This document shows positions 1 to 64,000 of a DNA stretch of 64,000 nt, one piece after another. The number at the start of each line of letters is the position of its first letter. Position 1 is the stretch's first letter. The DNA lies in the IMG/VR virus record IMGVR_UViG_3300025121_000776, positions 64,001-128,000 of that record, one strand, 5' to 3'. The stretch is from a virus. Below the pieces are notes generated by a model. The model did not search any database. It saw nothing but the letters and a program-made list of their open reading frames with translations, and was not told where the DNA came from. The position numbers and the translations under genes are program-made.

Positions 1-11
1 AATAAATGTTA

Positions 12-19
12 TATATTTG
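12..19 (+). promoter_or_regulatory. Bacteroidota-type -7 promoter element TAnnTTTG (representative copy)
   Basis: Also at 5072, 19016, 28654, 36799, 37211 and 53013, and on the minus strand at 14444, 34155 and 46379, each just upstream of a gene. Confidence 0.75.
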
Positions 20-42
20 CAGAAATACTAAATTAAAACCAT

Positions 43-3000
43 ATGAAGATAGCCCAGGTTTCTGATATACATGTTCGTTTTGCGTCTAGACATCAGGAAT
101 ACCGAGAAGTTTTTGAAAGATTATATAATGACTTAAGAAAACAGAAACCAGACAGAATAGTTATTACAGGAGATTTGAATCACTTAAAAGTAAATATGTC
201 TCCAGGGTCTATTGGATTATTAACTGAGTTTTTGGTTAACTTGGTAAAAATTGCCCCCGTAGATATAATAATTGGGAATCATGACTTAAATTTACAACAG
301 AAAGAGCAGGGAGATACAATAACTCCAATATTTGACGTTGCCAATAAGTTCTCAGAATTATTTACAGAATCTGTAAAGAAAAACTCTAAAAAATCTTTTG
401 TAATTACAAGTGAAAATGCCAACTCTGTGGATTTTTCCAAAAAGGCAATTTATCTTTTTCCAGATAGCGATTTTTATAAAATATCAGACACATTGGTTTA
501 TGGAGTATATTCTTGTAAAGACAATAAAATATTAACCCTTACCAAAAAAGAACCTGGAATAAAATATATTGCTTTATATCATGGGCAATTACAAGGCGCA
601 AGGGGAGATAATGGTTATACATTAGCTGGAGATAATCTATATAACATAAACACCTTCAATAATTTTGATATAGTTATGTTGGGAGATATCCACGAACATC
701 AAGCGTTTAGAGATGATGAGAGTGTGGCTTATGCAGGGTCTCTCATTCAGCAGGATTATGGAGAATCAATAGATAAGGGTTATTTAATGTGGGATTTAGA
801 AACGAACTCTTTTCAAAAAAAACATGTTCTTAATGATTATGGATTTGCTAAAATAACAATTGCAAGAGGAGAGCTTATAGAGGAAAGGGTTGAAAATATT
901 AAATTTTCAAATGACAAAAAAAAGACAAAAGTTTATATTGTTTGGACAGATTATGAGCAAAACTATTCTATTGAAAAAGAAACTCAAATAGCTAAACTGG
1001 TCAAAGAAAAACACGGATGTGATGTTGTAAGAGTAGAATTTTCAGAAATTAAAAAAACTAAACTTGATAACGAAGATGTCGCCGACTCATTAAATCAAGA
1101 AACATTTGCTCAACAAATTGTAAATTATCTTAAAGAAACAAATCCAGAAGAAGATGATGTAATTATTCAAGAGGTTTTAAAGCTTGCTGAATTTATTGAT
1201 AGAGAGCTAGAAATAGTAGACAAAACTCAAGATATCAAACTTTGGGATGTTGATAGTATAGAAATTTCAAATATTTTTTCATTTCCAGAAAACCCAATCA
1301 TAATTAATCTTGGGCAATTAAGAGGGGTCACTGGTATTTTTGGAAAAAACTATACTGGTAAATCCAACATTGTGAAAGCCATCGTCTGGGGGTTATATCA
1401 ACATATTCTTGGAGGCAACTCAACAAGCTCAAAAAAACTTGTAAACATTTATACTTCATCAAACAAAGGATATGTAAAAATACATCTAACAATAGATGGA
1501 GAAAAATATTATATCAAAAGAGAGGTTATTACTAAAGTTGATAAATACGGAGAATCTTCTAATTCTTATCCCATAGAATTTAGAAAATTGATTATTGATG
1601 ATGATGGAAAAGAAAAATGGGTTCCCGAAATTTCTGATAAAAAGGCTAACACAAAAATAGAAGTTAAAACTATTGTTTTGGAAGCTATTAGTACCGTAGA
1701 AAATTTCACAAAAATTTGTTTACAGACACAAGGTGGCAAAGAAGATTATGTTAACCAAGACCAGCAACCTAAAAACGATTTAGTCAACAGCTTTATCGGT
1801 TTAGAGCAATTTAGAAATAGATATGATTATGGAAATAAGGAATTTAATGAAGTAAAGAAAAAACAAAAGGAGTTAGGGGATATAGTAACACTCCAGGCAA
1901 CTGTTTTAGAAATAGAAGAAAGAACTGGAAAGCTACAAACTGAATACAACGCTTTAGTTTTTGAAAAAGCTAATTCTGAAAAACTTAAAGATGAAAAAGA
2001 TAACAAAATTTTAGAATTATCAAAAAAATTAAAAAACTATGCTCCACTAATAGGAAATGAAATTGATAATGAGACAGATATATTACAAAGTATAAAATTA
2101 CTTGAAGTTCAGATAAAAGAAAACGAAGTATTATACCAAGAGTTACTTAACTGGATTTCGATAAACTTTAAAAAAGAACTTTCATTTGATGAAAATGACA
2201 CCGTTGAAAAACTTGATGGAGACTTTGCAAGAGAAGATTTTGAGTATAAAAAAGAAACCAAACAATATTATGAATTACGTGATTGGCTAAAACTCAACCC
2301 ATTAAGACAACTATCTAATATTGACGGATATGAATTAATTATTCAAAATTTAAATATTCAAATTGCTGCATTAAATGCAAAATTACTAACATATAATGGA
2401 GAGCAATGTCCTACATGTGGGCATATTACATTACAGCCAGATGTTCAAATGTATAATGAATGTTTAGATAACATAAATATACAGACTGGAATTCTAAATG
2501 GCCACATTACTACTGTTGGAAAATATCGTGAAGATTTAGCTCACAACAATAGTTTTGAGATAAAAAACTCAAATTTTCAAAGATTATATGCAACATTAAC
2601 AGCTCGAAAAGAAAAAAAAGAAGCTATACTGAAAAAAAGAGAAATAGTTATACAATCACAAGGAATTTTAGTACATAATCAAACTGTTGAAGAAAAAAAT
2701 AAGTTGGCACAAAACACAAAAAACACAATTGACATTAAAAACAAATTGATAGAAAATCTTAAAACAAATCTAGAAAAAGTAAAAGAGATAGAAAATTGTA
2801 AAAAGCATAATTTATCTACAGAACAGCAAATTGAAAAACTACAAGAAGAAAGTAAAGCATATAAATTTTCCATTTATGGTCTTTCACAGCAAATAACAAA
2901 TAAAAATGGAGATATCAGAGTAGAAAAAAACAACTTAGAAAATTTCCAAAGCAAACTCGAAGAAGTAAAAACTGCTGAAAAAACATATAAAAAATATTCT

Positions 3001-3519
3001 TTATATTTACAATCCGTTCACAGAGATGGAATTCCAGCTAAAATTATTAGAAGAAAGCTTCCCATTATAAACAATAAAATTAACAGTATTTTAAGTACAA
3101 TTGTTAACTTTAAAATAGAAATGAGCGTAACCCCCAAAGGAGATGTTGTAGAGGGGTTCTACTATAGCAGTGATAAATCTGATATGCTACCATTATGTTC
3201 TGCTTCTGGAGCTCAGAAATTCATCTCTAGTGTGGTTATAAAAGACGCATTACACTACATGAGTAATTTAATCAAACCATCTTTAAATATCATTGACGAA
3301 GGTTTCGGAACTCTTGATGATGATTTAATTTCTGGAATCGTTACAGTTATTCAATATTTGAAAAATAAATACAAAAACGTTCTTGTAATCACCCACAGAA
3401 ATGAAATAAAAGATAGTGTGAATAATATAATAGAAGTGTATAAAACAACTGAAAATATTCCACAGGAAGTTTTAGATGTAAATGAACATGCAGGTATAAC
3501 GCAAATAAACATTTCTTAG
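43..3519 (+). CDS. Mre11/SbcD nuclease - Rad50/SbcC ATPase fusion (T4 gp47-gp46-like)
   Basis: N-terminal phosphoesterase motifs DIH, GD, GNHD, HG, GDIH; Walker A GKNYTGKS; coiled coil with CPTC zinc hook; signature ASGAQ; Walker B IIDEG; H-loop ITHR. Confidence 0.93.
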   Translation: MKIAQVSDIHVRFASRHQEYREVFERLYNDLRKQKPDRIVITGDLNHLKVNMSPGSIGLLTEFLVNLVKIAPVDIIIGNHDLNLQQKEQGDTITPIFDVANKFSELFTESVKKNSKKSFVITSENANSVDFSKKAIYLFPDSDFYKISDTLVYGVYSCKDNKILTLTKKEPGIKYIALYHGQLQGARGDNGYTLAGDNLYNINTFNNFDIVMLGDIHEHQAFRDDESVAYAGSLIQQDYGESIDKGYLMWDLETNSFQKKHVLNDYGFAKITIARGELIEERVENIKFSNDKKKTKVYIVWTDYEQNYSIEKETQIAKLVKEKHGCDVVRVEFSEIKKTKLDNEDVADSLNQETFAQQIVNYLKETNPEEDDVIIQEVLKLAEFIDRELEIVDKTQDIKLWDVDSIEISNIFSFPENPIIINLGQLRGVTGIFGKNYTGKSNIVKAIVWGLYQHILGGNSTSSKKLVNIYTSSNKGYVKIHLTIDGEKYYIKREVITKVDKYGESSNSYPIEFRKLIIDDDGKEKWVPEISDKKANTKIEVKTIVLEAISTVENFTKICLQTQGGKEDYVNQDQQPKNDLVNSFIGLEQFRNRYDYGNKEFNEVKKKQKELGDIVTLQATVLEIEERTGKLQTEYNALVFEKANSEKLKDEKDNKILELSKKLKNYAPLIGNEIDNETDILQSIKLLEVQIKENEVLYQELLNWISINFKKELSFDENDTVEKLDGDFAREDFEYKKETKQYYELRDWLKLNPLRQLSNIDGYELIIQNLNIQIAALNAKLLTYNGEQCPTCGHITLQPDVQMYNECLDNINIQTGILNGHITTVGKYREDLAHNNSFEIKNSNFQRLYATLTARKEKKEAILKKREIVIQSQGILVHNQTVEEKNKLAQNTKNTIDIKNKLIENLKTNLEKVKEIENCKKHNLSTEQQIEKLQEESKAYKFSIYGLSQQITNKNGDIRVEKNNLENFQSKLEEVKTAEKTYKKYSLYLQSVHRDGIPAKIIRRKLPIINNKINSILSTIVNFKIEMSVTPKGDVVEGFYYSSDKSDMLPLCSASGAQKFISSVVIKDALHYMSNLIKPSLNIIDEGFGTLDDDLISGIVTVIQYLKNKYKNVLVITHRNEIKDSVNNIIEVYKTTENIPQEVLDVNEHAGITQINIS

Positions 3520-3531
3520 TTATTTATAATT

Positions 3532-3912
3532 ATGGACAGCAAAGAAAGACAAAAATTAGATGAAGCTACTTCTCTTGAATATCAAAAAAGAAGACAAAAA
3601 ACTAAGTTAGAAAAAAGTAAAGCGGTTGCAGCTCATCAAAAAATCTTATTACAACCCAATATTAAGAAAAATTTAATTACTTGGATAGATAAATTTAAAA
3701 ACGGAACCGTTTATGAAGGTACATTTGGAAAAGAAAAATGCTTTGAAATCAAAAGAGGTATTTTGACTTTTTCTTTAAAAACTATTCATAAAGAATTAAA
3801 AGTTAATATAAAAAGCAATTCCTCTACTGAGCTTATTAAATTACAAGAAAAGGCAAATAAGGTGCTTTGGAATAATCCAGAATTTTTATTAAAATTTAAA
3901 CCCGTCTCTTAA
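3532..3912 (+). CDS. hypothetical protein
   Basis: ORF preceded by TATTTATA at 3521. Confidence 0.7.
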   Translation: MDSKERQKLDEATSLEYQKRRQKTKLEKSKAVAAHQKILLQPNIKKNLITWIDKFKNGTVYEGTFGKEKCFEIKRGILTFSLKTIHKELKVNIKSNSSTELIKLQEKANKVLWNNPEFLLKFKPVS

Positions 3913-5025
3913 AAATTTGTTCCAAGGTTTTTTCAAATACAAGGCGTGTCTTTCTCTTTCAGTTATTGGTTGCTCCACATTTGCTTCTGGCGTTTGAGTT
4001 TCTGGTGCTTTGGTTTCTGGAGTTTGGGTTTCTGCATTTTCTGGTGCTTCAGATGGAACTTGTCCTGTTGGTTTTATTCCAGTTAAATCTATTGGTTCGC
4101 CTTGCTTTTCCCCTCTACCTTCTCTTGTGTCTCTTTCAATTTCTGCAGTATTTATATCATATTGTGAAAAAATATTCGCAAATCTTTTATCACCCTTTTT
4201 ATATCCAGGAGGATACTCATAAAAGAACTTATCTGATAACCACATGCTTTTAAAACTTTTTGGGTCTAAATCGAATAATCTCCAAACACTTTGTGGTTCT
4301 GCACTTCGTTTCCCAGTCTGTTGAGCAGCTCTTTCAGATTGTCCTGCTAAATGAAAAGCGCTTAGTTTTAACGGAACTCCACTTTTTGTTTTGTAATTTC
4401 CCACAGTTACTGGTAAAATAACCCTAAATTTAGTTACTGGCATATCTGTACTTTTATAAGAAATTCCAATCGCTCTCCCTTCTCTGATAGCCTGTTTAAT
4501 CAACCCCAAATCAAATCCTTGTGTTCTCTGCCAGCTTTTGTCATATGCTTTAGTTAGGTCATTTCGGTTGAATTCAATTGTTTCGTTGATAGCGGGAGTG
4601 TTTAAGACCATTAAAACCCCATCATCGCCATCATCAGATTCTGGAATTATAATTCCTTCACTTTCAGTAAAAGCAAAAGGCTCAATATTTGCATCCATTC
4701 CTAAATCTTGTCTTAATATATTTTCCACTTCTTTATCAGATTTAGCATTCATTAATTCATCATAACTATTTGCAAAAGTCATATATGATTGAGCTTTCAC
4801 TTTATTTGGAGTAACCCAAATTACTTCAGAGTCATCTTTAATTTTATATTTTTTCTTCCACTTATTAACGTCTCTTAAATTATAATTTTCTCTTTCTTCT
4901 ACTTCTGTTTCAATAAATTGATAAAATGGTATAGAATTTCCATGAGAATTGTAATATACTTTCTTGGGTATAATTCCAGCTAATTCCAATATTCTATTTT
5001 TGTATGACTCTGATAAAAATCCCAT
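3889..5025 (-). CDS. WYL-like domain protein, putative virion-associated
   Basis: AIREGRAIGISY...RVILPV...WRLFD resembles a WYL domain; N-terminal RILELAGI motif; TPE-rich linker. Confidence 0.6.
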   Translation of the reverse strand: MGFLSESYKNRILELAGIIPKKVYYNSHGNSIPFYQFIETEVEERENYNLRDVNKWKKKYKIKDDSEVIWVTPNKVKAQSYMTFANSYDELMNAKSDKEVENILRQDLGMDANIEPFAFTESEGIIIPESDDGDDGVLMVLNTPAINETIEFNRNDLTKAYDKSWQRTQGFDLGLIKQAIREGRAIGISYKSTDMPVTKFRVILPVTVGNYKTKSGVPLKLSAFHLAGQSERAAQQTGKRSAEPQSVWRLFDLDPKSFKSMWLSDKFFYEYPPGYKKGDKRFANIFSQYDINTAEIERDTREGRGEKQGEPIDLTGIKPTGQVPSEAPENAETQTPETKAPETQTPEANVEQPITERERHALYLKKPWNKFLRDGFKF

Positions 5026-5093
5026 ATCTAATAAATATAGAAATAAACTTAATTTTCAAATTTTTTTTTCGTATATTTGCAAAAAGGCGATTT

Positions 5094-6032
5094 ATGGTTA
5101 TAAATGACAAATTAAACAAAAATGAACAACACACAACGTTAGTAAATGAAAATAACGTTCATATTAGTTTTAGTGAATTTTCTCTCTATAATGAATGTGG
5201 GCAAAAACATTTAGTTTTTAAATATTTGACATTAGACGTACAAGAGCAATCTATACATTTATTTTTTGGAAACGCAATACATGAAGCTATAGAAATGGGG
5301 GTAAAACATAAATTAACCCCAGATGAAAGAGCTAAGCATTTTGCCGACAAATTCAAGAAGGATATGATGGATAATATGCTTCATGATAAGCAATTTAAAG
5401 ATGTTGATGATTTCATAGACCAAGGGAAAAATATTTTAAAAATTCTTGACACAGAAGTTCTTTTAAAAGGATATCAAATACACAGCGTAGAAGAACCTTT
5501 GTACGAGCAAATATATAAGAAATTTTACTTTAAAGGATTTATAGACTTGGTTGCATATAATCCGATAACTGGAATGTTTTTAATTATAGATTGGAAAACT
5601 TCGGGAGAAGAATGGAATGTTGATAAAAAGAAAAAAGATGAAATTTTCTTGTGTCAAATGAGATTTTATAAATATTTCTGGGGAAGAAAAAATAAAATTC
5701 CTTTAGATAAAATTGATTGTAAGTATGTAGTTTTAAATAGACTTAAAGATAAAAAAAATACATCTAAAGGGTTTGGACAAATACAATCAGTTGATATTAA
5801 TTCTAATGAAAATGAAATTTTAGAATCATTAACTAAACTTGGAGCAACATTATGTAACATTCATGTTTTAAAAGTTTTCCCCAAAGTTAAATTTACTGGC
5901 AACGAAAAATATCATTGTATGTTTTGTAAATACAAAGGAGGAATTCATCCCCTATGTAATTCCAAGTACAATCAATATGTAGAATTATTAAAGGAAAATG
6001 AGCAAAAAAGTTTATTGAAAATACTTAAATAA
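5094..6032 (+). CDS. PD-(D/E)XK exonuclease, Cas4/AddB-like
   Basis: GFIDLV...IIDWKTS motifs; one N-terminal Cys plus CMFC...C (Fe-S staple); ATG 5094 chosen because it follows the promoter at 5072. Confidence 0.85.
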   Translation: MVINDKLNKNEQHTTLVNENNVHISFSEFSLYNECGQKHLVFKYLTLDVQEQSIHLFFGNAIHEAIEMGVKHKLTPDERAKHFADKFKKDMMDNMLHDKQFKDVDDFIDQGKNILKILDTEVLLKGYQIHSVEEPLYEQIYKKFYFKGFIDLVAYNPITGMFLIIDWKTSGEEWNVDKKKKDEIFLCQMRFYKYFWGRKNKIPLDKIDCKYVVLNRLKDKKNTSKGFGQIQSVDINSNENEILESLTKLGATLCNIHVLKVFPKVKFTGNEKYHCMFCKYKGGIHPLCNSKYNQYVELLKENEQKSLLKILK

Positions 6033-6042
6033 AAACAAAATT

Positions 6043-6447
6043 ATGGCATATTACAGCAAAGAAGATGTAAAGACATACATCAATGAAAGCAATCAAAAGA
6101 TTGAAAACAAAGGACATAAATCAGTAACTCCTATTGAAGAGCCGTTTTCTCAATTAGACAAAGAAGAAGATGTTGTAGGTTTTTTTTGGGTTGATATTAA
6201 TGAAGAAAGTGGAACTGGAGCAAAGATAAAAATGGAAGGTAAAACTTTTATTAGAATTGATTTTAATCTTTATACAGATGATAGATTCGCAGCCGACCTA
6301 TATCAATCACAAATAGAGTCAATAACCGTTTCTCAAGTCATAAAAAATCGAATGATAGACCAAGAAAGAGCAAAAAAATCTGTTCAAAACAATAAGGAAG
6401 ATTTGGAAAATAGTATTATAGAAAAAATGACAAAAAAAGAAGAATAA
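6043..6447 (+). CDS. hypothetical protein
   Basis: ORF within a tightly packed operon. Confidence 0.75.
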   Translation: MAYYSKEDVKTYINESNQKIENKGHKSVTPIEEPFSQLDKEEDVVGFFWVDINEESGTGAKIKMEGKTFIRIDFNLYTDDRFAADLYQSQIESITVSQVIKNRMIDQERAKKSVQNNKEDLENSIIEKMTKKEE

Positions 6448-6782
6448 TGGAATTGAGTGAACTTCGCAAATTTGTTGATTTTAACGAACTTGATTTGCTT
6501 TATGAATTGATAAAAATTTCTGAATCTAACAAAAAAGATGTAGAAAAAATTCTTAAAGGGAAAAAGGAGCCAGGGATACGTGTGAGAGAATCTCTGCAAA
6601 ATGTTAAATTGTTATGTGAAATAATAAGAGACAAAATACAGATAAGAAAAAAAGCATCCTGGGGCGATAAAAGAGTTTCTGCTTTAGACAAGGCAATAGC
6701 TGAAGCTCAAAAAAAAGCAATCAAAGAAATGCAAATGACAGAAAGAAAAAGACAAGAAAGGATTGCGAGATTAAGAAGGTAA
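6447..6782 (+). CDS. Hc1/histone-H1-like nucleoprotein domain protein
   Basis: DVEKILKGKKEPGIRVRESLQNVK resembles the Hc1 N-terminal motif (GNKAAGTRARK). Confidence 0.45.
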   Translation: MELSELRKFVDFNELDLLYELIKISESNKKDVEKILKGKKEPGIRVRESLQNVKLLCEIIRDKIQIRKKASWGDKRVSALDKAIAEAQKKAIKEMQMTERKRQERIARLRR

Positions 6783-6784
6783 AC

Positions 6785-8737
6785 ATGGCAAAAAGGGAAA
6801 AAATAAAAAAAGAAGCAGAAGCTCAAGCAACTGATTATGTTAAAATAAGAAAACTAAGAGTAAATTTCGAATTAAGATACAATTACTCGAAAATACTTAC
6901 GGAATATATTAAGCGATTGCCCAAAGAACATAGAGCCGTTAGAAAAGATAGCGTCATTGGAATGGATGGATTACCTAAAGATGACTGGGTAAGAACTATT
7001 AGTGAAGTTAAAATGGGCGAAATTTTATCTTTTCTGATTGATAATAAAATAAGATTCGTTTTCGAAAATATTACTCCAGACGTATTAGAAAGACTCAGAA
7101 ATGAATATATAGAAAGGCAAAGAAAAATTGCGGAAATCTTAAGGTTAAAAGCTGAACAACTCGATGTCTCTGGAGAAGACTATTCCTTCATGAAAATAGA
7201 ACCTTATGAATATCAAAAAAAGGCTATAAAATTTTTCGAAATTAACGATGGAATTTCTATATTAGGGGACCAGCCTGGTGTTGGAAAAAGTTGTCCTGCA
7301 ATGAGTTACGCAGTAAAATACAAATTTAAAACCTTGATTGTTTGTCCTGCCACTTTAAAGCATATGTGGAGAAATGAAATTATAAAATTCACAAATGAAA
7401 AAGCATTCATTTATAAATTTAAACCAAAAAAGAAAAGTAAAACTATCGCATTTACAAAAGAAGAATCGCTTTTTCACATCACAAACTATGATTCGATAGA
7501 AACTTACATTAAACTTGAATATCGCCATAAATGTAGTGGAAACATACTTCAAGCCAAAGGGGGAATGGGAAAGTGCGCTTGGGAACAAACAGACTTGATA
7601 AAAAATTATAAAAAATGTCCTATTTGTGAAAATACAGGCTCAGTTAAATCAAGAATTACAGGGGTTGTATATTTTGATGACAAATTTGACCACGAAATAA
7701 ATCCAGAAGATTATGATTTAATCATCATTGATGAATGTCATAGAATGAAGGAAATGAAAACAACGTGGACAAAGATAATTCATAAAGCATTTGCGAAAAT
7801 TCCAAAAAAAATATTGTTATCTGGAACTGTAATTAAAAGTAGACCCTTTGAATTTTTTTCAACTTTAAGTTTTATAGACCCAGAAGAATGGAAAAACTCT
7901 CACGAATTCGGAGTCCGCTACTGCGCAGGATTTCAAGATAATTTCGGCTGGGATTACGGCGGAGCATCAAATCTTGAAGAATTGTTTACCAGAGTTTCTC
8001 GTTATTTTTTAAGAAGACTGAAAAAAGATGTTTTAACAGAACTTCCTCCTAAAACATATCTTGATATTCCAATTGAACTTGACGACAAAGAATATTCCGA
8101 ATATCTGAAATTAGAAAATGATATAAAAAAAGAGATTGTTGATGGAAAGGAAATTGAGAAAAAGGATTCTTATTTAGCTAAAATACACAAACTTAAAATG
8201 TTTACTGGAAGGATTAAAGTTCAACGAGTAAAAGAAATGATTCAAGATATTGTTGATAGCGGAGAAAAAGTCGTTGTTGTTTCTGATTATATTGAAATGG
8301 CCGAAGAAATTGCCAAAGAATTTGGGGATGCAGCAGTTTTACACACTGGAAATATGAATGACGTAGAAAAGCAAGAGTCGGTTGATAAATTTCAAGAGAT
8401 TGCTGGCATAAAAGTATTTGCTGGGATGATTATAGCTTCGGGGGTTGGTATTACTTTGACCGCAGCTAGTAAATTAATAGTAATAGGATTTCCTTGGACA
8501 CCAGGGGAATTAGAACAAATACACGATAGGATTCACAGAGCTGGTGCTACATCAGATAATATAGAAATATTAACGCTAATATGTCGAGACACCATTGATG
8601 AAGATATTGTAGATTTATTAAATGATAAATCATTCATAATTTCAAAAACATTAGATAATGTAGAGTTCAAAAGAGAAAGTAAAATAGTAGAGGAAAGCAT
8701 TTTTAAAGAATTGCTTAAAAGAATAAAAGGAAAATAG
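6785..8737 (+). CDS. SNF2-family helicase with an inserted Zn ribbon
   Basis: GDQPGVGKS, DECH, LSGT, RRLKKDV, QIHDRIHRAG; four-Cys insert before motif II. Confidence 0.92.
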   Translation: MAKREKIKKEAEAQATDYVKIRKLRVNFELRYNYSKILTEYIKRLPKEHRAVRKDSVIGMDGLPKDDWVRTISEVKMGEILSFLIDNKIRFVFENITPDVLERLRNEYIERQRKIAEILRLKAEQLDVSGEDYSFMKIEPYEYQKKAIKFFEINDGISILGDQPGVGKSCPAMSYAVKYKFKTLIVCPATLKHMWRNEIIKFTNEKAFIYKFKPKKKSKTIAFTKEESLFHITNYDSIETYIKLEYRHKCSGNILQAKGGMGKCAWEQTDLIKNYKKCPICENTGSVKSRITGVVYFDDKFDHEINPEDYDLIIIDECHRMKEMKTTWTKIIHKAFAKIPKKILLSGTVIKSRPFEFFSTLSFIDPEEWKNSHEFGVRYCAGFQDNFGWDYGGASNLEELFTRVSRYFLRRLKKDVLTELPPKTYLDIPIELDDKEYSEYLKLENDIKKEIVDGKEIEKKDSYLAKIHKLKMFTGRIKVQRVKEMIQDIVDSGEKVVVVSDYIEMAEEIAKEFGDAAVLHTGNMNDVEKQESVDKFQEIAGIKVFAGMIIASGVGITLTAASKLIVIGFPWTPGELEQIHDRIHRAGATSDNIEILTLICRDTIDEDIVDLLNDKSFIISKTLDNVEFKRESKIVEESIFKELLKRIKGK

Positions 8738-8896
8738 TATGACATAACTTCATTAGATTAATGGTAAAATATTTGTTTATAATAGAAATACGACTATTTT
8801 TATGAGATGAAACGGCTTTAATATTTTTAAATTTATTAAATTATACGAAAAATATATAAAAAAGTTGCAGTTATTCATAATATCGTTTTTTTTTAA

Positions 8897-8904
8897 TATT
8901 TATA
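8897..8904 (+). promoter_or_regulatory. putative late promoter TATTTAT[A/T] (representative copy)
   Basis: Recurs a short distance (mostly 10-30 nt) upstream of about 20 virion-type genes on both strands. Confidence 0.6.
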
Positions 8905-8924
8905 GAAAATAAAAATCTATTGCT

Positions 8925-9482
8925 ATGAAAATTAAAAAATCTTTAGTAGAACAAATAATTAAAGAAGAGGCTATAAAAATTAAAAAGCTTATTGTCCTTA
9001 AAGAAGAAAAAGAAAATATTCTTAAACAACTTAATGAGTTGTATGAAGAAAATCTTAGTGAAGAGACGCTTGACGAGTGGAATCCATTTGCAAAAGCAGA
9101 CCCAGCAGCAGTTGCGGTACAAGCTCAACCTTTAATAGATGCCTTAAAAAGTCAAACTGCAAAATCTTTTTTTACTCAACTACTTAAAGTGGACCCAAGT
9201 TCAGTTGTAAATCTTATAAAAATTTTTAAAGAAAGAGTTGCATCTAGTCAAGCAAAATTAGCAAAACTTCAAGAAGCTATGCAAGTTAGTTTTGAAAGAG
9301 CTCTTGCTTATATGAAAGCAGTGGCAGCAGCTCCAATAACTACAAATCTTCAATGGGATGAAACAAAACAAAAATATACCGATTTAGCACCCGCTCTTGG
9401 AAATGCAGCTGGAGCTGTAGGTGGTTATTCACAAACTAAGATAACTCCACCACAAGCTAATCCAACCCCACCACAAGCTTAA
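8925..9482 (+). CDS. putative virion/head protein
   Basis: N-terminal LVEQIIKEE helix; late motif at 8897. Confidence 0.55.
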   Translation: MKIKKSLVEQIIKEEAIKIKKLIVLKEEKENILKQLNELYEENLSEETLDEWNPFAKADPAAVAVQAQPLIDALKSQTAKSFFTQLLKVDPSSVVNLIKIFKERVASSQAKLAKLQEAMQVSFERALAYMKAVAAAPITTNLQWDETKQKYTDLAPALGNAAGAVGGYSQTKITPPQANPTPPQA

Positions 9483-9488
9483 TTAAAA

Positions 9489-9520
9489 CAAAAAAAGAAG
9501 GAAATGTCCTTCTTTTTTTG
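9489..9520. terminator. bidirectional intrinsic terminator
   Basis: Perfect 14-bp stem CAAAAAAAGAAGGA / TCCTTCTTTTTTTG between convergent genes. Confidence 0.85.
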
Positions 9521-9534
9521 TTTTATATTGTCAG

Positions 9535-9951
9535 TTATTCTTCAGAACAAATTTTTAGACATTTGTCAATATTTTCTAAAAATTCTTTTTCACTTCCTTT
9601 TTCTGAAAATATTGTGATATACCCAGCATACATAATATTGTAAACATGTTTTTGTAAAGAAAAGGTTGCGTAAAATTTCATTATTAATACGGCACTTACA
9701 GTTGTTATTAAAGCTATTGTGGCAACTAATGTTATTCCAATAAAATTATCAATTCCAAACTTTGAAAAAGAAAAAATTGCTAGCGTTACAAATAGAGATG
9801 TTACACATATTGAGTGGCGTAAATTACTTGTAGCCTTTTTTAGTTTTTTTGAAGCTTCGCATAATGCATTAAAAACATTTCTTTTGTCACTTGCGAATTC
9901 TACTGCATTAACATCTTTTCCAAAAGTCAAATTGCCTGTAATCTGTTCCAT
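9535..9951 (-). CDS. membrane protein (two TM segments)
   Basis: Two hydrophobic stretches; CTCGTATA promoter-like motif upstream on the minus strand (9983-9990). Confidence 0.7.
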   Translation of the reverse strand: MEQITGNLTFGKDVNAVEFASDKRNVFNALCEASKKLKKATSNLRHSICVTSLFVTLAIFSFSKFGIDNFIGITLVATIALITTVSAVLIMKFYATFSLQKHVYNIMYAGYITIFSEKGSEKEFLENIDKCLKICSEE

Positions 9952-10102
9952 AACTTTTTTGTTTAATTTGTTTCTATATAAGTATACGAGAAAATTCTAT
10001 AAAAGTTACAGAATTATTAAATTTTATTTTGTAATGTCATTTTTTTTTATGTAGGAATAAAATATTAATAAAAAATACATATTTATAAAGAAAATAATTT
10101 AT

Positions 10103-11002
10103 ATGGTAAAATTTGGAGATAGGGGAGCGGAAGTTTCGGAAGTACAAAAGCTGTTATCATTATTAGGTTATGATTTAATAGTTGATAATACTTTTGGAAA
10201 TAAAACTCTTAGGTCGATTAAAGCCTTTCAAAAAAAATACGGACTACTTCAAGATGGAGTTGTTGGAGATAAAACTTTAACAGCATTAAAAGCTGCACAA
10301 AAAAGAACCGCAAAAGAAGATGTTGTTTCAGTGACTCCTGTAGATTATGGCGACTTAGAAATAAGCACTGAATATATAATGCCCGATAATCAATATATAA
10401 AACAAGTTACACCTAAAAGTCAAATTTTCATCCACTTTACAGCAGGTGGTCCAAGTGCAAAAAACACAATTAACTATTGGGAAGGAGATGAAACAAGAGT
10501 CGCAACATCATTTGTAGTAGACGGTAATTCTGGAATAGCATATGAAGCTTATAATCCAGATTATTGGGGGTTTCATTTGGGAATTAAAGGAACAAATGGA
10601 AAACTTGATAAAGCCTCTGTTGGCATAGAGATATGTGCTTATGGCCCTTTGATTAAAAAAGGAGATGAATATTTTGCTTGGCCAAACAACTACACGACAA
10701 AAGTTTCCTCAGAGAATGTTTATACATTAGATGTGCCATTTAGGGGATATAAATATTATTATAAATATACCGACAAACAACTTGAAAATTTGGAACATCT
10801 TTTATTGTTTTTAGTTAAAAAATACAACATAAAAGTTCAAGACAATTTTAACGCATCATGGTTGGACTACAATCAAGAGCTTATTGATAAATGTTTGCCT
10901 GGAATATGGTCTCACACAAATGTAAGAAAAGATAAATTTGATTCATATCCAGACGAGAGATTGTTTGAAATACTTAATAAAATTTCTAAAGAAGTAAATT
11001 AA
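10103..11002 (+). CDS. N-acetylmuramoyl-L-alanine amidase with peptidoglycan-binding domain (endolysin-like)
   Basis: PG_binding_1 motifs (DNTFGNKT, DGVVGDKT); amidase_2 motifs IHFTAG, SVGIE, WSH...KFDSYP. Confidence 0.9.
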   Translation: MVKFGDRGAEVSEVQKLLSLLGYDLIVDNTFGNKTLRSIKAFQKKYGLLQDGVVGDKTLTALKAAQKRTAKEDVVSVTPVDYGDLEISTEYIMPDNQYIKQVTPKSQIFIHFTAGGPSAKNTINYWEGDETRVATSFVVDGNSGIAYEAYNPDYWGFHLGIKGTNGKLDKASVGIEICAYGPLIKKGDEYFAWPNNYTTKVSSENVYTLDVPFRGYKYYYKYTDKQLENLEHLLLFLVKKYNIKVQDNFNASWLDYNQELIDKCLPGIWSHTNVRKDKFDSYPDERLFEILNKISKEVN

Positions 11003-11003
11003 A

Positions 11004-11297
11004 ATGACAAGAGAAGATGAAATAAAAGTTCGAGAAATGATAAAAAGCGCCCTCGACAAAGAAATAAAAAAAGAACGTGAAGACGCTGAAAGAAATCTAT
11101 CTAAACTTTTTAAAGATAGTGAAAAAGCTCAGAAGGATGAATTTTTATCATCTCTCAAAAAAGAACTCAATTCAATAGATAAAAAATTCTTAACCAAACA
11201 GGAAATAAAAGACTTATTATCTAAAGCATTTATGAAACAGCATAAGTTTATGTGGGAAAAATCAAAATTTATAACGACATATTTTAACGATTTATAA
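11004..11297 (+). CDS. hypothetical protein
   Basis: ORF with N-terminal VREMIKSAL helix. Confidence 0.7.
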   Translation: MTREDEIKVREMIKSALDKEIKKEREDAERNLSKLFKDSEKAQKDEFLSSLKKELNSIDKKFLTKQEIKDLLSKAFMKQHKFMWEKSKFITTYFNDL

Positions 11298-11299
11298 TT

Positions 11300-11983
11300 A
11301 TGGATGAAAATACAAGAAAAAAAGTAATAGAAATAATCAGAGAAACTATAGATGAAGTAGTTTATGATGAAATGAGACAAATGCCAAAGAAATTGCAGGC
11401 AAAACAAGAAGAAATGAGTAAAACTAAAGCTCAAAGGGCTCAAGATGCTCATGATGCATTATTTGGAAAAAAAGAGGAAGAACATAATTATAAATTGCAA
11501 CTTCATGAAAACGAAGAAAAACCTAAAGTCTTAGCAAATGAACTTAGTCAATTTGAAAAAGAGTTTAAAAGCCATTTTCCAGGAATTTCATTTGATAAAC
11601 AAAGTGGTAATGGGCAAATAGTTGATTTTCCAATAAAAGATGGAAAAACAGATGCTATAACATCTGGAACAATAACAGTTGGACAAGATAAAATCGGATT
11701 TTCAATGTCTTTAACAAATGGGCTTAAAATTGAAAGCGTTGCCGATAATGGAATGCCAAAAGAATTTGAAATAAATAAAGATACAAAAGATGTATTTGGT
11801 AAATTATTAAATTTGTACGAAGAGGTATTCAAGAAAAAATTTAATGAAATTATAAATCCGCAAGAAGAAGGTGGAACTGGAGAAGAAGCAGGTGAAACAA
11901 TGACAGCAGCATCTGTTGCACATCCAGCTATGCCAGGAACACCTCCAGCAGGAACGCCTCCAGCAGGAACGCCTCCAGTATAA
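11300..11983 (+). CDS. putative virion/head protein
   Basis: N-terminal VIEIIRETIDE helix; C-terminal GTPPA repeats. Confidence 0.6.
   Translation: MDENTRKKVIEIIRETIDEVVYDEMRQMPKKLQAKQEEMSKTKAQRAQDAHDALFGKKEEEHNYKLQLHENEEKPKVLANELSQFEKEFKSHFPGISFDKQSGNGQIVDFPIKDGKTDAITSGTITVGQDKIGFSMSLTNGLKIESVADNGMPKEFEINKDTKDVFGKLLNLYEEVFKKKFNEIINPQEEGGTGEEAGETMTAASVAHPAMPGTPPAGTPPAGTPPV
11936..11980 (+). repeat. 15-nt coding tandem repeat x3 (GTPPA)
   Basis: GGAACRCCTCCAGYA three times. Confidence 0.9.
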
Positions 11984-12040
11984 TACAAATTTAAAAATAA
12001 CTATTTAATTTTTCTTTTTTAAGGTTTATATTTTTGTTAT

Positions 12041-12331
12041 ATGCACTCAATTCAACAAATAATAGAAAATCAAACTAAGTTTAAAGAAGATATACTTTCT
12101 TTTTTTTCGAAAGAAAATGCCGAAGCAAAAAAAATGCTTAATGACATAAAATCGGAAGATGAATTTATTATTAAAGAAAAAAACAAATTAAAAAACAGAT
12201 TCAAAAAAATCAAAGAAGAGAATCATTTTAATCGTTTGTTTTTTTTACATTCTAATAGAAATACAAGTATATATGTTTGGTGGGATGAAAACGAAAAAGA
12301 AGCTAAAATTTTAAAATATGACAAAAGATAG
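12041..12331 (+). CDS. hypothetical protein
   Basis: ORF. Confidence 0.7.
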   Translation: MHSIQQIIENQTKFKEDILSFFSKENAEAKKMLNDIKSEDEFIIKEKNKLKNRFKKIKEENHFNRLFFLHSNRNTSIYVWWDENEKEAKILKYDKR

Positions 12332-12647
12332 AAAAAACACTCAAGTTTATTTAATTGATATTAAATATAAGTTTCCAATGAATTGTTTTGAGGAATATTA
12401 TGGGGATAGCGTTAGTTATTCTTATATAGAACAAGAAAGCTATATAGATTTAAAAAAAATGATTTCAGAACTTATTTGCGATAAAATTAAATTTAGAAAG
12501 CATGAAAGAAATAAAATGGTTTTAACACTCAAAGTTGAAATGTTAGAAGATGAATTAGAAAAATTAAGATATTTATTAAAAGAAAATAAACTTAAGTTTC
12601 TTCACGATTATGAAATAAGTGATATAAAAAATTTTAAAAAAGAATAG
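12318..12647 (+). CDS. hypothetical protein
   Basis: ORF overlapping the upstream gene. Confidence 0.7.
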   Translation: MTKDRKNTQVYLIDIKYKFPMNCFEEYYGDSVSYSYIEQESYIDLKKMISELICDKIKFRKHERNKMVLTLKVEMLEDELEKLRYLLKENKLKFLHDYEISDIKNFKKE

Positions 12648-12649
12648 TT

Positions 12650-13729
12650 ATGGAACAGTCACAATTAACGCCAGCTCAAATAGAAGTGATAAGACAACAA
12701 AGAACACAGCGTTTTAAAAGCATGGGTTTACCAGCCACAGCTGGTCAGCTTGCAGATATGCCAATTGAAAACATGCCAACTCAAAGAGTTGCTGTAGCAC
12801 CAACACCTGTTGTCGAAGAACAAGTTCGCCCACAGCAATATGTTCAATCAAAATATGCTCAACAACAAGTTCAACAACCACAATATGCTCAGCAGGAACA
12901 AAAAGTTGCAGGCATAGAAATGGAAAATGGGGCTAATATTGCCCAACAAATACAAATTCAATTAGCAGAAGAAAAACAACAAAGTCAAGCCGCTATGTAC
13001 ACTGCTCCAAGAGATAGATATAGTGCATTGGAAGCAATTAAGAGGGGGGCAAAAAAACAAGAGATTGGCGTTTTTATTAAAGCAGAAACAAAAGGAGTAA
13101 AAGGAGAACAGTTGCCAGAACCTAAAGTTGGAAAAAGAAAGCCAGTAAGACCTGGGCAACCACAAGAAAAGCCAAAGGTGTCAATAGCATTAGAGGGGAC
13201 AAGGGCCTCAAGAAATGCAGAGGCAGACGCACTTGAAAATATGTTTACAGACAAAGCTTCTGGAATCAGCATGCGCTCAACTTCTGGAGTGCCACAAGGC
13301 AATTTAATTACTGAAGATTATTCAAGTATAGGACCCACTTTTGACCCAGTAGCTCACTTAAAAAAGAAAGCCGCAGATAAAGGCGTAATGTTAGATTTGC
13401 CGTCACAAAGACAACAGCCACAGCAAAATCAAGTATTTCAACAAGCAAGTAATAATGATTTTATGTTAAATCAAATGATGCTGATGATGGAGACAATGAT
13501 GAAAAACAACCAAAAAAGTGGTAGTTATGATTTAGAGTCTTTGAAACCGATGATAGAAGCTACAGCAAAAAAAGTTGCTGAAGATACAATAAGAAGAGTT
13601 TTAAAAGAGTATGCTGACAATCAAAAGAAAAAAAATGTTTATGAAGTCGTAAATCAAGAAAAAAAAGTCGTAAGAATAGGGGATAAACTTTACAAACTAA
13701 CTCCAGTGACAATTAAATCTCAACTGTGA
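12650..13729 (+). CDS. Q-rich hypothetical protein
   Basis: Long ORF; its TGA stop lies in the GTGAAC end of the adjacent mobile element. Confidence 0.8.
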   Translation: MEQSQLTPAQIEVIRQQRTQRFKSMGLPATAGQLADMPIENMPTQRVAVAPTPVVEEQVRPQQYVQSKYAQQQVQQPQYAQQEQKVAGIEMENGANIAQQIQIQLAEEKQQSQAAMYTAPRDRYSALEAIKRGAKKQEIGVFIKAETKGVKGEQLPEPKVGKRKPVRPGQPQEKPKVSIALEGTRASRNAEADALENMFTDKASGISMRSTSGVPQGNLITEDYSSIGPTFDPVAHLKKKAADKGVMLDLPSQRQQPQQNQVFQQASNNDFMLNQMMLMMETMMKNNQKSGSYDLESLKPMIEATAKKVAEDTIRRVLKEYADNQKKKNVYEVVNQEKKVVRIGDKLYKLTPVTIKSQL

Positions 13730-13928
13730 ACAAATAATTAGCAAAGCCAATTAAATTTCCACGTTGCAAGCACAACCTATTGGTTCACTTTTAATTATAA
13801 ATATGCAAAAAATTTATAAAATCGAATTTATTTGTAACTATTTTAAAAAAATTTTGTATAATTGTAAAAACAACAGCAATTCATCCAAGTCACACTTCGT
13901 TATGACTTGGTTTTTTGCTGAAAATCTT
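13726..13928 (-). mobile_element. non-autonomous IS200/IS605-derived element (MITE/PATE-like), copy 1
   Basis: Minus strand: TTTGT|AAGATTTTCAGC left end, hairpin CCAAGTCA/TGACTTGG followed by GATGAATTGC, right-end hairpin and terminal GTTCAC; about 150 nt aligns with 60174-60514. Confidence 0.75.
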
Positions 13929-14439
13929 ACAAATCATCAATAGAAAAGTTATTTGTAAAAATAACTTTTAATGTAGGTGTAAATTTAACCTCTCCAGCAT
14001 ACCATTCTTTAAGAAATTGTTGGGGAGTTTTCTTTAATTCTACCACTCCTCTTTGGGCGACAACTCCATATATTTGACCATTCCTGCATAATCTAATCAA
14101 ATTACTTTGACTATATATTGAATTAACAAATACAACCCATTTGTTTTTTATTGCACTTTCTATATGTTGTGTAGTGTGACAAGATTTACACAAAGTTACT
14201 CCCTTTGTTAATTCTGGTTGAGTTTTATTAACCTCATATATGTGAAAAAATAAACAATCTTTTTTTCTGTGGTCTGGAGGAGTGTGTCCGCACCCAGAGC
14301 AACGACCTTTATCTATTGCAAAAGCCTCGCCGCTTAATTTATCAAACAATTCTTGCCCATAATCTTTAATAAATGCCTTTTCTGGATAATTGTTTGACAC
14401 AGATAAGGCAAACTGTCTTACTAATTCTTCTTCTCTCAT
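13927..14439 (-). CDS. HNH-type endonuclease-like protein
   Basis: CSGC...H...TLCKSCHTTQH; TATATTTG promoter at 14444-14451 (minus). Confidence 0.7.
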   Translation of the reverse strand: MREEELVRQFALSVSNNYPEKAFIKDYGQELFDKLSGEAFAIDKGRCSGCGHTPPDHRKKDCLFFHIYEVNKTQPELTKGVTLCKSCHTTQHIESAIKNKWVVFVNSIYSQSNLIRLCRNGQIYGVVAQRGVVELKKTPQQFLKEWYAGEVKFTPTLKVIFTNNFSIDDL

Positions 14440-14549
14440 AAGGCAAATATATAACTTTTTTTTTACATTTTGAATAATTTTTAAAAAAAGTTTATTGGTT
14501 TTTTGATTTTTATCTTTTATTGTATATTTATATAAAAAATTAATTAATT

Positions 14550-15275
14550 ATGAGTACTATTAAATTCAAAACCAAAGAAGAGTTTGCAAATTATATTAAA
14601 ACACAAGCAAACGAAATTCTTCAAGAAGAAAAAAAAATTGAAAATCTTGGTAACCCTATTGATTTGAAAATGAACAAGAACGATGGCTCAAAAGATTCAA
14701 CTGGAGCACAAGTTGACACAAAAGGGAAAATGAAAACTGCGGCTCCAACTAATATTCCAAAAGAATTTAAAACTACAGAAGACCCAACTGAAGTAAAAAT
14801 GGAAGAAAGAGCTGAGGGTTGGGATGAAAAAATTGCTACGGCAGCAAAAATAGAAGGAACAAAGTCAGAAAAATCTGGAACTGAAACAAATCCATTTGTT
14901 CAAGGACAACCAAAAGCAAAAGTTGACAGTAAAACTACTCAGCCAAATGTTTCCATAGAAGCTGACCCAACAAAAGAAGGTGGAATTCCTGGAAAAAAAG
15001 ACAATTCTGCAGAAATGAACAAAGAAGACAAAGAAGATAAATCCGAAAATCCAATGACGCAAGTGTTGGGAAAAGGTGAGATATCTAAAGATGGTTTCTC
15101 AAAAGGGCAAACAGGAAAAGAAGTTAACAAAGAAGCAAAAAACGAAAAAGATGAATATGAACAAAAACTTAGAGATTCTATTAAAACCATTCAACTACCA
15201 GAAGGATTTAAAAACAAAAAAGAAATGTTAGAATTTATAAGAAAAGAAGCAATTAAATTAACAAAAATTATCTAA
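14550..15275 (+). CDS. low-complexity putative head/scaffold-type protein
   Basis: K/E/T-rich and disordered; late motif at 14525; helical termini. Confidence 0.5.
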   Translation: MSTIKFKTKEEFANYIKTQANEILQEEKKIENLGNPIDLKMNKNDGSKDSTGAQVDTKGKMKTAAPTNIPKEFKTTEDPTEVKMEERAEGWDEKIATAAKIEGTKSEKSGTETNPFVQGQPKAKVDSKTTQPNVSIEADPTKEGGIPGKKDNSAEMNKEDKEDKSENPMTQVLGKGEISKDGFSKGQTGKEVNKEAKNEKDEYEQKLRDSIKTIQLPEGFKNKKEMLEFIRKEAIKLTKII

Positions 15276-15295
15276 TACAATATAAATTTTATTTT

Positions 15296-15329
15296 AAAAG
15301 TCAAGGCAAAAAGTCTTGACTTTTTTTTT
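15296..15329 (+). terminator. intrinsic terminator
   Basis: AAAAGTCAAG / CTTGACTTTT stem followed by a T-run. Confidence 0.8.
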
Positions 15330-15359
15330 GTTTTTGTTATATTTAGACAAAAACATCAT

Positions 15360-17378
15360 ATGCAAGTTTTAAACTTAGAGGAAATTAAAAGCGAATATTC
15401 TTTTTTATTTGAAGATAGTGAAGAAAACAAAGAAATTTATTTCTGCAATTGTGGCGAAATAACAGAAAGAAATAAAAAAATTGAAAAACATGTAAATTAT
15501 CTTTTTCCAGAAACACAAACGACTGTTTCAGAAACGCCTATAACAAATTTAATGTCGACAAAAGATGAGGATGATGATTATTTTGATTTATACAAAAGCA
15601 TTCAATTATCTCAAGATGATGATGGTTTTAAGTGCAGTGGATGTGATAAAAACTTTGCAACACTGGAAAATCAAAATAGATTAATTGTTAATAATTCTTT
15701 TTTTGTTTCTGGATATAATATTTTAGATAATGAAAGCGAATTATTTTTGTATTATGGCAAATTAAGGGCAAATATAATAAAAAACACAGACGGGAAATAT
15801 GTTCTTGCTTTTGATGAAAAAATAAAATACATAAAATACGATAAATTAACAAAAAAAACATTCTTTCAAGATTTTGACTCAAACGAAATAGAATTTGATT
15901 TAGATGGAATTATAAAAATTACAGACAATATCTTTTCTGAAGAAATAAAAAATATTTATAATTTATATCATATTCAAGTTTATATTGGAAAATTAGCCAA
16001 ATATGTTATTGACATTAACAACACAAATATTATAGAAGAGCTTTTAAGTGAAACAAAAAATAGATTTAATTATGCGGGTCTTGATGTAATTAAAAAAGCT
16101 ATATCTATTTTCTTCGGAATTATAAAATACTCCAACCTATCGACAATCGCTTTAACAAAGGGGTGTAAGTTTCTATATGACTTAATGAAAGAGTGTGACA
16201 TTCCTAGTGTAAAAAAACTCACAGAAAGCGGTCTAACATCCCCAATACCAATATTTAATCATTTAGTAAGTAATTATATTAAAAAAGTCAACGAAGAGGT
16301 TAATGAAGACAACAAGGAGATTCATGAGTTTCTATTTAAATCAAGTCAAATGATTAAAATGGACATTGATGAGTCTGATAAAAAACAAGAAGCCAAAAAT
16401 TTTGAAATAATAGACGGTGAGGAGAAAGAAATGAAAATTGTTTACAAAGAGAATAAAGATTATAAAACAAAAGTTACACATAATGCTGATGTAAACAAAT
16501 TCCACGTAATGGAAATATCAAATGATGCCAACGCTTCAAAGTTTATATATAAAAACATTAAAAACTTCTCAGACTATAAACAATTGCTAAAATATTTTAA
16601 ATTCTATGATAAACACCAAATAATTACATTGTTACAAAAATATGAAATAGATTTATTAACAAGAGTTATAGACTTAGTTTACTTTAGAGATTCAGTTGAT
16701 ATCAAAGAATTTGAGAGAATTATAACAATAATCAAAGATTTTATAACTCAAGAAACCTTAGCAATAAAACCAACTCTCAATATGGAAAACTTTAAACCAG
16801 ATTATTCTTTTGTAAGCAAGTTTGAGTTTATATATTACGATGATAGTATAATGATGATGGAAGTTCTTGGGTTTGACCCCAGAAGAGAGTTCAATAAAAT
16901 AAAAACGCACAAAGAGTTAATGGATTATCATAATAATTTAGTTAAATATTTTAATGTCGTATCAGATAAAGAAAAAAATGCTAAATTTAAAAGTTTCGTG
17001 GCAAGATTTAAGTTTTTAGAAGATAGAGGAGATTATGTTGGACCGCTTGAACTTAAATTAATAGAAACTCCAGCAATGCTTATAGCAGAAGGGGTTCAAA
17101 TGAAACATAGTGCTGGTTCATATTCCAAAAAAGTAATAACAGAATCTTATATTATAGGACAAATATTTGATAGAACGCCAGGACTTCCAGCAGAAGATTT
17201 GAATAGATTCACAATTGGATTTACGTTTGACAGTGTGAATGGATTAGAATTTCATCAAGTAAAGGGAATTATGAATAAACCAGGAACCGATAGGTTTAAA
17301 AAATTATTAATGGAATATCTTACAGAGAAAGATATTTCTTTCAGACCAATAATGGATTTAAAACTACGAAACGAATAA
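15360..17378 (+). CDS. PcfJ-like domain protein
   Basis: C-terminal EGVQMKHSAGSY...RFTIGF...HQVKGIMN; N-terminal Cys pairs. Confidence 0.65.
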   Translation: MQVLNLEEIKSEYSFLFEDSEENKEIYFCNCGEITERNKKIEKHVNYLFPETQTTVSETPITNLMSTKDEDDDYFDLYKSIQLSQDDDGFKCSGCDKNFATLENQNRLIVNNSFFVSGYNILDNESELFLYYGKLRANIIKNTDGKYVLAFDEKIKYIKYDKLTKKTFFQDFDSNEIEFDLDGIIKITDNIFSEEIKNIYNLYHIQVYIGKLAKYVIDINNTNIIEELLSETKNRFNYAGLDVIKKAISIFFGIIKYSNLSTIALTKGCKFLYDLMKECDIPSVKKLTESGLTSPIPIFNHLVSNYIKKVNEEVNEDNKEIHEFLFKSSQMIKMDIDESDKKQEAKNFEIIDGEEKEMKIVYKENKDYKTKVTHNADVNKFHVMEISNDANASKFIYKNIKNFSDYKQLLKYFKFYDKHQIITLLQKYEIDLLTRVIDLVYFRDSVDIKEFERIITIIKDFITQETLAIKPTLNMENFKPDYSFVSKFEFIYYDDSIMMMEVLGFDPRREFNKIKTHKELMDYHNNLVKYFNVVSDKEKNAKFKSFVARFKFLEDRGDYVGPLELKLIETPAMLIAEGVQMKHSAGSYSKKVITESYIIGQIFDRTPGLPAEDLNRFTIGFTFDSVNGLEFHQVKGIMNKPGTDRFKKLLMEYLTEKDISFRPIMDLKLRNE

Positions 17379-17471
17379 TAATATTTTAAATAGTTGCAAA
17401 CAAATTCAATTTTATAAAATTTCATGATTGATTGTTTTTTAAAAATTTATATATTTATTAAAAACACTTCT

Positions 17472-17944
17472 ATGAAAAATAGCATAAAAAATTTCTTATT
17501 AGAATCCGTAAGTGAAAAAGATGACAATTTCATCCATATCAAAGGTGATACTATTGCAAAAGTACTTGATGTGGATTTTGATAACAAAGATGATTATGTA
17601 AAAATAGACTTTTTAACCACTTAAAATATTCTTTTGTAGCTAAGTTCACAGATTTCAAAAAATGGTTAACTATCAATATTAAAAAAGGAGAAAATTCTTC
17701 TTTATTTAAAAAGTATCTTTCTGATTATTTCGATAGTGCAAAAGAGGTTGACATAAAACAAATAAATGAAATAATTGATGATACAAATGAAATTATGCCA
17801 GACCAGGATATTTCCTCTAATGCAACAGGAAGAATGGTTGGGGCGGGACATACAATGGATTTGGAAAAAATATTTAAAAGGTCAATGACTCCATCAGTAA
17901 GAAATTATTCTGGAAACTTAGGCTTGGGAACTGTAGTTTGGTAA
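17472..17944 (+). pseudogene. frameshifted hypothetical gene
   Basis: Frame from ATG 17472 stops at 17624; the -1 frame is open 17594-17944 with protein-like sequence (VAKFTDFKKW...GLGTVVW) and no nearby ATG. Confidence 0.65.
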
Positions 17945-17963
17945 TATACAAAAATTAGATAAA

Positions 17964-18419
17964 ATGAAAAAAGATAAAAGAATGATTGAAATTATGACTT
18001 CTCTTGAAGAGTCTCATGAAGTTTACAAAGACAATTCAAAAGAGCCAGATGCTGAAAAAATCTTAGCAGAAAATAAAAGATTAAGAACTCTTATTTCTAG
18101 AAGCACAAATTCCGACTTCAAAAGTGAGAATTACTATATAGCTGGTAAGTTTGGTACTGGCGGTAGAGGAAAAACAGTTAATTCTTTTTTAGATGATTAT
18201 AAAGAAAATCCAGCTGTAAAAACCCCTAAAGTAGCACCATCAAATCTTAAACCAGATGAAGCACTAGAAATTTGTATTAAAAGAGTTTTGAAATCTGGAA
18301 CTCCAATTAATAACATTTCATTTTATGATGAAGTAAATTGGAATTTAATGAACTTAGGATTTCCTGCAGTTAATGAAATTGATATAAAAACTACAATTCT
18401 TTCAATGATTGGAGAATAA
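17964..18419 (+). CDS. hypothetical protein
   Basis: ORF. Confidence 0.75.
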   Translation: MKKDKRMIEIMTSLEESHEVYKDNSKEPDAEKILAENKRLRTLISRSTNSDFKSENYYIAGKFGTGGRGKTVNSFLDDYKENPAVKTPKVAPSNLKPDEALEICIKRVLKSGTPINNISFYDEVNWNLMNLGFPAVNEIDIKTTILSMIGE

Positions 18420-18421
18420 TT

Positions 18422-18991
18422 ATGAAAAATGTTCTCAGAAAAATAATCAGAGAGCAAATTGATTTATTATTCGAATCTTATGAAATGAATAATGACAATA
18501 AAAGCTATGTTCCACCACAAAAAGTAGCTGAAACAGCACAAGCGGCATTGAGTGCCATAGGCAAAGCACAACAAAATGGAATTCAACCAACGAGTATAGA
18601 TGCCAACCAAAATCAAGGAAGTGGGAGAATGAAGGCAAAAAAACTTGCTCAAAAAGTCCCACAAAGCTTCACTGAAATGAAAAGACTTAAAGCTTTTTTT
18701 GAGGCTAATACTGCAAAAGTAACAGAAGAAAGAAAAAAATTAGGCATTATTCAACAAAGAATAGGTACAGTAGACGAAATGGGCAAATCTAATCTTTTAT
18801 TGGTTTGGAATTTACATGGAGGAGATGCTTGTAAAAAATGGGTAACAGAGAAATTATCAAACTCGCATGATGATGAGTTAAAAACAAAAGAAAGATTTAG
18901 ATTTGCTGGCGGACACGATAAAAACGACAATAAAGGGTTTGGGGCTTTGGGATTCTTGCACGACCCCTCACAACAAAGAATTCGTAGATAA
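18422..18991 (+). CDS. putative phage head-associated protein
   Basis: LRKIIREQ N-terminus; PPQKVA...MKRLKAFF...WNLHGGD resembles a common phage head-protein domain. Confidence 0.55.
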   Translation: MKNVLRKIIREQIDLLFESYEMNNDNKSYVPPQKVAETAQAALSAIGKAQQNGIQPTSIDANQNQGSGRMKAKKLAQKVPQSFTEMKRLKAFFEANTAKVTEERKKLGIIQQRIGTVDEMGKSNLLLVWNLHGGDACKKWVTEKLSNSHDDELKTKERFRFAGGHDKNDNKGFGALGFLHDPSQQRIRR

Positions 18992-19053
18992 TTTTGTTTT
19001 CTATATTTTTTTACGTACATTTGTGATTATTAATTTAAATAAAATATAATCAC

Positions 19054-19629
19054 ATGAAACAATTGAATTATTTATCGCTTAAAGATGTTGTTACACCAGA
19101 AATTTTGGTTGAAACTTTAGAAAAAACTGTTGTTTTCGCTGGCGGTGGACAGCACATGGATGCAGATGATGAGTTACTTGCTTTATCAAAATTCATTCAA
19201 GAAAACACTGACCATAATTCAGACATCAACCCAGCAAGAATTAAATATCTTTACACAACACTTGTAAAGAAAGATGGGGGAAAATATGTTTTAGGGGGAC
19301 TAAAACCACGTGCAGAAGAAGAAAGAATGATTAATGATGATTATGATTACATCCTTTTTATTCACTATAAATCATGGAAAGAATTGGATATTGAGAATAA
19401 AATCATTTTGCTTGATAAAATTCTTTGCGGTGTTGAAATTGATGTTAACGACAAGGTTAAAAAACAACCTGTGGACATTAAAGAATACGATAGTAATCTT
19501 AAGTGTTTTGGAGTAGAAAAGGCATTAAATAGCTCTGAAATTATCTCTATGGCTATTGATAGAATTGTTACCCAAGAAAAAGAAGAAAGAAAAGAAAAAA
19601 AGAGAAAAGAAAAAGACGGTAACGAATAG
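19054..19629 (+). CDS. phage metallopeptidase-like protein, probably inactive
   Basis: IKYLY...DYILFIH..SW...LLDKILC...DIKEY; the expected HELxH is absent. Confidence 0.5.
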   Translation: MKQLNYLSLKDVVTPEILVETLEKTVVFAGGGQHMDADDELLALSKFIQENTDHNSDINPARIKYLYTTLVKKDGGKYVLGGLKPRAEEERMINDDYDYILFIHYKSWKELDIENKIILLDKILCGVEIDVNDKVKKQPVDIKEYDSNLKCFGVEKALNSSEIISMAIDRIVTQEKEERKEKKRKEKDGNE

Positions 19630-19636
19630 TAATATT

Positions 19637-19903
19637 ATGGAAAATACAAGAAAAAAAATGATATTGGCAGTTTTATCTCAATGCGTAGCAGAAAGAGATA
19701 AGTCCACCTTTGCCATTAATGGCCTTTTAGACAAAGGGTTTTCTCATGATGACGATAATATTTCAGCTCTTAAAAAAGAATTTGAAAAGATTTCTCAATC
19801 AGAACTTAGTATAGAATCCATTCAAATATTTTATGCCAAAAATTTTACCACAGAACCAATAGTTGAACCAAAAAAAGAAGAATCAAATGATAATAATCCT
19901 TAA
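19637..19903 (+). CDS. hypothetical protein
   Basis: ATG 19637 follows the upstream stop. Confidence 0.7.
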   Translation: MENTRKKMILAVLSQCVAERDKSTFAINGLLDKGFSHDDDNISALKKEFEKISQSELSIESIQIFYAKNFTTEPIVEPKKEESNDNNP

Positions 19904-20120
19904 AATCATATTAACACTATTTATTGCTTTTGGTTGGTTTATAGGAAAAACCTTATACCAAGACCTTAAGCAAACAGAAAAAACCCCAGAGTACGAAGAA
20001 AGCACTGTGGCAGACAAAATTAAAATAAAGTCAATGCTTTATTTCTCTCTCATTACAATCATTGCATTTTGCTTGCTTCTTTTATATTTTGTGGTTTCAC
20101 CAATGCAAATAACATGGTAA
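19887..20120 (+). CDS. small two-TM membrane protein
   Basis: Two hydrophobic segments. Confidence 0.7.
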   Translation: MIIILKIILTLFIAFGWFIGKTLYQDLKQTEKTPEYEESTVADKIKIKSMLYFSLITIIAFCLLLLYFVVSPMQITW

Positions 20121-20121
20121 T

Positions 20122-20712
20122 ATGGAAGCAACGGAATTATTAAAATTAATAAGAGAATTTATTGATTCTCACGCAGAAATAGGGGAAACATCTCATATAA
20201 TGTATGACCCAGATAAACTTGAAAAAGAAGTTTCTTTTGCAATTCTTGAAAAAAATGAAGAGGGAAACTCTTTTAAAAGATTCTCTGTAACAATTAAAGA
20301 TTGCTTGACAGAAGTGTGGGTGCCCATAGCTGGAATAGAATCTCGCTATGCAAACAAAATAGTTAACAACAAATTCTATGGAACCGTTACAATTGATGGA
20401 TTAAATGAAAATAAAATATTATCTACGGAAGACTTTGTGAGTGGAGAACCTGGGTATATTTACGCACCATTCATTTGCAAAGAACACACAGAAGAATCTT
20501 TAAAAGATTACCATGAGTTCATGACCAAATACAAAAAAGAGCATGCAATATGCCCTAAATGCGGTGCTACAGAACATTCAACCACATTAATGGGATATGT
20601 TCTATATTCTGATAAACGAGATGAATATAAAGATTTGAATACTTGTGTTTGTTCTGAATGTGGTGATATACACACAACTCACAAAAGAGTTCCAAACCCA
20701 TTCAAAAAATAA
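20122..20712 (+). CDS. Zn-finger hypothetical protein
   Basis: CPKC...CSEC. Confidence 0.7.
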   Translation: MEATELLKLIREFIDSHAEIGETSHIMYDPDKLEKEVSFAILEKNEEGNSFKRFSVTIKDCLTEVWVPIAGIESRYANKIVNNKFYGTVTIDGLNENKILSTEDFVSGEPGYIYAPFICKEHTEESLKDYHEFMTKYKKEHAICPKCGATEHSTTLMGYVLYSDKRDEYKDLNTCVCSECGDIHTTHKRVPNPFKK

Positions 20713-20722
20713 TTCTCTATTT

Positions 20723-21025
20723 ATGAAGTTGTTTAAAAACATATGGAAGCATTCAAGGCTAAGGTTTTACATTTTAAACGCCAGATGGAATTATAGATTT
20801 TGGCTGTTTGCAAAGAAAATGTATAAAAACATTTCTTATCAAGTAGAAGATGGTGAATACGACATGAATTATGATTATACAATAAAAAGAAAAAAGAAAA
20901 CTGTTTATAAAAAAAGATTTATCGGATATTTTTTTGAAAACAATATTTATTTAGATAATCCAGGCTTTAAAATTGATGATAGAGAAACGTGGGAAGCATG
21001 GAAAAAGAACGGTTTAGTTAAATAA
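20723..21025 (+). CDS. hypothetical protein
   Basis: ORF from ATG 20723. Confidence 0.65.
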   Translation: MKLFKNIWKHSRLRFYILNARWNYRFWLFAKKMYKNISYQVEDGEYDMNYDYTIKRKKKTVYKKRFIGYFFENNIYLDNPGFKIDDRETWEAWKKNGLVK

Positions 21026-21050
21026 AAGCTGTAGAGATACAGCTTTTTTT
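21025..21050 (+). terminator. intrinsic terminator
   Basis: AAAAGCTGTA / TACAGCTTTT stem. Confidence 0.8.
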
Positions 21051-21108
21051 ATTTTAAATAAGTGCAAATTGCTTTTTTTTTAATATTTATAAAAAAATCT
21101 ATTTAAAA

Positions 21109-22812
21109 ATGGAAAACGAAGAAATTTATCCAAAAGGCACAAAGCAAGAAACAGATGATTTTGCACTCCGTCAAAAAATTAAAAAAATTGTTGGGGACGA
21201 AACTGAAGCTATTTTAAAGGAAGAAACCTTTAAAGCTTTTAAAAAATTGGGCTATGAAGAAAAAGAAGGTTATATGTTTATGGCTGCTGCTGGAGAAGAT
21301 GGAAAAGAAAAAGAAGTTGGCAAAGGAGTTCAAGAAGGAAAATTAAATGTTACTATATCTAAACCCAAAATGCTTAATATGGGAGCTGTAAGACCAGTTT
21401 CTTATATGCAAAAAGTAACTACATTTGGGGGGAAAAGAATTATTAGTGAACTTTATTTAGAAATTATTGACGATACTGTAAATATATCTTATAAAAACAC
21501 AGAGGCCTCTGGTTTTCACCAATCATCAAATAAAGATACATATGCTCCAAGAAAATTAGATAAAAATGCAACTATTCCAGGAGTTACAGATACTAAATCT
21601 TTTAAAAGTAAATTAAAAGAATTTTTTACTGAAATAGCAGAAGCTGAAGCAGAATATTTAACTGGAACTAAAATAGGAAACAGTGATAAAAATCCAAAAG
21701 ATATGAATGATTCAATTGTAAAAGAAAATAAATATAATATGAAATTAACAGACCTTTTTTCTAGCTCTTTTGAAGATGCTGGAAATAAAATAGATAATCT
21801 TGTAAAAGAATCTCTTAAAATAACTGAAGAGAAAAAAAAAGAATGTAGTACTGGTACGCCAAAAACTCCATCTGGAAAACCAACTGACAAAAAACTTGTT
21901 ATTGGTGACGAAGAAGAAAAAATAGAAGAAAATACTTTAGATGAAATTTCAGCAGCGCCTGCAGCTCCAGCTGGAGCAGGAATTGATGGTGCAACAGAGA
22001 CAAAACCAAATTCGGTTGGAGGCGCATATGCGACCCCATATGGTTTTTCAAAAGATGGAAAAACTCCAAATTTAAAAGCGAACAAAGATTTTGAACAAGT
22101 GAATGAGGCTATAAAAAATACAACTTACGGAATTATGAGAACAACTAGACCTCACTTGACTAGACAAGATAATGGTTCATATGCATTAATAACTGAAACT
22201 CAAAAACCAAAAACTCCTTATCAAGACGTAGTTAAAATGGGAGAAAATGGATTGTGGCCACCTGCAGGAATGGAAAAAAATCACACTGTTGGAGATATGC
22301 TTGGAGCTGATGTTAACAGCAAAGAAGAATTGAAAAAAACTGGGCACGGAGGTCTAAGTGAATTAGAAAAAGTTGAAGAAACATACAAGAAAAAGCTTGA
22401 GTTAACAAAAAGAAAATTCTCTTCTTTAGCAGAAAACGAAGAAAAAGGAATTAACAAAAGATATATTATAACAGAAAAACTTACCAAAGAAGAACAATCA
22501 AAAAGGTGGAAACAACTTTTTGAAAATGATTGTTTTTGTGATGTAAAAGACCAAAAAGATACTATATCTGGTCATGATTATGATAAAATAGTAAGTAAAG
22601 AATTTGCAGCAAACAACCCATCTTTAGAGTCAAATTTATGTAACACCCCATTTTCTGGAAAAGAACAGGGTTTTATAGATATTCCAAAATCAACAGGAAG
22701 CATGATTCTTTTTAGATTATCGGAATCTGATATAAGACAAAATAAAACATATATTATTGACCACTTCACAAAAAAACTTGTCCTAAATCCTTTATTTAAA
22801 TCAAAAGAATAA
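21109..22812 (+). CDS. large putative virion/head protein
   Basis: LRQKIKKIV helix, many xxE motifs, RWKQLF motif; late motif at 21084. Confidence 0.55.
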   Translation: MENEEIYPKGTKQETDDFALRQKIKKIVGDETEAILKEETFKAFKKLGYEEKEGYMFMAAAGEDGKEKEVGKGVQEGKLNVTISKPKMLNMGAVRPVSYMQKVTTFGGKRIISELYLEIIDDTVNISYKNTEASGFHQSSNKDTYAPRKLDKNATIPGVTDTKSFKSKLKEFFTEIAEAEAEYLTGTKIGNSDKNPKDMNDSIVKENKYNMKLTDLFSSSFEDAGNKIDNLVKESLKITEEKKKECSTGTPKTPSGKPTDKKLVIGDEEEKIEENTLDEISAAPAAPAGAGIDGATETKPNSVGGAYATPYGFSKDGKTPNLKANKDFEQVNEAIKNTTYGIMRTTRPHLTRQDNGSYALITETQKPKTPYQDVVKMGENGLWPPAGMEKNHTVGDMLGADVNSKEELKKTGHGGLSELEKVEETYKKKLELTKRKFSSLAENEEKGINKRYIITEKLTKEEQSKRWKQLFENDCFCDVKDQKDTISGHDYDKIVSKEFAANNPSLESNLCNTPFSGKEQGFIDIPKSTGSMILFRLSESDIRQNKTYIIDHFTKKLVLNPLFKSKE

Positions 22813-22835
22813 TAAAAAAATATATTTAAATTATA

Positions 22836-22862
22836 AAAATCCATCAACTCGATGGATTTTTT
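22836..22862 (+). terminator. intrinsic terminator
   Basis: AAAATCCATC / GATGGATTTT stem. Confidence 0.8.
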
Positions 22863-22907
22863 ATTGATTTTATTTTTTATTATTATTATATTTAAATTAA
22901 AAAATAT

Positions 22908-23459
22908 ATGAATTCAAACAAAGACATTAAAGTTACTTTTTTAAGTACCATTAAACATGGTGGTTCAGAGAAGATTAGAGTTTTCTTCAAGGATATTTTT
23001 AACAATGATGTACAAATTGATTTGAGGCCTGGAGAAACAGTTTATTCTCAAACAAATCACCTTTCTAATTCACTAAAGATATATTCAAAAAAAGGCATTA
23101 TAGGAATTGAAGAAGTTACAAAGCCAGAATATTTACAATATTATACTGGATACAAAGAAGAAGAATTGGATAATAAACATTTTTTGCACAGCCTACAAAG
23201 GTCTTTAAAAGATAAAGAAAATCCAAAGCCAGTGATTAATGATATTAACGATATTGTAAACTCTGTTAGTAAAACACTTAAAGTAGCCCCTAAAGTAAAT
23301 TTAGTTGAAGATGTTACAACAATTGTTGATAAGGCCATAAAAGAGGTAAAAGAATATTCAGAAGTTAAAAAGAAAAGACCAAGGAGAAAAAAAGGTCCAG
23401 GAAGACCGAAAAAAAGAGGTCCAAAAAAAGGGTCTAAAAGAAAAAAAGCGGAGAAATAG
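22908..23459 (+). CDS. hypothetical protein with a basic AT-hook-like tail
   Basis: C-terminal KKKRPRRKKGPGRPKKRGPKK. Confidence 0.65.
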   Translation: MNSNKDIKVTFLSTIKHGGSEKIRVFFKDIFNNDVQIDLRPGETVYSQTNHLSNSLKIYSKKGIIGIEEVTKPEYLQYYTGYKEEELDNKHFLHSLQRSLKDKENPKPVINDINDIVNSVSKTLKVAPKVNLVEDVTTIVDKAIKEVKEYSEVKKKRPRRKKGPGRPKKRGPKKGSKRKKAEK

Positions 23460-23462
23460 TAT

Positions 23463-23723
23463 ATGGTTACTAGAAACTTTCAAATTAAAAAGAGAGATTT
23501 TGATAGAAAACCCATTACTATATTTCAGCACAAATTGAGAGCTTTAATGAAATGTTATACAATAAGAGACATTTTGCTTGATGAAATAAATTATACCATC
23601 ACTTTCAAAAAAAGCCACAAAATAAACGGCATAAAAATGAAAGACCCCAAAGAGTATGTCGTAAGATATGAAGTTTTGGAAGCAGAAAATGAAAAAGAAA
23701 TCATACTTAAATTAATAATATAA
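23463..23723 (+). CDS. hypothetical protein
   Basis: ORF. Confidence 0.7.
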   Translation: MVTRNFQIKKRDFDRKPITIFQHKLRALMKCYTIRDILLDEINYTITFKKSHKINGIKMKDPKEYVVRYEVLEAENEKEIILKLII

Positions 23724-24499
23724 TGAGTTCCCTTGATTTAACAAAAAGAGAACTATACATTAAATCAATCTTTCTTCCCGAAAATAAAAGCCAAAAAAAA
23801 GATTACTTACCAGAGAAAGAAGTTGATGAAATTGTTAAAGCTATATCTGGTATAGGAGAAAGATATGGTTTTGTTGGAGATAAAGAAAGCGAAGATATAG
23901 AAAAATCATCAAAAAGAAAGCATAAATATGATGTGTGGATTGCAAAAGAAATTAAAAAAAATGCCAACCTTTTAGATGAATTCAATAAGATTAGATTTGT
24001 TTTAGATTGGACTATAGAAACAAAAGCCAATATCTTTTCTTATTCGTTTGATGATGCTTTTATCGCACAAAGTCAATGGCACAAAGAAATGTTTGAAAAA
24101 TATGACATTGAGGATTTAAAAATTAAAGAAGTTGACAATGAAAGAGTTTTGTTCAGATGCTCAAATAAAAATTTTTTTATATATTTACTGGAGCCAAAAG
24201 ATTTGCCCTATGAGGGGAAAATGATGGGTATGTGTGTGGGAGGAGACTCATATAAAAGCAGTGTGAAAAATGGAAGGTCAATTATTATTTCTTTAAGAGA
24301 TGAAAAAAACGAGCCTCACGTTACGACAGAAATCAATGTAAAGAGTGGAAATATTGTGCAACAATATGGAAAGGGAAATACCCCCCCGTTGCCAGAATAC
24401 AAAAAAATGATGTTAGAATTTGTTCTTTTTGCAACTAATTACAATAAATTAGAAAATGCTGAAACGTTAAGATTATTAAATTTAAATCAAACTCTATAA
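23723..24499 (+). CDS. PcfJ-like domain protein
   Basis: EGKMMGMCVGG...ISLRDEKNEPHVTTEI...QQYGKGN. Confidence 0.7.
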   Translation: MSSLDLTKRELYIKSIFLPENKSQKKDYLPEKEVDEIVKAISGIGERYGFVGDKESEDIEKSSKRKHKYDVWIAKEIKKNANLLDEFNKIRFVLDWTIETKANIFSYSFDDAFIAQSQWHKEMFEKYDIEDLKIKEVDNERVLFRCSNKNFFIYLLEPKDLPYEGKMMGMCVGGDSYKSSVKNGRSIIISLRDEKNEPHVTTEINVKSGNIVQQYGKGNTPPLPEYKKMMLEFVLFATNYNKLENAETLRLLNLNQTL

Positions 24500-24533
24500 T
24501 TTATTAGATATTTATAATTAAAAAACAACTATT

Positions 24534-25325
24534 ATGTTAAAAAAGATTTTAGACAACATCCAAACAATTTTAGTTATTGCCGCTGTTTTAGTATTACTTC
24601 TTTTCTTAAATCAATGTAATACAACGAGAAAACTAAAAAAAGAAATGCAACGCCAAGAACAAATTTCCAAGCAAAATATAGCGACTTTAAGTGATTCACT
24701 TAAAGTTTACAAAAACAATGCTGGGGAAATATCTTATAGCAAACCAATTGCTCAAATGTCCCCAGAAGAAATTAAAAAACATTTCCCAGATTTATATAAA
24801 AGCATGGATGCTGCTTTGGGAGAAGTTAAAATTTTATGGAAAACTCATGTTGAGTATACAGACACTGGTTCAGTAAAAAACGGCATAGTTCAGCTTGATA
24901 GTAATAAATTTGTTTTAGGATATGAATATTATTCCACAGACAGCTCACTACACATTAAATCAACTAATACATTTTTTGCTGACCCAATATTGGTTGACAA
25001 GGAAAAAAATAAATATAAAGTAGTTACAGCCCCTGGTATCTCTACAATAAACGATTTAAGTTTAAAAATGGGATTTACTACTGGAATCTCAAAAGAAGGC
25101 GATTTATACAAAATTTTCATTACCCCCGACAATAAAAAGGTCGTTGTAGGTGATATTATAGGAGCTGACGTGTCCAGTATGATTAACCCACCTCAACCTC
25201 CATCCAAAAATAAAAGATGGTCTATAGGGCTTTATATTGGCTTTGGAATGAATTTTAGTAAAGGAACCTATCAAATAGGACCAGGTGTGGGGGCAAGTTT
25301 ACAATATTCAATACTTAAGTTTTAA
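24534..25325 (+). CDS. spanin-like membrane protein of Bacteroidota-phage type
   Basis: N-terminal TM with QC, coiled coil, C-terminal Gly/aromatic beta strands ending in Phe. Confidence 0.5.
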   Translation: MLKKILDNIQTILVIAAVLVLLLFLNQCNTTRKLKKEMQRQEQISKQNIATLSDSLKVYKNNAGEISYSKPIAQMSPEEIKKHFPDLYKSMDAALGEVKILWKTHVEYTDTGSVKNGIVQLDSNKFVLGYEYYSTDSSLHIKSTNTFFADPILVDKEKNKYKVVTAPGISTINDLSLKMGFTTGISKEGDLYKIFITPDNKKVVVGDIIGADVSSMINPPQPPSKNKRWSIGLYIGFGMNFSKGTYQIGPGVGASLQYSILKF

Positions 25326-25361
25326 AAAAATTTTACAATATTTATTATAAATTCAATTGTT

Positions 25362-25949
25362 ATGGAAGCAAGCAAAAAAGCAAAAGGCTATGCTGAGAAA
25401 TTAGTTATACTATTAGCCAAAAAAATAGACGTTGATATTTCAAAATACAGTATGGATGAATTGGTGCAAGGAATGTTTGTGGAATTAGAACACGGAAGCC
25501 AAGGTCAAGAGAAAAATACAAATATCACTAATGATGACCCAATAGCAACTCTTCAAATAGCATTGGCACATTTAAATGAAATTCCAGATTATTATACCAG
25601 ACTTAAAAAAATGGAAGATGAAGCTGATTCTGTTAAGACAGAAGATTTAGAAGAAAACTCAGAAGAAGAAGAAACCGAAGAAAACTCAAACAAAAAAGAA
25701 TTGACCATGGAAAATATTTCTAAAAGATTTAAAGAACTTTGCGGTATTGTAGAAAACGAAGACAAAAGACAGTTAAAAAACATTATATATCAAGATAAAT
25801 CAAAAAAAAGCCTTCTAAAAGAAGAAATAGACCCAGAAAAATTTAGTATAGCTAAATTTAGCAATGATGGAATTGGAAAAGAAAAATCAGAAGAGGAAAT
25901 TGATTTATATAAAATGTTAAAAAAAGATAACAAAGAAAAATTAAGTTAA
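25362..25949 (+). CDS. DUF5661-like protein
   Basis: GMFVELEHG...IALAHLNEIPDYYTRLKKME. Confidence 0.75.
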   Translation: MEASKKAKGYAEKLVILLAKKIDVDISKYSMDELVQGMFVELEHGSQGQEKNTNITNDDPIATLQIALAHLNEIPDYYTRLKKMEDEADSVKTEDLEENSEEEETEENSNKKELTMENISKRFKELCGIVENEDKRQLKNIIYQDKSKKSLLKEEIDPEKFSIAKFSNDGIGKEKSEEEIDLYKMLKKDNKEKLS

Positions 25950-26218
25950 ATTTTGTTTTTGCTAAAAATCTTGCTTAGCACCCCTCTTTTTTCAAGCTTA
26001 GGCTCACCAGGAATTATTTTTTCTTTGGTTTTAACTCCATCTAATTGGCTAAAAGCACTAGATATTATATCAGAAACTATGTCATGAGATAAAACCTTCA
26101 ACATGATAGCTTTTTCATCTGTTGTGGAGTCTTGGTTATTCCATAGGGCAATTTTATTATGAACCCTTATTATTAATTTATCCATATCAATTGCAAGCTC
26201 TCTTTTGTTTGATTCCAT
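25946..26218 (-). CDS. hypothetical protein
   Basis: ORF. Confidence 0.65.
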   Translation of the reverse strand: MESNKRELAIDMDKLIIRVHNKIALWNNQDSTTDEKAIMLKVLSHDIVSDIISSAFSQLDGVKTKEKIIPGEPKLEKRGVLSKIFSKNKI

Positions 26219-26269
26219 ATTGATTTTATAATTTTAATTATATATTTTTAAGTACATAAAGTAAATATA

Positions 26270-27160
26270 ATGAAAAAAAATGAAAAAACAAATATTGTAA
26301 TACAATCTTTTTTAGTTAAGATAATTTCTGATGAATGGGAAAGTTTAAACAATAGTGAGACGTTTCATTTATGCCAATATGCTGATTTTGATAAAATTTC
26401 AGATAGAATTATAGCAGATAACGAAGAAATATATTCTATAATTCCCTGGGAAAGAGTAGATAGAATGAAAATTGTAAGAGTAATTGCTAGAAATATAAAA
26501 ATTGCAGACTTAGTTGATTTATCAAAGTTTAATTATACAATCAGAGAAACAAAAAACATGCTTAGAATTCACCCAAGTTTAATCCATAAAATAAAAACTG
26601 ACTTAAACACACTAAAACACGAAGATGCTTTTGCTTTGCTAACTATTGGAGTTGAAGAGCTATCTAAAAAAATAGATGTAAAAAACTATAATTTTTCTCC
26701 TAAAGAAGTATATGATATTATAGAATATAATAACTTTGAAAGGCGTATTATACTTGAAATTAACTTAAAAAACTTAAAAGACTATCACATCTGCGATATT
26801 ATCAAAAATACGGGAGATGAATTTTTTAACTTATTAGATTTAAATAAACTAACAGCAAGAAAATGGGTTGAAATACTATCGGTTCAATCACAATTACTTT
26901 GTTGTTGTAATTTAAATAAATTTAAAGAAAGCGACATATACAACAGCGTAGAGCTTATTTCTTTATTTCCACGTCAAGATTTAGATTTTTTAATTAAAGA
27001 CCGAAATTATAAAGAGGAACTTTCGGCATTAGGTTGGGAAAAATTGATTATAACTCGTCCAAATGAGTATATAGATGAGTGTTGTAGTAATAAATTAAAC
27101 GAAACCAATTGGAAAAACATTCTTAATTACCATCCACACTTAATATCATACAAACCATAA
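26270..27160 (+). CDS. helical-repeat hypothetical protein
   Basis: Recurring L..L....W..I..... pattern. Confidence 0.65.
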   Translation: MKKNEKTNIVIQSFLVKIISDEWESLNNSETFHLCQYADFDKISDRIIADNEEIYSIIPWERVDRMKIVRVIARNIKIADLVDLSKFNYTIRETKNMLRIHPSLIHKIKTDLNTLKHEDAFALLTIGVEELSKKIDVKNYNFSPKEVYDIIEYNNFERRIILEINLKNLKDYHICDIIKNTGDEFFNLLDLNKLTARKWVEILSVQSQLLCCCNLNKFKESDIYNSVELISLFPRQDLDFLIKDRNYKEELSALGWEKLIITRPNEYIDECCSNKLNETNWKNILNYHPHLISYKP

Positions 27161-27421
27161 TTACAATTGATTTCCAAGCGTGGTTTTTAACTTTTTAAGA
27201 GAGGTAATAAGACCATCAATTTGATTTATAGTGCCTTCCTTATCTGGATTTTCTTTTTTAGCCTCAAATTGATTTTTCAAATCAACGAGTTTATCATAAG
27301 CATCTTTTTTCAACTCATCAAACCCACTTCTTTTTGTCAATGTAGAATCGGTTATTCCATCTGCGTTTAAAAGTATTTCTCTTATTTGATTTCTTAATTT
27401 TTTTATTTCATCAATTTCCAT
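27161..27421 (-). CDS. putative virion protein
   Basis: LRNQIREILL helix; late motif at 27440-27447. Confidence 0.55.
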   Translation of the reverse strand: MEIDEIKKLRNQIREILLNADGITDSTLTKRSGFDELKKDAYDKLVDLKNQFEAKKENPDKEGTINQIDGLITSLKKLKTTLGNQL

Positions 27422-27534
27422 ATAATTCCTTTTATTTTATATAAATATTAACAAAAACTGTTTTTTTTAAAAATTGTTTTTATTATATTTTTTAAAAGAG
27501 TTAAAAATAAATAATATTTATATAAATAATACAA

Positions 27535-28629
27535 ATGGTGATGGACTATATAAATTTAGATTTTTGTATAATTGAAAATCCCCTGGATAAAAACAAAAGA
27601 CCAATTATTTTTGTTACTAGAAAGGGTAGACAATATTTAGATGAAACTATAATTGATGAAGATGATTACGAAAAAGCTATATATATTATCAAAAACATAG
27701 GATATATCGAATCTGATATATTAACATTTGAGTTTTCTCAAGACCCAGGATTTCCAAGTATTGAAATTAAGGATATTAAAAAAACTTTAGAAAACGAGGG
27801 AATGAAATATAGCGAAGAGTTGGAAAAAACTATAAAAACTGAATTTGAGTTGTTTAATTTAAGGGGCGCTAAACAACTTTTGCAAGACTTAAATAGTGCT
27901 CAACCAATTTTAACTCCAGAAATATTATTCACACAAAAAAAAGGCAACTCATACAAAATACCAGAAATTGGAGAAAAGTTAACATTATATTTTTATTTAT
28001 TTATTGAATGTAAATTTTTTGGAGATAAATGTTATTTAAATTTAAATGGAGATTTTATATCTAATAAAAGTGATGCTTTAAGAAATTATATTACTCCGTT
28101 TAAATGTGATTTTATTAGAATAAATAATATATATAATCCAAATAAAATAATTTTAAAAAGCTGTCAAAAGAATTCAGATATATTAAAAAAACTCCCCATG
28201 GACTTTAATGGAGCTTTTAATCTAAAAATAAAAGAAGGAAATAAAATTTTAGATAAATTGTTTGTTTATTATTTAATGGAAGTAAAAGGCAATTTTCCGC
28301 AAGAAAATAGAATTACTATAGAAATAGACAGTTCAATTAATTTTGACAAAATGATTTTAATGTCCAAAGGGATAAAAAAAGATTACGGAGCTTTATTTCA
28401 TTTAAAACATAGTATTAATACAATAGTTCCAATTTTTGAAGATATGATAATTAAGGCATTAACTCCTAGAATGCTCGCTCATGCAGAGAAAGATGAATTT
28501 GAGAAAGCATCAATGATTAAAAAAGATATCTCTTATATAGAAAAAAAACTGATTCTTCTTAAAGAAGAAATAATCAACAAAGGCGAATTAAATTATTATC
28601 AATACATTAGTAAATTTCATGTAAATTAA
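27535..28629 (+). CDS. hypothetical protein with a C-terminal UVR-like motif
   Basis: MLAHAEKDEFEKASMIKKDI. Confidence 0.65.
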   Translation: MVMDYINLDFCIIENPLDKNKRPIIFVTRKGRQYLDETIIDEDDYEKAIYIIKNIGYIESDILTFEFSQDPGFPSIEIKDIKKTLENEGMKYSEELEKTIKTEFELFNLRGAKQLLQDLNSAQPILTPEILFTQKKGNSYKIPEIGEKLTLYFYLFIECKFFGDKCYLNLNGDFISNKSDALRNYITPFKCDFIRINNIYNPNKIILKSCQKNSDILKKLPMDFNGAFNLKIKEGNKILDKLFVYYLMEVKGNFPQENRITIEIDSSINFDKMILMSKGIKKDYGALFHLKHSINTIVPIFEDMIIKALTPRMLAHAEKDEFEKASMIKKDISYIEKKLILLKEEIINKGELNYYQYISKFHVN

Positions 28630-28684
28630 CTTGTTTAATAAAAATTTTTTTATTACCTTTGTTTTTTAATTTAAAAAATAAAAT

Positions 28685-29449
28685 ATGAAATTTGTAAGAA
28701 TTGTGAACAAATCAAAAAATTTACTTCCAGATTATGCAACAGCATTCTCTGCGGGAATAGATTTAAGGGCAAGTTTAGAAAATGAAACCCCAGTATCAAT
28801 TAGACCACTTGAAAGGAAATTAATTAAAACAGACTTGTTTATTGAACTTCCTATTGGTTACGAAGCAACTATTCGTCCTCGGAGTGGTTTAGCTTTAAAA
28901 AACGGGATTACTGTGTTAAATAGCCCAGGAACGATAAACTAAAAAAAATTCTATCGTACTTTGTCGGTTTAAAAATTTTTAAACTTGACATGTATAGAAC
29001 AATCTGTCGTTTTAAAACAGGGTGAATTGCTGGAAAATCTTGTATAAATTCACAAGACAATCAGCAGCCAAGCTTTGGAAGAAATTCCTTAGAAGGTTCA
29101 ACGACTAATTTCCAAGTCTTAGCAAGTAAAGTTGAAGACGGTAACGAAAACAAGAGCGCCCTGCAACATTATAAATGTTGATGATATAGTCTGACCTGCA
29201 TGTATAAATAAAGATGCAGAAATCAAAGATAAAGAGCTTTGGTGATAACAAAAGCGAGATGCTGATTATAGAGGTAATATTGGTGTAATTCTTATTAATT
29301 TATCAGAAGAAGAATTTGTCATAAATCAAGGTGATAGAATAGCTCAAATGGTTATTGCAAAACACGAAAGAGTTGAGTTGGAGTCTGTACTAATCTTAAA
29401 CGATACAAAACGTGGTTCTGAGGGATTCGGTCACACAGGTAAAATATAA
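28685..29449 (+). CDS. dut: dUTPase, spliced: join(28685..28935,29257..29449), 147 aa
   Basis: Exon 1 has AGIDL, RPRSG and SPGTI; exon 2 has DADYRG, GDRIAQ and [10 protein letters not shown]; splicing restores motif III GTIDADYRG. Confidence 0.93.
28936..29256 (+). ncRNA. group I self-splicing intron (321 nt, no ORF)
   Basis: 5' exon ends in U and the intron ends in G; P AATTGCTGGAAA (29025), Q AATCAGCAGC (29059), R GGTTCAACGACTA (29095), S ATGATATAGTC (29181); P3 CAGGGTG/CGCCCTG; P7 GACTA/TAGTC; P8 hairpin 29164-29180. Confidence 0.93.
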
Positions 29450-29452
29450 ATA

Positions 29453-29689
29453 ATGGAAAACATAGAAACTGGCTACTCACAACCATTCGGAGCAAAAGCA
29501 AAAGATTATAAGTGTCCTACATGTGGTAAAATGCCATCTGATGAATACATCATAGATGGAGTAATGTTTCCTATATACCTTAATGAATCAATTGGGTCAG
29601 ATATGGATGGTTCTTATCACAACTGGGATGAAACTCATAAATGTACAGAATGCGGTACTAATTTTTGGTTTAGAAATGGAGCATATTAA
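29453..29689 (+). CDS. small Zn-ribbon protein
   Basis: CPTC...CTEC. Confidence 0.7.
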   Translation: MENIETGYSQPFGAKAKDYKCPTCGKMPSDEYIIDGVMFPIYLNESIGSDMDGSYHNWDETHKCTECGTNFWFRNGAY

Positions 29690-29701
29690 AAATAAAATAA
29701 A

Positions 29702-30967
29702 ATGAAACAATTTATTGAATTAATTACAACCATCCTCAAAGATGGTAGAGTAAATACAGACCGCACTGGAGTGGGCACAGTATCTACATTTGGACATCAA
29801 TCTGTATTCTATATGAAAGATGGGTTTCCTTTGCTAACATTAAAAAAAACGTTTTACAAAGGAATTATTCATGAGCTTCTTTGGTTTCTTAATGCGGTGC
29901 CAGAAGAATATAAAAAGTTTGGCAACACAAACATTAAATATTTGGTTGATAATAACGTTCATATTTGGGATGAGTGGGCGTATGTAAAATACAAAAAACA
30001 CACAAGTACCATAGAAGAGCCAGATATGTCAGTTCTTATAGATGACCCTCAACGAAATAATAGCGTTAGAGAAATGACTCAAAAAGAATTTGCAGATGCA
30101 ATTAAAAACGATGATGAATTTGCTATGAAATGGGGAGACCTTGGTCCAGTTTACGGAAAACAATGGACTGATTGGGGTGGCTACACTAAAAAATATCAAG
30201 AACAAAGAAGTTATGGTGGAAGCTTTGGTGGCGAAACAAGCATTGTTTATGGCGATTGGAAAGAAGAAAAAATCCCAGGCATTAATCAAATTGATGTTCT
30301 TATTAATACTCTAAAAAATAGGCCAGACGATAGGGGAATTATGGTTTCAGCATGGGATGTAGCAGAATTGGGAAAAATGGCACTTAGGCCTTGCCATACC
30401 ATATTCCAATTTAAAGCAGAGCCACTTACCATTGATGAAAGAATAGATTTATTTATAAAAGATGGTGGTGACGTATTGGATTTGGGAATTGGGGGGAATG
30501 ACGAACAAGTAAGTTCCATTTTAACAACATTGGAAATCCCCAAATTTAGGCTTTCTTTACAGCTTTATCAACGCAGCGCAGATACTTTTTTAGGCGTAAG
30601 TTATAATATTGCAGGGTATTCTTTACTTTTGCATATGGTTGCTCAAATTGTCAATATGGTGCCATATAAGTTTGTTCATACCTTTGGAGACTTACACTTA
30701 TATCTTAATCATAAAGACCAGGTAAATGAGTTATTAAACAGAACTTATAACGAAGGGGAAGGAATAGACCCCAAAGATGAAATAGATTACTGGGATAACA
30801 TTAGAGAAACTTTATCAGATAATTGTGTGGGACATTATCGTGGACCAGAACTTCCAACATTAAAATTAAATCCAGCTATAAAAAATATTTCTGATTTTAG
30901 AATTGAAGATATAGAAGTTTTAAATTATAATCCACTACCAGCAATAAGTGCACCAGTAGCAGTATAG
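29702..30967 (+). CDS. thyA: thymidylate synthase with insertions
   Basis: DRTGVGT, ELLWFL, LGPVYG, PCH, YQRSAD, GDLHLY. Confidence 0.96.
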   Translation: MKQFIELITTILKDGRVNTDRTGVGTVSTFGHQSVFYMKDGFPLLTLKKTFYKGIIHELLWFLNAVPEEYKKFGNTNIKYLVDNNVHIWDEWAYVKYKKHTSTIEEPDMSVLIDDPQRNNSVREMTQKEFADAIKNDDEFAMKWGDLGPVYGKQWTDWGGYTKKYQEQRSYGGSFGGETSIVYGDWKEEKIPGINQIDVLINTLKNRPDDRGIMVSAWDVAELGKMALRPCHTIFQFKAEPLTIDERIDLFIKDGGDVLDLGIGGNDEQVSSILTTLEIPKFRLSLQLYQRSADTFLGVSYNIAGYSLLLHMVAQIVNMVPYKFVHTFGDLHLYLNHKDQVNELLNRTYNEGEGIDPKDEIDYWDNIRETLSDNCVGHYRGPELPTLKLNPAIKNISDFRIEDIEVLNYNPLPAISAPVAV

Positions 30968-30980
30968 CAAAAGAATAAAA

Positions 30981-31004
30981 AAAAGCCAGGCAATCCTGGC
31001 TTTT
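30981..31004. terminator. bidirectional terminator
   Basis: AAAAGCCAGG / CCTGGCTTTT between convergent genes. Confidence 0.85.
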
Positions 31005-31008
31005 GTTT

Positions 31009-31386
31009 TTATTGTGGGGGTTTATTCTTATCTGAATTTGTTATTGTTGAGTTTGGTCTTATCCCCGAAGTTCTATCAAGAATCACTTTAACGTCTCCCT
31101 TTATTTCTTCTATTTGTTTTATGAATTGTTCATCTTTTATCTGGAAAGAGCCAAGTTTTTCATCCAATTTTTCTTCTACTGTTTGAATAAATTCACTTTT
31201 ATCTTTTTCCATTTGCGATTTATAATCACTAACATCCGCCTTAACATCAAAATATGCAAGTGTAAAAGCAGAAGAAAATAATGTTATTAAGCCACCAACA
31301 ACCCATATAGCAACTTTTACTGATAATGTGATTTTAGTGTTTTCACCAATTGTTTGTACTCCAACCTTTGCTTCAATATCTCCCAT
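31009..31386 (-). CDS. single-TM coiled-coil protein (holin/spanin-like)
   Basis: TM segment followed by a coiled coil; late motif upstream. Confidence 0.5.
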   Translation of the reverse strand: MGDIEAKVGVQTIGENTKITLSVKVAIWVVGGLITLFSSAFTLAYFDVKADVSDYKSQMEKDKSEFIQTVEEKLDEKLGSFQIKDEQFIKQIEEIKGDVKVILDRTSGIRPNSTITNSDKNKPPQ

Positions 31387-31418
31387 GTCTTTTTTTTTTA
31401 ATAAATATTACAAATTTT

Positions 31419-31913
31419 CTAATAAACCACGGAATTTTGCCAAGTTATCAAAATAATGTCATCTGAATTTAAAGATTGAAACATTATTACGAGGTTAACT
31501 CCATCAAAGCTACCGCTTTTAGGGTTAATTAAAAAATATTCTAAATATTTAACATTTTGTAAAACTCCTAAAATATTTGACTTAGAAATGCTAACTCCTT
31601 TCAAATATGTTCCTGCTAAATATCCATAAGAATTATAACTATTACTATAAAAATATACATAATAAGTATATAATCCATTAATTGCATAAGTTGTTCTCAT
31701 TACTTTCGTGTAAAAACATGGGCAGCCAGCGCAAACAGTGCCAAACATTCCCCAATCATAAACTCTTCCGTTTTTATCAACCAATATTTGATACATATTT
31801 GCTTCCGTATTATATCCAGCATCTGATTTATAAGAATAATACTGATTGTGATTTTGAGCTACTCCAAGCAGCCATGTTATTGATAATACAAGTAATAATA
31901 CAAATGTTTTCAT
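31419..31913 (-). CDS. secreted hypothetical protein
   Basis: Signal-peptide-like N-terminus. Confidence 0.65.
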   Translation of the reverse strand: MKTFVLLLVLSITWLLGVAQNHNQYYSYKSDAGYNTEANMYQILVDKNGRVYDWGMFGTVCAGCPCFYTKVMRTTYAINGLYTYYVYFYSNSYNSYGYLAGTYLKGVSISKSNILGVLQNVKYLEYFLINPKSGSFDGVNLVIMFQSLNSDDIILITWQNSVVY

Positions 31914-31915
31914 AA

Positions 31916-33670
31916 TTATAGGTCATAAATTATTTCAAATCCAAAATTCATTGCAAAGTCTTTAATCATAATTCCAGCCTTAGCATTGGCTTCATCTTCT
32001 ATCCATCCTCCTATAGTTTGAATTGTTTCACCCATATCAAAACTTTTTACTTCTCTCTGCCTGTTATGAGTTAATTCGTGGCCAATACTTCTTAAAATGT
32101 CAACTAAAGCCCTGCCTGTGCATCTTATGTGATTAGAGTTTTCGCCTGGAACATATGAAGCTGTTGTCATTATGTATTCGTCTCTGCCCTTATGAAGATA
32201 AATTGACACTGGCTCTTCTATTCCCAATCTATTGCAAACAAAATTTATAAAACTTTTTATTATTTCAACCTTTTCTGGGGTCATTCCTTCAATACCATCT
32301 TCAACACCTAAAATATTTTCTTGCTTATCTCCATTTAATTTAAATTTAAGTTTTTTGTTTGGAGGGTAAGAATAAGAAAAAGTATCACTCTCAAAAACAG
32401 CACGTTTTTTTAAATCTTTTATGTATTTTTTCCCAGTTCCTGGTTTCACATATGCAATTGTCATATGTGGATGATATTCTGGATGGTCATTTTTATAGGG
32501 AAAATTTTCTCTTAAAACACTATTTAACTCATTTAAATCTGGGGAATCAACATCAAATTTTAAAACATCATAATCTTTATTTTCAAATAAAGATATGTTA
32601 TTTAATTTAACTTTTAATTTTTCTTTGTTCTGTAATAATTTTTTTGTTGTTTCCTCAACTTCTTCTGGAGAAACTTTATTGGGAATAAATCCAAATAATG
32701 CTGTAATATGTGGTTTATCTTCTAATCCATATCCAATAGCATCATAAATATCCTTTTGTTCAATTATACCAGTAATTTTATCCCATCCTTTTATATTTAA
32801 ATCTAGCATTAAGCAGCCAAACTCTTTTTTAAATTCTTCTTTTCCTTCTATAATTACTTTTCTTTTATTTTCAACCGATTCAGCCACTTGTTCTTTTTCT
32901 GCTAAAGATAAAGAAGAATCAAAAGCGGCTTTTTTAATATTGGAAAGTTTTTCAAGATAATCAGCTTTTCTAATAACTTTAAAAGCAAGATTTTCTACAG
33001 AGTATTCTCCTCCTTGTTCTAAACCAGAATTTCTAAGTTTTTTTAGCTTATCTTTTATTTTTTCAGCTTTAGCTAAAAGTTCCTTTTCATCATTAATTTG
33101 TTCCAAACTATCAATATCATTCATTATTGTAGCTGCCTTTTCTTTAATTGCAACTTCATCAATATCTTTTGTGTATTTTTCTGGCTTTTGAACCCATTCG
33201 TTTTTTAAAACACTATAAACGCCTTTTGAAGAAAACAAAGTTTCTTCATCTTTTGCAAATAATTCTACTTCAAAGCCTTTTATTTTGATATCATGTTCAT
33301 CATTCCACAAGGATTTCTTTGCGACAATATATTCTTGAAGGAATTCCATTGGCTCATTCATTGATTCTAAATCAAGAATTAAGTGAATATCAATATCACT
33401 CATCAAAGTCCAGTTGTAATTAGCTAAGCTTCCAGTAAAAATTACATCTTTTAATTTACAGTTTAATTTTAAATATTCTTTAAAAGCCTTAGCAATTTTT
33501 AATATCGTAAGTCTTGCATCTTTTTTTAATTTCTCTCCATCCCAAATTTCAGCGTTTAAAGTGTCTTTTGGCTCATTTACTTGCACATCAATATCGCTGG
33601 GGGAAATAATCTCTTCAAGAAAACTAAAACTTCTAGTTAAAATATATGGATTTTTTTTCTTTGACTTCAT
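31916..33670 (-). CDS. nucleotidyltransferase - 2H phosphoesterase (Acb1-like) - HExxH domain fusion
   Basis: GSLANY...SDIDIH...VELF (pol-beta NTase); PHITAL and PHMTIAY (two HxT motifs); SIGHELTH. Confidence 0.8.
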   Translation of the reverse strand: MKSKKKNPYILTRSFSFLEEIISPSDIDVQVNEPKDTLNAEIWDGEKLKKDARLTILKIAKAFKEYLKLNCKLKDVIFTGSLANYNWTLMSDIDIHLILDLESMNEPMEFLQEYIVAKKSLWNDEHDIKIKGFEVELFAKDEETLFSSKGVYSVLKNEWVQKPEKYTKDIDEVAIKEKAATIMNDIDSLEQINDEKELLAKAEKIKDKLKKLRNSGLEQGGEYSVENLAFKVIRKADYLEKLSNIKKAAFDSSLSLAEKEQVAESVENKRKVIIEGKEEFKKEFGCLMLDLNIKGWDKITGIIEQKDIYDAIGYGLEDKPHITALFGFIPNKVSPEEVEETTKKLLQNKEKLKVKLNNISLFENKDYDVLKFDVDSPDLNELNSVLRENFPYKNDHPEYHPHMTIAYVKPGTGKKYIKDLKKRAVFESDTFSYSYPPNKKLKFKLNGDKQENILGVEDGIEGMTPEKVEIIKSFINFVCNRLGIEEPVSIYLHKGRDEYIMTTASYVPGENSNHIRCTGRALVDILRSIGHELTHNRQREVKSFDMGETIQTIGGWIEDEANAKAGIMIKDFAMNFGFEIIYDL

Positions 33671-33694
33671 TAAATAACTATTTTCAATAAATAG

Positions 33695-34150
33695 TTATAA
33701 ATTATGAATTTTAAAAAACTCTGCAACTTCTGTTTTTTTAAAACTATAAAGCTTAGTCATACTGCCTTTGTCGCCAGCCAAATTAAATATTTTTGGTTTT
33801 AAATAATCAATCATACATTTTAACTTATGTGTTTCTATATTCCATATTTCGTTAAAATGTAAAAAATAAGTTGTAAAATAATCTGCTTCTGTAACTGCAA
33901 TTCCAGATGACTTTCCTCTACACTCAAATTCTACAACTATATTACCAGTGTTGATTGGATAAATATCAGTTTTAATTTCATATGTTTTTATACAACTCTT
34001 AAATGACATTTTTAAATCATATCTATAATCGTAATTTTTTTCAATGAAAGCATATCCTTTTTGTATCATGAAGTTTTTAACAATATCTTCGCCCCTTTCT
34101 CCTGTTATAACATCTTTTTTAAAATCATATTTTCCTTTTATTATTTTCAT
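33695..34150 (-). CDS. PD-(D/E)XK nuclease family protein
   Basis: GERGE...YDL...YEIKTD; TAAATTTG promoter at 34155-34162 (minus). Confidence 0.75.
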   Translation of the reverse strand: MKIIKGKYDFKKDVITGERGEDIVKNFMIQKGYAFIEKNYDYRYDLKMSFKSCIKTYEIKTDIYPINTGNIVVEFECRGKSSGIAVTEADYFTTYFLHFNEIWNIETHKLKCMIDYLKPKIFNLAGDKGSMTKLYSFKKTEVAEFFKIHNL

Positions 34151-34234
34151 GAAGCAAATTTATATAAAAAAAACCAATTATCAAAAATTATGTTTCATAT
34201 TACTGTAGTCAGGTTAAAGCTGACTAAATGCATA

Positions 34235-34278
34235 TAAAACATAAAAGCCCCGCAGAAATGTGGAGCTTTTATGTTTTA
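34235..34278 (-). terminator. long hairpin terminator
   Basis: 14-bp outer stem TAAAACATAAAAGC/GCTTTTATGTTTTA with an inner CCGCA-GAAA-TGTGG stem. Confidence 0.75.
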
Positions 34279-34290
34279 TTAGTATTTTTT

Positions 34291-34722
34291 TTACCTATTA
34301 TCGTCTTTTGGTATATTATATGAATATAAATTTTGCCATCTACCTTTTTGGTCTTCTTTTACAATATTTTTTTCTTCTGAAATAATATCAAATAGTTCTG
34401 GATTAATTAAAGGATTTCTTAAATCCATTTTCTTATTAACCTTTTTCATTTCTTCTGCAAGGATTTTAATTTTCTCTGGAGAAAAAGATTCACCTATAGA
34501 TAATGTCTCTGGAACTTTAGGTTCTTTTTCAAGTTTTGGAGCTTCTGGAAGTTTATTTACATTGCCTTTTGTTGAATTGGGTTTAGTAAATTTAGGTAGT
34601 TCTGGAACCTTTAAGGTTTTTTTCTTTTCATCCAACACCTCTGCTCTAGATAAATCTTCGTTTTCAGAAAGATATTTCTTGGCACTTTTAATTACAAATT
34701 CTTTAAATTCTTTCTTATCCAT
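34291..34722 (-). CDS. putative virion protein
   Basis: FKEFVIKSAKKYLSE N-terminus; late motif at 34746. Confidence 0.5.
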   Translation of the reverse strand: MDKKEFKEFVIKSAKKYLSENEDLSRAEVLDEKKKTLKVPELPKFTKPNSTKGNVNKLPEAPKLEKEPKVPETLSIGESFSPEKIKILAEEMKKVNKKMDLRNPLINPELFDIISEEKNIVKEDQKGRWQNLYSYNIPKDDNR

Positions 34723-34869
34723 AAGAAAATTTTGTTAAGTTTTTATATAAATATAATAAAAAAATGAAATCCTATTCTCTAGCACTTGGAATTCAATAAT
34801 TATTGCATAATAGTAAAACTTTTTTTATTTTTTTTCGTATAATAGTATAGAAACAAAAATAGAAAGACA

Positions 34870-34947
34870 ATGACAACTAATAGAAAAAACTATTTTGAAG
34901 AACTCATAGATGCTATTGCTATTTTAATACAAGAAAAAAAAGAATAA
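34870..34947 (+). CDS. 25-aa small ORF
   Basis: ATG downstream of TTCGTATAAT (34834). Confidence 0.35.
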   Translation: MTTNRKNYFEELIDAIAILIQEKKE

Positions 34948-34952
34948 AACCC

Positions 34953-35315
34953 TTATTTCATAGGGTTTTTATCACTTATATCAGCAAAAATTAATGCAAT
35001 TAATTGCTGTAAAAAGCTTTGCCTTTTCAGTAATTTTTTATATTCTATTATGATTGCATCTACCAAAGATTCTATGTTGGGATTATGTACTCTTTGGGGG
35101 GCTGATTTTATATCATTAATTATGCTTATAAATTCAGCCACGTCTGTGTTTCTTCCCCATTTTATCCAAAAGTGAATTCCGCCAGATAAAACAATATGGA
35201 CATAGGTTATTTGTTTATTTTCATCTCGGTCAATACTAATGTTTTTTAAAGAAACTTTTTTTTCTTTAAACACCTGTTTATAAGCATTTAATATGTTACT
35301 ATTTAACTCTTTCAT
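34953..35315 (-). CDS. hypothetical protein
   Basis: ORF. Confidence 0.7.
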   Translation of the reverse strand: MKELNSNILNAYKQVFKEKKVSLKNISIDRDENKQITYVHIVLSGGIHFWIKWGRNTDVAEFISIINDIKSAPQRVHNPNIESLVDAIIIEYKKLLKRQSFLQQLIALIFADISDKNPMK

Positions 35316-35316
35316 A

Positions 35317-36708
35317 TTATTTGCTAATAAATATCATTTTTTTTATTTCTTCCGCATCACCAGAATCAATTATAGGCTTAACTCTATCTGGATTTTTAAA
35401 GAATTCCTTTTCAATTCTAGCGATAGCTATGCCTAATTCTCTATCTTTATATCCCAAAGTTTTTAATAGTTCTGATGGTTGAATAAATTCATCTGCAAGT
35501 CTTAATAAGTTTTTTATTTTAACCTTATCAATGTGATTTAAGTTTGCAAATTTATCCATTACTTCTTCAGTCATTGGATATGGTTTTTCAGATATTACAG
35601 GTTTTGCGTTTTTTACCTTTTGCGAGTAAAATTTTTTAATCTCAGAAGCATTATCTTCATTTAAACTTATTAAGCTAACAAGAAAAGCAAAGCAGTTAAC
35701 TTCATCAGAACTATATTTTTTCAAATTAAGTTCAGTACCTATGTTTTTAATATTGTTACGTCTTAATAAATTAGCGGTCATAGCAATTGGATGTCTTTCT
35801 TCTGCAAAAGCACTTAAATCAACACTTAAATTAGTTCCAAATATGTGTTTAAAGAAATCAAAATCCTGTAATAAAGAAAGGAAATGAACTACACTTTTTG
35901 CATTTTTTATACCTTTGTAGTATTCATCTCTTATTCTTTCATCTGAAACTTTTTTACCAATTGGGTCAACCAATGATGTGCCACCAGCTCTAATTGCAGC
36001 AGCAACATTATTTGGAATTTCCGAACCCATTACTGCGGCAAATCTCACGGCACGAATCTTTCGAAGGGGGTCTTCTGCAAATCTGTCTTCTGGGTTTCCA
36101 ACAGTGTTAATTGAGTTCGTTTTTAAATCATTAACCCCTCCCACTAGGTCATGAACTATTCCAATGAATCCCTTATCATTAACTCCAGTTATTTCATAGT
36201 ATAATGCATTGATAGTCAAATCTCTCCTTTGAGAATCTTTTTCAATTGTTTTTTCATACTGAACAGAATCTGGTTTTCTTCCTCCGCCAGAATCACTACG
36301 TAGTGTAGCCAACTCATATTGATTATGAGATTTTGTAACAAGAAATTGGATAGCAAAAGATTCTCCAATATTTAAAATGTTTGAAATAAAATCTGCACCA
36401 GAAAACATTTTTTTAATTTCATCTGGAGTCGCATCTGTAACTAAATCAAAGTCTTTTGGAACAACCAAAGTTTCATTCATGGGATTTTTTGATAATTTTA
36501 TTGAGTTTCTAACAGTATCTCGGACTGCACCTCCAATAATCCACATTTTAAACCCATTTTTGTTGAGCGTGTATTTTATTTTTGAAATATCATTTTTATC
36601 AGATTCTTTTACAGGCATTTCGAGAGCAAAAGTTTTTGCTCCATCAGCTTCTTGTAAGAATTTTTCTAACAATATTTTTTTCACCTTTTTTCTTATTTCT
36701 TTTTCCAT
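35317..36708 (-). CDS. CCA-adding enzyme / poly(A) polymerase family nucleotidyltransferase
   Basis: GGAVRD, DFDLVT, RRDLTINA, EDPLRKIRAVRF. Confidence 0.92.
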   Translation of the reverse strand: MEKEIRKKVKKILLEKFLQEADGAKTFALEMPVKESDKNDISKIKYTLNKNGFKMWIIGGAVRDTVRNSIKLSKNPMNETLVVPKDFDLVTDATPDEIKKMFSGADFISNILNIGESFAIQFLVTKSHNQYELATLRSDSGGGRKPDSVQYEKTIEKDSQRRDLTINALYYEITGVNDKGFIGIVHDLVGGVNDLKTNSINTVGNPEDRFAEDPLRKIRAVRFAAVMGSEIPNNVAAAIRAGGTSLVDPIGKKVSDERIRDEYYKGIKNAKSVVHFLSLLQDFDFFKHIFGTNLSVDLSAFAEERHPIAMTANLLRRNNIKNIGTELNLKKYSSDEVNCFAFLVSLISLNEDNASEIKKFYSQKVKNAKPVISEKPYPMTEEVMDKFANLNHIDKVKIKNLLRLADEFIQPSELLKTLGYKDRELGIAIARIEKEFFKNPDRVKPIIDSGDAEEIKKMIFISK

Positions 36709-36834
36709 CGGATAATATTTTTTTATAAATATGTCTCCTTTTTCATTATACGAAAAACATTGGAAAAAGTTTTGCTTTGTAAAATGATTTTTTATTCTTA
36801 TATTTGCTTATAACTTTAAAAAAATAAATAATTT

Positions 36835-37206
36835 ATGACTAATTACGGAAAAGAATTGATTTTAGACTTACACAACTGCGATGTAAGAATGTTTAATCGA
36901 AAATATTTGAAGCAGTATTTCAAAGCACTATGCAATGAAATAGATATGCAAAGATGCAAACTTTGTTGGTGGGATGATTTACATACACCTGAAGCAGAAA
37001 AACAGACTTTGTCACACACAAAAGGAACATCGGCAGTTCAATTTATCCTTACAAGTAATATCACTATTCATACACTTGAATTGACAAAAACTGTTTATGT
37101 GAATATATTTAGCTGCAAAGATTTTGATTCTCATAAAGCTGAATTACTAACAAAAGAACATTTCAAAGGCGAAGTGAAACAATCATTAACAATAGATAGA
37201 ATTTAA
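36835..37206 (+). CDS. speD: S-adenosylmethionine decarboxylase proenzyme
   Basis: GKELILDL...GTSAVQFILTSNITIHT...YVNIFSC. Confidence 0.8.
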   Translation: MTNYGKELILDLHNCDVRMFNRKYLKQYFKALCNEIDMQRCKLCWWDDLHTPEAEKQTLSHTKGTSAVQFILTSNITIHTLELTKTVYVNIFSCKDFDSHKAELLTKEHFKGEVKQSLTIDRI

Positions 37207-37222
37207 TGATTATCTTTGCAGA

Positions 37223-37810
37223 ATGAAAAAGTCTGGTATTTATAAAATAGAATCAAAAATCAAATCTAACAAATGCTACGTAGGTAGTGCTGTTTGTATT
37301 AGCAATAGATGGTATATCCATTTAAGACTTCTAAGGTTAAATAAACATCCTAATCGAAAACTTCAAAGTCATTTTAATAAATACAGTGAATCTGATTTGC
37401 AATTTTCAATCCTTTTAAGCTGTGAAAGAGAAGATTTAATAAAAAATGAGCAATATTATATTGATTTATACAAACCGTTTTTTAATAATTGTAAAAAAGC
37501 GGGGAGTCAGTTGGGAATAAAAAGAACATCTGAATTTAAAAATAAATTAAGAGGTAGGCATATTTCAGAAGAAACACGAAGAAAATTAAGCGAATTAGGT
37601 AAAGGGAGAATTTTTTCAGAAGAAACACGAGATAAAATGAGTAAGGCAAAAATTGGCAATAAAAATGTTGCAGGTAGTAAGCGTTCAAATGAAACAAATG
37701 ATAAGCATAGAAAAGTTATGACAGGGAAAACTCATTCAGAAGAAACAAAAGCAAAGATGCGTAAAAGCAAACTTGGAAATAAAAACGCAACAAAAAACAA
37801 AGAAAAATAA
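37223..37810 (+). CDS. free-standing GIY-YIG homing endonuclease with NUMOD3 repeats
   Basis: GIYKI...YVGSA...R...H; repeated (H)SEETRxK; own TATCTTTG promoter at 37211. Confidence 0.9.
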   Translation: MKKSGIYKIESKIKSNKCYVGSAVCISNRWYIHLRLLRLNKHPNRKLQSHFNKYSESDLQFSILLSCEREDLIKNEQYYIDLYKPFFNNCKKAGSQLGIKRTSEFKNKLRGRHISEETRRKLSELGKGRIFSEETRDKMSKAKIGNKNVAGSKRSNETNDKHRKVMTGKTHSEETKAKMRKSKLGNKNATKNKEK

Positions 37811-37812
37811 TT

Positions 37813-38817
37813 ATGAACGTAGTTTTAATAGTGCCTACTGGAATAGGTGCAGAAATAGGCGGACACGCAGGAGATGCAAACCCTGCTGCTAAATTACTTG
37901 CTTCCTGTTGTGATAAACTAATTACACATCCAAATGTAGTAAACGCATCAGATATAAACGAGCAAACTTATAATACTTTGTATGTTGAAGGAAGTATCCT
38001 TGACAGATTTTTGAGAGGTGAAATATATTTGAAAGAAGTATTTTACAACAAAATTCTATTGGTTGTAAATAGTCCTATAAACAATGATACGATAAACGCA
38101 GTTAATGCTGCAAGGACCACAATTGGAGCGGACATTAAAATAGTTGAACTTGAAACTCCATTGGAAATGATGGGATTTTATAAAAATGGAAAAGCTGATG
38201 GCAAAGTAACAGGATGTTTGGAATTAGTTGAACAAATCAAAGATTACGACTTTGCCGCCTTGGCAATTCAAACCAACATACAAGTTGAACGAGAAACAAA
38301 ATTACATTATTTAAAAAATGGTGGGGTAAATCCGTGGGGCGGAATCGAAGCAATTACATCAAAATTAATTGCCGACAAACTTGATAAACCCGTTGCTCAT
38401 TCTCCTTTTGTTGATTGGCAAAACGGACAGGATGACTTAGCAGATTTTAATGAAGTTGTTGACCCCAGAATGAGTGCTGAAATGGTATCACTTTGTTATT
38501 TGCATTGCATTTTAAAAGGATTACATAAAGCGCCAAAAATTGATTACGAAAAAGGACTATCAGTTGATGACGTTGATTTTCTAATAACTCCAATAAATTG
38601 TGTTGGCGAGCCTCATTACGCCTGCATGAATGCTGGAATACCAATTATAGCTGTAAAAGAAAATAAAACTATTTTAAATGATAAAATGCCCGATAATTTT
38701 ATTATAGTAGATAATTATATTGAGGCAGCTGGATTACTTATGGCCTACAAGGCAGGAATAAGCTCACATTCGGTAAGGCGACCAATTCTTAACAATTTTA
38801 ATAAAAACTTAATATAA
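37813..38817 (+). CDS. DUF3326 family protein
   Basis: IVPTGIGAEIGGHAGDA, THPNVVNA, NPWGGIEA, PVAHSP. Confidence 0.8.
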   Translation: MNVVLIVPTGIGAEIGGHAGDANPAAKLLASCCDKLITHPNVVNASDINEQTYNTLYVEGSILDRFLRGEIYLKEVFYNKILLVVNSPINNDTINAVNAARTTIGADIKIVELETPLEMMGFYKNGKADGKVTGCLELVEQIKDYDFAALAIQTNIQVERETKLHYLKNGGVNPWGGIEAITSKLIADKLDKPVAHSPFVDWQNGQDDLADFNEVVDPRMSAEMVSLCYLHCILKGLHKAPKIDYEKGLSVDDVDFLITPINCVGEPHYACMNAGIPIIAVKENKTILNDKMPDNFIIVDNYIEAAGLLMAYKAGISSHSVRRPILNNFNKNLI

Positions 38818-38821
38818 AATC

Positions 38822-39067
38822 ATGGAAAAAATACACAATATAAATTTACAACCACTTAAGTCGGTTAGAGCCTGGGACACAAAAAGAGTGAAGGCTTATA
38901 AGAATAGAATTCAAAAACACATTTCTTATTTAGAAACCAATTCGTTTGCCATTTGTTGTGACCATGTCCCAGTTAATGTGAAGCAAGCCGAAGTAGAATT
39001 AGAAAGATTCAGAAACTACAAAGCAGAATTAAAAAAAATTCTTGCAGAAAGAGAACATGTTGACTAA
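38822..39067 (+). CDS. hypothetical protein
   Basis: ORF. Confidence 0.65.
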   Translation: MEKIHNINLQPLKSVRAWDTKRVKAYKNRIQKHISYLETNSFAICCDHVPVNVKQAEVELERFRNYKAELKKILAEREHVD

Positions 39068-39132
39068 TTCTACAACTTTTCTAATTTTTTTTCGTATAAA
39101 TTAGTGTAAATAAATTTATAAAATTTAAAAAA

Positions 39133-40332
39133 ATGAGAACAAAATCTTTGGAACCAGTAAATAAAAATTCAATTCTTTGGGCGGATTTATATAAGTTTAC
39201 AATGTGTTGGGCAATTATTAAATTTTTCCCCGAAGCAAAAGTGAGATATGAATTTATTGACCGAAACGATACGGTTTATCCAGATGAATTTGCAGTTGAG
39301 TTAAGAAAAATAGTAAATAACTATAGTCAAAAAAGATTATCTAAACAGCGTAAGGTTGAGTTTGCGAAAGCATGTCCATTCTTGCCAGCTGCTTTTTTTG
39401 ATTTTCTCGAAGGCTACATATATGACCCAAGTGAGGTCGGAATTATTCAAACAGGTGGAAAATTATCAATTCAAATTGCTGGATACTGGTACAGAACTGT
39501 TATGTGGGAAACTACACTAATGGAAGATATTTCTGAGTTATATTTTAATATGACAGGCCAAAGCGATGATAAAGTAGATATTGAGGGCGCCCTACGAAAA
39601 ACTGCAGATAAAACATCTTTATTTCACTTAAATAGCGCACAAGTTGCTGACTTCGGAACAAGAAGAGCAAAGTCAAAAGATATGCATATAGCAATGATTG
39701 ATGTGATGACAAACTCATTAATGTATAAGAATTTTATTGGCTCAAGCAATGTTGAACTTGCACTATATAATGATATTAAAGTAATTGGAACTTATGCACA
39801 TGAATGGGTTTCTGGAATAGGTGCAATGTTTGGATATGCTCATGCAAATAGAATTGCAATGGAAAAATGGTCAGAAACATATAATGGGAATTTAGGTATT
39901 GCTTTAACTGACACATTTACCACAGATGCTTTCTTGGCAGATTTTGATTCTAAATATGCAAATCTTTTCACTGGAGTAAGACACGACAGTAGTGACCCCT
40001 TCGTTTTTACAGATAAAATTATTGACCACTATAAAAAACTTGGTATTGACCCGACTACAAAAACAATCGTTTATTCTGATGGTTTGAATCCAGAAATGGT
40101 TGTTAAATTACAGGATTACCGTAGGGGTGAAATCAGAAAATCATATGGTATTGGAACTAATTTAACAAATGATATTGATGGAGTTAAACCTTTAAACATT
40201 GTTGTTAAACTTCTTGAAATAAATGGAATGGCATCTGTTAAATTATCTGACTCTCCAACGAAACACGTAGGTGACCCAGAAACAATTAAATTTATTAAAT
40301 GGCAGAATTCTCAAAGATTAATGCAAAAATAA
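39133..40332 (+). CDS. pncB: nicotinate phosphoribosyltransferase
   Basis: DLYKFTM, DFGTRR, GTYAHEW, LTDTF, RHDS, GIGTNLT, KLSDSPTK (E. coli-type PncB pattern). Confidence 0.92.
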   Translation: MRTKSLEPVNKNSILWADLYKFTMCWAIIKFFPEAKVRYEFIDRNDTVYPDEFAVELRKIVNNYSQKRLSKQRKVEFAKACPFLPAAFFDFLEGYIYDPSEVGIIQTGGKLSIQIAGYWYRTVMWETTLMEDISELYFNMTGQSDDKVDIEGALRKTADKTSLFHLNSAQVADFGTRRAKSKDMHIAMIDVMTNSLMYKNFIGSSNVELALYNDIKVIGTYAHEWVSGIGAMFGYAHANRIAMEKWSETYNGNLGIALTDTFTTDAFLADFDSKYANLFTGVRHDSSDPFVFTDKIIDHYKKLGIDPTTKTIVYSDGLNPEMVVKLQDYRRGEIRKSYGIGTNLTNDIDGVKPLNIVVKLLEINGMASVKLSDSPTKHVGDPETIKFIKWQNSQRLMQK

Positions 40333-40334
40333 TT

Positions 40335-40928
40335 ATGGCAAGGACAATTGAAATAGCAGAGGAAACAAGGGTATTTAACGGCTACACCAAGGTGGACAAA
40401 GCATCAATAGAAGACACTTTAGAAAATGGTAAAGTAGATAAGTACACCAGAGAAAAGGTTGTAAGACCAAATGCCGTAACAGGCCTCATTTACAATACAG
40501 ATACTGAAACTATTGTTCTTGTAAAGCAATTCAGATATCCAACTAAATTAGGGAAAAGAAGCGGATTCATTTACGAAGCCATAGCTGGAAAAATAGATGG
40601 AGACGAAGACCCTCTAATAGCATTTAAAAGAGAGTGTTTAGAAGAAGTTGGATATAAACTTAAAAACAAAAACATTCAATATTGTAATTGGAGTTTTGCA
40701 ACTCCAGGATATTCAACTGAAAAACTTTACTTTTATTTAGCCAAAGCTACAAACAGAGATAAAATAAATAGAGGCGGAGGAGTAAAAGGTGAGCACGAAC
40801 ACATCGAGGTTTGCGAATTTCACTATCTTCAGTTTAAAAGTATGATGAGTGATTTAGAAGATTTAAAAACTAGATTCTTAGCATACGAAGCACATCACAG
40901 AAAATTATTTGATAAAAAGCAATATTGA
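40335..40928 (+). CDS. NUDIX hydrolase (ADP-ribose/GDP-mannose pyrophosphatase type)
   Basis: KQFRYP; Nudix box GKIDGDEDPLIAFKRECLEEVG; TPGYSTE. Confidence 0.88.
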   Translation: MARTIEIAEETRVFNGYTKVDKASIEDTLENGKVDKYTREKVVRPNAVTGLIYNTDTETIVLVKQFRYPTKLGKRSGFIYEAIAGKIDGDEDPLIAFKRECLEEVGYKLKNKNIQYCNWSFATPGYSTEKLYFYLAKATNRDKINRGGGVKGEHEHIEVCEFHYLQFKSMMSDLEDLKTRFLAYEAHHRKLFDKKQY

Positions 40929-41806
40929 TAACAAAATATAACATAGAGGAATTTAAGTGGATTGATGTGCTAACACCAACAGATATAGATTTAGAAATCA
41001 TATCTAAGGATTATGCTATACAACATACATTGTTGATAGACAGTATTGAATCTGGTCACCTACCTAAATACGAAATGATAGATAATTTAATATTTTTATT
41101 ATTTCGTATCTTTGACAAAAACTCAAAAGAAGGAGCTGATACCATTTCAGAATTAACTGAAAAACTTTCCATATTTTATCGTGATAATATTATTGTTACT
41201 ATACATCGTGAAGAAATTGATTTTATTACGAAAATTACCAAAAAAAATACATGCAAAAATGTTCTTGAGTTATTACTATATCTTATAAACAATTCAATAC
41301 TGTCATTTGAAAAGAGAATAAACAATGTAATCAATTCTATTGAAACAATAGAAAATCACTTGTTTAGCAAAAGAAATTCAAAATATGTTTTACAGAATTT
41401 ATATAAAATTAAAAAACAAATATATGTAATTGATAAAATATTGGATTTAAACATGGACCTAGTACAAAATGTTTTAGAGGATACTAAGATAAATAAAAAT
41501 CTAATTCAAGATGTAAAAGAGACTAATGAAAAATTCCAATTTCGCTCAACGAATATAATTGATAATATAAATAATATTATTAACATTCATTTAGCAATCG
41601 AATCCAACAAGGCCAATGACATAATGAAAATATTGACAGTTATCACATTGTTCTTTTTGCCCGCATCATTTCTGGTTGGAATTTATGGAATGAATTTTAA
41701 CATGCCAGAATTGACGTGGAAATTTGGCTATGGATGTTTTTGGATATTTTTAGTCTTAATGGAAGTTGTAATTTTTTTCATTGCAAAAAGAAAAAGGTGG
41801 CTATAA
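40925..41806 (+). CDS. corA: CorA-family Mg2+/Co2+ transporter
   Basis: MKILT...GIYGMNF...PEL.W; TTG start overlapping the upstream stop. Confidence 0.9.
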   Translation: MITKYNIEEFKWIDVLTPTDIDLEIISKDYAIQHTLLIDSIESGHLPKYEMIDNLIFLLFRIFDKNSKEGADTISELTEKLSIFYRDNIIVTIHREEIDFITKITKKNTCKNVLELLLYLINNSILSFEKRINNVINSIETIENHLFSKRNSKYVLQNLYKIKKQIYVIDKILDLNMDLVQNVLEDTKINKNLIQDVKETNEKFQFRSTNIIDNINNIINIHLAIESNKANDIMKILTVITLFFLPASFLVGIYGMNFNMPELTWKFGYGCFWIFLVLMEVVIFFIAKRKRWL

Positions 41807-41875
41807 TGGTCATAGATAAAATTAATTTATTATGAAAGAAAGAATAGAACAGATAAACAAAAAAAACAATTAATT

Positions 41876-42253
41876 ATGAAAAAATTTAAAGAAAAAATTA
41901 AGGAAATAAAAAAAATGTTTCCAAATACAGATGCAATATGGTTTAAAAAACCTTTGGACGTTTCCAAATATGTTGGATACGATTGTGCAGATATGACAGT
42001 TGGATTGGACTTAAAAAACAATAAAATAATTTGCACAGATGGTGATTGGATGTCCTGTCAAACATCATATAGTTTTGATAACATCACCAAATATGGACTA
42101 AAAGATTATTATAAAAAACTGTTATTCATGAGTAAAGATGATTTTGTCATAAAAAACATTTGGACAAGAGAATATTCTGAGAATTATTATGAAAAAATAA
42201 TTAAGAGTGGTAAAAATTATGATGAAGTATTTTTTCAATGTGCATTTATTTAA
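41876..42253 (+). CDS. hypothetical protein
   Basis: ORF. Confidence 0.7.
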   Translation: MKKFKEKIKEIKKMFPNTDAIWFKKPLDVSKYVGYDCADMTVGLDLKNNKIICTDGDWMSCQTSYSFDNITKYGLKDYYKKLLFMSKDDFVIKNIWTREYSENYYEKIIKSGKNYDEVFFQCAFI

Positions 42254-42399
42254 TTACGCCTAACGGTACGCAGCTAAACGCTGCTGGCACGGATTATTAA
42301 ATATAAATAATTAATTTAAAAATATTAAAACTGATTCACCTCCAAGCTAAAGAAAAAGTGGAGCTTTCTCAAACAAAAAAAATCGTAAATAATTAAGAC

Positions 42400-42729
42400 A
42401 TGAGCTGGATACAAAAACTTTTTAGTAGTAAGAATCAACAAAAAAAAGAAATAATAATAAGTGTTAAATATGAATATATTAAACCTGTTACTACTAAAAC
42501 AACAAGTAGTTATATATCACAAAGTAAAAACGAAGACGATTGCGAAAATTCATTGCTAAATATATGCAATCCGATTAATCAAATGAACATAGATAATAGC
42601 ATTATTGATAACACATTATTATCAACTGATAATGATTCACATGATAGTCAAAGTGATTATTCAAGCGATAATGATAGTGGTAGTGGAAGTTCGGATAGTG
42701 GTAGTGGAAGTTCGGATAGTGGTAGCTGA
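42400..42729 (+). CDS. hypothetical protein with a Ser/Asp/Gly-rich tail
   Basis: ORF ending DSGSGSSDSGSGSSDSGS. Confidence 0.65.
   Translation: MSWIQKLFSSKNQQKKEIIISVKYEYIKPVTTKTTSSYISQSKNEDDCENSLLNICNPINQMNIDNSIIDNTLLSTDNDSHDSQSDYSSDNDSGSGSSDSGSGSSDSGS
42673..42725 (+). repeat. 21-nt coding tandem repeat x2.5
   Basis: GATAGTGGTAGTGGAAGTTCG repeated. Confidence 0.9.
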
Positions 42730-42917
42730 TAAAGTGTAATAACGTTATAATTATGAAGAAAGGGTTATTGGATTTCTAAAAAATTTTATACTCTCAATAA
42801 AACAAGGGAAAATTGTCGAATTATTAGCAAAGATATAATCCCATTTTAGTAACTTTTTAAAAAAAAGTTCGTATAAAATAGTAAGAATAAATAATTTTTT
42901 AAAACAAAAATAACATC

Positions 42918-43739
42918 ATGAAAGCATTAGATTATTCAAAAGTTGAAGCTCATATTACTGAATGGTTAAATGAGCAAGCAAAAAAAGCAAAAGTAGAAGG
43001 GTTCATTATTGGAATATCTGGCGGAGTTGATTCTGCAGTTGTTTCCACTTTGGCTGCGAAAACTGGATTGCCATTATATACCATACAAATGCCTATTCGC
43101 CAAAGGTCAGATGAAGTTAATAGAGCTACTTCACACATTATTTGGTTAATGGAAAATTTTCCAAATGTTTCTACGCTTGAAACAAATTTAACATCTACAT
43201 TCGAGTCATTTCTTGGAAATGTTGAAAAAGTTGAAGATGAAGAAATGCAACATTTAGCTGAAGCAAATACCAGGTCAAGACTTAGAATGGTTAATTTATA
43301 TTATTATTCATGCATTAAACACTGTTTAGTACTTGGAACTGGAAACAAAGTAGAAGATTTTGGAGTTGGATTTTGTACAAAGGGAGGTGACTCTCAAGTA
43401 GATATATCACCTATTGGAGATTTGATGAAATCAGAAGTTCGTGCACTTGGAAAACACATGGGAATTAACTTGGAAATTGTAAATGCAATTCCATCTGATG
43501 GTTTATGGGATGACAATAGAGGTGATGAGTATCAATTAAAAGCAACTTATGATGAATTGGAGTGGGCAATGGAATATATTGAAAATAATTCAAGACATTT
43601 TGCATATTCCCCAGAAGATTTAAACTTATTATCTGAAAGACAACAAGCAGTCTTGTTAATTTATAAGACAAGACATTTTGCAAATGCACATAAAATGGAA
43701 ATGCCCCCTATATGTAATTTAAGCGAGTTTAGGAAATAA
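42918..43739 (+). CDS. nadE: NH3-dependent NAD+ synthetase
   Basis: GISGGVDS, NTRSRLRM, GTGNKVE, TKGGD, PSDGLW. Confidence 0.95.
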   Translation: MKALDYSKVEAHITEWLNEQAKKAKVEGFIIGISGGVDSAVVSTLAAKTGLPLYTIQMPIRQRSDEVNRATSHIIWLMENFPNVSTLETNLTSTFESFLGNVEKVEDEEMQHLAEANTRSRLRMVNLYYYSCIKHCLVLGTGNKVEDFGVGFCTKGGDSQVDISPIGDLMKSEVRALGKHMGINLEIVNAIPSDGLWDDNRGDEYQLKATYDELEWAMEYIENNSRHFAYSPEDLNLLSERQQAVLLIYKTRHFANAHKMEMPPICNLSEFRK

Positions 43740-44648
43740 TTCTTTAATTTTTATTTCTATTTTATCACTGTACTTAATTCTTATTAACCGAATATTGTTT
43801 TTTATACAATACTCGGTTTTTATTTTATCGTTTTTTATTCTCTCATTAAACCTTTTTACACCGCCAAAAAATTCTACAGATTTAAAATGCTGTATACCAT
43901 CATATTCTATACATACATTAAACTCTTTTAAATAAAAGTCAAAAGGTAACAGATTGACTGATTTGCAACAATCAAAAGTTTTTTGTTCGTAGAATTTAAT
44001 ATCAAGTTCATTTAATAACTTTCTTATTATTATTTCACCTTTTGAACTGCTGCATTTCTTACATCCCTTGCCATGTAAATGATTATCTGGAGTTTGCTCG
44101 AACATCCCATGTTTTGGACATGTTATTTTTACTTTTTTATTATTGTGTTCATACATACACAAGTCGTAGTTAAAATAATTGTCATGTATCAAGCTTGCTC
44201 TTTGTATAAAATTTTCATTTGTTAAAGTAAGATTTTTTTTTGTATTTTCTATTTGGCATTTTTTACACCCCTTTCCATGTAAATGATTATCTGGGGACTG
44301 TTCAAATTCTCCGTGTTTTGGACATACAATTTTCAATTTATTATGTGCTCTAATATATTTAGATGGTAAGTAATTATATTTATTATTATGAATTATATTT
44401 GCCTGTATTATAAAGTCTTCTGTGTTTTTTCTTAGCGAAAACCCCTTTTTCTCATCTGAGCATTTTTTACATCCAACTCCACTATAATGAGAATATGCAA
44501 GTTGCTCAAAAATTCCATGCTTTGGGCAGATTATAATTACTTTATTATCCGCTGTTTTATAATCTACTAAAGAATAATTATATTTTTCTCCATGTTTTTC
44601 TTTTGATTTTTGAATAAATATTTCTGTGTTAAATTTTGTAGTTTTCAT
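43719..44648 (-). CDS. free-standing homing endonuclease (Zn-ribbon repeats plus PD-(D/E)XK/Vsr-like domain)
   Basis: Three CPKHG...GCKKC repeats; FDFYL...CIEYDGIQHF. Confidence 0.85.
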   Translation of the reverse strand: MKTTKFNTEIFIQKSKEKHGEKYNYSLVDYKTADNKVIIICPKHGIFEQLAYSHYSGVGCKKCSDEKKGFSLRKNTEDFIIQANIIHNNKYNYLPSKYIRAHNKLKIVCPKHGEFEQSPDNHLHGKGCKKCQIENTKKNLTLTNENFIQRASLIHDNYFNYDLCMYEHNNKKVKITCPKHGMFEQTPDNHLHGKGCKKCSSSKGEIIIRKLLNELDIKFYEQKTFDCCKSVNLLPFDFYLKEFNVCIEYDGIQHFKSVEFFGGVKRFNERIKNDKIKTEYCIKNNIRLIRIKYSDKIEIKIKELFPKLA

Positions 44649-44730
44649 TTTTAATTATATATTTGTAATTATAAATATGCAGAAATAAAAGATGAAGACC
44701 AAATTGGTGCATTTTTAAAAATAAAAAACA

Positions 44731-45117
44731 ATGATTGTAGCAATAATAGGAAGTCGTAGTTTTGAAAATTACGAACTCCTTAAATTTAAACTTCTTCCAT
44801 ATAAAGCCAGCATTACCAAAATAGTGTCGGGAGGTGCACTTGGTGCCGACAAACTTGGAGAAATATTTGCAAAAGAATTTAATATTCCAACTGAAATTTT
44901 CGAAGCTGAGTGGGAAAATTTTGCAGAGCCATGTAAAATAAAAAAGAACTCTTACGGTAAAGAATACAATGCATTGGCAGGATTCAATCGCAACACAAAA
45001 ATAATAGAGAAAGCAAATCTTGTAGCCGTATTCTGGGACGGGAAATCTCCAGGAACAAGAGATTCAATGAAGAAGGCTCACCAAATGAAAAAGGATATTT
45101 TAATTATCTATTTTTAA
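44731..45117 (+). CDS. SLOG-family (DUF2493/YspA-like) protein
   Basis: IIGSR...SGGALGAD...AGFNRN...FWDGKSPGT. Confidence 0.85.
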   Translation: MIVAIIGSRSFENYELLKFKLLPYKASITKIVSGGALGADKLGEIFAKEFNIPTEIFEAEWENFAEPCKIKKNSYGKEYNALAGFNRNTKIIEKANLVAVFWDGKSPGTRDSMKKAHQMKKDILIIYF

Positions 45118-45579
45118 CCAGGTCAGATAAGATAATTCGTTTTCTTTGATTTCTTCAGTTAATTTCCATTTACTTTCATCAAAAGCAAAGACCACATCTC
45201 CATCATAATCTCTGTGAATAATAGTTTGATATATTTTATCTATCAAGTTGTTCTTTAAAAAATAATCATAAATACTAGCGCCCCCAATTACAAAAATATT
45301 GTATTGCGGCAATCTTCTTTTTGCAAAAGCAAGAGCATCTTCTATACTTTTAAAAGGAAATATTCCTTTAGCAAAAAAACCATGTTTCGAAATTACAAAG
45401 TTATAGCGGTTAATTAATGGTTTTCCAATAGAGTCGAATGTCTTTCTGCCCATTATAACGATTGAGCCTTCTGTGATTTTTCTAAATCGTTTTAGGTCTT
45501 CGGGGAAATGCCAAGGGATGGAACCTAGTTTTCCAATTGTTTCGTTTTCGGCATTTGCAACAATTAAGTTAATAGACAT
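45100..45579 (-). CDS. folA: dihydrofolate reductase
   Basis: IGKLGSIPWHFPEDL, IMGRKTFDSIGKPL, VIGGASIY. Confidence 0.95.
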   Translation of the reverse strand: MSINLIVANAENETIGKLGSIPWHFPEDLKRFRKITEGSIVIMGRKTFDSIGKPLINRYNFVISKHGFFAKGIFPFKSIEDALAFAKRRLPQYNIFVIGGASIYDYFLKNNLIDKIYQTIIHRDYDGDVVFAFDESKWKLTEEIKENELSYLTWLKIDN

Positions 45580-46121
45580 TTTTCTTTTAAAGCTTTTGAA
45601 ATTTCTTCACTTACAACTTCTATAGATTTACTAGATGTGTTAAAAGATAACCCAATTGCTTTGTAATAATCTGTTACTTTTTTTAATTCAGAATTATATA
45701 TATTGGTTAAAAGTTTAAATTTTTCTTTATCTCCGCCATTTTTCTTCACTCTATCTACTATCGTGGTTAGTTCTGTTTCTAACAAAATTGCAATAGGTCT
45801 ATTAGTCTTTCTGGAAAATAAAAATGTTTCCAGTGCTTTGGCTTGAGTAAGAGTTTTTGGAAATTGATTAAAAACAATTCCCTCTTCTTTTAAGTTGATT
45901 ATAACATCTTTGATAAGCATAATCAAATATTCGTCTGGCATTTTTTCTGTAGATTTAGAATATTTTTCCGCAATCAAACCAATTTTTGTTTTATTTTTAA
46001 TTTCTTCTGCAATCAAATCATCGGCAGAAAGATATTCATAACTCAATTTTTTTGCTAACAATTTAGCGTGTGTATCCTTGCCAGAGCAAGGAGTTCCTAA
46101 AACTACTATAATTTTTTTCAT
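45564..46121 (-). CDS. adenylate kinase-like protein (degenerate)
   Basis: GTPCSGKDT P-loop; NQFPKTLTQA in place of DGFPRT. Confidence 0.75.
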   Translation of the reverse strand: MKKIIVVLGTPCSGKDTHAKLLAKKLSYEYLSADDLIAEEIKNKTKIGLIAEKYSKSTEKMPDEYLIMLIKDVIINLKEEGIVFNQFPKTLTQAKALETFLFSRKTNRPIAILLETELTTIVDRVKKNGGDKEKFKLLTNIYNSELKKVTDYYKAIGLSFNTSSKSIEVVSEEISKALKEKCLLT

Positions 46122-46363
46122 ATAACTCTTTTAAATTTTTCAAGTTCTTTATCACCGTTTTTTTCTATTGTAAGTAAGAAATTTTTCTTCTTACGACAGC
46201 AATCACAGTTTACATAAATATCTTCTTTTTTAAATCCTATGGCTAACAAGTGTTTTTTTACGACTTCTTCTATCTCAATTGCGTTTGCAATACTTACTTT
46301 TCCATCTCCAAAATTAGAAAGCATGTAGCACACTTGGTCTACAACTTTTTCTGTTAAATCCAT
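46118..46363 (-). CDS. hypothetical protein
   Basis: ORF; TACCTTTG promoter at 46379-46386 (minus). Confidence 0.7.
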   Translation of the reverse strand: MDLTEKVVDQVCYMLSNFGDGKVSIANAIEIEEVVKKHLLAIGFKKEDIYVNCDCCRKKKNFLLTIEKNGDKELEKFKRVI

Positions 46364-46476
46364 TTTTCATATTTATTACAAAGGTAATGAAAAATTTTTA
46401 CATTGTAAAACTATTTTGTTAACTTTTTTTAAAAAATTTGGATATATTTTAAACTATTTATTGCAAAATATATGCA

Positions 46477-46917
46477 ATGAAAAACAATAATGAAAAAACG
46501 TTCTTAGGTGGAACATGTAATAATTCCACTTGGAGAGAAAGGTTAATTAAAGACCTTAAAGTACCTTATTTCAATCCCGTAGTCGAAGATTGGACAGAGG
46601 AAGACCAAAAAAGAGAAGATGAACAAAGAAAAAGTGCTAAATTTGTACTTTTCGTTATTACTCCATTAATGAAAGGTGTTTTTTCAATAGCTGAGGTTGT
46701 AGATTGCTCGAACAAAAGGCCAGAATCTACAATATTTTGTGTTCTTAAAAAAGATGATAAAAAAGAATTTGATAAATCCGAAATGAAGTCTTTAGACCAA
46801 GTTAAAGAAATGGTTAAAAAAAATGGAGGAAAAGTATTTGACAATCTATCTGAAATAGCAGATTTTTTAAACAAACAGGAAGAAGGGAGCCGAATGAAAA
46901 CTCTTGCTGGAGTTTAA
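46477..46917 (+). CDS. nucleoside 2-deoxyribosyltransferase-like (TIR/NDT fold) protein
   Basis: FLGGTC...WRE...YFNPVVEDW...FSIAE; C-terminal RMKTLAGV. Confidence 0.8.
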   Translation: MKNNNEKTFLGGTCNNSTWRERLIKDLKVPYFNPVVEDWTEEDQKREDEQRKSAKFVLFVITPLMKGVFSIAEVVDCSNKRPESTIFCVLKKDDKKEFDKSEMKSLDQVKEMVKKNGGKVFDNLSEIADFLNKQEEGSRMKTLAGV

Positions 46918-46954
46918 TAACAATTTTTAAGACTATTTATTACAAATAAATTTT

Positions 46955-47602
46955 ATGAAAAATCAACTTAGAAAATTAATTCGAGAAAAAATTGAACTTG
47001 ATATTAATATCGGAGACGAAATTCTTGTTGGGAGATTTAAAAATAAAAAAGTTATAGTAAAAAGTATCAGCAAAGACGATAAAAACCAACCTACTATTAA
47101 TGGTAAAACAATTCTTAAATTTAGAATTAAAAAGCTAATAAAAGAAGAGCTTAACAAATTTTTTGAAGCATTAGACTTTCAAGCTGATGCAGCAGAACAA
47201 ATTGCCATGAACATGTCACTATTTAAATTGCCAAGAAAAGGAATGGACGACTCAATAAATAATTTTAATATAATTCAAACTCAAAAAGAAAAACTCGAAA
47301 CCCCAGAAGAAAAGGAAGAAGATTTAGATAATGGGTTTGAAGCACCTGCTTTTAATACGCCTAATGCTGCTACAAAAACAAATATATATGAAGCCGAAGG
47401 AGTTGTTGGAATGTACGGAGGGACCACAGCAATGCAAGTGGGTCTTGATAAAATTAATGTTCCTATGCCATCAACCTTTGGAAAAGAGGCTGAAGATGAA
47501 TTTGCACTTCATAATGATAACATAGAAAGAACGCTAAAAGAAAAGCCCGCTGGAAATGCAAGAGTAGGCACTTCAATAAATAATAAATCGAAAAACTTTT
47601 AA
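46955..47602 (+). CDS. putative virion protein
   Basis: LRKLIRE and IKKLIKEE helices; late motif at 46934. Confidence 0.55.
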   Translation: MKNQLRKLIREKIELDINIGDEILVGRFKNKKVIVKSISKDDKNQPTINGKTILKFRIKKLIKEELNKFFEALDFQADAAEQIAMNMSLFKLPRKGMDDSINNFNIIQTQKEKLETPEEKEEDLDNGFEAPAFNTPNAATKTNIYEAEGVVGMYGGTTAMQVGLDKINVPMPSTFGKEAEDEFALHNDNIERTLKEKPAGNARVGTSINNKSKNF

Positions 47603-47651
47603 TTGCTTTATAATTTTAAAAAAATAAACTATTTATAAAAAAAATGTAATT

Positions 47652-48110
47652 ATGAAAATAAGTAATAAAGGTGGCAAAGGAAAGTGGATTCACGTTAAAT
47701 TTAACGGAGTGTCTTATAAAAAATGGCTAGCAGGATATGATTCAATTGTTCTTGATGAAGTTACAGATGTAAGTCAATTAAACTTGAATGCCCATGAAGA
47801 ATCAATGATTCACGCAGAAGAATATACTGGAATAAACATTGACTCATCAGACCCTTTTTCATTCTTGATTTCAGCCGCTAATGGAGCAACTGGAGGTACA
47901 ACATCTTTAAGTGCAGCAACCGTTACAGTGACAGATGAAATGAATTTGTCATTCTCTGTTTACCCAGAATCAAATTACTATCTTTCTGCTTATACAGTTA
48001 ATGGAGTATCTAGAACTATTAGCACAGCATCGGCATCAACAGTATATACTATATCTAAAATTAAACAAGATAAAAACATATATGTGGCATTTGCGACATT
48101 CGGTTCTTAA
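47652..48110 (+). CDS. putative structural protein with a C-terminal Ig/B-repeat-like domain
   Basis: Beta-rich YTVNG...YTISKIKQDKNIYVAF; late motif at 47630. Confidence 0.5.
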   Translation: MKISNKGGKGKWIHVKFNGVSYKKWLAGYDSIVLDEVTDVSQLNLNAHEESMIHAEEYTGINIDSSDPFSFLISAANGATGGTTSLSAATVTVTDEMNLSFSVYPESNYYLSAYTVNGVSRTISTASASTVYTISKIKQDKNIYVAFATFGS

Positions 48111-48125
48111 AAATATTTATTAAAC

Positions 48126-48156
48126 AAAAATCCTCCAAGAAATTGGGGGATTTTTT
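48126..48156 (+). terminator. intrinsic terminator
   Basis: AAAAATCCTCCAA / TTGGGGGATTTTT. Confidence 0.8.
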
Positions 48157-48199
48157 GTTTTAATCAAAAAAAGCATTACATTTGCATAAATTATGTACC

Positions 48200-48742
48200 A
48201 TGACAAAGAAAGAAATTAAAGAAAAAATAGATGCAAGTGGCCTTATTTGGTTTTCTAAGGATAAGTTGTATGAAGTATTTAGAATTAATAAAGAAAACTC
48301 TTTATTGCCTTCAGCAAATGGAATTGCATTTCCAGACTTTTTTCCTCCAGTAGAACCCGATAAAAAACTTATTGCAAAGTATGGCAAATATTCTTGTGTT
48401 ATAAATTCTCATTTACTTGATAGACAAAATGCTTGGAAAAAACTCAACACAATAAAAAAGTTGCATGTTGAGAAAATGAAAGTGTTTGAAAAAATGGAAA
48501 TTTGTAAAGAGTTAGAATTACCTGGTTATGCAAAAAACATTGAAGACATTGAATTTAAATTACAAAAAGTTTGGGGATTTCCACAAGATATAAATTTCCA
48601 TCGTTGGTTTGACGTGCCAAAATGTATTTGCCCTAAAATGGATAACGAAGATTTCTCTGGCACCAAATTCAGAAGCTATAATTTAAAGTGCCCAGTCCAC
48701 AAACCTTTGAATTTAGAAGAAGAACTTAATAAACTTAGTTAA
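48200..48742 (+). CDS. hypothetical protein
   Basis: ORF with CICPKMDN...CPVH. Confidence 0.75.
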   Translation: MTKKEIKEKIDASGLIWFSKDKLYEVFRINKENSLLPSANGIAFPDFFPPVEPDKKLIAKYGKYSCVINSHLLDRQNAWKKLNTIKKLHVEKMKVFEKMEICKELELPGYAKNIEDIEFKLQKVWGFPQDINFHRWFDVPKCICPKMDNEDFSGTKFRSYNLKCPVHKPLNLEEELNKLS

Positions 48743-48865
48743 GCAGTAATTATTTTGTCAAAACCCTTTTTATAAATAAAATGATAAAAATTTTAGAAGA
48801 AGTAGCAAAGCAAAGGCTGGCGATTAATAATAAAAATTCCCCACATTCAATTATCATCAACTTTA

Positions 48866-49060
48866 ATGAAGAAAGCTATTGATGATATAAATGAAATCAT
48901 TGGCGAGGACAAATTACAGCAAAATGAAATGAGTAATGAATTTACACATATAATGTTTGGAAAAAAATTTATAGTCAGCAACAGAGCGTATAGAGATGAT
49001 ACAAATAGCGAGGACGTAGAGGAAGCTCTCTATAAATTTGCTTGTAGAAACTTTAATTAG
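48866..49060 (+). CDS. hypothetical protein (possibly the 3' part of a split gene starting at 48781)
   Basis: A short upstream ORF from 48781 overlaps it in another frame. Confidence 0.45.
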   Translation: MKKAIDDINEIIGEDKLQQNEMSNEFTHIMFGKKFIVSNRAYRDDTNSEDVEEALYKFACRNFN

Positions 49061-49249
49061 TAACAACAACACTCCAACCAATATATTTTTCATTATTATT
49101 CTTTTTTGCATCGAAAATTTACATCTTGTTGAATAAATTTTTGCTCCTCCATTTTTTTATGTGACCTTAATAGGTTAATAAAGGAGAATTAAAGTTTCTT
49201 TATTTTAAAACTTTTCTAAAAAAAAAACGTATAATAAAAAAACAAAAAA

Positions 49250-49717
49250 ATGGGAAAGTATAAAATAAAAATCAATTACAAGACTGGAAATAGTTTTGAA
49301 AGTCACAACGAATCAGATGTGCTAGAAATTGATTGGGATAATTTTGATGTTGCTAAAGAAAATTTAAAAGCAATAAAAGACCATTATATTAATGTTTATA
49401 AAGAAATAGAAGGTTCGTATTCTGCACAAAAAGACAATCAAAGTGTTTGCAAACAATATCAAAATGAATGGTGGTTTGTAAAAGTTTTAAAACCTTACTG
49501 TATTAGCAAAGATGATGCAATTTCAGAAAATCAAAAAGAAAAATATAAAAACGATTGGGAAAATAGATTTGATACGAGCATTGCCTCACGTTGCATGAAG
49601 CTAAAAACCGATGATGGTTCATTAATGCAAATGCAATGCTTTTGGTGTGGCTATTTTGAGACCTTGCATGGTGCAAAAATTGAAGTGGATGAATCTGATA
49701 CAGAATTTGAGTTGTAA
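49250..49717 (+). CDS. hypothetical protein
   Basis: ORF after CGTATAAT. Confidence 0.75.
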   Translation: MGKYKIKINYKTGNSFESHNESDVLEIDWDNFDVAKENLKAIKDHYINVYKEIEGSYSAQKDNQSVCKQYQNEWWFVKVLKPYCISKDDAISENQKEKYKNDWENRFDTSIASRCMKLKTDDGSLMQMQCFWCGYFETLHGAKIEVDESDTEFEL

Positions 49718-49747
49718 CAAGAGACTTTTATATGAAAAACGCAATAA

Positions 49748-49757
49748 TTCGTATAAT
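49748..49757 (+). promoter_or_regulatory. TTCGTATA early/middle promoter motif (representative copy)
   Basis: Also at 34834, 39091, 42868, 54188 and 60589, upstream of the metabolic operons. Confidence 0.6.
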
Positions 49758-49769
49758 AACAAAATCTTT

Positions 49770-50867
49770 ATGAAAACTATTCTAATGGCTATCTCTGGCG
49801 GTATTTCCGCCTATAAAGCTGCTGATGTAATTAGTGGGCTTAAAAAAAATGGATTTGAGGTTCATGTTATTACAACAAAAAACGCTTTGAATTTTATTGC
49901 CCCCACAGTTATAGGTGCCGTCTCTGGCGGTCATTATGTAACTGATGAAGATGTAAATAAAATCAATCATATTAACGAAGCTCAAAATTGTGATGCATTC
50001 ATCTGCGTTCCAGCGACAGCAAATATCATTGCGAAATTTGCACATGGAATAGCAGATGATTTTGTTTCATCTACTTTCATAGCAATTCCAAGAGGGGTTC
50101 CGAAAATTATATGCCCAGCAATGAACACAGTAATGTTTGAAAGCGAAGCTTGTCTCATGAATTTAAAAACATTGCAAGAGAGGGGGTGTCATATTATTGA
50201 ACCTGTTAGCGGAGAACTTGCTTGCGGTGTTGTTGGAATTGGAAAGCTTCCAAAACCAAGAGATATCGTAAAAGAGGTTATTGAACTTTTTGACACAAGC
50301 AAGCCGTGGTTGTGGCCGCTTCACAAAATGACCCCAACAAAAACTACAGAAGATTCAAATTCATTTTTAAGAATAAGCTTGGAAAGAGAAGTTGAGATTC
50401 CTATAAAATATCACTTTGGTGCTTTTGGAGCCATGAGAAGATTTGACAGACATAGGGGAGTAGATTTATATGCTCCAGTTGGTACTCCTGTGTTTGCTGT
50501 ACAAAAGGGCATAGTTAGAGATATTCGTCCATGGACTGGAACAAATGCTGATTGTGATTGGTGGAATGACACCGATGCAATTTCTGTTGAAGGAGAAGAC
50601 GGACTCGTTGTTTATGGTGAATTGGAAGTAAATTCTGAACTAAAGATTGGAGATGAAGTTAAAGCTGGAGACTTATTGGGACTTGTTTTACGAGTTCTAA
50701 AAAAAGATAAAGGAAGACCAACTAGTATGCTTCATTTGGAACTAAGAAAACCAGGGTTTTACAGAAATATAGATAAAGAATGGAGTCAAGATTTACCAGA
50801 AGGTTTACTTGACCCAACTCCATTCCTTATAAGGGCAATGAAACAACATCATCAATTTAAAAAATAA
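49770..50867 (+). CDS. coaC: phosphopantothenoylcysteine decarboxylase-like flavoprotein (CoaC/HFCD) fused to an M23-like domain
   Basis: ISGGISAYK, HINEA, PATANIIAK, PAMNTVM, GELACG..GIGKL; then HRGVDLYAPVGTPV...LHLELR; ATG 49770 follows TTCGTATAAT. Confidence 0.85.
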   Translation: MKTILMAISGGISAYKAADVISGLKKNGFEVHVITTKNALNFIAPTVIGAVSGGHYVTDEDVNKINHINEAQNCDAFICVPATANIIAKFAHGIADDFVSSTFIAIPRGVPKIICPAMNTVMFESEACLMNLKTLQERGCHIIEPVSGELACGVVGIGKLPKPRDIVKEVIELFDTSKPWLWPLHKMTPTKTTEDSNSFLRISLEREVEIPIKYHFGAFGAMRRFDRHRGVDLYAPVGTPVFAVQKGIVRDIRPWTGTNADCDWWNDTDAISVEGEDGLVVYGELEVNSELKIGDEVKAGDLLGLVLRVLKKDKGRPTSMLHLELRKPGFYRNIDKEWSQDLPEGLLDPTPFLIRAMKQHHQFKK

Positions 50868-50871
50868 GTAT

Positions 50872-51333
50872 ATGAATAATTTTTTTAAAGCGTTATTCGA
50901 GTTATTTAAAACTCTATACTCAGAGTCGATGGGATTTAGAGAACACCACCTATATCTTAAAAAAGAAATCAAAAACATAATTCAAACCATTAACAAAGAA
51001 AATGGATTTGATGAAGATGAAAATTCTTTGGCCAACAAAAAAAAGTTTTATGTTTTAATGGTTATTTCTTATGTTTTCACTATAATAAGAAATTGTTTAC
51101 TTGTTGTTATTATAGGATTAATTATGGTTTTAGTGCAGTATATAAGTGGAGGAAGCACAATGACAGAAAGAGGAATAGAAATAATTGGAGTTGATAAGTT
51201 TTTTATTCTTTGGTTGATTTTTAGTATTTTAACTATGGTTTTATACTATATTTTAAAAATATCAATTAACATAATTGTAGAATTAATCCGATTTGTAATT
51301 AAATACATATATTCAAATGGAAAACATCTATAA
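50872..51333 (+). CDS. membrane protein
   Basis: Hydrophobic segments. Confidence 0.7.
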   Translation: MNNFFKALFELFKTLYSESMGFREHHLYLKKEIKNIIQTINKENGFDEDENSLANKKKFYVLMVISYVFTIIRNCLLVVIIGLIMVLVQYISGGSTMTERGIEIIGVDKFFILWLIFSILTMVLYYILKISINIIVELIRFVIKYIYSNGKHL

Positions 51334-51592
51334 TGGCTCTATAATAACACAAGAGCAAAAAGAAAAGCGGGGATTTTTATATATCGAACAGCTTGTTTTT
51401 AATGAAGGAGGGAAAAACATTCCCCGAACTATATACGAAAGAATAGATAAAGATATTGTAGAAAGAATAGAAACCGATATAAAATGCTTTCACGGAATTC
51501 CAACAGACTCAAAACTAGTATTTAAAGATTATAAACATTTTAGCAAAGCATTAAAAGAATTAGGAACTAAATTAAAAAATTATACAAAATAA
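51317..51592 (+). CDS. hypothetical protein
   Basis: ORF. Confidence 0.65.
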   Translation: MENIYNGSIITQEQKEKRGFLYIEQLVFNEGGKNIPRTIYERIDKDIVERIETDIKCFHGIPTDSKLVFKDYKHFSKALKELGTKLKNYTK

Positions 51593-52326
51593 TGGGCGGT
51601 ACAATTGGTGTTATAATCAGAGAAGAAGATGGTAAGATTCATAAAATGGCAAGATGGACAAATTCATTGCCAGGATTTACAGAAAGTATTCATTTTATTA
51701 ATAAAGAGCCAAATCATTTAAAAAATTATCTCAAAGTTTTTTATGAAATGGAATTGGATTATAAAAAAAACAAAAAAACCAAGAAGTTTAAGCATAATAT
51801 GACTGATGTGTATATTCCTTACAGCGGTCACATTGCTCCTCTTGATTATGGATTAGTGGTTATAGATTATCAAACAAATAATGTACTTCACTGTCAAGGA
51901 TATTCTTCTTTAAATGTTGTTTTATCAAGCGAAATTGAATATTTATATCGCCAAGACAAACATACACAGGAATCAGTTCAAGAATTAGTTGATGCGAGAA
52001 AAATAAAATGTTTATTGGTATTTGATAAAGATGAAAATGTTAAAGAGCTACAAGAAATTCCAGTAGAATATAAAACAATAAAAGATAAAACTGATGTTGA
52101 AAGATTAACTATTGTTTTAAATGAAAAAATTAACGAAGAAGACTACCACTTCAACAATGGTTATAAAATTGATATGTCGCCATGGACATTTACAAGATTT
52201 AAAGAAAGTAAAGAAGGTTTTATTGAGCTTAAAGAAGAAATAAAAAAACTTGGTCTCAAAATCACAAAAGAAGATGAAAAAATTTGGAAAGAGTATATTA
52301 ACTGTCGTTTTATAGAGGAGAAATAA
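51592..52326 (+). CDS. hypothetical protein
   Basis: ORF. Confidence 0.75.
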   Translation: MGGTIGVIIREEDGKIHKMARWTNSLPGFTESIHFINKEPNHLKNYLKVFYEMELDYKKNKKTKKFKHNMTDVYIPYSGHIAPLDYGLVVIDYQTNNVLHCQGYSSLNVVLSSEIEYLYRQDKHTQESVQELVDARKIKCLLVFDKDENVKELQEIPVEYKTIKDKTDVERLTIVLNEKINEEDYHFNNGYKIDMSPWTFTRFKESKEGFIELKEEIKKLGLKITKEDEKIWKEYINCRFIEEK

Positions 52327-52328
52327 TT

Positions 52329-52988
52329 ATGAAAGTTTTAATTACCAGCGGGGGAACACGTGAATATATTGACGATGTTAGAGTTTTAACAAACATAAGT
52401 ACGGGAAAGTTGGGTGCAACAATTGCAAATACATTTTTTGCAAATGCTTATCATAACAAAATAGAAAAGGTTTATTATATTTGTAGTAAAGGTTCATTTC
52501 CTGCAATTAAAGATGGAGATAAATTTATTGAAACAATTTATGCTGACAGCGTTCAAGAAGTTTATGATGTAATGGAAAAAATGGTTCCCCAGGTTGATGT
52601 GGTTATTCATGCAATGGCCTTAAGTGACTTTGGGTTTAAACCATCACATACAAAGTTAAAAAGTAATGACCCTCAAGCCTTCATAGATTCGCTCAGAGAC
52701 CGAATTATTATTAATCCAAAGGTTATCTCATTTATTAAAAAATGGAACCCCACAGTTAAACTAATAAGCTTTAAATTTGAAGTTGGCAAAACCAAAGAAG
52801 AGTTGATTGATATTGCTTATGAATCTTTAATTAAAAACGATGGAGATTTTGTTATAGCCAATGATAAAATAGAAATGAAAGAAAAGGGCAGTCATATAGC
52901 TTATATAATTAACAAAGATAAGAAAATTGTTGACTGTGATGGTAAGGATGATATAGCTAAACAATTGCTAAAAATATTATCTACTTAA
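52329..52988 (+). CDS. coaB: phosphopantothenate-cysteine ligase (stand-alone CoaB)
   Basis: ITSGGTREYIDDVRVLTNISTGKLG, AMALSDF, FKFE, VIAND. Confidence 0.88.
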   Translation: MKVLITSGGTREYIDDVRVLTNISTGKLGATIANTFFANAYHNKIEKVYYICSKGSFPAIKDGDKFIETIYADSVQEVYDVMEKMVPQVDVVIHAMALSDFGFKPSHTKLKSNDPQAFIDSLRDRIIINPKVISFIKKWNPTVKLISFKFEVGKTKEELIDIAYESLIKNDGDFVIANDKIEMKEKGSHIAYIINKDKKIVDCDGKDDIAKQLLKILST

Positions 52989-53041
52989 TTTGATTTTATC
53001 ATAATTCTTTTTTATATTTGCTCATATAAATAAAAATTATT

Positions 53042-54145
53042 ATGAGCTTTTCTTTTAAAGGTTTACTTATCAGTTGGGGTATAGTTAAAAAAACAAAAAC
53101 TGAGGCACCAGCTTCTATAAACACAGAATCAACTTACGAAAGATTCTATGGTAATAAAAATGAAACATCTCCACAAGTTGCTCAATTTGATGAACTTGAC
53201 AATATGGAAACTTTAAGTACAAAAAGCATTGATGCTGTAACAGAATTAAACAAAATTCTTTATGAAGAAGTAGCTAAAATAAATCCCCCGATTTCACTTT
53301 CAGAATTACTGCTAAAATCTATCGAAGAAGAGAGTAAAAACACAGAAGAAATCCCAACTTCAGATTTTATATCAAACGATTCAGATAAATCATTTGTTTT
53401 ATATGACCCAGAAAAGTCAATAAAAGAAAATCTTCAAATTAGACCTAATTCACGCCCACATGCAGAGTCTCATTCGCCAAAACCGTCTATTTCTCTGCCA
53501 ACTTACGTACACAAGACGAAGTATGATTATAATAAACCAATGGTTATTAAAGTAACCAACATAAAAAACCCACAGGATACTCAAATTTTTATTAGTGCAA
53601 AACAGTTTTGTGAGCATTTCGGAACAAAACAAAAGAAGTTATATATTTGCTTAAATTCTAAAGACAAAATATTAAACGGAAATTGTAAATTAGAAATTAT
53701 TCCATTTATGGAATCATCTAAAAAAACTAATTTTAGTGTTTCTGACATTGAATCTGTTAAAGTAAAAAAAGTGTCAAGCAAAAATATTGCTTTTGACATA
53801 AAAATTAAACCAAAAACAGGAATTCAATTTATTGATTTGGATTTTACTGTATTGCCAACAGGAATGGAGTTTAATGATAAAAAAAATGGTTCATGCCCAA
53901 TAATAACAAAAAATCCTTTCACTGATAAAAAAAGAAAATTTGTTAGCATTGCAGAAAAAAACCCAGAACTTGTTGCAGAATGGGATGTACTTAGAAATGG
54001 AGTTGCTGCAAGCGAAGTTCCTTGTTCTATAAAAAAGGAAGCATACTGGCTATGTCAAAAATGTGGTACCAGTTATAAACGAAGAGTTGATAATAGGGTC
54101 AGACGACCAGAGCTTGGATGTACAAAGTGTTTTAATAAAACATAA
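53042..54145 (+). CDS. hypothetical protein with a C-terminal Zn-ribbon (DUF4379-like)
   Basis: SIAEKNPELVAEWD...WLCQKC...GCTKC; promoter TTTG-N20-TATATTTG at 52989-53020. Confidence 0.7.
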   Translation: MSFSFKGLLISWGIVKKTKTEAPASINTESTYERFYGNKNETSPQVAQFDELDNMETLSTKSIDAVTELNKILYEEVAKINPPISLSELLLKSIEEESKNTEEIPTSDFISNDSDKSFVLYDPEKSIKENLQIRPNSRPHAESHSPKPSISLPTYVHKTKYDYNKPMVIKVTNIKNPQDTQIFISAKQFCEHFGTKQKKLYICLNSKDKILNGNCKLEIIPFMESSKKTNFSVSDIESVKVKKVSSKNIAFDIKIKPKTGIQFIDLDFTVLPTGMEFNDKKNGSCPIITKNPFTDKKRKFVSIAEKNPELVAEWDVLRNGVAASEVPCSIKKEAYWLCQKCGTSYKRRVDNRVRRPELGCTKCFNKT

Positions 54146-54231
54146 ACCCAATATTTTTTAAAAATAGTGTAACATTTTTATTTTTTTTTCGTATACACAA
54201 GTGAAAATACATTAAATTAAAATTTGTTTAT

Positions 54232-55041
54232 ATGAAAAAAAATGCATTATTAATTATTGACGGACAGAACGACTTTTGTAGCCCTTCGGGTGCTCTCTTC
54301 GTTCCTGGAGCAGACCATGATATGGAGCGTCTAGCTAATTTTATTAAAAGAAATCAAACAAAAATTGGTTATATTGGTTTGACCCAAGATAGCCATATGG
54401 TTCTTGATATTAGTCATCCCCCATTTTGGCAGGATAAAGACGGAAATTCTCCAAATCCATTTACTATTATTACAGCTCAAAACGTAAAAGATGGAACGTG
54501 GACTCCAAAATTTTATCCACTGGCCGCTCTTAAATATTTAGAAGACCTTGAAGCTCAAGGGGAATTTCCACATTGTATATGGCCAATTCATTGTGTTGAT
54601 GGCAGTGAAGGTGCAGCTATTTTTCCAGTTCTTATGAACTCTGTAAAAGAATGGTCAGCTTCTCAGTGTTTATTTCACAAAATTGTTAAAAAGGGAGTTC
54701 ATCCTTTAACCGAGCACTTCGGCGTGTTTCAAGCAAACATTCCAATTCCAGGCGAGGACGGAACACAATTCAACGACAGGTTAGCAAAAATTCTTAATGA
54801 ATATGATACTGTGTATTTCGCAGGAGAAGCTAAAACTCACTGTACCGCTACTTCTTTAAAACAAGCAATGAAGTTTGATAAAAACCTTGCTAAAAAATTC
54901 GTTATCCTTGAAGATTGTATGTCTCCTGTTCCAGGAGAAGCTGCACCAGGACTTACCTTTGAAAAATTGGCTCAGCCAATCTATGATGATGCTAAAGCTC
55001 TTGGCATTCAATTTGTAAAAAGCACAGATGTTACACTATAA
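54232..55041 (+). CDS. pncA: nicotinamidase / isochorismatase family hydrolase
   Basis: IIDGQNDF, QDSH, WPIHC, KG, AGEAKTHC. Confidence 0.8.
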   Translation: MKKNALLIIDGQNDFCSPSGALFVPGADHDMERLANFIKRNQTKIGYIGLTQDSHMVLDISHPPFWQDKDGNSPNPFTIITAQNVKDGTWTPKFYPLAALKYLEDLEAQGEFPHCIWPIHCVDGSEGAAIFPVLMNSVKEWSASQCLFHKIVKKGVHPLTEHFGVFQANIPIPGEDGTQFNDRLAKILNEYDTVYFAGEAKTHCTATSLKQAMKFDKNLAKKFVILEDCMSPVPGEAAPGLTFEKLAQPIYDDAKALGIQFVKSTDVTL

Positions 55042-55052
55042 TTTTAAAAACA

Positions 55053-55766
55053 ATGGATAACAATAAAGTGAATTTCGATTTCGGTGGTGACGCCGACTTT
55101 AATCCCGAAAATATCGAGGTAGAAGAAACAATCAATGCAGTATTTGTAGTTGACCTGTCTGCCTCTATGGGCGAAGAAGTAACTCTTAAAGGCGGCACAA
55201 CCTCAACAAGATGCGATGAGCTTAATAAAGCTGTTAATGAATTTGTTGAGAATATGTCAAAAAGCCATGTTAAAGACCGTTTGTTAGTATCAACTATTGT
55301 TTTTGATGCAAAACCAGAAGTTCTTACAGGCTTCCAACCCGTAACAGAAATTGAAGAATTTAAACTTACTCCAAAACACGGTAATACCGCACTTTATGGA
55401 GCCGTAAGACTTGGTTTGGACAAAGCTATTGACTACAGAAACTCTCTGTTAAAAACAGGCGTAAAAGCAAAAACTATCCTTTTTGTTGTTACTGATGGTG
55501 AAAACAATGCTTCTCCACAAAGTGATGCAGAATATGTGAAAGTTAAGTTACAGGAACTAAACAAAGAAGAACAGAATATTATGACATTCTCTTCAGTTCT
55601 TTTGGGAATTGGCGAACAGGCTAATTTTAAACAAGCATTTGATGATTTAGGCTTACATGCCCTAGCTGAACTTGGTGATGATATCAGAAAAGCTGTATCT
55701 ATTATCAGTAGCTCAGTATCAAGTGTTTCAAACGGGCAAAACATTTCTCAGAAATTAAATTTCTAA
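55053..55766 (+). CDS. TerY-like vWA domain protein
   Basis: MIDAS DLSAS, T in NTALYG, VTDG. Confidence 0.85.
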   Translation: MDNNKVNFDFGGDADFNPENIEVEETINAVFVVDLSASMGEEVTLKGGTTSTRCDELNKAVNEFVENMSKSHVKDRLLVSTIVFDAKPEVLTGFQPVTEIEEFKLTPKHGNTALYGAVRLGLDKAIDYRNSLLKTGVKAKTILFVVTDGENNASPQSDAEYVKVKLQELNKEEQNIMTFSSVLLGIGEQANFKQAFDDLGLHALAELGDDIRKAVSIISSSVSSVSNGQNISQKLNF

Positions 55767-55768
55767 AA

Positions 55769-56545
55769 ATGTTCGAAGTTAAAGCCAGAAAAGTAGTAAG
55801 GCGAGGGAGAGCTCATGACCAACGTTGTGAAGACGATTCCCTCGTCTTCTCTTATAATCAAATTTCAGTTATTGCAGTATTTGATGGATGCTCTGATGGA
55901 ACGGATTCTTATTTTGCATCTGGTTTATTTGCTAAAATATTAAAAAAAATAGCAATTGAGGAAGAAAATTTTTTTAAACAAATCAACGAAGAAACAAGTC
56001 TTGAAGATATAGTAAATGTAATAATGTGTTCCTTTTTTTATGAACTAAAGAAGGCAAAATATTATTTAAAGCTTGATGATTCAGAAATATTGTCAACAAT
56101 AGTTCTATCTGCCATTAATTTAAAAACAAAACAATCCTTTTCTATTATTATTGGAGATGGAAGTGTTTATGTTGACGGAGAAATTAATACAATACAACCA
56201 GAAAAAAACGCACCTCGATATATAGCTTATTTTCTTGGAAAAAAATATGAAGATTTTTGGAGTGATGATGTTAATAAATATAAAGCCAAAGTAAAAGATA
56301 CAATAGCTGTAATGAGTGATGGAATTGACTCATTTAGACATTATAGCGAAAACAGATATGTAAACGAAACTGAAAAGGCTGATATTATTCATCGTTTTTT
56401 TAAAAGCGGATATCTTCTTGACAATAAAGTTGGGCTTGCAAGAATTTGTAATATTCTTGACAGTGAACATTTTGCTCCAAGTGATGATTTATCTATTGCC
56501 CATATAACTTTCATAGAAATTCCAGAACAAGATGAAACTATATAA
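55769..56545 (+). CDS. PP2C-family phosphatase (TerY-P type)
   Basis: CEDD, FDGCS, GDG, MSDGI, SDDLS. Confidence 0.85.
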   Translation: MFEVKARKVVRRGRAHDQRCEDDSLVFSYNQISVIAVFDGCSDGTDSYFASGLFAKILKKIAIEEENFFKQINEETSLEDIVNVIMCSFFYELKKAKYYLKLDDSEILSTIVLSAINLKTKQSFSIIIGDGSVYVDGEINTIQPEKNAPRYIAYFLGKKYEDFWSDDVNKYKAKVKDTIAVMSDGIDSFRHYSENRYVNETEKADIIHRFFKSGYLLDNKVGLARICNILDSEHFAPSDDLSIAHITFIEIPEQDETI

Positions 56546-58208
56546 TAAAATAGGCACTCTGGTCAACGTTGATGAAAGCAAAGAGATTGCTAGGGGTGGA
56601 GAAGGAATGATTATAGATATGGGGCATGGAAAAGCCGCCAAAATTTATCATGATACCAAAAACGCATCTTTCACCGAATCAAAACTTCAACATTTATATG
56701 GACTTGATAGCTCTGTTTTTATAAGACCAGAAGAAATTCTTTTTTATAAAAACAAAAAAATAGCTGGATTCATTATGAATATGTTGCCTAAAAATTTCTT
56801 TCCTCTATATTCAGCCTTTAGTTATAATTTCTGTGCCACAAATGGATTGACAGATAAAATAAAATTACAAATAATTAAAACCATTATAAAAAGCATTAAT
56901 TCAGCTCACTCAAAAGATATTATTATTGGAGATTTTAACCCCTTTAATATAATGCTGGACGATAAAGGTACCACTTTCTTTATTGATACAGATTCATATC
57001 AAACTCCAGGGTCAGTGCATTCTGGCAAATTATTAGATGATATCAGAGACCATTTAAAACATGGCGTAATAAATAAAGAGAGTGACTACTATGCTCTTGC
57101 GGTAATAGTGTTTAATTTTCTAACTAATATACACCCCTTTAAAGGCTCACATTCAATTTATAAAAGCCTTCCAGAACGTGCAATTCAAAAAATTACAGTA
57201 TTTGATAATGACCCACACCTAATTGTTCCAAAGTGTTATCACCCTATCCAAGACAAATATTTAATGGAACAATTTAAGAGAATATTTAAAGATGGGGAAA
57301 GATTTGCAATTAGCCTTGATGCTACAACAGATATTATTCATGTAATTAATATCGACAAAGTTATTGAAAAAGAAGGAGAATTAACAATTACGCCAATGTT
57401 AAGAAATGTTGAAATAAGATATGTCAATTGCAGTAACAACCTTGCTTGTGTAGCACTTAAAGACGAAATTATTGTTTATAGCGTGAGAGATAGGGGCTTC
57501 TACAAAGAACTTGGCAGAATACCAAGAACAAGTAAAGATTTAGCTCCGCTTCCAACTGATAAAAACTTATTTGTATTTGAAGATAAAAAGTTCTACAAAT
57601 ACGACCTTGACACCTTTCAAAGAACTGAAATGGATGATATGGGTATTGAAAACATGGTTGTTGCAAAGCAATATGGAAATATATTTGTTGTAATTGAAGA
57701 AAATAAAATGTTTACGTTATATTTGGATGATTCTGTTGGAACACACATTAGATTTAAAACAAAAGAAGTGTTCGGAAACAGTTTTAAAAAGTATAATGGT
57801 ATGATGCAAAATTTTGGCCAGAACACTTACTTAAGAGTAAATAATAATGATAATCTCGATACAATTATCTATGATGATGTATTAAGTGATGTTTACCAAG
57901 ATGGAGATATGGGAATTGCCCAGACTGTAAAAAAAGGAAAAATAAATTTCGACCTATTCAAAATTAATGGCCTTAAACTTGAAAAACATTCTTACCCCCT
58001 TAATTCTATCAGACACTTCGGTTATAATCCTGGCAACTTCATTATTATGCCAGAGGATAATCAATTAATATTCCTTAATCACAGCACATTGGAACCAATT
58101 GCTAAGTTTAAGTGTAGCATTGCCGATGAATCAACACAGGTGTTTTATACAAGGGGAGGAATCTTATTGAACGATTCGAAGAATTTATATATGGTAAACA
58201 AAAAGTAG
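56532..58208 (+). CDS. Ser/Thr kinase-like protein (TerY-associated type)
   Basis: ARGGEG, AKIYH, IGDFNPFNI, IDTDSY. Confidence 0.85.
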   Translation: MKLYNKIGTLVNVDESKEIARGGEGMIIDMGHGKAAKIYHDTKNASFTESKLQHLYGLDSSVFIRPEEILFYKNKKIAGFIMNMLPKNFFPLYSAFSYNFCATNGLTDKIKLQIIKTIIKSINSAHSKDIIIGDFNPFNIMLDDKGTTFFIDTDSYQTPGSVHSGKLLDDIRDHLKHGVINKESDYYALAVIVFNFLTNIHPFKGSHSIYKSLPERAIQKITVFDNDPHLIVPKCYHPIQDKYLMEQFKRIFKDGERFAISLDATTDIIHVINIDKVIEKEGELTITPMLRNVEIRYVNCSNNLACVALKDEIIVYSVRDRGFYKELGRIPRTSKDLAPLPTDKNLFVFEDKKFYKYDLDTFQRTEMDDMGIENMVVAKQYGNIFVVIEENKMFTLYLDDSVGTHIRFKTKEVFGNSFKKYNGMMQNFGQNTYLRVNNNDNLDTIIYDDVLSDVYQDGDMGIAQTVKKGKINFDLFKINGLKLEKHSYPLNSIRHFGYNPGNFIIMPEDNQLIFLNHSTLEPIAKFKCSIADESTQVFYTRGGILLNDSKNLYMVNKK

Positions 58209-58209
58209 T

Positions 58210-58698
58210 ATGAAAGAACCTCAAAGCCCCTTACCATTCAAGCAAAACACTTGGGATATTATTGTTTACAATGAAAGTAAAAATGAATATGAATCTATTT
58301 TTGACCCACATGATAAAATGCTTGACAATCTTAAAGATTGTGCATACATTGTAGAGGCAAGTAACAATTACCCCAAAGCAGTAGAACTACTCAGACAAGT
58401 TCTCGCTGGAAAAAACGATACAACGATAATTGAATTGTTTTTAAAAGAAATAGATGCTATTGATGAATTTGGAGACCAAACTTTTACCTCTAATTTTAAT
58501 ATTAAATTAAAAGGGTCTGAATCAGCAAAACACTTTAAAAGTATTTTTCCAAGATTTTGTAAATCTCTTGATGTTGAATGCACAATCACAACAAAAAGAA
58601 GATTTTTGCCATGGAAACCAATTAGTGCAACATTAAGTATTTCGGGTGCCAGATTAAATGTAAAAAAAGCATCACTAGCAATCGAATGGTTATTATAA
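58210..58698 (+). CDS. hypothetical protein
   Basis: ORF. Confidence 0.7.
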   Translation: MKEPQSPLPFKQNTWDIIVYNESKNEYESIFDPHDKMLDNLKDCAYIVEASNNYPKAVELLRQVLAGKNDTTIIELFLKEIDAIDEFGDQTFTSNFNIKLKGSESAKHFKSIFPRFCKSLDVECTITTKRRFLPWKPISATLSISGARLNVKKASLAIEWLL

Positions 58699-58718
58699 AT
58701 TTAAAAAACTAAAAAACT

Positions 58719-59858
58719 ATGCAAAAACCACCAATTAAACTAAGAGAAATTATCTGGGAAATAACTGGACAATGTTTTAATAATTGTTCATATTGTGGCT
58801 CAAAAGATGTGTCTAAAAAAGCCCTTACACACGAACAAATCATTGACATTGCTCAAGCTATTGCTGATTTTCCCCCAAAAGAAATTAACATAAGTGGAGG
58901 AGACCCATTAACTCTTCCAGCTGACCTTCATATTGAAATTTTAAGGATTTTAAAACAGTCAGAAATAGTCTGCAAAATTATTGTTAATCCAAAATCCATT
59001 AAAAACCCATTATCTGCAGCTTTTGAAATTGTTAAAATGTATGATTGGGCTGGAATTTCTATTAATACCCAAAAAGAATTACAAATCTTTGAAGATATCG
59101 CAGAAACTAAAGAATATGAAAATTACACCGTCATAACAAATTTTAACATTCAAAATCTTTATCAATTTGAAGAAATTGAAGCGTTTGTTAAAAAATATGA
59201 TAAAATGTGGACAATTCAATTTACAGTTTATCAAGACAAAGATAATCCACTTGCTTTATACCATCCAGATAATCAAATTGCTTTTGAATTATTACAACAA
59301 AAGGTTAATACAAGTTCAGCAAAAATAGTTCTATCAGACAATATAAGAAATGATATGCCTTGCGGTGCTGGATTTAGCTCTGTAGGCATCACATATGATG
59401 GTTATGTTATTCCATGTTTAAGTATGAGAAGTTGGAGGGATATTCAAAATTTATGTGAAAAAGAAATATATCAAAATATTTTAAAAACTCCTTTTGAGGA
59501 AATTTGGCAAACATCTTTTATTAATGAAAGATTTTGTAAATTTGAATGTTGCAAAGACATATGTCTCAATAAAACTCTCGAAATAAAAAGTTTTGAAAGA
59601 AAAGTATTTGAGATAACTCCAAAGTCTGAAGAAGAAAAAAAAGATTGGGAAAAAAACATTAATGAATTTTTAAAAAAAGTTAAAAAGGAAAATCCTCCAT
59701 TTGATGCAGGGCAAGTTGTTATGTATGGGGTTATTTCTCCAAGAAATTTTCCAGGTGGTGGCGGAGTTGTTATGTATGGGGTCATTTCTCCAAGAAACTA
59801 CCCTCCCGATGACGACAATGGCGGCGGAATTGTTTTAATGTATGGTGTATTTAGGTAA
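58719..59858 (+). CDS. radical SAM/SPASM enzyme with a C-terminal tail of three MYG repeats
   Basis: CFNNCSYC, ISGGDP, CGAG...GYVIPC; tail VVMYGVISPRN x2 plus VLMYGVFR. Confidence 0.88.
   Translation: MQKPPIKLREIIWEITGQCFNNCSYCGSKDVSKKALTHEQIIDIAQAIADFPPKEINISGGDPLTLPADLHIEILRILKQSEIVCKIIVNPKSIKNPLSAAFEIVKMYDWAGISINTQKELQIFEDIAETKEYENYTVITNFNIQNLYQFEEIEAFVKKYDKMWTIQFTVYQDKDNPLALYHPDNQIAFELLQQKVNTSSAKIVLSDNIRNDMPCGAGFSSVGITYDGYVIPCLSMRSWRDIQNLCEKEIYQNILKTPFEEIWQTSFINERFCKFECCKDICLNKTLEIKSFERKVFEITPKSEEEKKDWEKNINEFLKKVKKENPPFDAGQVVMYGVISPRNFPGGGGVVMYGVISPRNYPPDDDNGGGIVLMYGVFR
59715..59858 (+). repeat. coding repeat, 51-nt period (VVMYGVISPRN) plus a third diverged copy
   Basis: GTTGTTATGTATGGGGTYATTTCTCCAAGAAAY at 59715 and 59766; ATGTATGGTGTA at 59838. 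Confidence 0.92.
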
Positions 59859-59888
59859 TCTCTTTTCTTAATTGTTATATTTGTTTCT

Positions 59889-59916
59889 AAAAAATCCTCC
59901 AGTTGGAGGATTTTTT
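59889..59916 (+). terminator. intrinsic terminator
   Basis: AAAAAATCCTCCA / TGGAGGATTTTTT. Confidence 0.85.
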
Positions 59917-59945
59917 CTCTATTTATTGTATATGCATATACTGCT

Positions 59946-60110
59946 ATGGAAAATAAAATAGATAGAAAAACATGTGAAAGTTACTTGCAAAACATTAGAA
60001 ATGGAAATAATTTCTATAACAAAGAAACAATAGATGATATGATTAAGTGTTACATTGAAACCGAGGAATATGAGAAATGTAATGAACTAATAAAGATAAA
60101 AGAAAAATAG
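59946..60110 (+). CDS. 54-aa protein with a UVR-like C-terminus
   Basis: YIETEEYEKCNELIK; late motif at 59920. Confidence 0.6.
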   Translation: MENKIDRKTCESYLQNIRNGNNFYNKETIDDMIKCYIETEEYEKCNELIKIKEK

Positions 60111-60112
60111 CT

Positions 60113-60573
60113 ATGGAATATAAAAAAACTATTCGAAAATATATAAAAGAAGCTATTGACGATTTACTGCCAGGTGAACTGACCCACTCACAACTTTATT
60201 GATGAATGGGCTTCTTTGACGTTTCTCAGACTCGTCTTATGACCGATGCCTCACCGCCTTTTTGTTTATCCTGCGAAGAATGTCCCTTATCCTCCACAGC
60301 AATGCTTTTTTGTTTTTTAGATTTTATAGCAAACAACAATTCGTTTGCCAACCACAATATCTCAAAGAACTTTAAATTAAATATATTAAAATTTTATAAA
60401 AATATAAACACTTTTGTGAAACTATTTTAAAATAATTTCGTGTATTTGTAAAAGTAATGGCAACTTATCCAAGCCACACTTTGTGATGACTTGGTTTTTT
60501 TTGCTGAAAATTTTATAAATGGAGAAATTCCACAGAAAATAAAAGATTTATTAAATTTGTCTTAGAGCTATAA
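60113..60573 (+). pseudogene. small late gene interrupted by the IS605-derived element
   Basis: Removing 60174-60514 gives a 39-aa ORF, MEYKKTIRKYIKEAIDDLLPDKWRNSTENKRFIKFVLEL. Confidence 0.5.
60174..60514 (-). mobile_element. non-autonomous IS200/IS605-derived element, copy 2, with omegaRNA-like right end
   Basis: Minus strand: TTTAT|AAAATTTTCAGC left end with CCAAGTCA/TGGCTTGG hairpin; right end GCTGTGGAG...GAAGCCCATTCA...TGAGTGGGTCAGTTCAC typical of tnpB 3' ends. Confidence 0.8.
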
Positions 60574-60628
60574 CATTTTTTAGTTTTTTTCGTATATGTT
60601 AAAAACATGTACAATTAAATCAAAAAAA

Positions 60629-61549
60629 ATGTCACAAGGAAATTCGCTAAAAGCTGTAGTTGTTGCATTATTTAGCAATGCATTTATCGCACTAATCAAA
60701 TTTATAGTTGCATTTATAACTACCAGTGCCGCTATGATGGCTGAAGCGATTCACTCTACTGCAGATTGTATGAACCAAATATTTTTATTAATTGGGTCTA
60801 AGAGAACCAAAAAAGTAGCCAATGAGCAACATTCTTTCGGATATGGAAAAGAAGAATATTTCTGGGGATTTATTGTTGCAACATTATTGTTCTTTGTTGG
60901 GGGTGGTTTTTCTATTTATGAAGGAATTCATAAGTTGTTTGTTCCAGAGCCAATTAAAAATGTTATGTTATCCTTTATCGTTTTAGGAATTGGAATAGTC
61001 TTAGAATTCAACTCGTTTAGAATTGCTTATAATCAATTTAAAATTAAAAATAATTCATCCTTTTACAAAGGACTCATTGAAGTGACCGATACAAATCTTT
61101 TGGTAATTTTACTTGAAGACTTTGCGGCATTACTTGGATTAATAGTTGTTTTAATTACCACTATTTTAGCTTTTACAATAGCTCCTATATTTGATGCAAT
61201 TGGTTCCATACTTGTGGGTGCAATTCTTATTTCAATCGCTTATATGCTCTCTAATGAGCTCAGAAAATTAATTGTTGGAGAAAGCATTCCTAGAGAAATA
61301 AGAACTGATATAAAACACATCTGCTCACAGCATAATAAAATTGTTAAACATGTAAATAAAATTCAAACAATGTTTATTGGCAGAGAAAAATTTGTTCTTC
61401 TTATATCTTTGGATGTTTATGATAATATTTTAGCATATGATGTAGAAAACATAATTGAACACATAAAACTCGATATTATCAAAAAATATCCCAATGCTTC
61501 GGTTATTTATATTGAAGTAAAGGATATGATAAGAAATAATAAAATTTAA
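60629..61549 (+). CDS. cation diffusion facilitator (CDF) transporter
   Basis: AEAIHSTAD, HSFGYGKEEY, LLEDFAA, D in TM5; an alternative start at 60596 is possible. Confidence 0.9.
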   Translation: MSQGNSLKAVVVALFSNAFIALIKFIVAFITTSAAMMAEAIHSTADCMNQIFLLIGSKRTKKVANEQHSFGYGKEEYFWGFIVATLLFFVGGGFSIYEGIHKLFVPEPIKNVMLSFIVLGIGIVLEFNSFRIAYNQFKIKNNSSFYKGLIEVTDTNLLVILLEDFAALLGLIVVLITTILAFTIAPIFDAIGSILVGAILISIAYMLSNELRKLIVGESIPREIRTDIKHICSQHNKIVKHVNKIQTMFIGREKFVLLISLDVYDNILAYDVENIIEHIKLDIIKKYPNASVIYIEVKDMIRNNKI

Positions 61550-61553
61550 TTGT

Positions 61554-61715
61554 ATGGGCTGGTACGGAAAAAATGACGATGATAATTATACTCCTCCTTT
61601 AAAACCAAAGGAAGATGAAAAATCACGCACACAACGATATCTTAACAAAGATGCCGAAGAAGAAAAAATTGAAGGTAATGACGATGTTAGATTAAAACCC
61701 GATTTTGATAAATAA
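61554..61715 (+). CDS. 53-aa hypothetical protein
   Basis: Own translation: MGWYGKNDDD...PDFDK. Confidence 0.55.
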   Translation: MGWYGKNDDDNYTPPLKPKEDEKSRTQRYLNKDAEEEKIEGNDDVRLKPDFDK

Positions 61716-61722
61716 AAACATT

Positions 61723-62022
61723 ATGAAACCACAAGACGAAATTAACGAACTTCAAGAGAAAATTAATTCTCTTAAACACAAAGTTGAAAATTGTCAGCAT
61801 GACTTTCCTAAACCTGTTTATGACCCCGAAACTGTAAGTGAAGGTTATGGTTCAGTGCAAGATGGAAAAGGTTCAGACCCCCATTGGAGTTTTGCTGGAT
61901 ATCATGACGTACAAAAACCTAGATGGAGTAGAAAATGCAATTTGTGTGGAAAAGTTGAATACACGAACTCACAAAAAACTGTTGCCATAGAAACAAAAAC
62001 AGAGCCCGATTTTGGAAAATGA
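61723..62022 (+). CDS. hypothetical protein
   Basis: ORF with C/H pairs. Confidence 0.7.
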   Translation: MKPQDEINELQEKINSLKHKVENCQHDFPKPVYDPETVSEGYGSVQDGKGSDPHWSFAGYHDVQKPRWSRKCNLCGKVEYTNSQKTVAIETKTEPDFGK

Positions 62023-62612
62023 CAAAAGGAGTTAGAGTCGAAAATAAAAAAACTTTAAGATTAATCAGTGATTTAAGGTCTCTAAATATTTCTTTTTCGA
62101 AAATTGCCGAAATTTTAAACAGACAAGAAATTAGAACTATTTATGGAAAAAAATTTGACGAATCTTTGACTTTTACAAAGTATAAACAAGCAATGAAAGA
62201 AGAAAGAGAAAACGAAGTAATTCCAACCAAATGTATTGAGTGTCAATATTATCGTGAAATGATGTTTACTCCCTGGTGCGCTCATTACCATTGGAACTGG
62301 AAGCCTACATCCAATCTTCTTATTGTTACAAAAGAGAATAGAAACGGACCGCTCCCAGAAAAATGTCCCTTTGTTTTGACCGAGAATAAAACATTGGTCT
62401 ATTTCGATATTCCAGAAAATGGAACTTTTATTCACTTAGATGAATTTATTAAGGGGGTTCACAATGGCACATTTACCGATGAAAACTGCACAGCATTCAA
62501 GTCTACAAGACAAAGAATAACTCATATACCTATTTGTCCCTCAGACGTTTTAAAAAAAGTATATAATTTATCACCGAGCTGTGTGATTTGGTTCCCGAAA
62601 CAATTAACCTAA
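62019..62612 (+). CDS. hypothetical protein with a recombinase-type HTH N-terminus
   Basis: SFSKIAEILNRQEIRT..GKKF; CIEC...WCAH. Confidence 0.6.
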   Translation: MTKGVRVENKKTLRLISDLRSLNISFSKIAEILNRQEIRTIYGKKFDESLTFTKYKQAMKEERENEVIPTKCIECQYYREMMFTPWCAHYHWNWKPTSNLLIVTKENRNGPLPEKCPFVLTENKTLVYFDIPENGTFIHLDEFIKGVHNGTFTDENCTAFKSTRQRITHIPICPSDVLKKVYNLSPSCVIWFPKQLT

Positions 62613-62620
62613 AAATAATC

Positions 62621-63805
62621 ATGGAAGAAAAACAATTAATCGAAAAATTTAAAGTGGCAGGAATAGTTTCAATCAGAGACTTTCTTTTAGAAATGCAAGC
62701 AAAAGGCGAAAAAATAGCAAGAACAGAATCGGGAGACCCCTCATTCGATATCCCAGAAAATGTTAAAGTTGCAATCGAAAAAGCACTCAGAGAAAACAAA
62801 ACTCACTACACCGCAGGTGCAGGAATAAATGAGCTTAGAGATGCCATCTACGAAAAAGTTAAATACGTTAATAAAATAAACATTAACTCAAGAAATAGTG
62901 TTATGGTTACTAATGGCGCTATGAATGCTTTATATACAATATTTCACGCTATAAATAACAATGAAGGTGTTTCTATGTTAGTTCCTTCTCCTACTTGGAC
63001 AGAAACCGCACAGAATATATCAGAAGTTGGGGGAACTCCAATATATTACAATTTTAATCCATTCTCAGATGCTCCCATAGATATTGATGAGTTAGAGGTT
63101 TTGTTTAAAATATACCCCAACATCAAAGCTATGGTGATTAATTCACCTCACAATCCTACTGGAAAAATTCTTGACCTTGCTATGATTCTTAAAGTCGTTG
63201 GTTTCTGCAAAGCACACGATATCTATTTAATATCAGATGAGGCTTATGAACATATTATCTTTGATAATTTAAAGCATGTTAGTCCAGGACAATTAGACTA
63301 TGATAAAATAATTTCCATTTTTTCATTCTCTAAATCCTATGCAATGTCTGGACTCAGATTGGGATGCGCCTGCACAAACGACCCAATAATCTTAAAAAGA
63401 CTTTCTAAAATTATCCGTTGTACAATTAATGGGGTAAATTCTGTTACACAATGGGGGGGAGTATCTGCAATATTAGAAACTCCAAGTGAATACATTGAAA
63501 AGAATTTGGAAGAATATACAAAAAGAAGAGATGCAATCTATGAAGCTGCTTTAAATAATAAATATCTTGAACCAGTTAAGCCAGAAGGGACTTTTTATCT
63601 ATGGTGCAAAATCAAAAATGAATGGAAACCAGAAATCGTTGAAGATAGGGGTTGGCACATGATATTAAACCTTTTAAAGCTCGGTGCAGGAAGTGCTCCT
63701 GGTGAAGTGTTTGGTCCTGAAGGAAAAAATCATATTAGATTTTCCTTCTCATGTTCAATGGAAAATGTTTTGTTGGCTTCTGAATTACTGAATAAATTAG
63801 AATAA
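62621..63805 (+). CDS. class I/II PLP-dependent aminotransferase (AspC-like)
   Basis: GDPSF, HYTAGAG, NSPHNPTG, DEAYE, SFSKSYAMSGLRLG, IRFSF. Confidence 0.93.
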   Translation: MEEKQLIEKFKVAGIVSIRDFLLEMQAKGEKIARTESGDPSFDIPENVKVAIEKALRENKTHYTAGAGINELRDAIYEKVKYVNKININSRNSVMVTNGAMNALYTIFHAINNNEGVSMLVPSPTWTETAQNISEVGGTPIYYNFNPFSDAPIDIDELEVLFKIYPNIKAMVINSPHNPTGKILDLAMILKVVGFCKAHDIYLISDEAYEHIIFDNLKHVSPGQLDYDKIISIFSFSKSYAMSGLRLGCACTNDPIILKRLSKIIRCTINGVNSVTQWGGVSAILETPSEYIEKNLEEYTKRRDAIYEAALNNKYLEPVKPEGTFYLWCKIKNEWKPEIVEDRGWHMILNLLKLGAGSAPGEVFGPEGKNHIRFSFSCSMENVLLASELLNKLE

Positions 63806-63807
63806 GT

Positions 63808-64000
63808 ATGGAAAAAAATAAAGCTAAATTATTTTACGAGCAAAAACAAAAAGAACACTTCGAAAAACATGGTGTTTACTTCGATACTAATTCGAAGATG
63901 GGAGAAATTATTCAAGAGTTTCATGAACAAGAAATTAAAGAATGTGACACCGTTTATGAATTTTTGTACAATAGTTGTATCCACGAAAGTGCTGCAGCAA
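63808..64000 (+). CDS. hypothetical protein, runs off the window end
   Basis: Open frame to the end of the window. Confidence 0.6.
   Translation, partial: MEKNKAKLFYEQKQKEHFEKHGVYFDTNSKMGEIIQEFHEQEIKECDTVYEFLYNSCIHESAAA

Follow-up and report, generated by a model that had tools for sequence, protein, structure and literature searches.

A 584-residue phage protein joining a Pol-beta nucleotidyltransferase, a 2H phosphoesterase and a zincin: a putative multi-tool against bacterial immunity

What use would a virus make of a single chain that unites a nucleotidyltransferase, a phosphoesterase and a candidate metalloprotease? The question is raised by an ORF in the 64,000-nucleotide stretch of DNA, from a large uncultured phage, analyzed here (positions 64,001 to 128,000 of IMG/VR record IMGVR_UViG_3300025121_000776; hereafter the window). 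A sequence-only reading of the window had described it as a Pol-beta-type nucleotidyltransferase (NTase) fused to an Acb1-like 2H phosphoesterase and an HExxH domain, and had proposed either a virion-delivered polyprotein that is processed into parts or a signal writer/eraser pair. The coordinates given there for the ORF are exact, and the motif positions, retranslated by coordinate, are collected with the other features in Table 1. The three domain assignments (Pol-beta NTase, 2H and gluzincin) are well beyond chance. The 584-aa protein probably serves as a multi-tool with which the phage counters bacterial immunity, a role that we regard as putative. We see about an even chance that it is, more specifically, a small "polyvalent" phage protein, composed of three independently folding enzymes, predicted to be catalytically intact, which derive from shuffled modules and serve counter-defence or host take-over.

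Table 1. Features of the ORF and its surroundings, in positions of the window
Feature	Coordinates	Strand	Basis
Whole ORF, NTase - linker - 2H - zincin, 584 aa	31916..33670	-	Single reading frame, retranslated
Pol-beta NTase core with helical lobe, aa 35-255	32906..33568	-	phrog_36119; domain model pLDDT 92; GS 33428-33433, DID 33389-33397, E136 33263-33265
Linker 1, disordered, E/K-rich, aa 256-282	32825..32905	-	pLDDT <50 at aa 256-278; lengths in relatives; composition
2H phosphoesterase, aa 283-447	32330..32824	-	HxT motifs HIT 32702-32710 and HMT 32459-32467; PF13563, 54 bits
Minimal gluzincin, aa 449-584	31919..32326	-	HELTH 32066-32080; E558 31997-31999
Exact ATATTTATA motif, head of likely five-gene unit that includes the ORF	34746..34754	-	Enriched motif
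Degenerate motif copy CTATTTATT (CTATTTAT)	33687..33694	-	17-24 nt before the ATG, within an 8-bp A/T-rich inverted repeat
Terminator-like hairpin, bidirectional, closes the unit	30981..31004	.	Hairpin prediction

The AlphaFold2 model of the protein (mean pLDDT 86) contains three folded domains, and the disordered linker together with a pTM of 0.42 suggests that they are arranged as beads on a string. About 75 full-length relatives were found at 38-85% identity, and among 94 aligned relatives 23 miss the 2H domain. The 13 catalytic positions are conserved across the aligned relatives that bear the respective domain, T323 being present in 37 of 38 full-length relatives.

The NTase, recognized in the earlier reading by its GS...DxD...E pattern, is confirmed by the phage NTase family phrog_36119, which matches aa 33-256 with an E-value of 2.2e-48 (profile positions 20-247 of 247). 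The catalytic set (G80-S81, D92, D94 and E136) is maintained in the aligned relatives wherever the residue is present. GS followed by an acidic triad is generic to all Pol-beta NTases, CD-NTases included. The minimal NTase 2rff is the best match among solved structures both by structure (Z 7.9, rmsd 3.5, 101 residues aligned) and by sequence profile (E 0.015), with a weak margin over the other structural and profile rows. The 584-aa protein misses the gathering score of PF01909 (17.9 bits vs cut-off 21), which is matched by 23 of 38 orthologs at E<1e-3. The domain looks like an MNT/KNTase-like enzyme with a helical lobe: it has the GS-x10-DxD spacing of the MNT/KNTase-type minimal NTases (2rff, HEPN-MNT antitoxins, ANT(4')), as well as their third acidic residue, but differs from them, besides the PF01909 score, in having a conserved helical lobe of its own (motif GGEYSxENLxFKxLR) and no HEPN partner present. 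As a stand-alone protein this NTase forms 973 clusters; in fusions elsewhere, the longest of 1306 aa, its partners are DUF5661, Zn_protease, CTP_transf_like or DUF192.

The 2H domain was likewise borne out: its best Pfam match is 2_5_RNA_ligase2 (PF13563; 54 bits, cut-off 27), and it possesses the two expected motifs, H321-I-T323 and H402-M-T404, in which both His residues and T404 are invariant among the 38 full-length relatives. The qualifier "Acb1-like" stands at the level of family profiles, but neither the Pfam cut-off nor the fold scores sustain it for the single protein. The only solved 2H proteins reachable by sequence profile are of Acb1 type (9q2g, E 5e-4; 7t26, E 0.036). The protein misses the gathering score of PF23474 (Acb1; 22.3 vs cut-off 27), the generic 2H model scoring higher, but 36 of 38 orthologs match PF23474 at E<1e-3 (best 3.3e-9). 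With the 2H family profile, T4 Acb1 obtains 15.4 bits and E. coli ThpR 0.7, and hhalign with the family gives 59% and 4%, respectively. PF02834 scores 24.4 bits (cut-off 23.3), yet covers one half-domain, and phrog_755 ("RNA ligase") also matches the region. In the VIA comparison with 18 solved 2H proteins the Z-scores (10.2-12.9; 11.7-12.0 to the LigT/ThpR type) tie LigT, Usb1, CPDase and Acb1 and single out no subfamily, and Foldseek on the PDB gave E-values of 1e-5 to 1e-3 across all subfamilies without discrimination. Fold comparison as an arbiter between Acb1 and LigT was dropped, since the Z-scores are tied inside the 2H superfamily. As to a grouping with LigT-type RNA enzymes, the sequence profile favours Acb1 and 2H PDE-9 over LigT/ThpR, and the fold is non-discriminating. 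On profile affinity it is defensible, at the family level, to regard the domain as a putative member of a phage clade allied to Acb1 and 2H PDE-9.

With Acb1 (T4 gp57B and FBB1 Acb1; PF23474) and 2H PDE-9 (9Q2G/9Q2Y) the domain shares the compact 2H fold (Z 10.8 to 7t27, 132 of 140 residues aligned), the HxT/HxT tetrad and a second motif of the form "aromatic-x-PHxT(I/L)(A/S)Y"; unlike them, it sits between two other domains. Its HxT/HxT aligns with the motifs of T4 gp57B, whose catalytic tetrad is H44, T46, H113 and T115 (PMC9117128). Identity to T4 Acb1 is about 20%, and from the set of stacking aromatic residues in Acb1 (Y12, W74, F107 and W147) W74 is aligned to the near-invariant F362 and F107 to H396, a position occupied by F or Y in most relatives, whereas the C-terminal Trp lid of the W147 type is absent and Y12 is unplaceable. 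According to the main text of Doherty et al. 2025 (bioRxiv 10.1101/2025.08.21.671373), 2H PDE-9 (9Q2G) cleaves 3'3'-cGAMP and has an N-terminal lid, so linker 1 could act as a lid in our protein; the same text reports that some phage 2H groups are inactive on 18 messengers, and that phage 2H PDEs are multi-domain in 13 of 75 cases, some with proteases, which resembles the fusion described here. The NTase-2H-zincin architecture has no mention in the main text of that preprint (sections 5-7, together with a keyword search on "nucleotidyltransferase"). On its own our 2H domain makes up 99 clusters, frequently from contigs as long as 640 kb; fusions to GNAT or DUF5661 also occur.

The C-terminal HELTH domain noticed earlier adopts a zincin fold in the model, with H531ELTH and E558 in a domain of roughly 135 aa. 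HExxH and the downstream E are invariant in relatives, and such strict conservation implies catalysis. The model comprises an N-terminal helix (aa 465-482), a three-stranded sheet (aa 489-493, 504-507 and 512-516), the HExxH helix (aa 522-540, with H531ExxH535) and the Glu helix (aa 556-575, with E558). The closest solved fold is RNase YbeY (1oz9, VIA Z 10.0), followed by ERAP1 (9.9), lugdulysin (9.6) and Wss1 (9.1), and as a group the minimal zincins (IrrE/ImmA M78, Wss1/SprT, minigluzincins, YbeY) match at Z 7-10. YbeY coordinates via three His residues and has no HExxH Glu; unlike it, the domain studied here is a gluzincin with conserved R, D, Q and EDEANA motifs of its own. Its sequence profile gave nothing significant against the PDB, and no family in PHROGs covers it. 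Among its relatives weak Pfam matches to M78, DUF6782, Tox-MPTase3/4 and MPTase-PolyVal were obtained, with no family significant; the last model (PF18818) has no match to the 584-aa protein and matches 2 of 48 relatives (best E 0.021). The zincin is a promiscuous hub domain: its 937 relatives at E<=1e-3 are solitary, commonly as proteins of 122-165 aa, or fused to many partners, among them SLT, a muramidase with PG_binding, M23, a Zeta/AAA_33 kinase, SOD and PAP2.

Across the family, NTase and zincin constitute the constant frame and 2H is an optional cassette within the disordered linker. Linker 1 has 8 E and 6 K within aa 250-283. It is here that relatives receive their cassettes, the linker length ranging from 5 to 229 aa, and all fused forms keep E258. 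The proposal that the domains are joined by xxE-rich linkers holds for linker 1, which is truly flexible, but not for the second stretch: the 2H-zincin junction is short and modelled with confidence, and the conserved beta-strand in it is part of the zincin domain, because stand-alone zincins also possess the strand. The candidate head-protease site [LIV]xE occurs 15 times, three of them inside linker 1, which is itself rich in E; stand-alone NTases naturally end in "SLxE", and its E is not invariant there. An obligatory pairing of NTase and zincin was ruled out: the first locus set, which suggested adjoining stand-alone NTase and zincin genes, had been chosen via zincin patterns, and 74 of 80 loci picked by NTase patterns only have no zincin within 8 kb. 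The gene after the NTase of Maribacter phage Molly, considered as a split-off zincin, shows no similarity to it, and no zincin was found in the Molly genome.

An exact ATATTTATA, a promoter-like motif that occurs 16 times vs 4.1 expected, is located 1.08 kb upstream of the ORF and heads a terminator-free run of five genes; the ORF is probably cotranscribed from it with four small neighbours. The earlier statement that the ORF is preceded by the late motif is only partly right: the exact motif stands at the head of the operon, directly before the ORF there is a degenerate copy, and CTATTTAT shows no enrichment (10 vs 7.5 expected). The neighbours of the ORF are metabolic genes, not virion genes.

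If the protein is of the polyvalent kind, its 2H domain would use the HxT/HxT tetrad to hydrolyze host cyclic-oligonucleotide immune signals (of CBASS or type III CRISPR type) or, alternatively, to act through the same tetrad on 2',3'-cyclic phosphate ends; the NTase would move an NMP onto an acceptor, which could be a protein, in the way that MNT modifies HEPN toxins, or the 3' end of an RNA; and the zincin would be a protease that cuts its own chain at the E/K-rich linker, or a host protein. Such substrates, self-cleavage and virion delivery are what we infer for this protein, and the idea of a processed polyprotein fits both the published notion of polyvalent proteins and the way in which the zincin behaves as a hub. 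Polyvalent proteins (Iyer 2017, PMC5512222) likewise carry unrelated catalytic domains on a single chain, have a zincin-like HExxH...E hub and list a Pol-beta NTase and a 2H phosphoesterase among their modules; the published zincin partners (lysozyme-type, M23, kinases) agree with ours, and the polyvalent MPTase, described as an N-terminal helix, a three-stranded sheet, the HExxH helix and a second helix with Glu, matches our zincin in secondary structure. Unlike the NTase analyzed here, of phrog_36119 with a helical lobe, theirs is a firmicute ArdC-linked minimal NTase; our zincin is not scored as PF18818, and the protein has no MuF, portal or ArdC-N context. The protein is also much smaller, its 584 aa and three domains placing it at the lower end of the polyvalent size range. 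Its size, its metabolic neighbours, the missing PF18818 match and YbeY as the closest fold of the zincin speak against the polyvalent reading, as do the Acb1 score under the Pfam cut-off, the tied 2H fold scores and the inactivity of some phage 2H groups.

Other explanations differ in what they make of the same domains. RNA-end repair has a small but real chance: the 2H domain would open the 2',3'-cyclic phosphate ends that metal-independent RNases of the host (anticodon nucleases or HEPN effectors) produce, and the NTase would then extend or tag the healed 3' end, beside a CCA-adding enzyme encoded 1.6 kb upstream. That the generic 2'-5' RNA ligase/CPDase model tops the Pfam matches, that phrog_755 matches as well, and that jumbo-phage 2H enzymes were previously proposed as RNA-end healers would all fit, as would the class II CCA-type NTase gene (35317-36708, same strand), which keeps its upstream place in 10 related loci with identities as low as 25%. 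The CCA linkage is non-specific, however, because the entire region is syntenic among related phages, and a terminator-like hairpin divides the CCA unit from that of the ORF; moreover, the family profile favours Acb1 over ThpR, the zincin has no role in the scheme, and the polyvalent-type 2H was never associated with RNA ligases in Iyer et al. (PMC5512222). Very improbable is the writer/eraser pair of the sequence-only reading, in which the NTase would make a nucleotide second messenger in the manner of CD-NTases and the fused 2H would degrade this signal or a competing one of the host. The NTase is two-lobed, and CdnE (E 1.2e-3), CdnD and CdnC (weaker) are among the weak Foldseek top matches of its model, but the superpositions have TM-scores of about 0.2 and rmsd 13-18 A, VIA gives Z 6.2 for CdnE vs 7.9 for 2rff, PADLOC yielded two weak matches only (PDC-S09 and PDC-M70A, E about 0.002), and the GS-x10-DxD spacing and the profile match indicate MNT-type enzymes. 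A CD-NTase identity has no specific support from structure comparison, Foldseek or PADLOC. Of the 80 loci picked by NTase patterns, a sample free of selection bias, 79 also lack a 2H domain in the surrounding 8 kb, and the writer/eraser idea is not supported.

It is unlikely, in our view, that the protein acts intact, its zincin being a targeting, regulatory or effector module that may cut a host protein or serve packaging, as in the virion RNA polymerase of N4, whose MPTase region is needed for packaging. Such a role would suit the many stand-alone zincins, which have nothing to release, as well as the short, confidently modelled 2H-zincin junction, and ArdC, TraC1 and N4 vRNAP carry MPTases and travel uncleaved (PMC5512222); it agrees less well with the catalysis implied by HExxH...E, and in some NTase fusions another protease (PF05618) takes the place of the zincin, pointing to a need for protease function in cis. 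Improbable, too, is a scheme in which the NTase-zincin frame is a "cassette carrier" with interchangeable linker cargo (2H, DUF3008 or DUF5661), a fixed domain order and a zincin of invariably 123 aa in the alignment register. NTase and Acb1-like 2H would here make up a single coherent weapon against RNases and signals: the NTase would silence HEPN-type effectors of the host by nucleotidylation, in the fashion of an MNT antitoxin, the 2H domain would degrade their activating signals (cyclic oligoadenylate or cGAMP) and also heal their 2',3'>P products, and the zincin would free the modules at the invariant L-A-E258 junction.

Should the polyvalent reading be true, the protein would be a compact, widely conserved case (about 75 lineages) of polyvalent-protein logic in huge phages, tractable at the bench, in which an Acb1-related eraser of immune signals is physically coupled to an NTase and a protease. 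Self-processing by a hub zincin, proposed in 2017 and rarely tested, could then be put to the test using one 584-aa protein and one point mutant of it. The analysis also delineates two large phage families that have no Pfam model of their own, the phrog_36119 NTase (>970 clusters) and the zincin (>900 clusters).

No near-identical DNA was found in cultured phages. Nearly all relatives reside on viral contigs, all loci that we fetched being IMG/VR contigs, and five MAG or single-cell contigs were matched among 185,579 species genomes. The ESM Atlas gave leads solely to viral NTase and IrrE-like proteins.

P0001, a single open reading frame, comprises three domains with intact, conserved active sites and belongs to a modular family restricted to viruses. 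The Pfam search placed a 2H phosphoesterase at aa 318–413 (PF13563: 54 bits, cut-off 27; LigT_PEase: 24.4 bits; Acb1 PF23474: 22.3 bits, under the cut-off of 27), scored the Pol-beta nucleotidyltransferase (NTase) PF01909 below threshold (17.9 vs 21) and gave no significant model for the C-terminal zincin. In PHROGs, aa 33–256 correspond to phrog_36119, a phage family without assigned function (E 2.2e-48), and no family covers the zincin. All motifs listed in the sequence-only reading were recovered upon re-translation. The AlphaFold2 model, built from 94 relatives (mean pLDDT 86, pTM 0.42), has three folded domains. A disordered stretch (aa 256–278) separates the NTase from the 2H domain, and the 2H and C-terminal domains meet at a short, confidently modeled junction.

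Features of P0001 (residue numbers) and of its surroundings (window coordinates)
Feature	Position	Strand	Remarks
P0001	31916-33670	minus	584 aa; third gene of the run
NTase motif residues	G80-S81, D92-I-D94, E136
2H motif residues	H321-I-T, H402-M-T
Zincin motif residues	H531-E-L-T-H535, E558
E258 codon	32897-32899		Glu of L-A-E
Other genes of five-gene run	34291-34722, 33695-34150, 31419-31913, 31009-31386	minus	33695-34150: 151 aa, 24-nt gap to P0001
Exact ATATTTATA	34746-34754		start of run
Inverted repeat AACTATTT / AAATAGTT	33673-33693	minus	8 bp, A/T-rich, 5-nt loop
Bidirectional hairpin	30981-31004		end of run
Separate hairpin	34946-34969		end of CCA-enzyme unit upstream
Class II CCA-adding/poly(A) polymerase-type enzyme	35317-36708	minus	PF01743 E 1e-24; phrog_2244 tRNA nucleotidyltransferase
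Endolysin-like amidase	10103-11002
Thymidylate synthase	29702-30967	plus	421 aa
AdoMet-decarboxylase-like gene	36835-37206
GIY-YIG + NUMOD3 gene	37223-37810	plus	homing-endonuclease-like
DUF3326 gene	37813-38817
NAD salvage gene set	39133 onwards

A large protein search returned 258 relatives, about 75 of them with the full three-domain layout (38–85% identity) and on contigs as large as 540 kb; the source IMG/VR record has 186,855 bases (estimated 57% complete), and a protein identical to P0001 occurs also on a contig of 540,462 bases. In the alignment of 94 relatives the catalytic residues are kept wherever the domain is present, the sole exception being a Thr-to-Ile replacement at the threonine of the first HxT. 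The IMG/VR loci fetched were viral contigs in every case, and a scan of prokaryotic genomes (one per species, 185,579 species) gave only five matches, each on a MAG or single-cell contig. We found no description of the NTase-2H-zincin architecture in the literature searched, and its JGI annotation reads only "2'-5' RNA ligase/predicted nucleotidyltransferase".

The NTase precedes the C-terminal domain in 94/94 relatives, and the latter has 123 residues in each, without indels in the register used here. The 2H domain is missing from 23 of the 94 (392–494 aa long), and in other relatives the same linker holds DUF3008, DUF5661 or as many as 229 additional residues. The constant frame consists of the NTase and the C-terminal domain, the 2H domain being an optional cassette. 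The NTase stands alone in 973 clusters (proteins of 225–316 aa), its family including members from Lak megaphages, cyanophages such as S-CRM01 and Maribacter phages, and it also occurs inside proteins of up to 1306 aa with DUF5661, Zn_protease PF05618, CTP_transf_like or DUF192. Stand-alone 2H relatives number 99 (mostly 150–310 aa, many from huge contigs, some joined to GNAT or DUF5661), and 937 relatives of the C-terminal domain pass E≤1e-3 in the set of 50%-identity representatives.

An obligatory pairing of NTase and zincin was considered because one set of loci, picked through zincin patterns, had the two as adjoining genes. It was rejected: among 80 loci picked by NTase patterns alone, four were fusions, two had a zincin nearby and 74 had none within 8 kb, so the NTase can do without the zincin. 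E258, where the NTase domain ends, is the same in 94/94 fused relatives, and the equivalent position varies in stand-alone NTases, whose chains stop there; it may be a processing site or no more than a helix cap. Three IMG/VR loci (L093, L122, L124) encode the same NTase within proteins of 897–1306 aa with weak cytidylyltransferase-like (NMNAT-type) N-termini, PF05618 Zn_protease or DUF192; an NAD salvage gene set lies near P0001 in the window phage. Maribacter phages Molly/Colly and the uncultured LR745206 and LR756504 have a stand-alone NTase and a distant stand-alone 2H protein of the same clade (NTase of Molly_1 at 13.6 kb, 2H at 119 kb in the sister isolate Molly_3), and no match to this 2H clade was found in the Lak phages or cyanophages that carry the NTase.

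The 2H domain had been called Acb1-like. Its fold leaves this undecided, since VIA (drCPDase Z 12.9; Usb1 12.4; Pyrococcus LigT 12.0; FBB1 Acb1 10.8, 132/140 residues aligned; 2H PDE-9 10.2) and Foldseek (E 2.5e-5 to 1.3e-3 over all 2H subfamilies) cannot discriminate the subfamilies, and the PF23474 cut-off was missed; what stands is a weakly discriminating profile affinity. Among solved 2H proteins, the P0001 sequence and the family profile reached only Acb1-type entries (9q2g: E 0.005 with P0001 alone, 5e-4 with the profile; 7t26: E 0.036). PF23474 matches 36/38 orthologs at E<1e-3 and the generic PF13563 37/38. With the profile built from 46 family members, T4 gp57B reaches 15.4 bits and E. 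coli ThpR 0.7 (hhalign: 59% vs 4%). The similarity to Acb1 lies in the second motif block, aromatic-x-x-Y-x-P-H-x-T-(I/L)-(A/S)-Y. The base-stacking residues of Acb1 include W74 and F107 (PMC9117128); they correspond to the nearly invariant F362 and to H396, which is F or Y in most relatives. The C-terminal Trp lid of Acb1 has no counterpart. According to a preprint (bioRxiv 10.1101/2025.08.21.671373), 2H PDE-9 (9Q2G) cleaves 3'3'-cGAMP, clusters with T4 Acb1 and has an N-terminal lid, so that a C-terminal one is not needed; the linker preceding the 2H core of P0001 could act as lid. That preprint also counts 13/75 phage 2H PDEs as multi-domain, some with proteases, and some structural groups as inactive on all 18 messengers tested. 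The fold does not reveal the substrate. On sequence grounds the domain is weakly supported as Acb1-related, not as a proven Acb1.

Modeled alone (pLDDT 92), the NTase consists of a Pol-beta core plus a lobe of four helices that bears the strongly conserved motif GGEYSxENLxFKxLR. It is MNT/KNTase-like: the minimal NTase 2rff ranks first in VIA (Z 7.9; E 0.015 in the PDB profile search), followed by FAM46 and CdnE (Z ~6.2–6.5). Foldseek gave no match at E≤1e-3, only weak ones (CdnE, ANT(6), AAD(9), LinB, FAM46; TM-scores ~0.2).

The C-terminal domain, a minimal gluzincin that acts as a hub, consists of an N-terminal helix, three strands, the HExxH helix and a helix with an invariant Glu, the same core as in the polyvalent-protein zincin-like metallopeptidase of Iyer et al. 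(PMC5512222). In the whole-model VIA search, aa 449–579 aligned with YbeY 1oz9 (Z 10.0, rmsd 2.8, 111 residues), the ERAP1 catalytic domain (9.9), lugdulysin (9.6), Wss1 (9.1), SPRTN (7.9) and selecase (7.1). Its relatives show scattered weak Pfam matches to Peptidase_M78, DUF6782, Tox-MPTase3/4, eCIS_core and MPTase-PolyVal, and its partners elsewhere (SLT or muramidase with PG_binding, M23 peptidase, Zeta/AAA_33 kinases, Fe/Mn SOD, PAP2) are the range described for phage polyvalent proteins (PMC5512222). Giant phage proteins of 1547–1614 aa (L033:4878-9719; P0292) combine the zincin with Fe/Mn superoxide dismutase and a Zeta-toxin/AAA_33 kinase, and others pair it with PAP2 phosphatase or else with an M23, SLT or muramidase domain.

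In the best reading, to which we give about an even chance, P0001 is a small polyvalent-type phage protein that unites an MNT-like NTase with an Acb1-related 2H cassette and a hub zincin and most likely serves counter-defence; its substrates, self-cleavage, timing and delivery we infer. That P0001 is instead an RNA-end repair enzyme is unlikely; the profiles lean to Acb1. A protein acting intact, with a zincin that does not process it, is likewise rather improbable. The NTase and 2H domain as a signal writer/eraser pair, which the sequence-only reading had offered, we regard as very improbable, because the comparison with CD-NTases brought no specific signal.

The late motif had been placed before the P0001 gene; the exact ATATTTATA heads the five-gene run, and directly upstream of P0001 there is only CTATTTATT. 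No terminator-like site lies between the motif and the hairpin that ends the run. ATATTTATA occurs 16 times in the window vs 4.1 expected (about four-fold; 16 was reached in 0/100 shuffles), for example at 8896, 10079, 21083, 27514, 34746 and 36724, and lies 15–40 nt ahead of many start codons. As a candidate promoter element of the phage, it stands ahead of the endolysin-like amidase, among others, a position that fits a late role without proving it. The inverted repeat falls in the gap between the stop codon of the preceding gene and the P0001 ATG, overlapping the degenerate promoter-like motif. The ORF directly upstream, probably co-transcribed with P0001, matches only phrog_13596 (function unassigned), is kept in four related loci and has a D...E-x-K pattern that by eye is reminiscent of PD-(D/E)xK nucleases.

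The CCA-type enzyme has its own ATATTTATA motif and terminator, and ARAGORN found no tRNA genes in the window. In 10 related phage loci it keeps its place upstream of the NTase-zincin gene, but the region as a whole, ThyA and PncB included, is syntenic there, so this linkage is not specific. The unusually long thymidylate synthase matches Pfam in two separate stretches across aa 2–350, which suggests large insertions. The GIY-YIG gene is flanked by the AdoMet-decarboxylase-like and DUF3326 genes.

Follow-up and report, generated by a model that had tools for sequence, protein, structure and literature searches.

A phage-encoded radical SAM protein family with conserved tyrosine motifs on its C-terminal tail, a putative enzyme-substrate fusion

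A radical SAM peptide maturase ordinarily depends on a precursor encoded apart from it and on a recognition element, and enzyme-substrate fusions are known only in unrelated enzyme classes. The locus described here raises the question of whether a single phage gene might encode such a maturase together with its substrate. The gene lies in a stretch of 64,000 nucleotides (referred to below as the window) that makes up bases 64001 to 128000 of an IMG/VR virus record of 186,855 bp, classed as linear and with a CheckV completeness of 57%. Given the length of the record and its completeness, the full genome is probably of jumbo-phage size. A preliminary description, made from the letters of the window alone, had assigned it to a phage, in agreement with its origin in a virus record. 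The other genes in the window are typical of large phages and include those for an SbcC-like nuclease, a helicase, a thymidylate-synthase-like protein, a tRNA nucleotidyltransferase, an endolysin-like protein, and NAMPT. The GC content is about 30% across the whole window.

The open reading frame singled out by the preliminary description is present at 58719 to 59858, and the tail that it quoted is found letter for letter in the 379-aa translation. The charged linker that it had placed between the Cys region and the tail is likewise there, as a charged helical stretch after C282. The gene and its parts are as follows.

58719..59858, plus strand: radical SAM/SPASM-twitch enzyme with a Tyr-motif tail; open reading frame of 379 aa plus stop codon, with Pfam matches and 110 homologues
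58773..58796, plus strand: CX3CX2C motif (C19/C23/C26), which binds the radical SAM [4Fe-4S] cluster; Cys residues invariant in 103 and in 108 aligned sequences
59361..59564, plus strand: auxiliary-cluster region from C215 to C282, C-x12-G-x4-C followed by CC-x3-C; conserved columns, Pfam SPASM match, and weak match to the BtrN twitch region
59628..59684, plus strand: charged amphipathic linker helix, residues 304-322, packed on the core in the AlphaFold2 model and followed by a Pro-rich stretch
59715..59732, plus strand: Tyr motif 1, V-V-M-Y-G-V, residues 333-338, with Y336 in a nearly invariant column
59766..59783, plus strand: Tyr motif 2, V-V-M-Y-G-V, residues 350-355, with Y353; recent duplicate of motif 1 (33-nt repeat)
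59832..59849, plus strand: Tyr motif 3, V-L-M-Y-G-V, residues 372-377, with Y375, two residues from the C-terminus; unit also present in the relatives P0002 and P0003
59889..59916, plus strand: intrinsic-terminator-like hairpin just 3' of the gene, a 12-pair stem followed by a T-run (terminator scan)

According to the terminator scan, the hairpin closes a co-directional run that extends from 54232 to 59858.

The first two Tyr units are almost the same at the DNA level. Here the preliminary description had seen a near-exact 51-nt duplication. A recent duplication is indeed present, but the identical block is only 33 nt long, its two copies (59714-59746 and 59765-59797) agree at 32 of 33 positions, and 51 nt is the spacing between them; over the full 51-nt periods, identity is merely 40/51. 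There is also a degenerate third copy, 17 nt in length, at 59832. The repeat array of the tail was not reported by Tandem Repeats Finder. In P0002 and P0003 (= L001), the closest relatives, which are 65-69% identical to the window protein, we counted two Tyr units, compared with three in this phage. Because the 33-nt copies are nearly identical and the closest relatives have only two units, we regard motif 2 as a recent duplicate of motif 1, and the comparison indicates that a 33-nt duplication has given this phage one Tyr unit more than these relatives have.

The enzyme core was readily recognized. The Pfam Radical_SAM model (PF04055) matched residues 14-117 at 38.8 bits, against a cutoff of 29.5, which together with the invariance of C19, C23, and C26 bears out the complete CxxxCxxC motif claimed in the preliminary description. 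Its SPASM-type Cys region has fared less uniformly. The Pfam SPASM model (PF13186) matched residues 215-276 at 26.1 bits, above the gathering threshold of 21.5, but only five auxiliary Cys residues (215, 233, 277, 278, and 282) were conserved in an alignment of family members. The full seven-Cys SPASM pattern (PF13186/TIGR04085 type) for two auxiliary clusters, CX9-15GX4C ... CX2CX5CX3C ... C, was not found in this region: its first half, C-x12-G-x4-C, is intact, and C-C-x3-C stands in place of the C-x2-C-x5-C-x3-C block. From this replacement we infer that the auxiliary region is probably a twitch-like, reduced SPASM domain with one auxiliary Fe-S cluster. A PDB profile search is in weak agreement, its only matches being lysine 2,3-aminomutase, over the N-terminal part, and the twitch region of BtrN, over residues 214-295 (E = 4e-4).

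AlphaFold2 modeled residues 10-290 of the core with a pLDDT of about 95. When this model was used in a Foldseek search, the nearest structures were the peptide maturases PqqE, CteB, SuiB, and SkfB, followed by MoaA, viperin, and anSME. Neither profile search nor the AlphaFold2 model revealed an RRE: no such domain precedes the barrel, whose first residue is 10, and there was no PqqD-type match.

Among the NCBIfam models, none matched the window protein above its cutoff, and the top scores came from MoaA (35 bits), TIGR04103 (32.2 bits), and TIGR04133 (31.3 bits). The best-fitting curated model was TIGR04133, which found 100 of 103 family members in alignments spanning almost the whole core (residues 7-279 of the window protein), with a best E-value of 3e-15; its cutoff of 425 lies far above the scores of the window protein and of all other members. 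The adjacent lipoprotein gene that is a criterion for that family is absent from the window, and the upstream open reading frame encodes no signal peptide. Models of crosslinking or 3-CyFE maturases gave no match above cutoff, those for WgkB and GDL-motif maturases being generic N-terminal matches.

The preliminary description had gone further and taken the enzyme for a PlpX-type splicease. TIGR04103, which we take to be the equivalent of InterPro IPR026482, matched 81 of the 103 members, with a best E-value of 5e-11 and all scores far under threshold; for the window protein, 32.2 bits compare with a cutoff of 725, and the alignment covers only residues 9-89. PlpX has been assigned to InterPro subclass IPR026482 (PMC11002830). 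This comparison, in which position relative to the PlpX family is read from HMM scores only, puts the enzyme outside that family, and the assignment as a PlpX splicease is not supported.

We looked across sequence collections to determine where homologues of the protein occur. A search of 5.8 billion proteins returned 110 clusters with E-values from 1e-178 to 1e-27, and nearly all of them were unnamed metagenomic proteins. Several family members lie on contigs of 100-455 kb, and we found at least 17 viral loci in IMG/VR, where the longest contig carrying one measures 372 kb. No homologue was found among the cultured phages of INPHARED. In cellular genomes (185,579 species), only two close matches were found, L028 and L029, both on short MAG contigs, and the gene content around L028 is phage-like. 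A more distant cellular match, L030, was rejected as a family member: its SPASM domain is complete, and a PqqD-like gene accompanies it in what is an ordinary RiPP cluster. Since the homologues sit almost only on large viral or metagenomic contigs, with none in INPHARED and only two close cellular matches, the family, which is uncharacterized, is essentially virus-specific.

We then compared gene neighborhoods by clustering all open reading frames of about 12 distinct viral loci. The radical SAM gene was the only gene common to them, and no conserved neighbor was found. The open reading frames of 152-162 aa that lie upstream are not homologous between loci and belong to unrelated groups. In the window, a vWA/PP2C/kinase-like triad adjoins the gene in the same orientation, an arrangement found again only in the closest relatives. 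Searches for a stand-alone peptide resembling the tail covered 5.8 billion and 1.84 billion proteins and have low sensitivity for such short motifs. A word-indexed search of the shorter proteins returned only a 45-aa fragment of the same gene, and an exhaustive phmmer search with the 57-aa tail returned the same fragment and an unrelated repeat protein (P0112). With no RRE match, no conserved neighbor, and no such peptide found, we agree with the preliminary description that no separate precursor or RRE is recognizable nearby.

The most telling feature of the family is its tail. We defined the tail as the sequence following the conserved C-C-K-D and marked the motif as Y-[G/A]-[V/I/A/T]. This motif occurs 216 times in 8.7k tail residues versus 5 times in 27.6k core residues. 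For the stricter form Y-[G/A]-[V/I], 207 occurrences in tails compare with 6.1 ± 2.5 expected, the maximum in 500 composition-preserving shuffles being 17. Every complete homologue carries between one and five copies C-terminal to the Cys region: one in 27 proteins, two in 41, three in 21, four in 5, and five in 3. Copy number in homologues, which the preliminary description had named as something to check, therefore does vary. One apparent exception to the motif pattern has Y-G-T instead. The consensus is [V/T/I] at −3, a hydrophobic residue at −2, M/V/L/A at −1, Y (100%), G (67%) or A (33%) at +1, and V (90%) at +2, so that conservation is stronger for the Val at +2 than for the Gly at +1; Pro is often found at +4 or +5.

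Conservation of YG in the tails was a point on which the preliminary description had staked its reading, and it holds in part. The Tyr is invariant, but Gly is replaced by Ala in the third of motifs noted above. Counted by tail (97 in all), 48 have only YG, 14 have only YA and thus no YG, and 35 have both. Because those 35 tails mix the two forms, one enzyme must accept both.

The distance from C-C-K-D to the first motif ranges from 24 to 77 residues (median, 48), Tyr-to-Tyr spacing peaks at 10-13 residues, and the spacers vary. The 15-residue stretch that precedes the first motif contains at least two Pro residues in 81 of 98 members, and a D-W-K-K-type signature of the linker helix is found only in the close subfamily. 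The motif is retained at 28-31% core identity (P0109, P0110, and L021). In the minimal members L012, L013, and L019, the tail ends a few residues after its sole motif. The tails are generally Tyr-rich, and about 57% of their Tyr residues lie outside the motif.

In the AlphaFold2 model of the window protein, the helix formed by residues 304-322 has block pLDDT values of 92 and 87, and the tail has values of 47-57, with weak β-strands exactly at the three motifs. The core was again excellent in the model of a 311-aa relative whose linker is short and whose tail has one motif; the pLDDT of this tail was 69 in the 10-residue motif block and about 50 in its flanks. Docking of the tail into the active site was absent from both monomer models, in which the tail is of low confidence, so that they speak neither for nor against it.

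Because the tail motif is family-wide and neither a conserved neighbor, an RRE, nor a stand-alone tail-like peptide was found, we consider a self-substrate architecture, with the enzyme and its putative core motifs fused on one polypeptide, to be well supported. The preliminary description had proposed just such a one-gene combination of enzyme and substrate, and the idea has gained from the homologues, all of which, if complete, keep one to five copies of the motif down to 28% core identity. An invariant Tyr, variable copy numbers, fast-changing spacers, and a position after a maturase-type core together look like a multi-core RiPP precursor welded to its maturase. We infer that the tail may serve as a substrate of its own radical SAM domain. 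As every relative keeps the tail Tyr motif, chemical self-modification is, on balance, probable, with the enzyme acting on its own tail either in cis or between copies.

In the mechanism that we envisage, residues 1-285 would form a radical SAM barrel and a reduced SPASM/twitch domain, probably with one auxiliary Fe-S cluster. By way of the helix and the Pro-rich linker, the disordered tail could bend back or extend to another enzyme molecule, and each [V/T/I]-x-hydrophobic-Y-[G/A]-V unit would undergo 5'-deoxyadenosyl-radical chemistry at its invariant Tyr. The protein of this phage would offer three such target units, one of them a recent duplicate.

What the chemistry might be is less clear-cut. 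Known splice sites have the form X-Y-G, where X is Met or Leu; PlpX recognizes the core and not the leader, and precursors may hold several sites (PMC11414181, PMC10533398, PMC11626197). The splice tag of PlpA3, deduced from the M5G tag, is A-A-M-Y-G-V-V-F-P (PMC10533398). Tyramine splicing is favored by the resemblance of the window unit V-V-M-Y-G-V-I-S-P to this site, which extends to the Val at +2 and the Pro at +5, and by PlpX's recognition of the core. It is also favored by the activity of engineered spliceases that carry an activating helix at their C-terminus (PMC11414181), a layout similar to the succession of core, helix, and motifs in the phage protein. Against it stand the failure of the PlpX model, the Ala for Gly in one-third of motifs, the 14 of 97 tails without YG, and the count of five auxiliary Cys residues. 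Since the PlpX model failed and YG is only partly conserved, tyramine excision is one candidate chemistry among several. On the same fusion, a triceptide-like crosslink would arise if the 5'-dA radical took the C-beta hydrogen of the Val at i+2, which would then be joined to the ring of the Tyr at i; 2 Da would be lost per motif, and the tail would become rigid and protease-resistant. Judged from the motif, tyramine splicing and a Tyr(i)-Val(i+2) crosslink are about equally good fits. The Tyr (100%) and the Val (90%) are the two most conserved positions, separated by a small residue (G or A), and the crosslink accounts for a conserved Val that splicing does not chemically require. In triceptides, SPASM radical SAM enzymes connect an aromatic residue at i to the C-beta at i+2; these maturases act on repeats and include Tyr cases (YxdB and YhhB), but Val is not in the list of triceptide i+2 residues given in the same review (Asn, Asp, Arg, Ser, and Ala) (PMC11002830). 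Also against the crosslink, no curated cyclophane or crosslinking maturase model matched at cutoff, and the crosslink offers no explanation for the conservation at −3 to −1. The crosslink is a variant of the chemistry nested within the self-modification reading, and the grade that we give it, unlikely, is an absolute one. Some other chemistry at Tyr or Val, for example, epimerization or side-chain cleavage, strikes us as quite improbable.

It is also conceivable, if rather doubtful, that the tail is not a substrate at all. It would then form a small β-structure or provide linear motifs for oligomerization, docking, localization, or pseudo-substrate autoinhibition, while the enzyme would act elsewhere, on a host or phage protein or on a small molecule. 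The weak β-strands that AlphaFold2 placed at the three motifs, which were left undocked, would suit such a role, as would the strand-like alternation of β-branched and hydrophobic residues in the motif and the many tail Tyr residues outside it. A folded domain, however, would be expected to show a higher pLDDT and a fixed copy number, and the precursor-like traits of the tail, along with the single-copy members L012, L013, and L019 and the lack of a precursor or partner, argue for a substrate. Very improbable, in our view, is a tail that is a precursor processed by another enzyme (one of the host, or the neighboring kinase/PP2C pair with Tyr as its target) or released unmodified. The vWA/PP2C/kinase-like triad beside the gene, both here and in the closest relatives, speaks for such processing, but the triad is missing from the other viral loci, and what all loci share is only the fusion of the tail to the radical SAM core. 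Two further readings were considered and rejected. Glycyl-radical sites have a motif of the R-V-S-G-Y-A-V type, whereas the residue before the Tyr in the present family is never Gly. The phage radical SAM enzyme of thymidine hypermodification is SPL-like and not SPASM (PMC8989533) and was dropped as an analogue.

Carried to its full extent, self-modification would mean that a phage gene turns the Tyr motifs of its own tail into ketoamide warheads or strained crosslinks, with the product serving as an effector that targets a host or defense protein, such as a protease, and with motif copies evolving by short tandem duplication; it would then be the first natural radical SAM-substrate fusion and the first virus-specific RiPP-like system. 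We offer this complete scenario tentatively, as a possibility more doubtful than self-modification as such. Inhibition of a host or defense protease by the modified tail is speculation, for which spliceotide ketoamides are the sole analogy (PMC9811515). If self-modification is true, a one-gene phage system would be the simplest test bed for new radical peptide chemistry and might yield a compact tool for placing β-amino ketoamides or cyclophanes in proteins. It would also mean that large phages make their own modified peptides or proteins, raising the question of the host target.

Several known systems invite comparison. The tyramine spliceases (PlpX/PlpY/PlpA, PcpX, RhaX/RhaA, RcsX, and RasX) resemble the phage enzyme in combining a radical SAM domain with a SPASM-type C-terminal domain and in acting at Tyr motifs in peptides. 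Their substrates, however, are separate A proteins, used with a Y protein/RRE or a leader helix, whereas the phage enzyme has the motifs on its own chain and has no RRE. The Gly of the splicease motif contrasts with the Ala found in one-third of the phage-family motifs, and spliceotides are bacterial, whereas the present family is confined to phages. Engineered spliceases come closer in layout. In the PlpXY fusion and in RhaX-A-leader, an activating helix at the C-terminus of the radical SAM protein gives an active single-component system (PMC11414181). The phage helix 304-322, modeled as docked on the core, occupies the same place after the enzyme core, and by analogy its role may be that of the activating helix. 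Those fusions are laboratory constructs that work on a separate tagged protein, whereas the putative motifs of the phage protein are on the same chain.

The triceptide or 3-CyFE enzymes (XncB, OscB, MscB, YxdB, YhhB, and HaaB) are SPASM maturases of repeated aromatic-X-X motifs, a likeness to the phage family that is one of pattern only; they use separate precursors with leaders, and the phage enzyme is not a member of their families by HMM. TIGR04133, an uncharacterized radical SAM/SPASM family encoded beside a lipoprotein, is both the best curated match and a structural neighbor in the ESM Atlas, but that family is bacterial (Bacteroidota) and has the lipoprotein partner that the window lacks. 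Enzyme and core on one polypeptide, with no precursor gene, are known from the borosins, in which an OphMA-type N-methyltransferase carries a C-terminal core, and from the BURP-domain burpitides, which have a repeated core (PMC7878506, PMC12186524). These belong to unrelated enzyme classes, a SAM methyltransferase and a copper BURP domain, respectively, and their hosts are fungi, plants, and bacteria. Searches of the open literature turned up no radical SAM enzyme that is naturally joined to its substrate, nor any phage-encoded system of this type. The family can be described as a phage-restricted, RiPP-type radical SAM maturase with a fused putative substrate, for which the nearest precedents in architecture, borosins and burpitides, use unrelated enzymes.

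A vWA protein gene, a PP2C phosphatase gene and a kinase-like gene lie in an overlapping run a short way 5′ of the radical SAM gene (58719-59858, plus strand). The three genes span 55053-58208 and are all transcribed in the same direction as the radical SAM gene:

55053-55766, vWA protein
55769-56545, PP2C phosphatase
56532-58208, kinase-like protein, 558 aa

The same triad also adjoins the radical SAM gene, in a different gene order, at two other loci with family members, L001 and L002, and is absent beside the radical SAM gene in loci more distant than these. It may represent a phage signalling or conflict module. In L001 and L002, as here, a CDF gene is also found close to the radical SAM gene. 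The phage carries two metal-ion transporter genes, CDF and CorA, listed here with the other metabolic and RNA genes of the window:

60596-61549, CDF cation-efflux protein (131 bits)
40925-41806, CorA Mg2+/Co2+ channel (161 bits)
39133-40928 and 54232-55041, nicotinamide phosphoribosyltransferase (phrog_448), an overlapping NUDIX hydrolase and an isochorismatase/nicotinamidase-like protein (weak match)
within 29702-36708, thymidylate-synthase-like protein, 421 aa
within 29702-36708, minus strand, RNA-ligase-like protein, 584 aa
within 29702-36708, minus strand, tRNA nucleotidyltransferase (CCA-adding type)
62588-63805, class I/II PLP aminotransferase (163 bits), with small unannotated ORFs upstream

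The nicotinamide phosphoribosyltransferase, NUDIX and isochorismatase-like genes may form an NAD-salvage set, a phage-type counter to NAD-depleting defences. Because its length exceeds that of the profile, the thymidylate-synthase-like protein appears to carry an insertion.

The radical SAM family member at L028 (3896-5200) carries four or five C-terminal motifs and, within an N-terminal extension of approximately 35 residues, one further Y-A-V motif (T-Y-L-Y-A-V). Its contig was binned as a Paceibacterota MAG, and the remaining genes on it look phage-like (exonucleases, a DNA methyltransferase and many small ORFs). Two database entries, P0001 (269 aa) and P0111 (45 aa), are pieces of the window gene at 100% identity. 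Rather than split or truncated variants, they are probably the same gene cut at contig ends in other assemblies.

In L002 and L004, which are related jumbo-phage contigs, the ORFs immediately 5′ of the radical SAM gene (L002:5528-5986 and L004:5523-5996) have a signal-peptide or lipoprotein-like N terminus. The upstream ORF of the window (58210-58698) has no such N terminus, and no clear homology between it and the L002 and L004 ORFs was found. The N termini of the L002 and L004 ORFs recall the lipoprotein partner of TIGR04133, the curated model for a radical SAM/SPASM protein encoded next to a lipoprotein.

Follow-up and report, generated by a model that had tools for sequence, protein, structure and literature searches.

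An ORF-less IS200/IS605-type element with a candidate TnpB omegaRNA in a large uncultured phage

A 341-bp segment of a large uncultured phage is very probably an ORF-less derivative of an IS200/IS605 transposon (a PATE) that carries a TnpB omegaRNA, as judged by sequence comparison. The best overall explanation, to which we assign a probability of about 65%, is a guide-bearing mini-transposon whose RNA would be used by a TnpB acting in trans. That the omegaRNA is actually made and put to use by a TnpB is a separate claim, with a little less than an even chance of being true. Large uncultured phages commonly carry members of the same transposon lineage. The source is IMG/VR virus record IMGVR_UViG_3300025121_000776 (186,855 bp; 57% complete according to CheckV). 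The window, that is the whole stretch of 64,000 nt that was analysed, comprises bases 64001-128000 of this record, and all positions given below are window positions.

Ends and anatomy of the element

An earlier note had placed an ORF-less IS200/IS605 derivative with an omegaRNA-like right end at 60174-60514, directly after TTTAT. These boundaries are exact to the base, as copies with different flanks confirm, and the assignment itself stands on the TTTAT flanks, the hairpins and the homology to tnpB 3′ ends. The main features are as follows.

60515-60519, minus strand: TTTAT target motif, the presumed TAM, directly 5′ of the left end; at least 17 different insertions have it at the close of their left flank
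60174-60514, minus strand: the whole ORF-less IS200/IS605-type element, 341 bp, with boundaries set by comparing copies that have different flanks
60469-60494, minus strand: left-end subterminal hairpin CCAAGTCA...TGGCTTGG with one G.T pair; homologues in other copies
60378-60408, minus strand: predicted promoter-like site TTTATA-17-TATATT (60408-60380) with TATATTTA (60385-60378), the latter kept among copies
60362-60370, minus strand: boxA-like motif GTTCTTTGA, with which the conserved RNA begins; shared by 19 of 27 non-redundant copies
60328-60349, minus strand: stem 1 hairpin GCAAAC...GTTTGC, then TAAAATC; kept with different stem sequences in other ORF-less subfamilies
60174-60305, minus strand: predicted omegaRNA scaffold core, from a full-length covariance model match, covariation and alignment to a tnpB-bearing relative (L068)
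60181-60214, minus strand: right-end subterminal hairpin GCCCATTCA...TGAGTGGGT with two G.T pairs, from folding and compensatory changes
60158-60173, minus strand: flanking 16 nt, the candidate guide CTGGCAGTAAATCGTC; homology among copies stops exactly here
59889-59916, no strand: palindromic terminator-like hairpin with A and T runs on its sides; on the minus strand no other terminator-like site lies between it and the guide
13726-13928, minus strand: second, reduced copy of 203 bp without the omegaRNA core; left-end region 78% identical, a short hairpin, then GTTCAC

Read along the minus strand, a hairpin is followed by an AT-rich stretch and then by a GC-richer block from about 60370 to 60174, ending GAAGCCCATTCA...TGAGTGGGTCAGTTCAC, with AGTTCAC (60180-60174) as the right terminus of the element. 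The higher GC content, claimed before, amounts to 44-47% over 60150-60300 against 16-30% in the surroundings. Within the scaffold core the order is stem 2 (with a GGGAC loop), an A-rich linker, the CGGTGAGGC junction, stem 3, GTCTnnGAAACG, the right-end hairpin and AGTTCAC. Neither of the longest internal ORFs, 74 aa on the plus and 43 aa on the minus strand, has a Pfam match, and a coding reading of the GC-rich island was dropped for this reason. A riboswitch or leader was also discarded, as there is no downstream minus-strand gene here or in the closest relative found (G003), and ARAGORN finds no tRNA or tmRNA in the region.

The element is flanked by CCATTTAT and CTGGCAG without a target duplication and its ends lack terminal inverted repeats. 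The TTTAT target, the subterminal hairpins and the missing target duplication are hallmarks of IS200/IS605 elements. The circle expected on excision would join GTTCAC to AAAATTTTCAGC. Folded as RNA, 60160-60410 reaches -59.6 kcal/mol (z -3.13) on the minus strand and -34.5 kcal/mol (z -0.19) on the plus strand. The predicted preference of both end hairpins for the minus strand is borne out, with -16.1 against -12.8 kcal/mol on the complement for the left end and -15.4 against -8.2 kcal/mol for the right end; the two hairpins have similar loops.

Hairpins of this kind raise the question of whether the fold acts only as single-stranded DNA recognised by TnpA and not as RNA. The transposase of IS200/IS605 elements acts on hairpins in one DNA strand (PMC10055086), G.T pairs form in DNA too, and a strand bias fits either nucleic acid. 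This reading is nevertheless very unlikely. TnpA needs the two subterminal hairpins only, whereas the internal junction of ~130 nt is the part in common with tnpB 3′ ends and has a promoter-like site and a boxA-like RNA signal in front of it. In addition, the reduced copy at 13726-13928 keeps the ends without the core.

This reduced copy accounts for the only recurrence in the record, which is confined to the AT-rich left part of the element (13787-13934, 78% identity); the covariance model R1 described below gives no significant match at 13726-13928. It sits between two convergent genes and its target motif is TTTGT, not TTTAT. The left junction TTTGT/AA forms the TAA stop codon of the minus-strand gene 13927-14439, and the plus-strand gene 12650-13729 takes its TGA stop, together with the third base of the codon before it, from the right end, which reads GTGAAC on that strand.

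The predicted signals for transcription lie upstream of the scaffold. The boxA-like motif directly follows the promoter-like site, and its pattern G[TC]TCTTT[AG]A, found at the frequency listed above, is expected 0.007 times per search window. The motif of the element matches GTTCTTTAAAA, the boxA of a Legionella CRISPR leader that has been shown to raise transcription of a long non-coding array (PMC7862264); in G003 the motif is identical to this boxA. A second promoter candidate, TTTACA-17-TAAAAT at 60452-60424, was dropped because the conserved site is TATATTTA at 60385-60378. Past the guide there is no terminator-like site on the minus strand for ~260 nt, until the hairpin at 59916-59889. 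With up to 3 mismatches allowed, the tail CTGGCAGTAAATCGTC matches nothing else in the 186,855-bp record, which fits the classical arrangement where the sole target is the element-free allele.

The earlier note also saw the element as interrupting a small late ORF that is restored on excision. Removal of 60174-60514 does leave an open frame of 39 codons; neither a restored ORF nor its lateness is supported. Roughly 1 in 5 random joins would stay open for 39 codons, as estimated from the AT-rich base composition. None of the three relatives G001-G003 encodes the joined 39-aa peptide, nor do they have a counterpart of the 54-aa neighbour.

The scaffold and its homologues

A link to a nuclease gene is provided by a tnpB-bearing locus, L068 (near-duplicate L072), in which a 384-aa ORF ends inside the same scaffold. 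The protein of L068/L072 contains HTH_OrfB_IS605 (E 1.6e-19), OrfB_IS605 (3.5e-27) and Cas12f1-like TNB (1.3e-24) domains. The scaffold of L068 consists of a stem with a GGAG loop (GGGAC in the window), an A-rich linker, CGGTGAGGC, a short stem, GTCTATGAAACG, a right-end hairpin and GCTCAC, beyond which the DNA is unrelated. The left end of this locus follows TTTAT and carries a like hairpin. Alignment of the window scaffold with the 3′ end of the L068 tnpB yields 75 identical bases and a score of 81, compared to 39.6 +/- 5.6 in 500 dinucleotide shuffles (z 7.3). Similarity to IS605 ends, on which the identification depended, is seen in the TTTAT flanks, the subterminal hairpins and the ends of tnpB-bearing sisters.

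A covariance search had been proposed as a check and it finds the scaffold. The model R1 was built from L068 and 11 copies of the GTTCAT type, leaving out all sequences of the window subfamily. It matches 60174-60305 (minus strand) over its full length with 57.5 bits (E 5e-11) and with all helices intact, the next best match in the window reaching 13 bits. There is one match in the whole record and one in G003. R1 also scores 107 bits at the 3′ end of a further TnpB gene, L084 (400 aa; the protein is 57% identical to that of L068). R1 gives the L068 and L084 scaffolds 84-107 bits against 57.5 bits for the window scaffold, which belongs to a sister subfamily.

Rfam, by comparison, returns no match at the gathering threshold (whole window) or at E values up to 10 (59800-60800, in the island). 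Two other tnpB loci (L016, L017) have no Rfam match either, and Rfam may lack this omegaRNA clade.

The stems covary. Two-sided changes occur in 7 of 13 predicted pairs of the MAFFT alignment, which is independent of the model. In the alignment that was fitted to the model, 96.6% of the cells are paired, compared to 76.7% in shuffles and at most 41% with the partners slid, and 17 of 24 modelled pairs show two-sided changes. Eight variants of the five-pair stem 3 are seen, the two outer junction pairs come in ten combinations and are paired in all 27 sequences, and the inner right-end helix of the model has compensatory changes in 9 of 9 pairs. The ORF-less copies of the window's subfamily share one 5′ architecture yet differ by compensatory changes, which suggests that the fold has been kept after the loss of tnpB, given a single origin of the ORF-less form.

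These changes bear on the possibility that the same element is inert here, a selfish mini-transposon moved by an outside TnpA with the omegaRNA a leftover of a recent deletion that no nuclease now uses. This has a smaller but appreciable probability. It is consistent with a record that encodes no tnpB or tnpA and holds only one full and one decayed copy in 186 kb, and the persistence of the 203-bp copy at 13726-13928 implies that the RNA core is not needed to persist. Against this, the ORF-less copies are of one architecture and their compensatory changes, located in stems 2 and 3, in the right-end hairpin and in the outer pairs of the junction, argue that the fold stayed under selection once tnpB had gone. 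The window scaffold is, moreover, full length with every helix intact.

Other phage TnpB clades are related by their ends. The loci L082, L087, L088, L089 and L083 encode proteins 23-51% identical to that of L068 and their internal scaffolds differ. All five genes end in nearly the same right-end hairpin, with GTAGTTCAT behind it or, in L083, GTAGTTTAC. Shared right-end hairpins combined with differing scaffolds suggest that one transposase specificity may be common to several nuclease and guide lineages.

Copies in other phages and the proposed mechanism

About 45 related copies are present in viral and metagenome contigs. They were recovered with two core patterns taken from the alignment of the window element and G003, which yielded 5 and 33 loci among viral contigs and another 25 among metagenome contigs; approximately 17 of the 25 metagenome loci carry all other motifs. 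Eight metagenome matches and the genome-contig matches L025-L028 lack the other motifs and were set aside as chance, as were the match L074 and the sole match of a right-end 17-mer, in a viral contig of high GC content. Among 185,579 prokaryote species, each represented by a single genome, the strict core pattern produces nothing but chance matches, and blastn against deposited phages gives no match.

Several copies have near-identical bodies in unrelated flanks (L039 and L044; L045 and L046; L034, L022 and L047; L024, L030 and L048). Similarity begins right after TTTAT, the motif that ends every readable left flank, and breaks off directly behind GTTCAC; a second large subfamily has GTTCAT at this place. 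Sharp limits of similarity with unrelated DNA beyond them identify 60174 and 60514 as the true ends of a transposable unit. Homologous left-end hairpins are found in L036, L041, L042, L044-46 and the tnpB-bearing L068. Up to 3-4 model matches occur on a single phage contig, and several contigs break within the scaffold, as is expected of a repeat in assembly. The recurrence of the same ends in dozens of contigs with different flanks is more than chance.

In one copy, L069 (~7880-8960, minus strand, contig IMGVR_UViG_3300025022_000018), and also in L070, a GIY-YIG and NUMOD3 homing-endonuclease ORF of 227 aa lies inside an ORF-less element of the family. It splits the A-rich linker of the scaffold between stem 2 and CGGTGAGGC. 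The element of L069 retains TTTAT, the left-end hairpin and the GTTCAC end, so that one mobile element is nested in another.

A fixed intergenic region in relatives, which the earlier note named as a refuting outcome, is not what the relatives show. The cation-efflux genes of G001-G003 abut other ORFs without any such region before them. In G003 (290,886 bp, 91% complete) the block of higher GC content has a homologue at 82241-82401, and ~10 kb separate it from the cation-efflux gene. The empty site proposed earlier, TTTAT joined to CTGGCAG, was not found as an allele in relatives, and the right-flank 23-mer is absent from the viral contigs.

Genes for the two enzymes were looked for in the record and in relatives. 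Pfam models detect no Cas12f1-like TNB, OrfB_IS605 or Y1_Tnp match in the 186,855-bp record (57% complete), and tblastn with three phage TnpBs finds none there; the earlier suggestion to look elsewhere in the genome for tnpA and tnpB is answered only in relatives, which have both. G001 encodes a TnpB of 409 aa. At the contig ends of G003 a Y1 tnpA of 132 aa (Y1_Tnp, E about 1e-38 to 5e-38) adjoins a tnpB. This IS605 element (L019 3-1048 and L017 1420-1662, both minus strand) is apparently autonomous, and the split of its tnpB across the ends of the linear contig indicates a circular permutation of the contig at this point. The left end of this IS605 element comes after TTTAC and is similar to that of the window element; the right end is not. 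A vague likeness by eye between the TnpB 3′ regions of G001 and G003 and the window scaffold is not supported by MAFFT or R1 and was rejected; the 3′ ends of these two TnpB genes are unrelated to the scaffold.

TnpB is encoded in 7 of the 12 phage contigs that have ORF-less copies, and one of the phages, G013, has an ORF-less and a TnpB-linked copy of the same scaffold type. Together with the tnpA-tnpB pair of G003 this makes a supply of TnpB in trans plausible. No TnpB gene was found with the window's own scaffold subfamily (GATAAACAAAAAGG...GTTCAC), the TnpB-linked copies belonging to sister subfamilies.

The preferred reading, a mini-transposon that works with a TnpB in trans, can be cast as a mechanism. 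The element inserted 3′ of TTTAT and retains both subterminal hairpins and an intact scaffold, which in its full-length sisters overlaps and follows tnpB. The internal promoter is predicted to start transcription near 60371, and the boxA-like motif at the 5′ end of the RNA could protect the untranslated transcript from early termination. The transcript would run out of the right end, its 3′ tail CUGGCAGUAAAUCGUC... becoming the guide. A TnpB of the matching clade, provided in trans by the unsequenced 43% of the phage, a co-infecting relative or the host, would then cut TTTAT followed by CTGGCAGTAAATCGTC, a sequence present only in the element-free allele. With an occupied copy as the repair template, the element would be retained after excision or would spread to a co-infecting genome that lacks it.

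The widest form of this idea is that a phage-restricted, guide-only lineage equipped with a promoter and a boxA lives off the TnpBs of sister elements and homes, RNA-guided, into empty alleles. This is speculative and on balance unlikely to be correct in full. If true, guide-only homing would be the viral counterpart of marker exclusion by homing endonucleases, with the TnpBs coming from sister elements in the same or co-infecting jumbo phages. A 2026 review treats "non-restorative homing" into co-infecting phages as a theoretical possibility only (PMC13565253).

Elements of this kind have been published, and the window element is not a new system. Protein-less PATE-like IS200/IS605 elements are known from Geobacillus; according to the same study, PATEs "often encode omegaRNAs" dependent on a TnpB in trans, and the TnpB2 of ISGst2 has TTTAT as its TAM (Meers et al. 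2023, PMC10055086). Like the ISGst PATEs of G. stearothermophilus (PMC10055086), the window element has no protein gene and combines end hairpins with a fixed pentamer (TTTAT, as in ISGst2) and a right-end omegaRNA. Both depend on TnpA and TnpB in trans, a dependence that is presumed for the window element. In contrast to the ISGst PATEs, it resides in a large uncultured phage, its lineage was found in the present searches only in viral and metagenome contigs, and a boxA-like motif marks the 5′ end of its RNA; the likeness rests on architecture.

The tnpB-only (IS1341-type) loci L068/L072 and L084 have the same scaffold architecture with the right ends GCTCAC (L068) and GTTCAT (L084), and L068 also shares the TTTAT target and a like left-end hairpin. 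They keep a TnpB of 384-400 aa that the window element has lost. A more distant comparison is offered by ISDra2, where the motif is TTGAT rather than the TTTAT of the window element. The reRNA or omegaRNA of the ISDra2 TnpB (Karvelis et al. 2021, PMC8612924) is likewise a right-end RNA with a 3′ guide derived from the flank and directs cleavage beside a target motif. The resemblance is one of principle, since ISDra2 encodes its nuclease in cis.

TldR-type guides (Wiegand et al., PMC10705468) are also guide RNAs of TnpB ancestry outside an active autonomous transposon. They lie beside a nuclease-dead protein and match a host promoter elsewhere (PMC10705468). Unlike these, the window element has no adjacent protein, its transposon ends are intact and its tail matches its own flank only. 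A domesticated guide of the TldR type does not fit, there being no second match with up to 3 mismatches in the record and no neighbouring TnpB homologue.

The documentation adds exact boundaries, the set of about 45 copies, compensatory stem changes, tnpB-bearing sisters and a candidate boxA. The family provides a clean natural test of whether guide-only elements work with a nuclease in trans and whether TnpB-based homing operates between co-infecting viruses. Together with its TnpB relatives (L068, L084), the scaffold would make up compact RNA-guided nuclease pairs with a TTTAT motif.

Genomic neighbourhood

The DNA of the record contains ~30% G+C and the majority of genes lie on the plus strand of the window. 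On one side of the element are two small plus-strand ORFs, 59946-60110 and 60113-60202, and on the other is a cation-efflux gene; the neighbouring genes encode a radical SAM enzyme and the cation-efflux protein (Pfam Cation_efflux, E 7e-38). In this position the element might be an exapted regulatory RNA or signal of the phage, either an antisense RNA directed at the small ORFs (59946-60202, plus strand) or a terminator that precedes the cation-efflux operon on the plus strand. A minus-strand transcript would indeed be antisense to the two small ORFs, and eight T come after the left-end hairpin when it is read on the plus strand, with the promoter-like motif TTTTTCGTATA beyond it at 60589. Still, this is the least probable of the alternatives. 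Copies exist in unrelated contexts and orientations in other phages, conservation ends at the transposon boundary and not at any target, the tail has no second match in the record, and a terminator scan did not call the left-end hairpin.

The hairpin and the T run occupy 60469-60502 on the plus strand, ~80 nt before the motif at 60589, and the insertion may also serve to terminate transcription of the plus-strand genes upstream of it. In other copies of the element a G interrupts the T run next to the left-end hairpin.

The motif at 60589, ahead of the cation-efflux gene, is a recurring promoter-like motif of this phage. The ATG listed for the cation-efflux ORF (60596-61549), at 60596, overlaps it. 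Relatives of the protein align from residue 10-11 only, and the true start is therefore probably the ATG near 60629. The motif forms part of an operon-front signature in the window, AACnTTTT, ~9 nt and then TTTTTCGTATA(AT), with sites at 5068, 34834, 39091, 42868, 54188 and 60589 on the plus strand and at 8849 and 36754 on the minus strand. The record has 13 copies of TTCGTATA on one strand and 7 on the other, compared to ~6.4 expected per strand.
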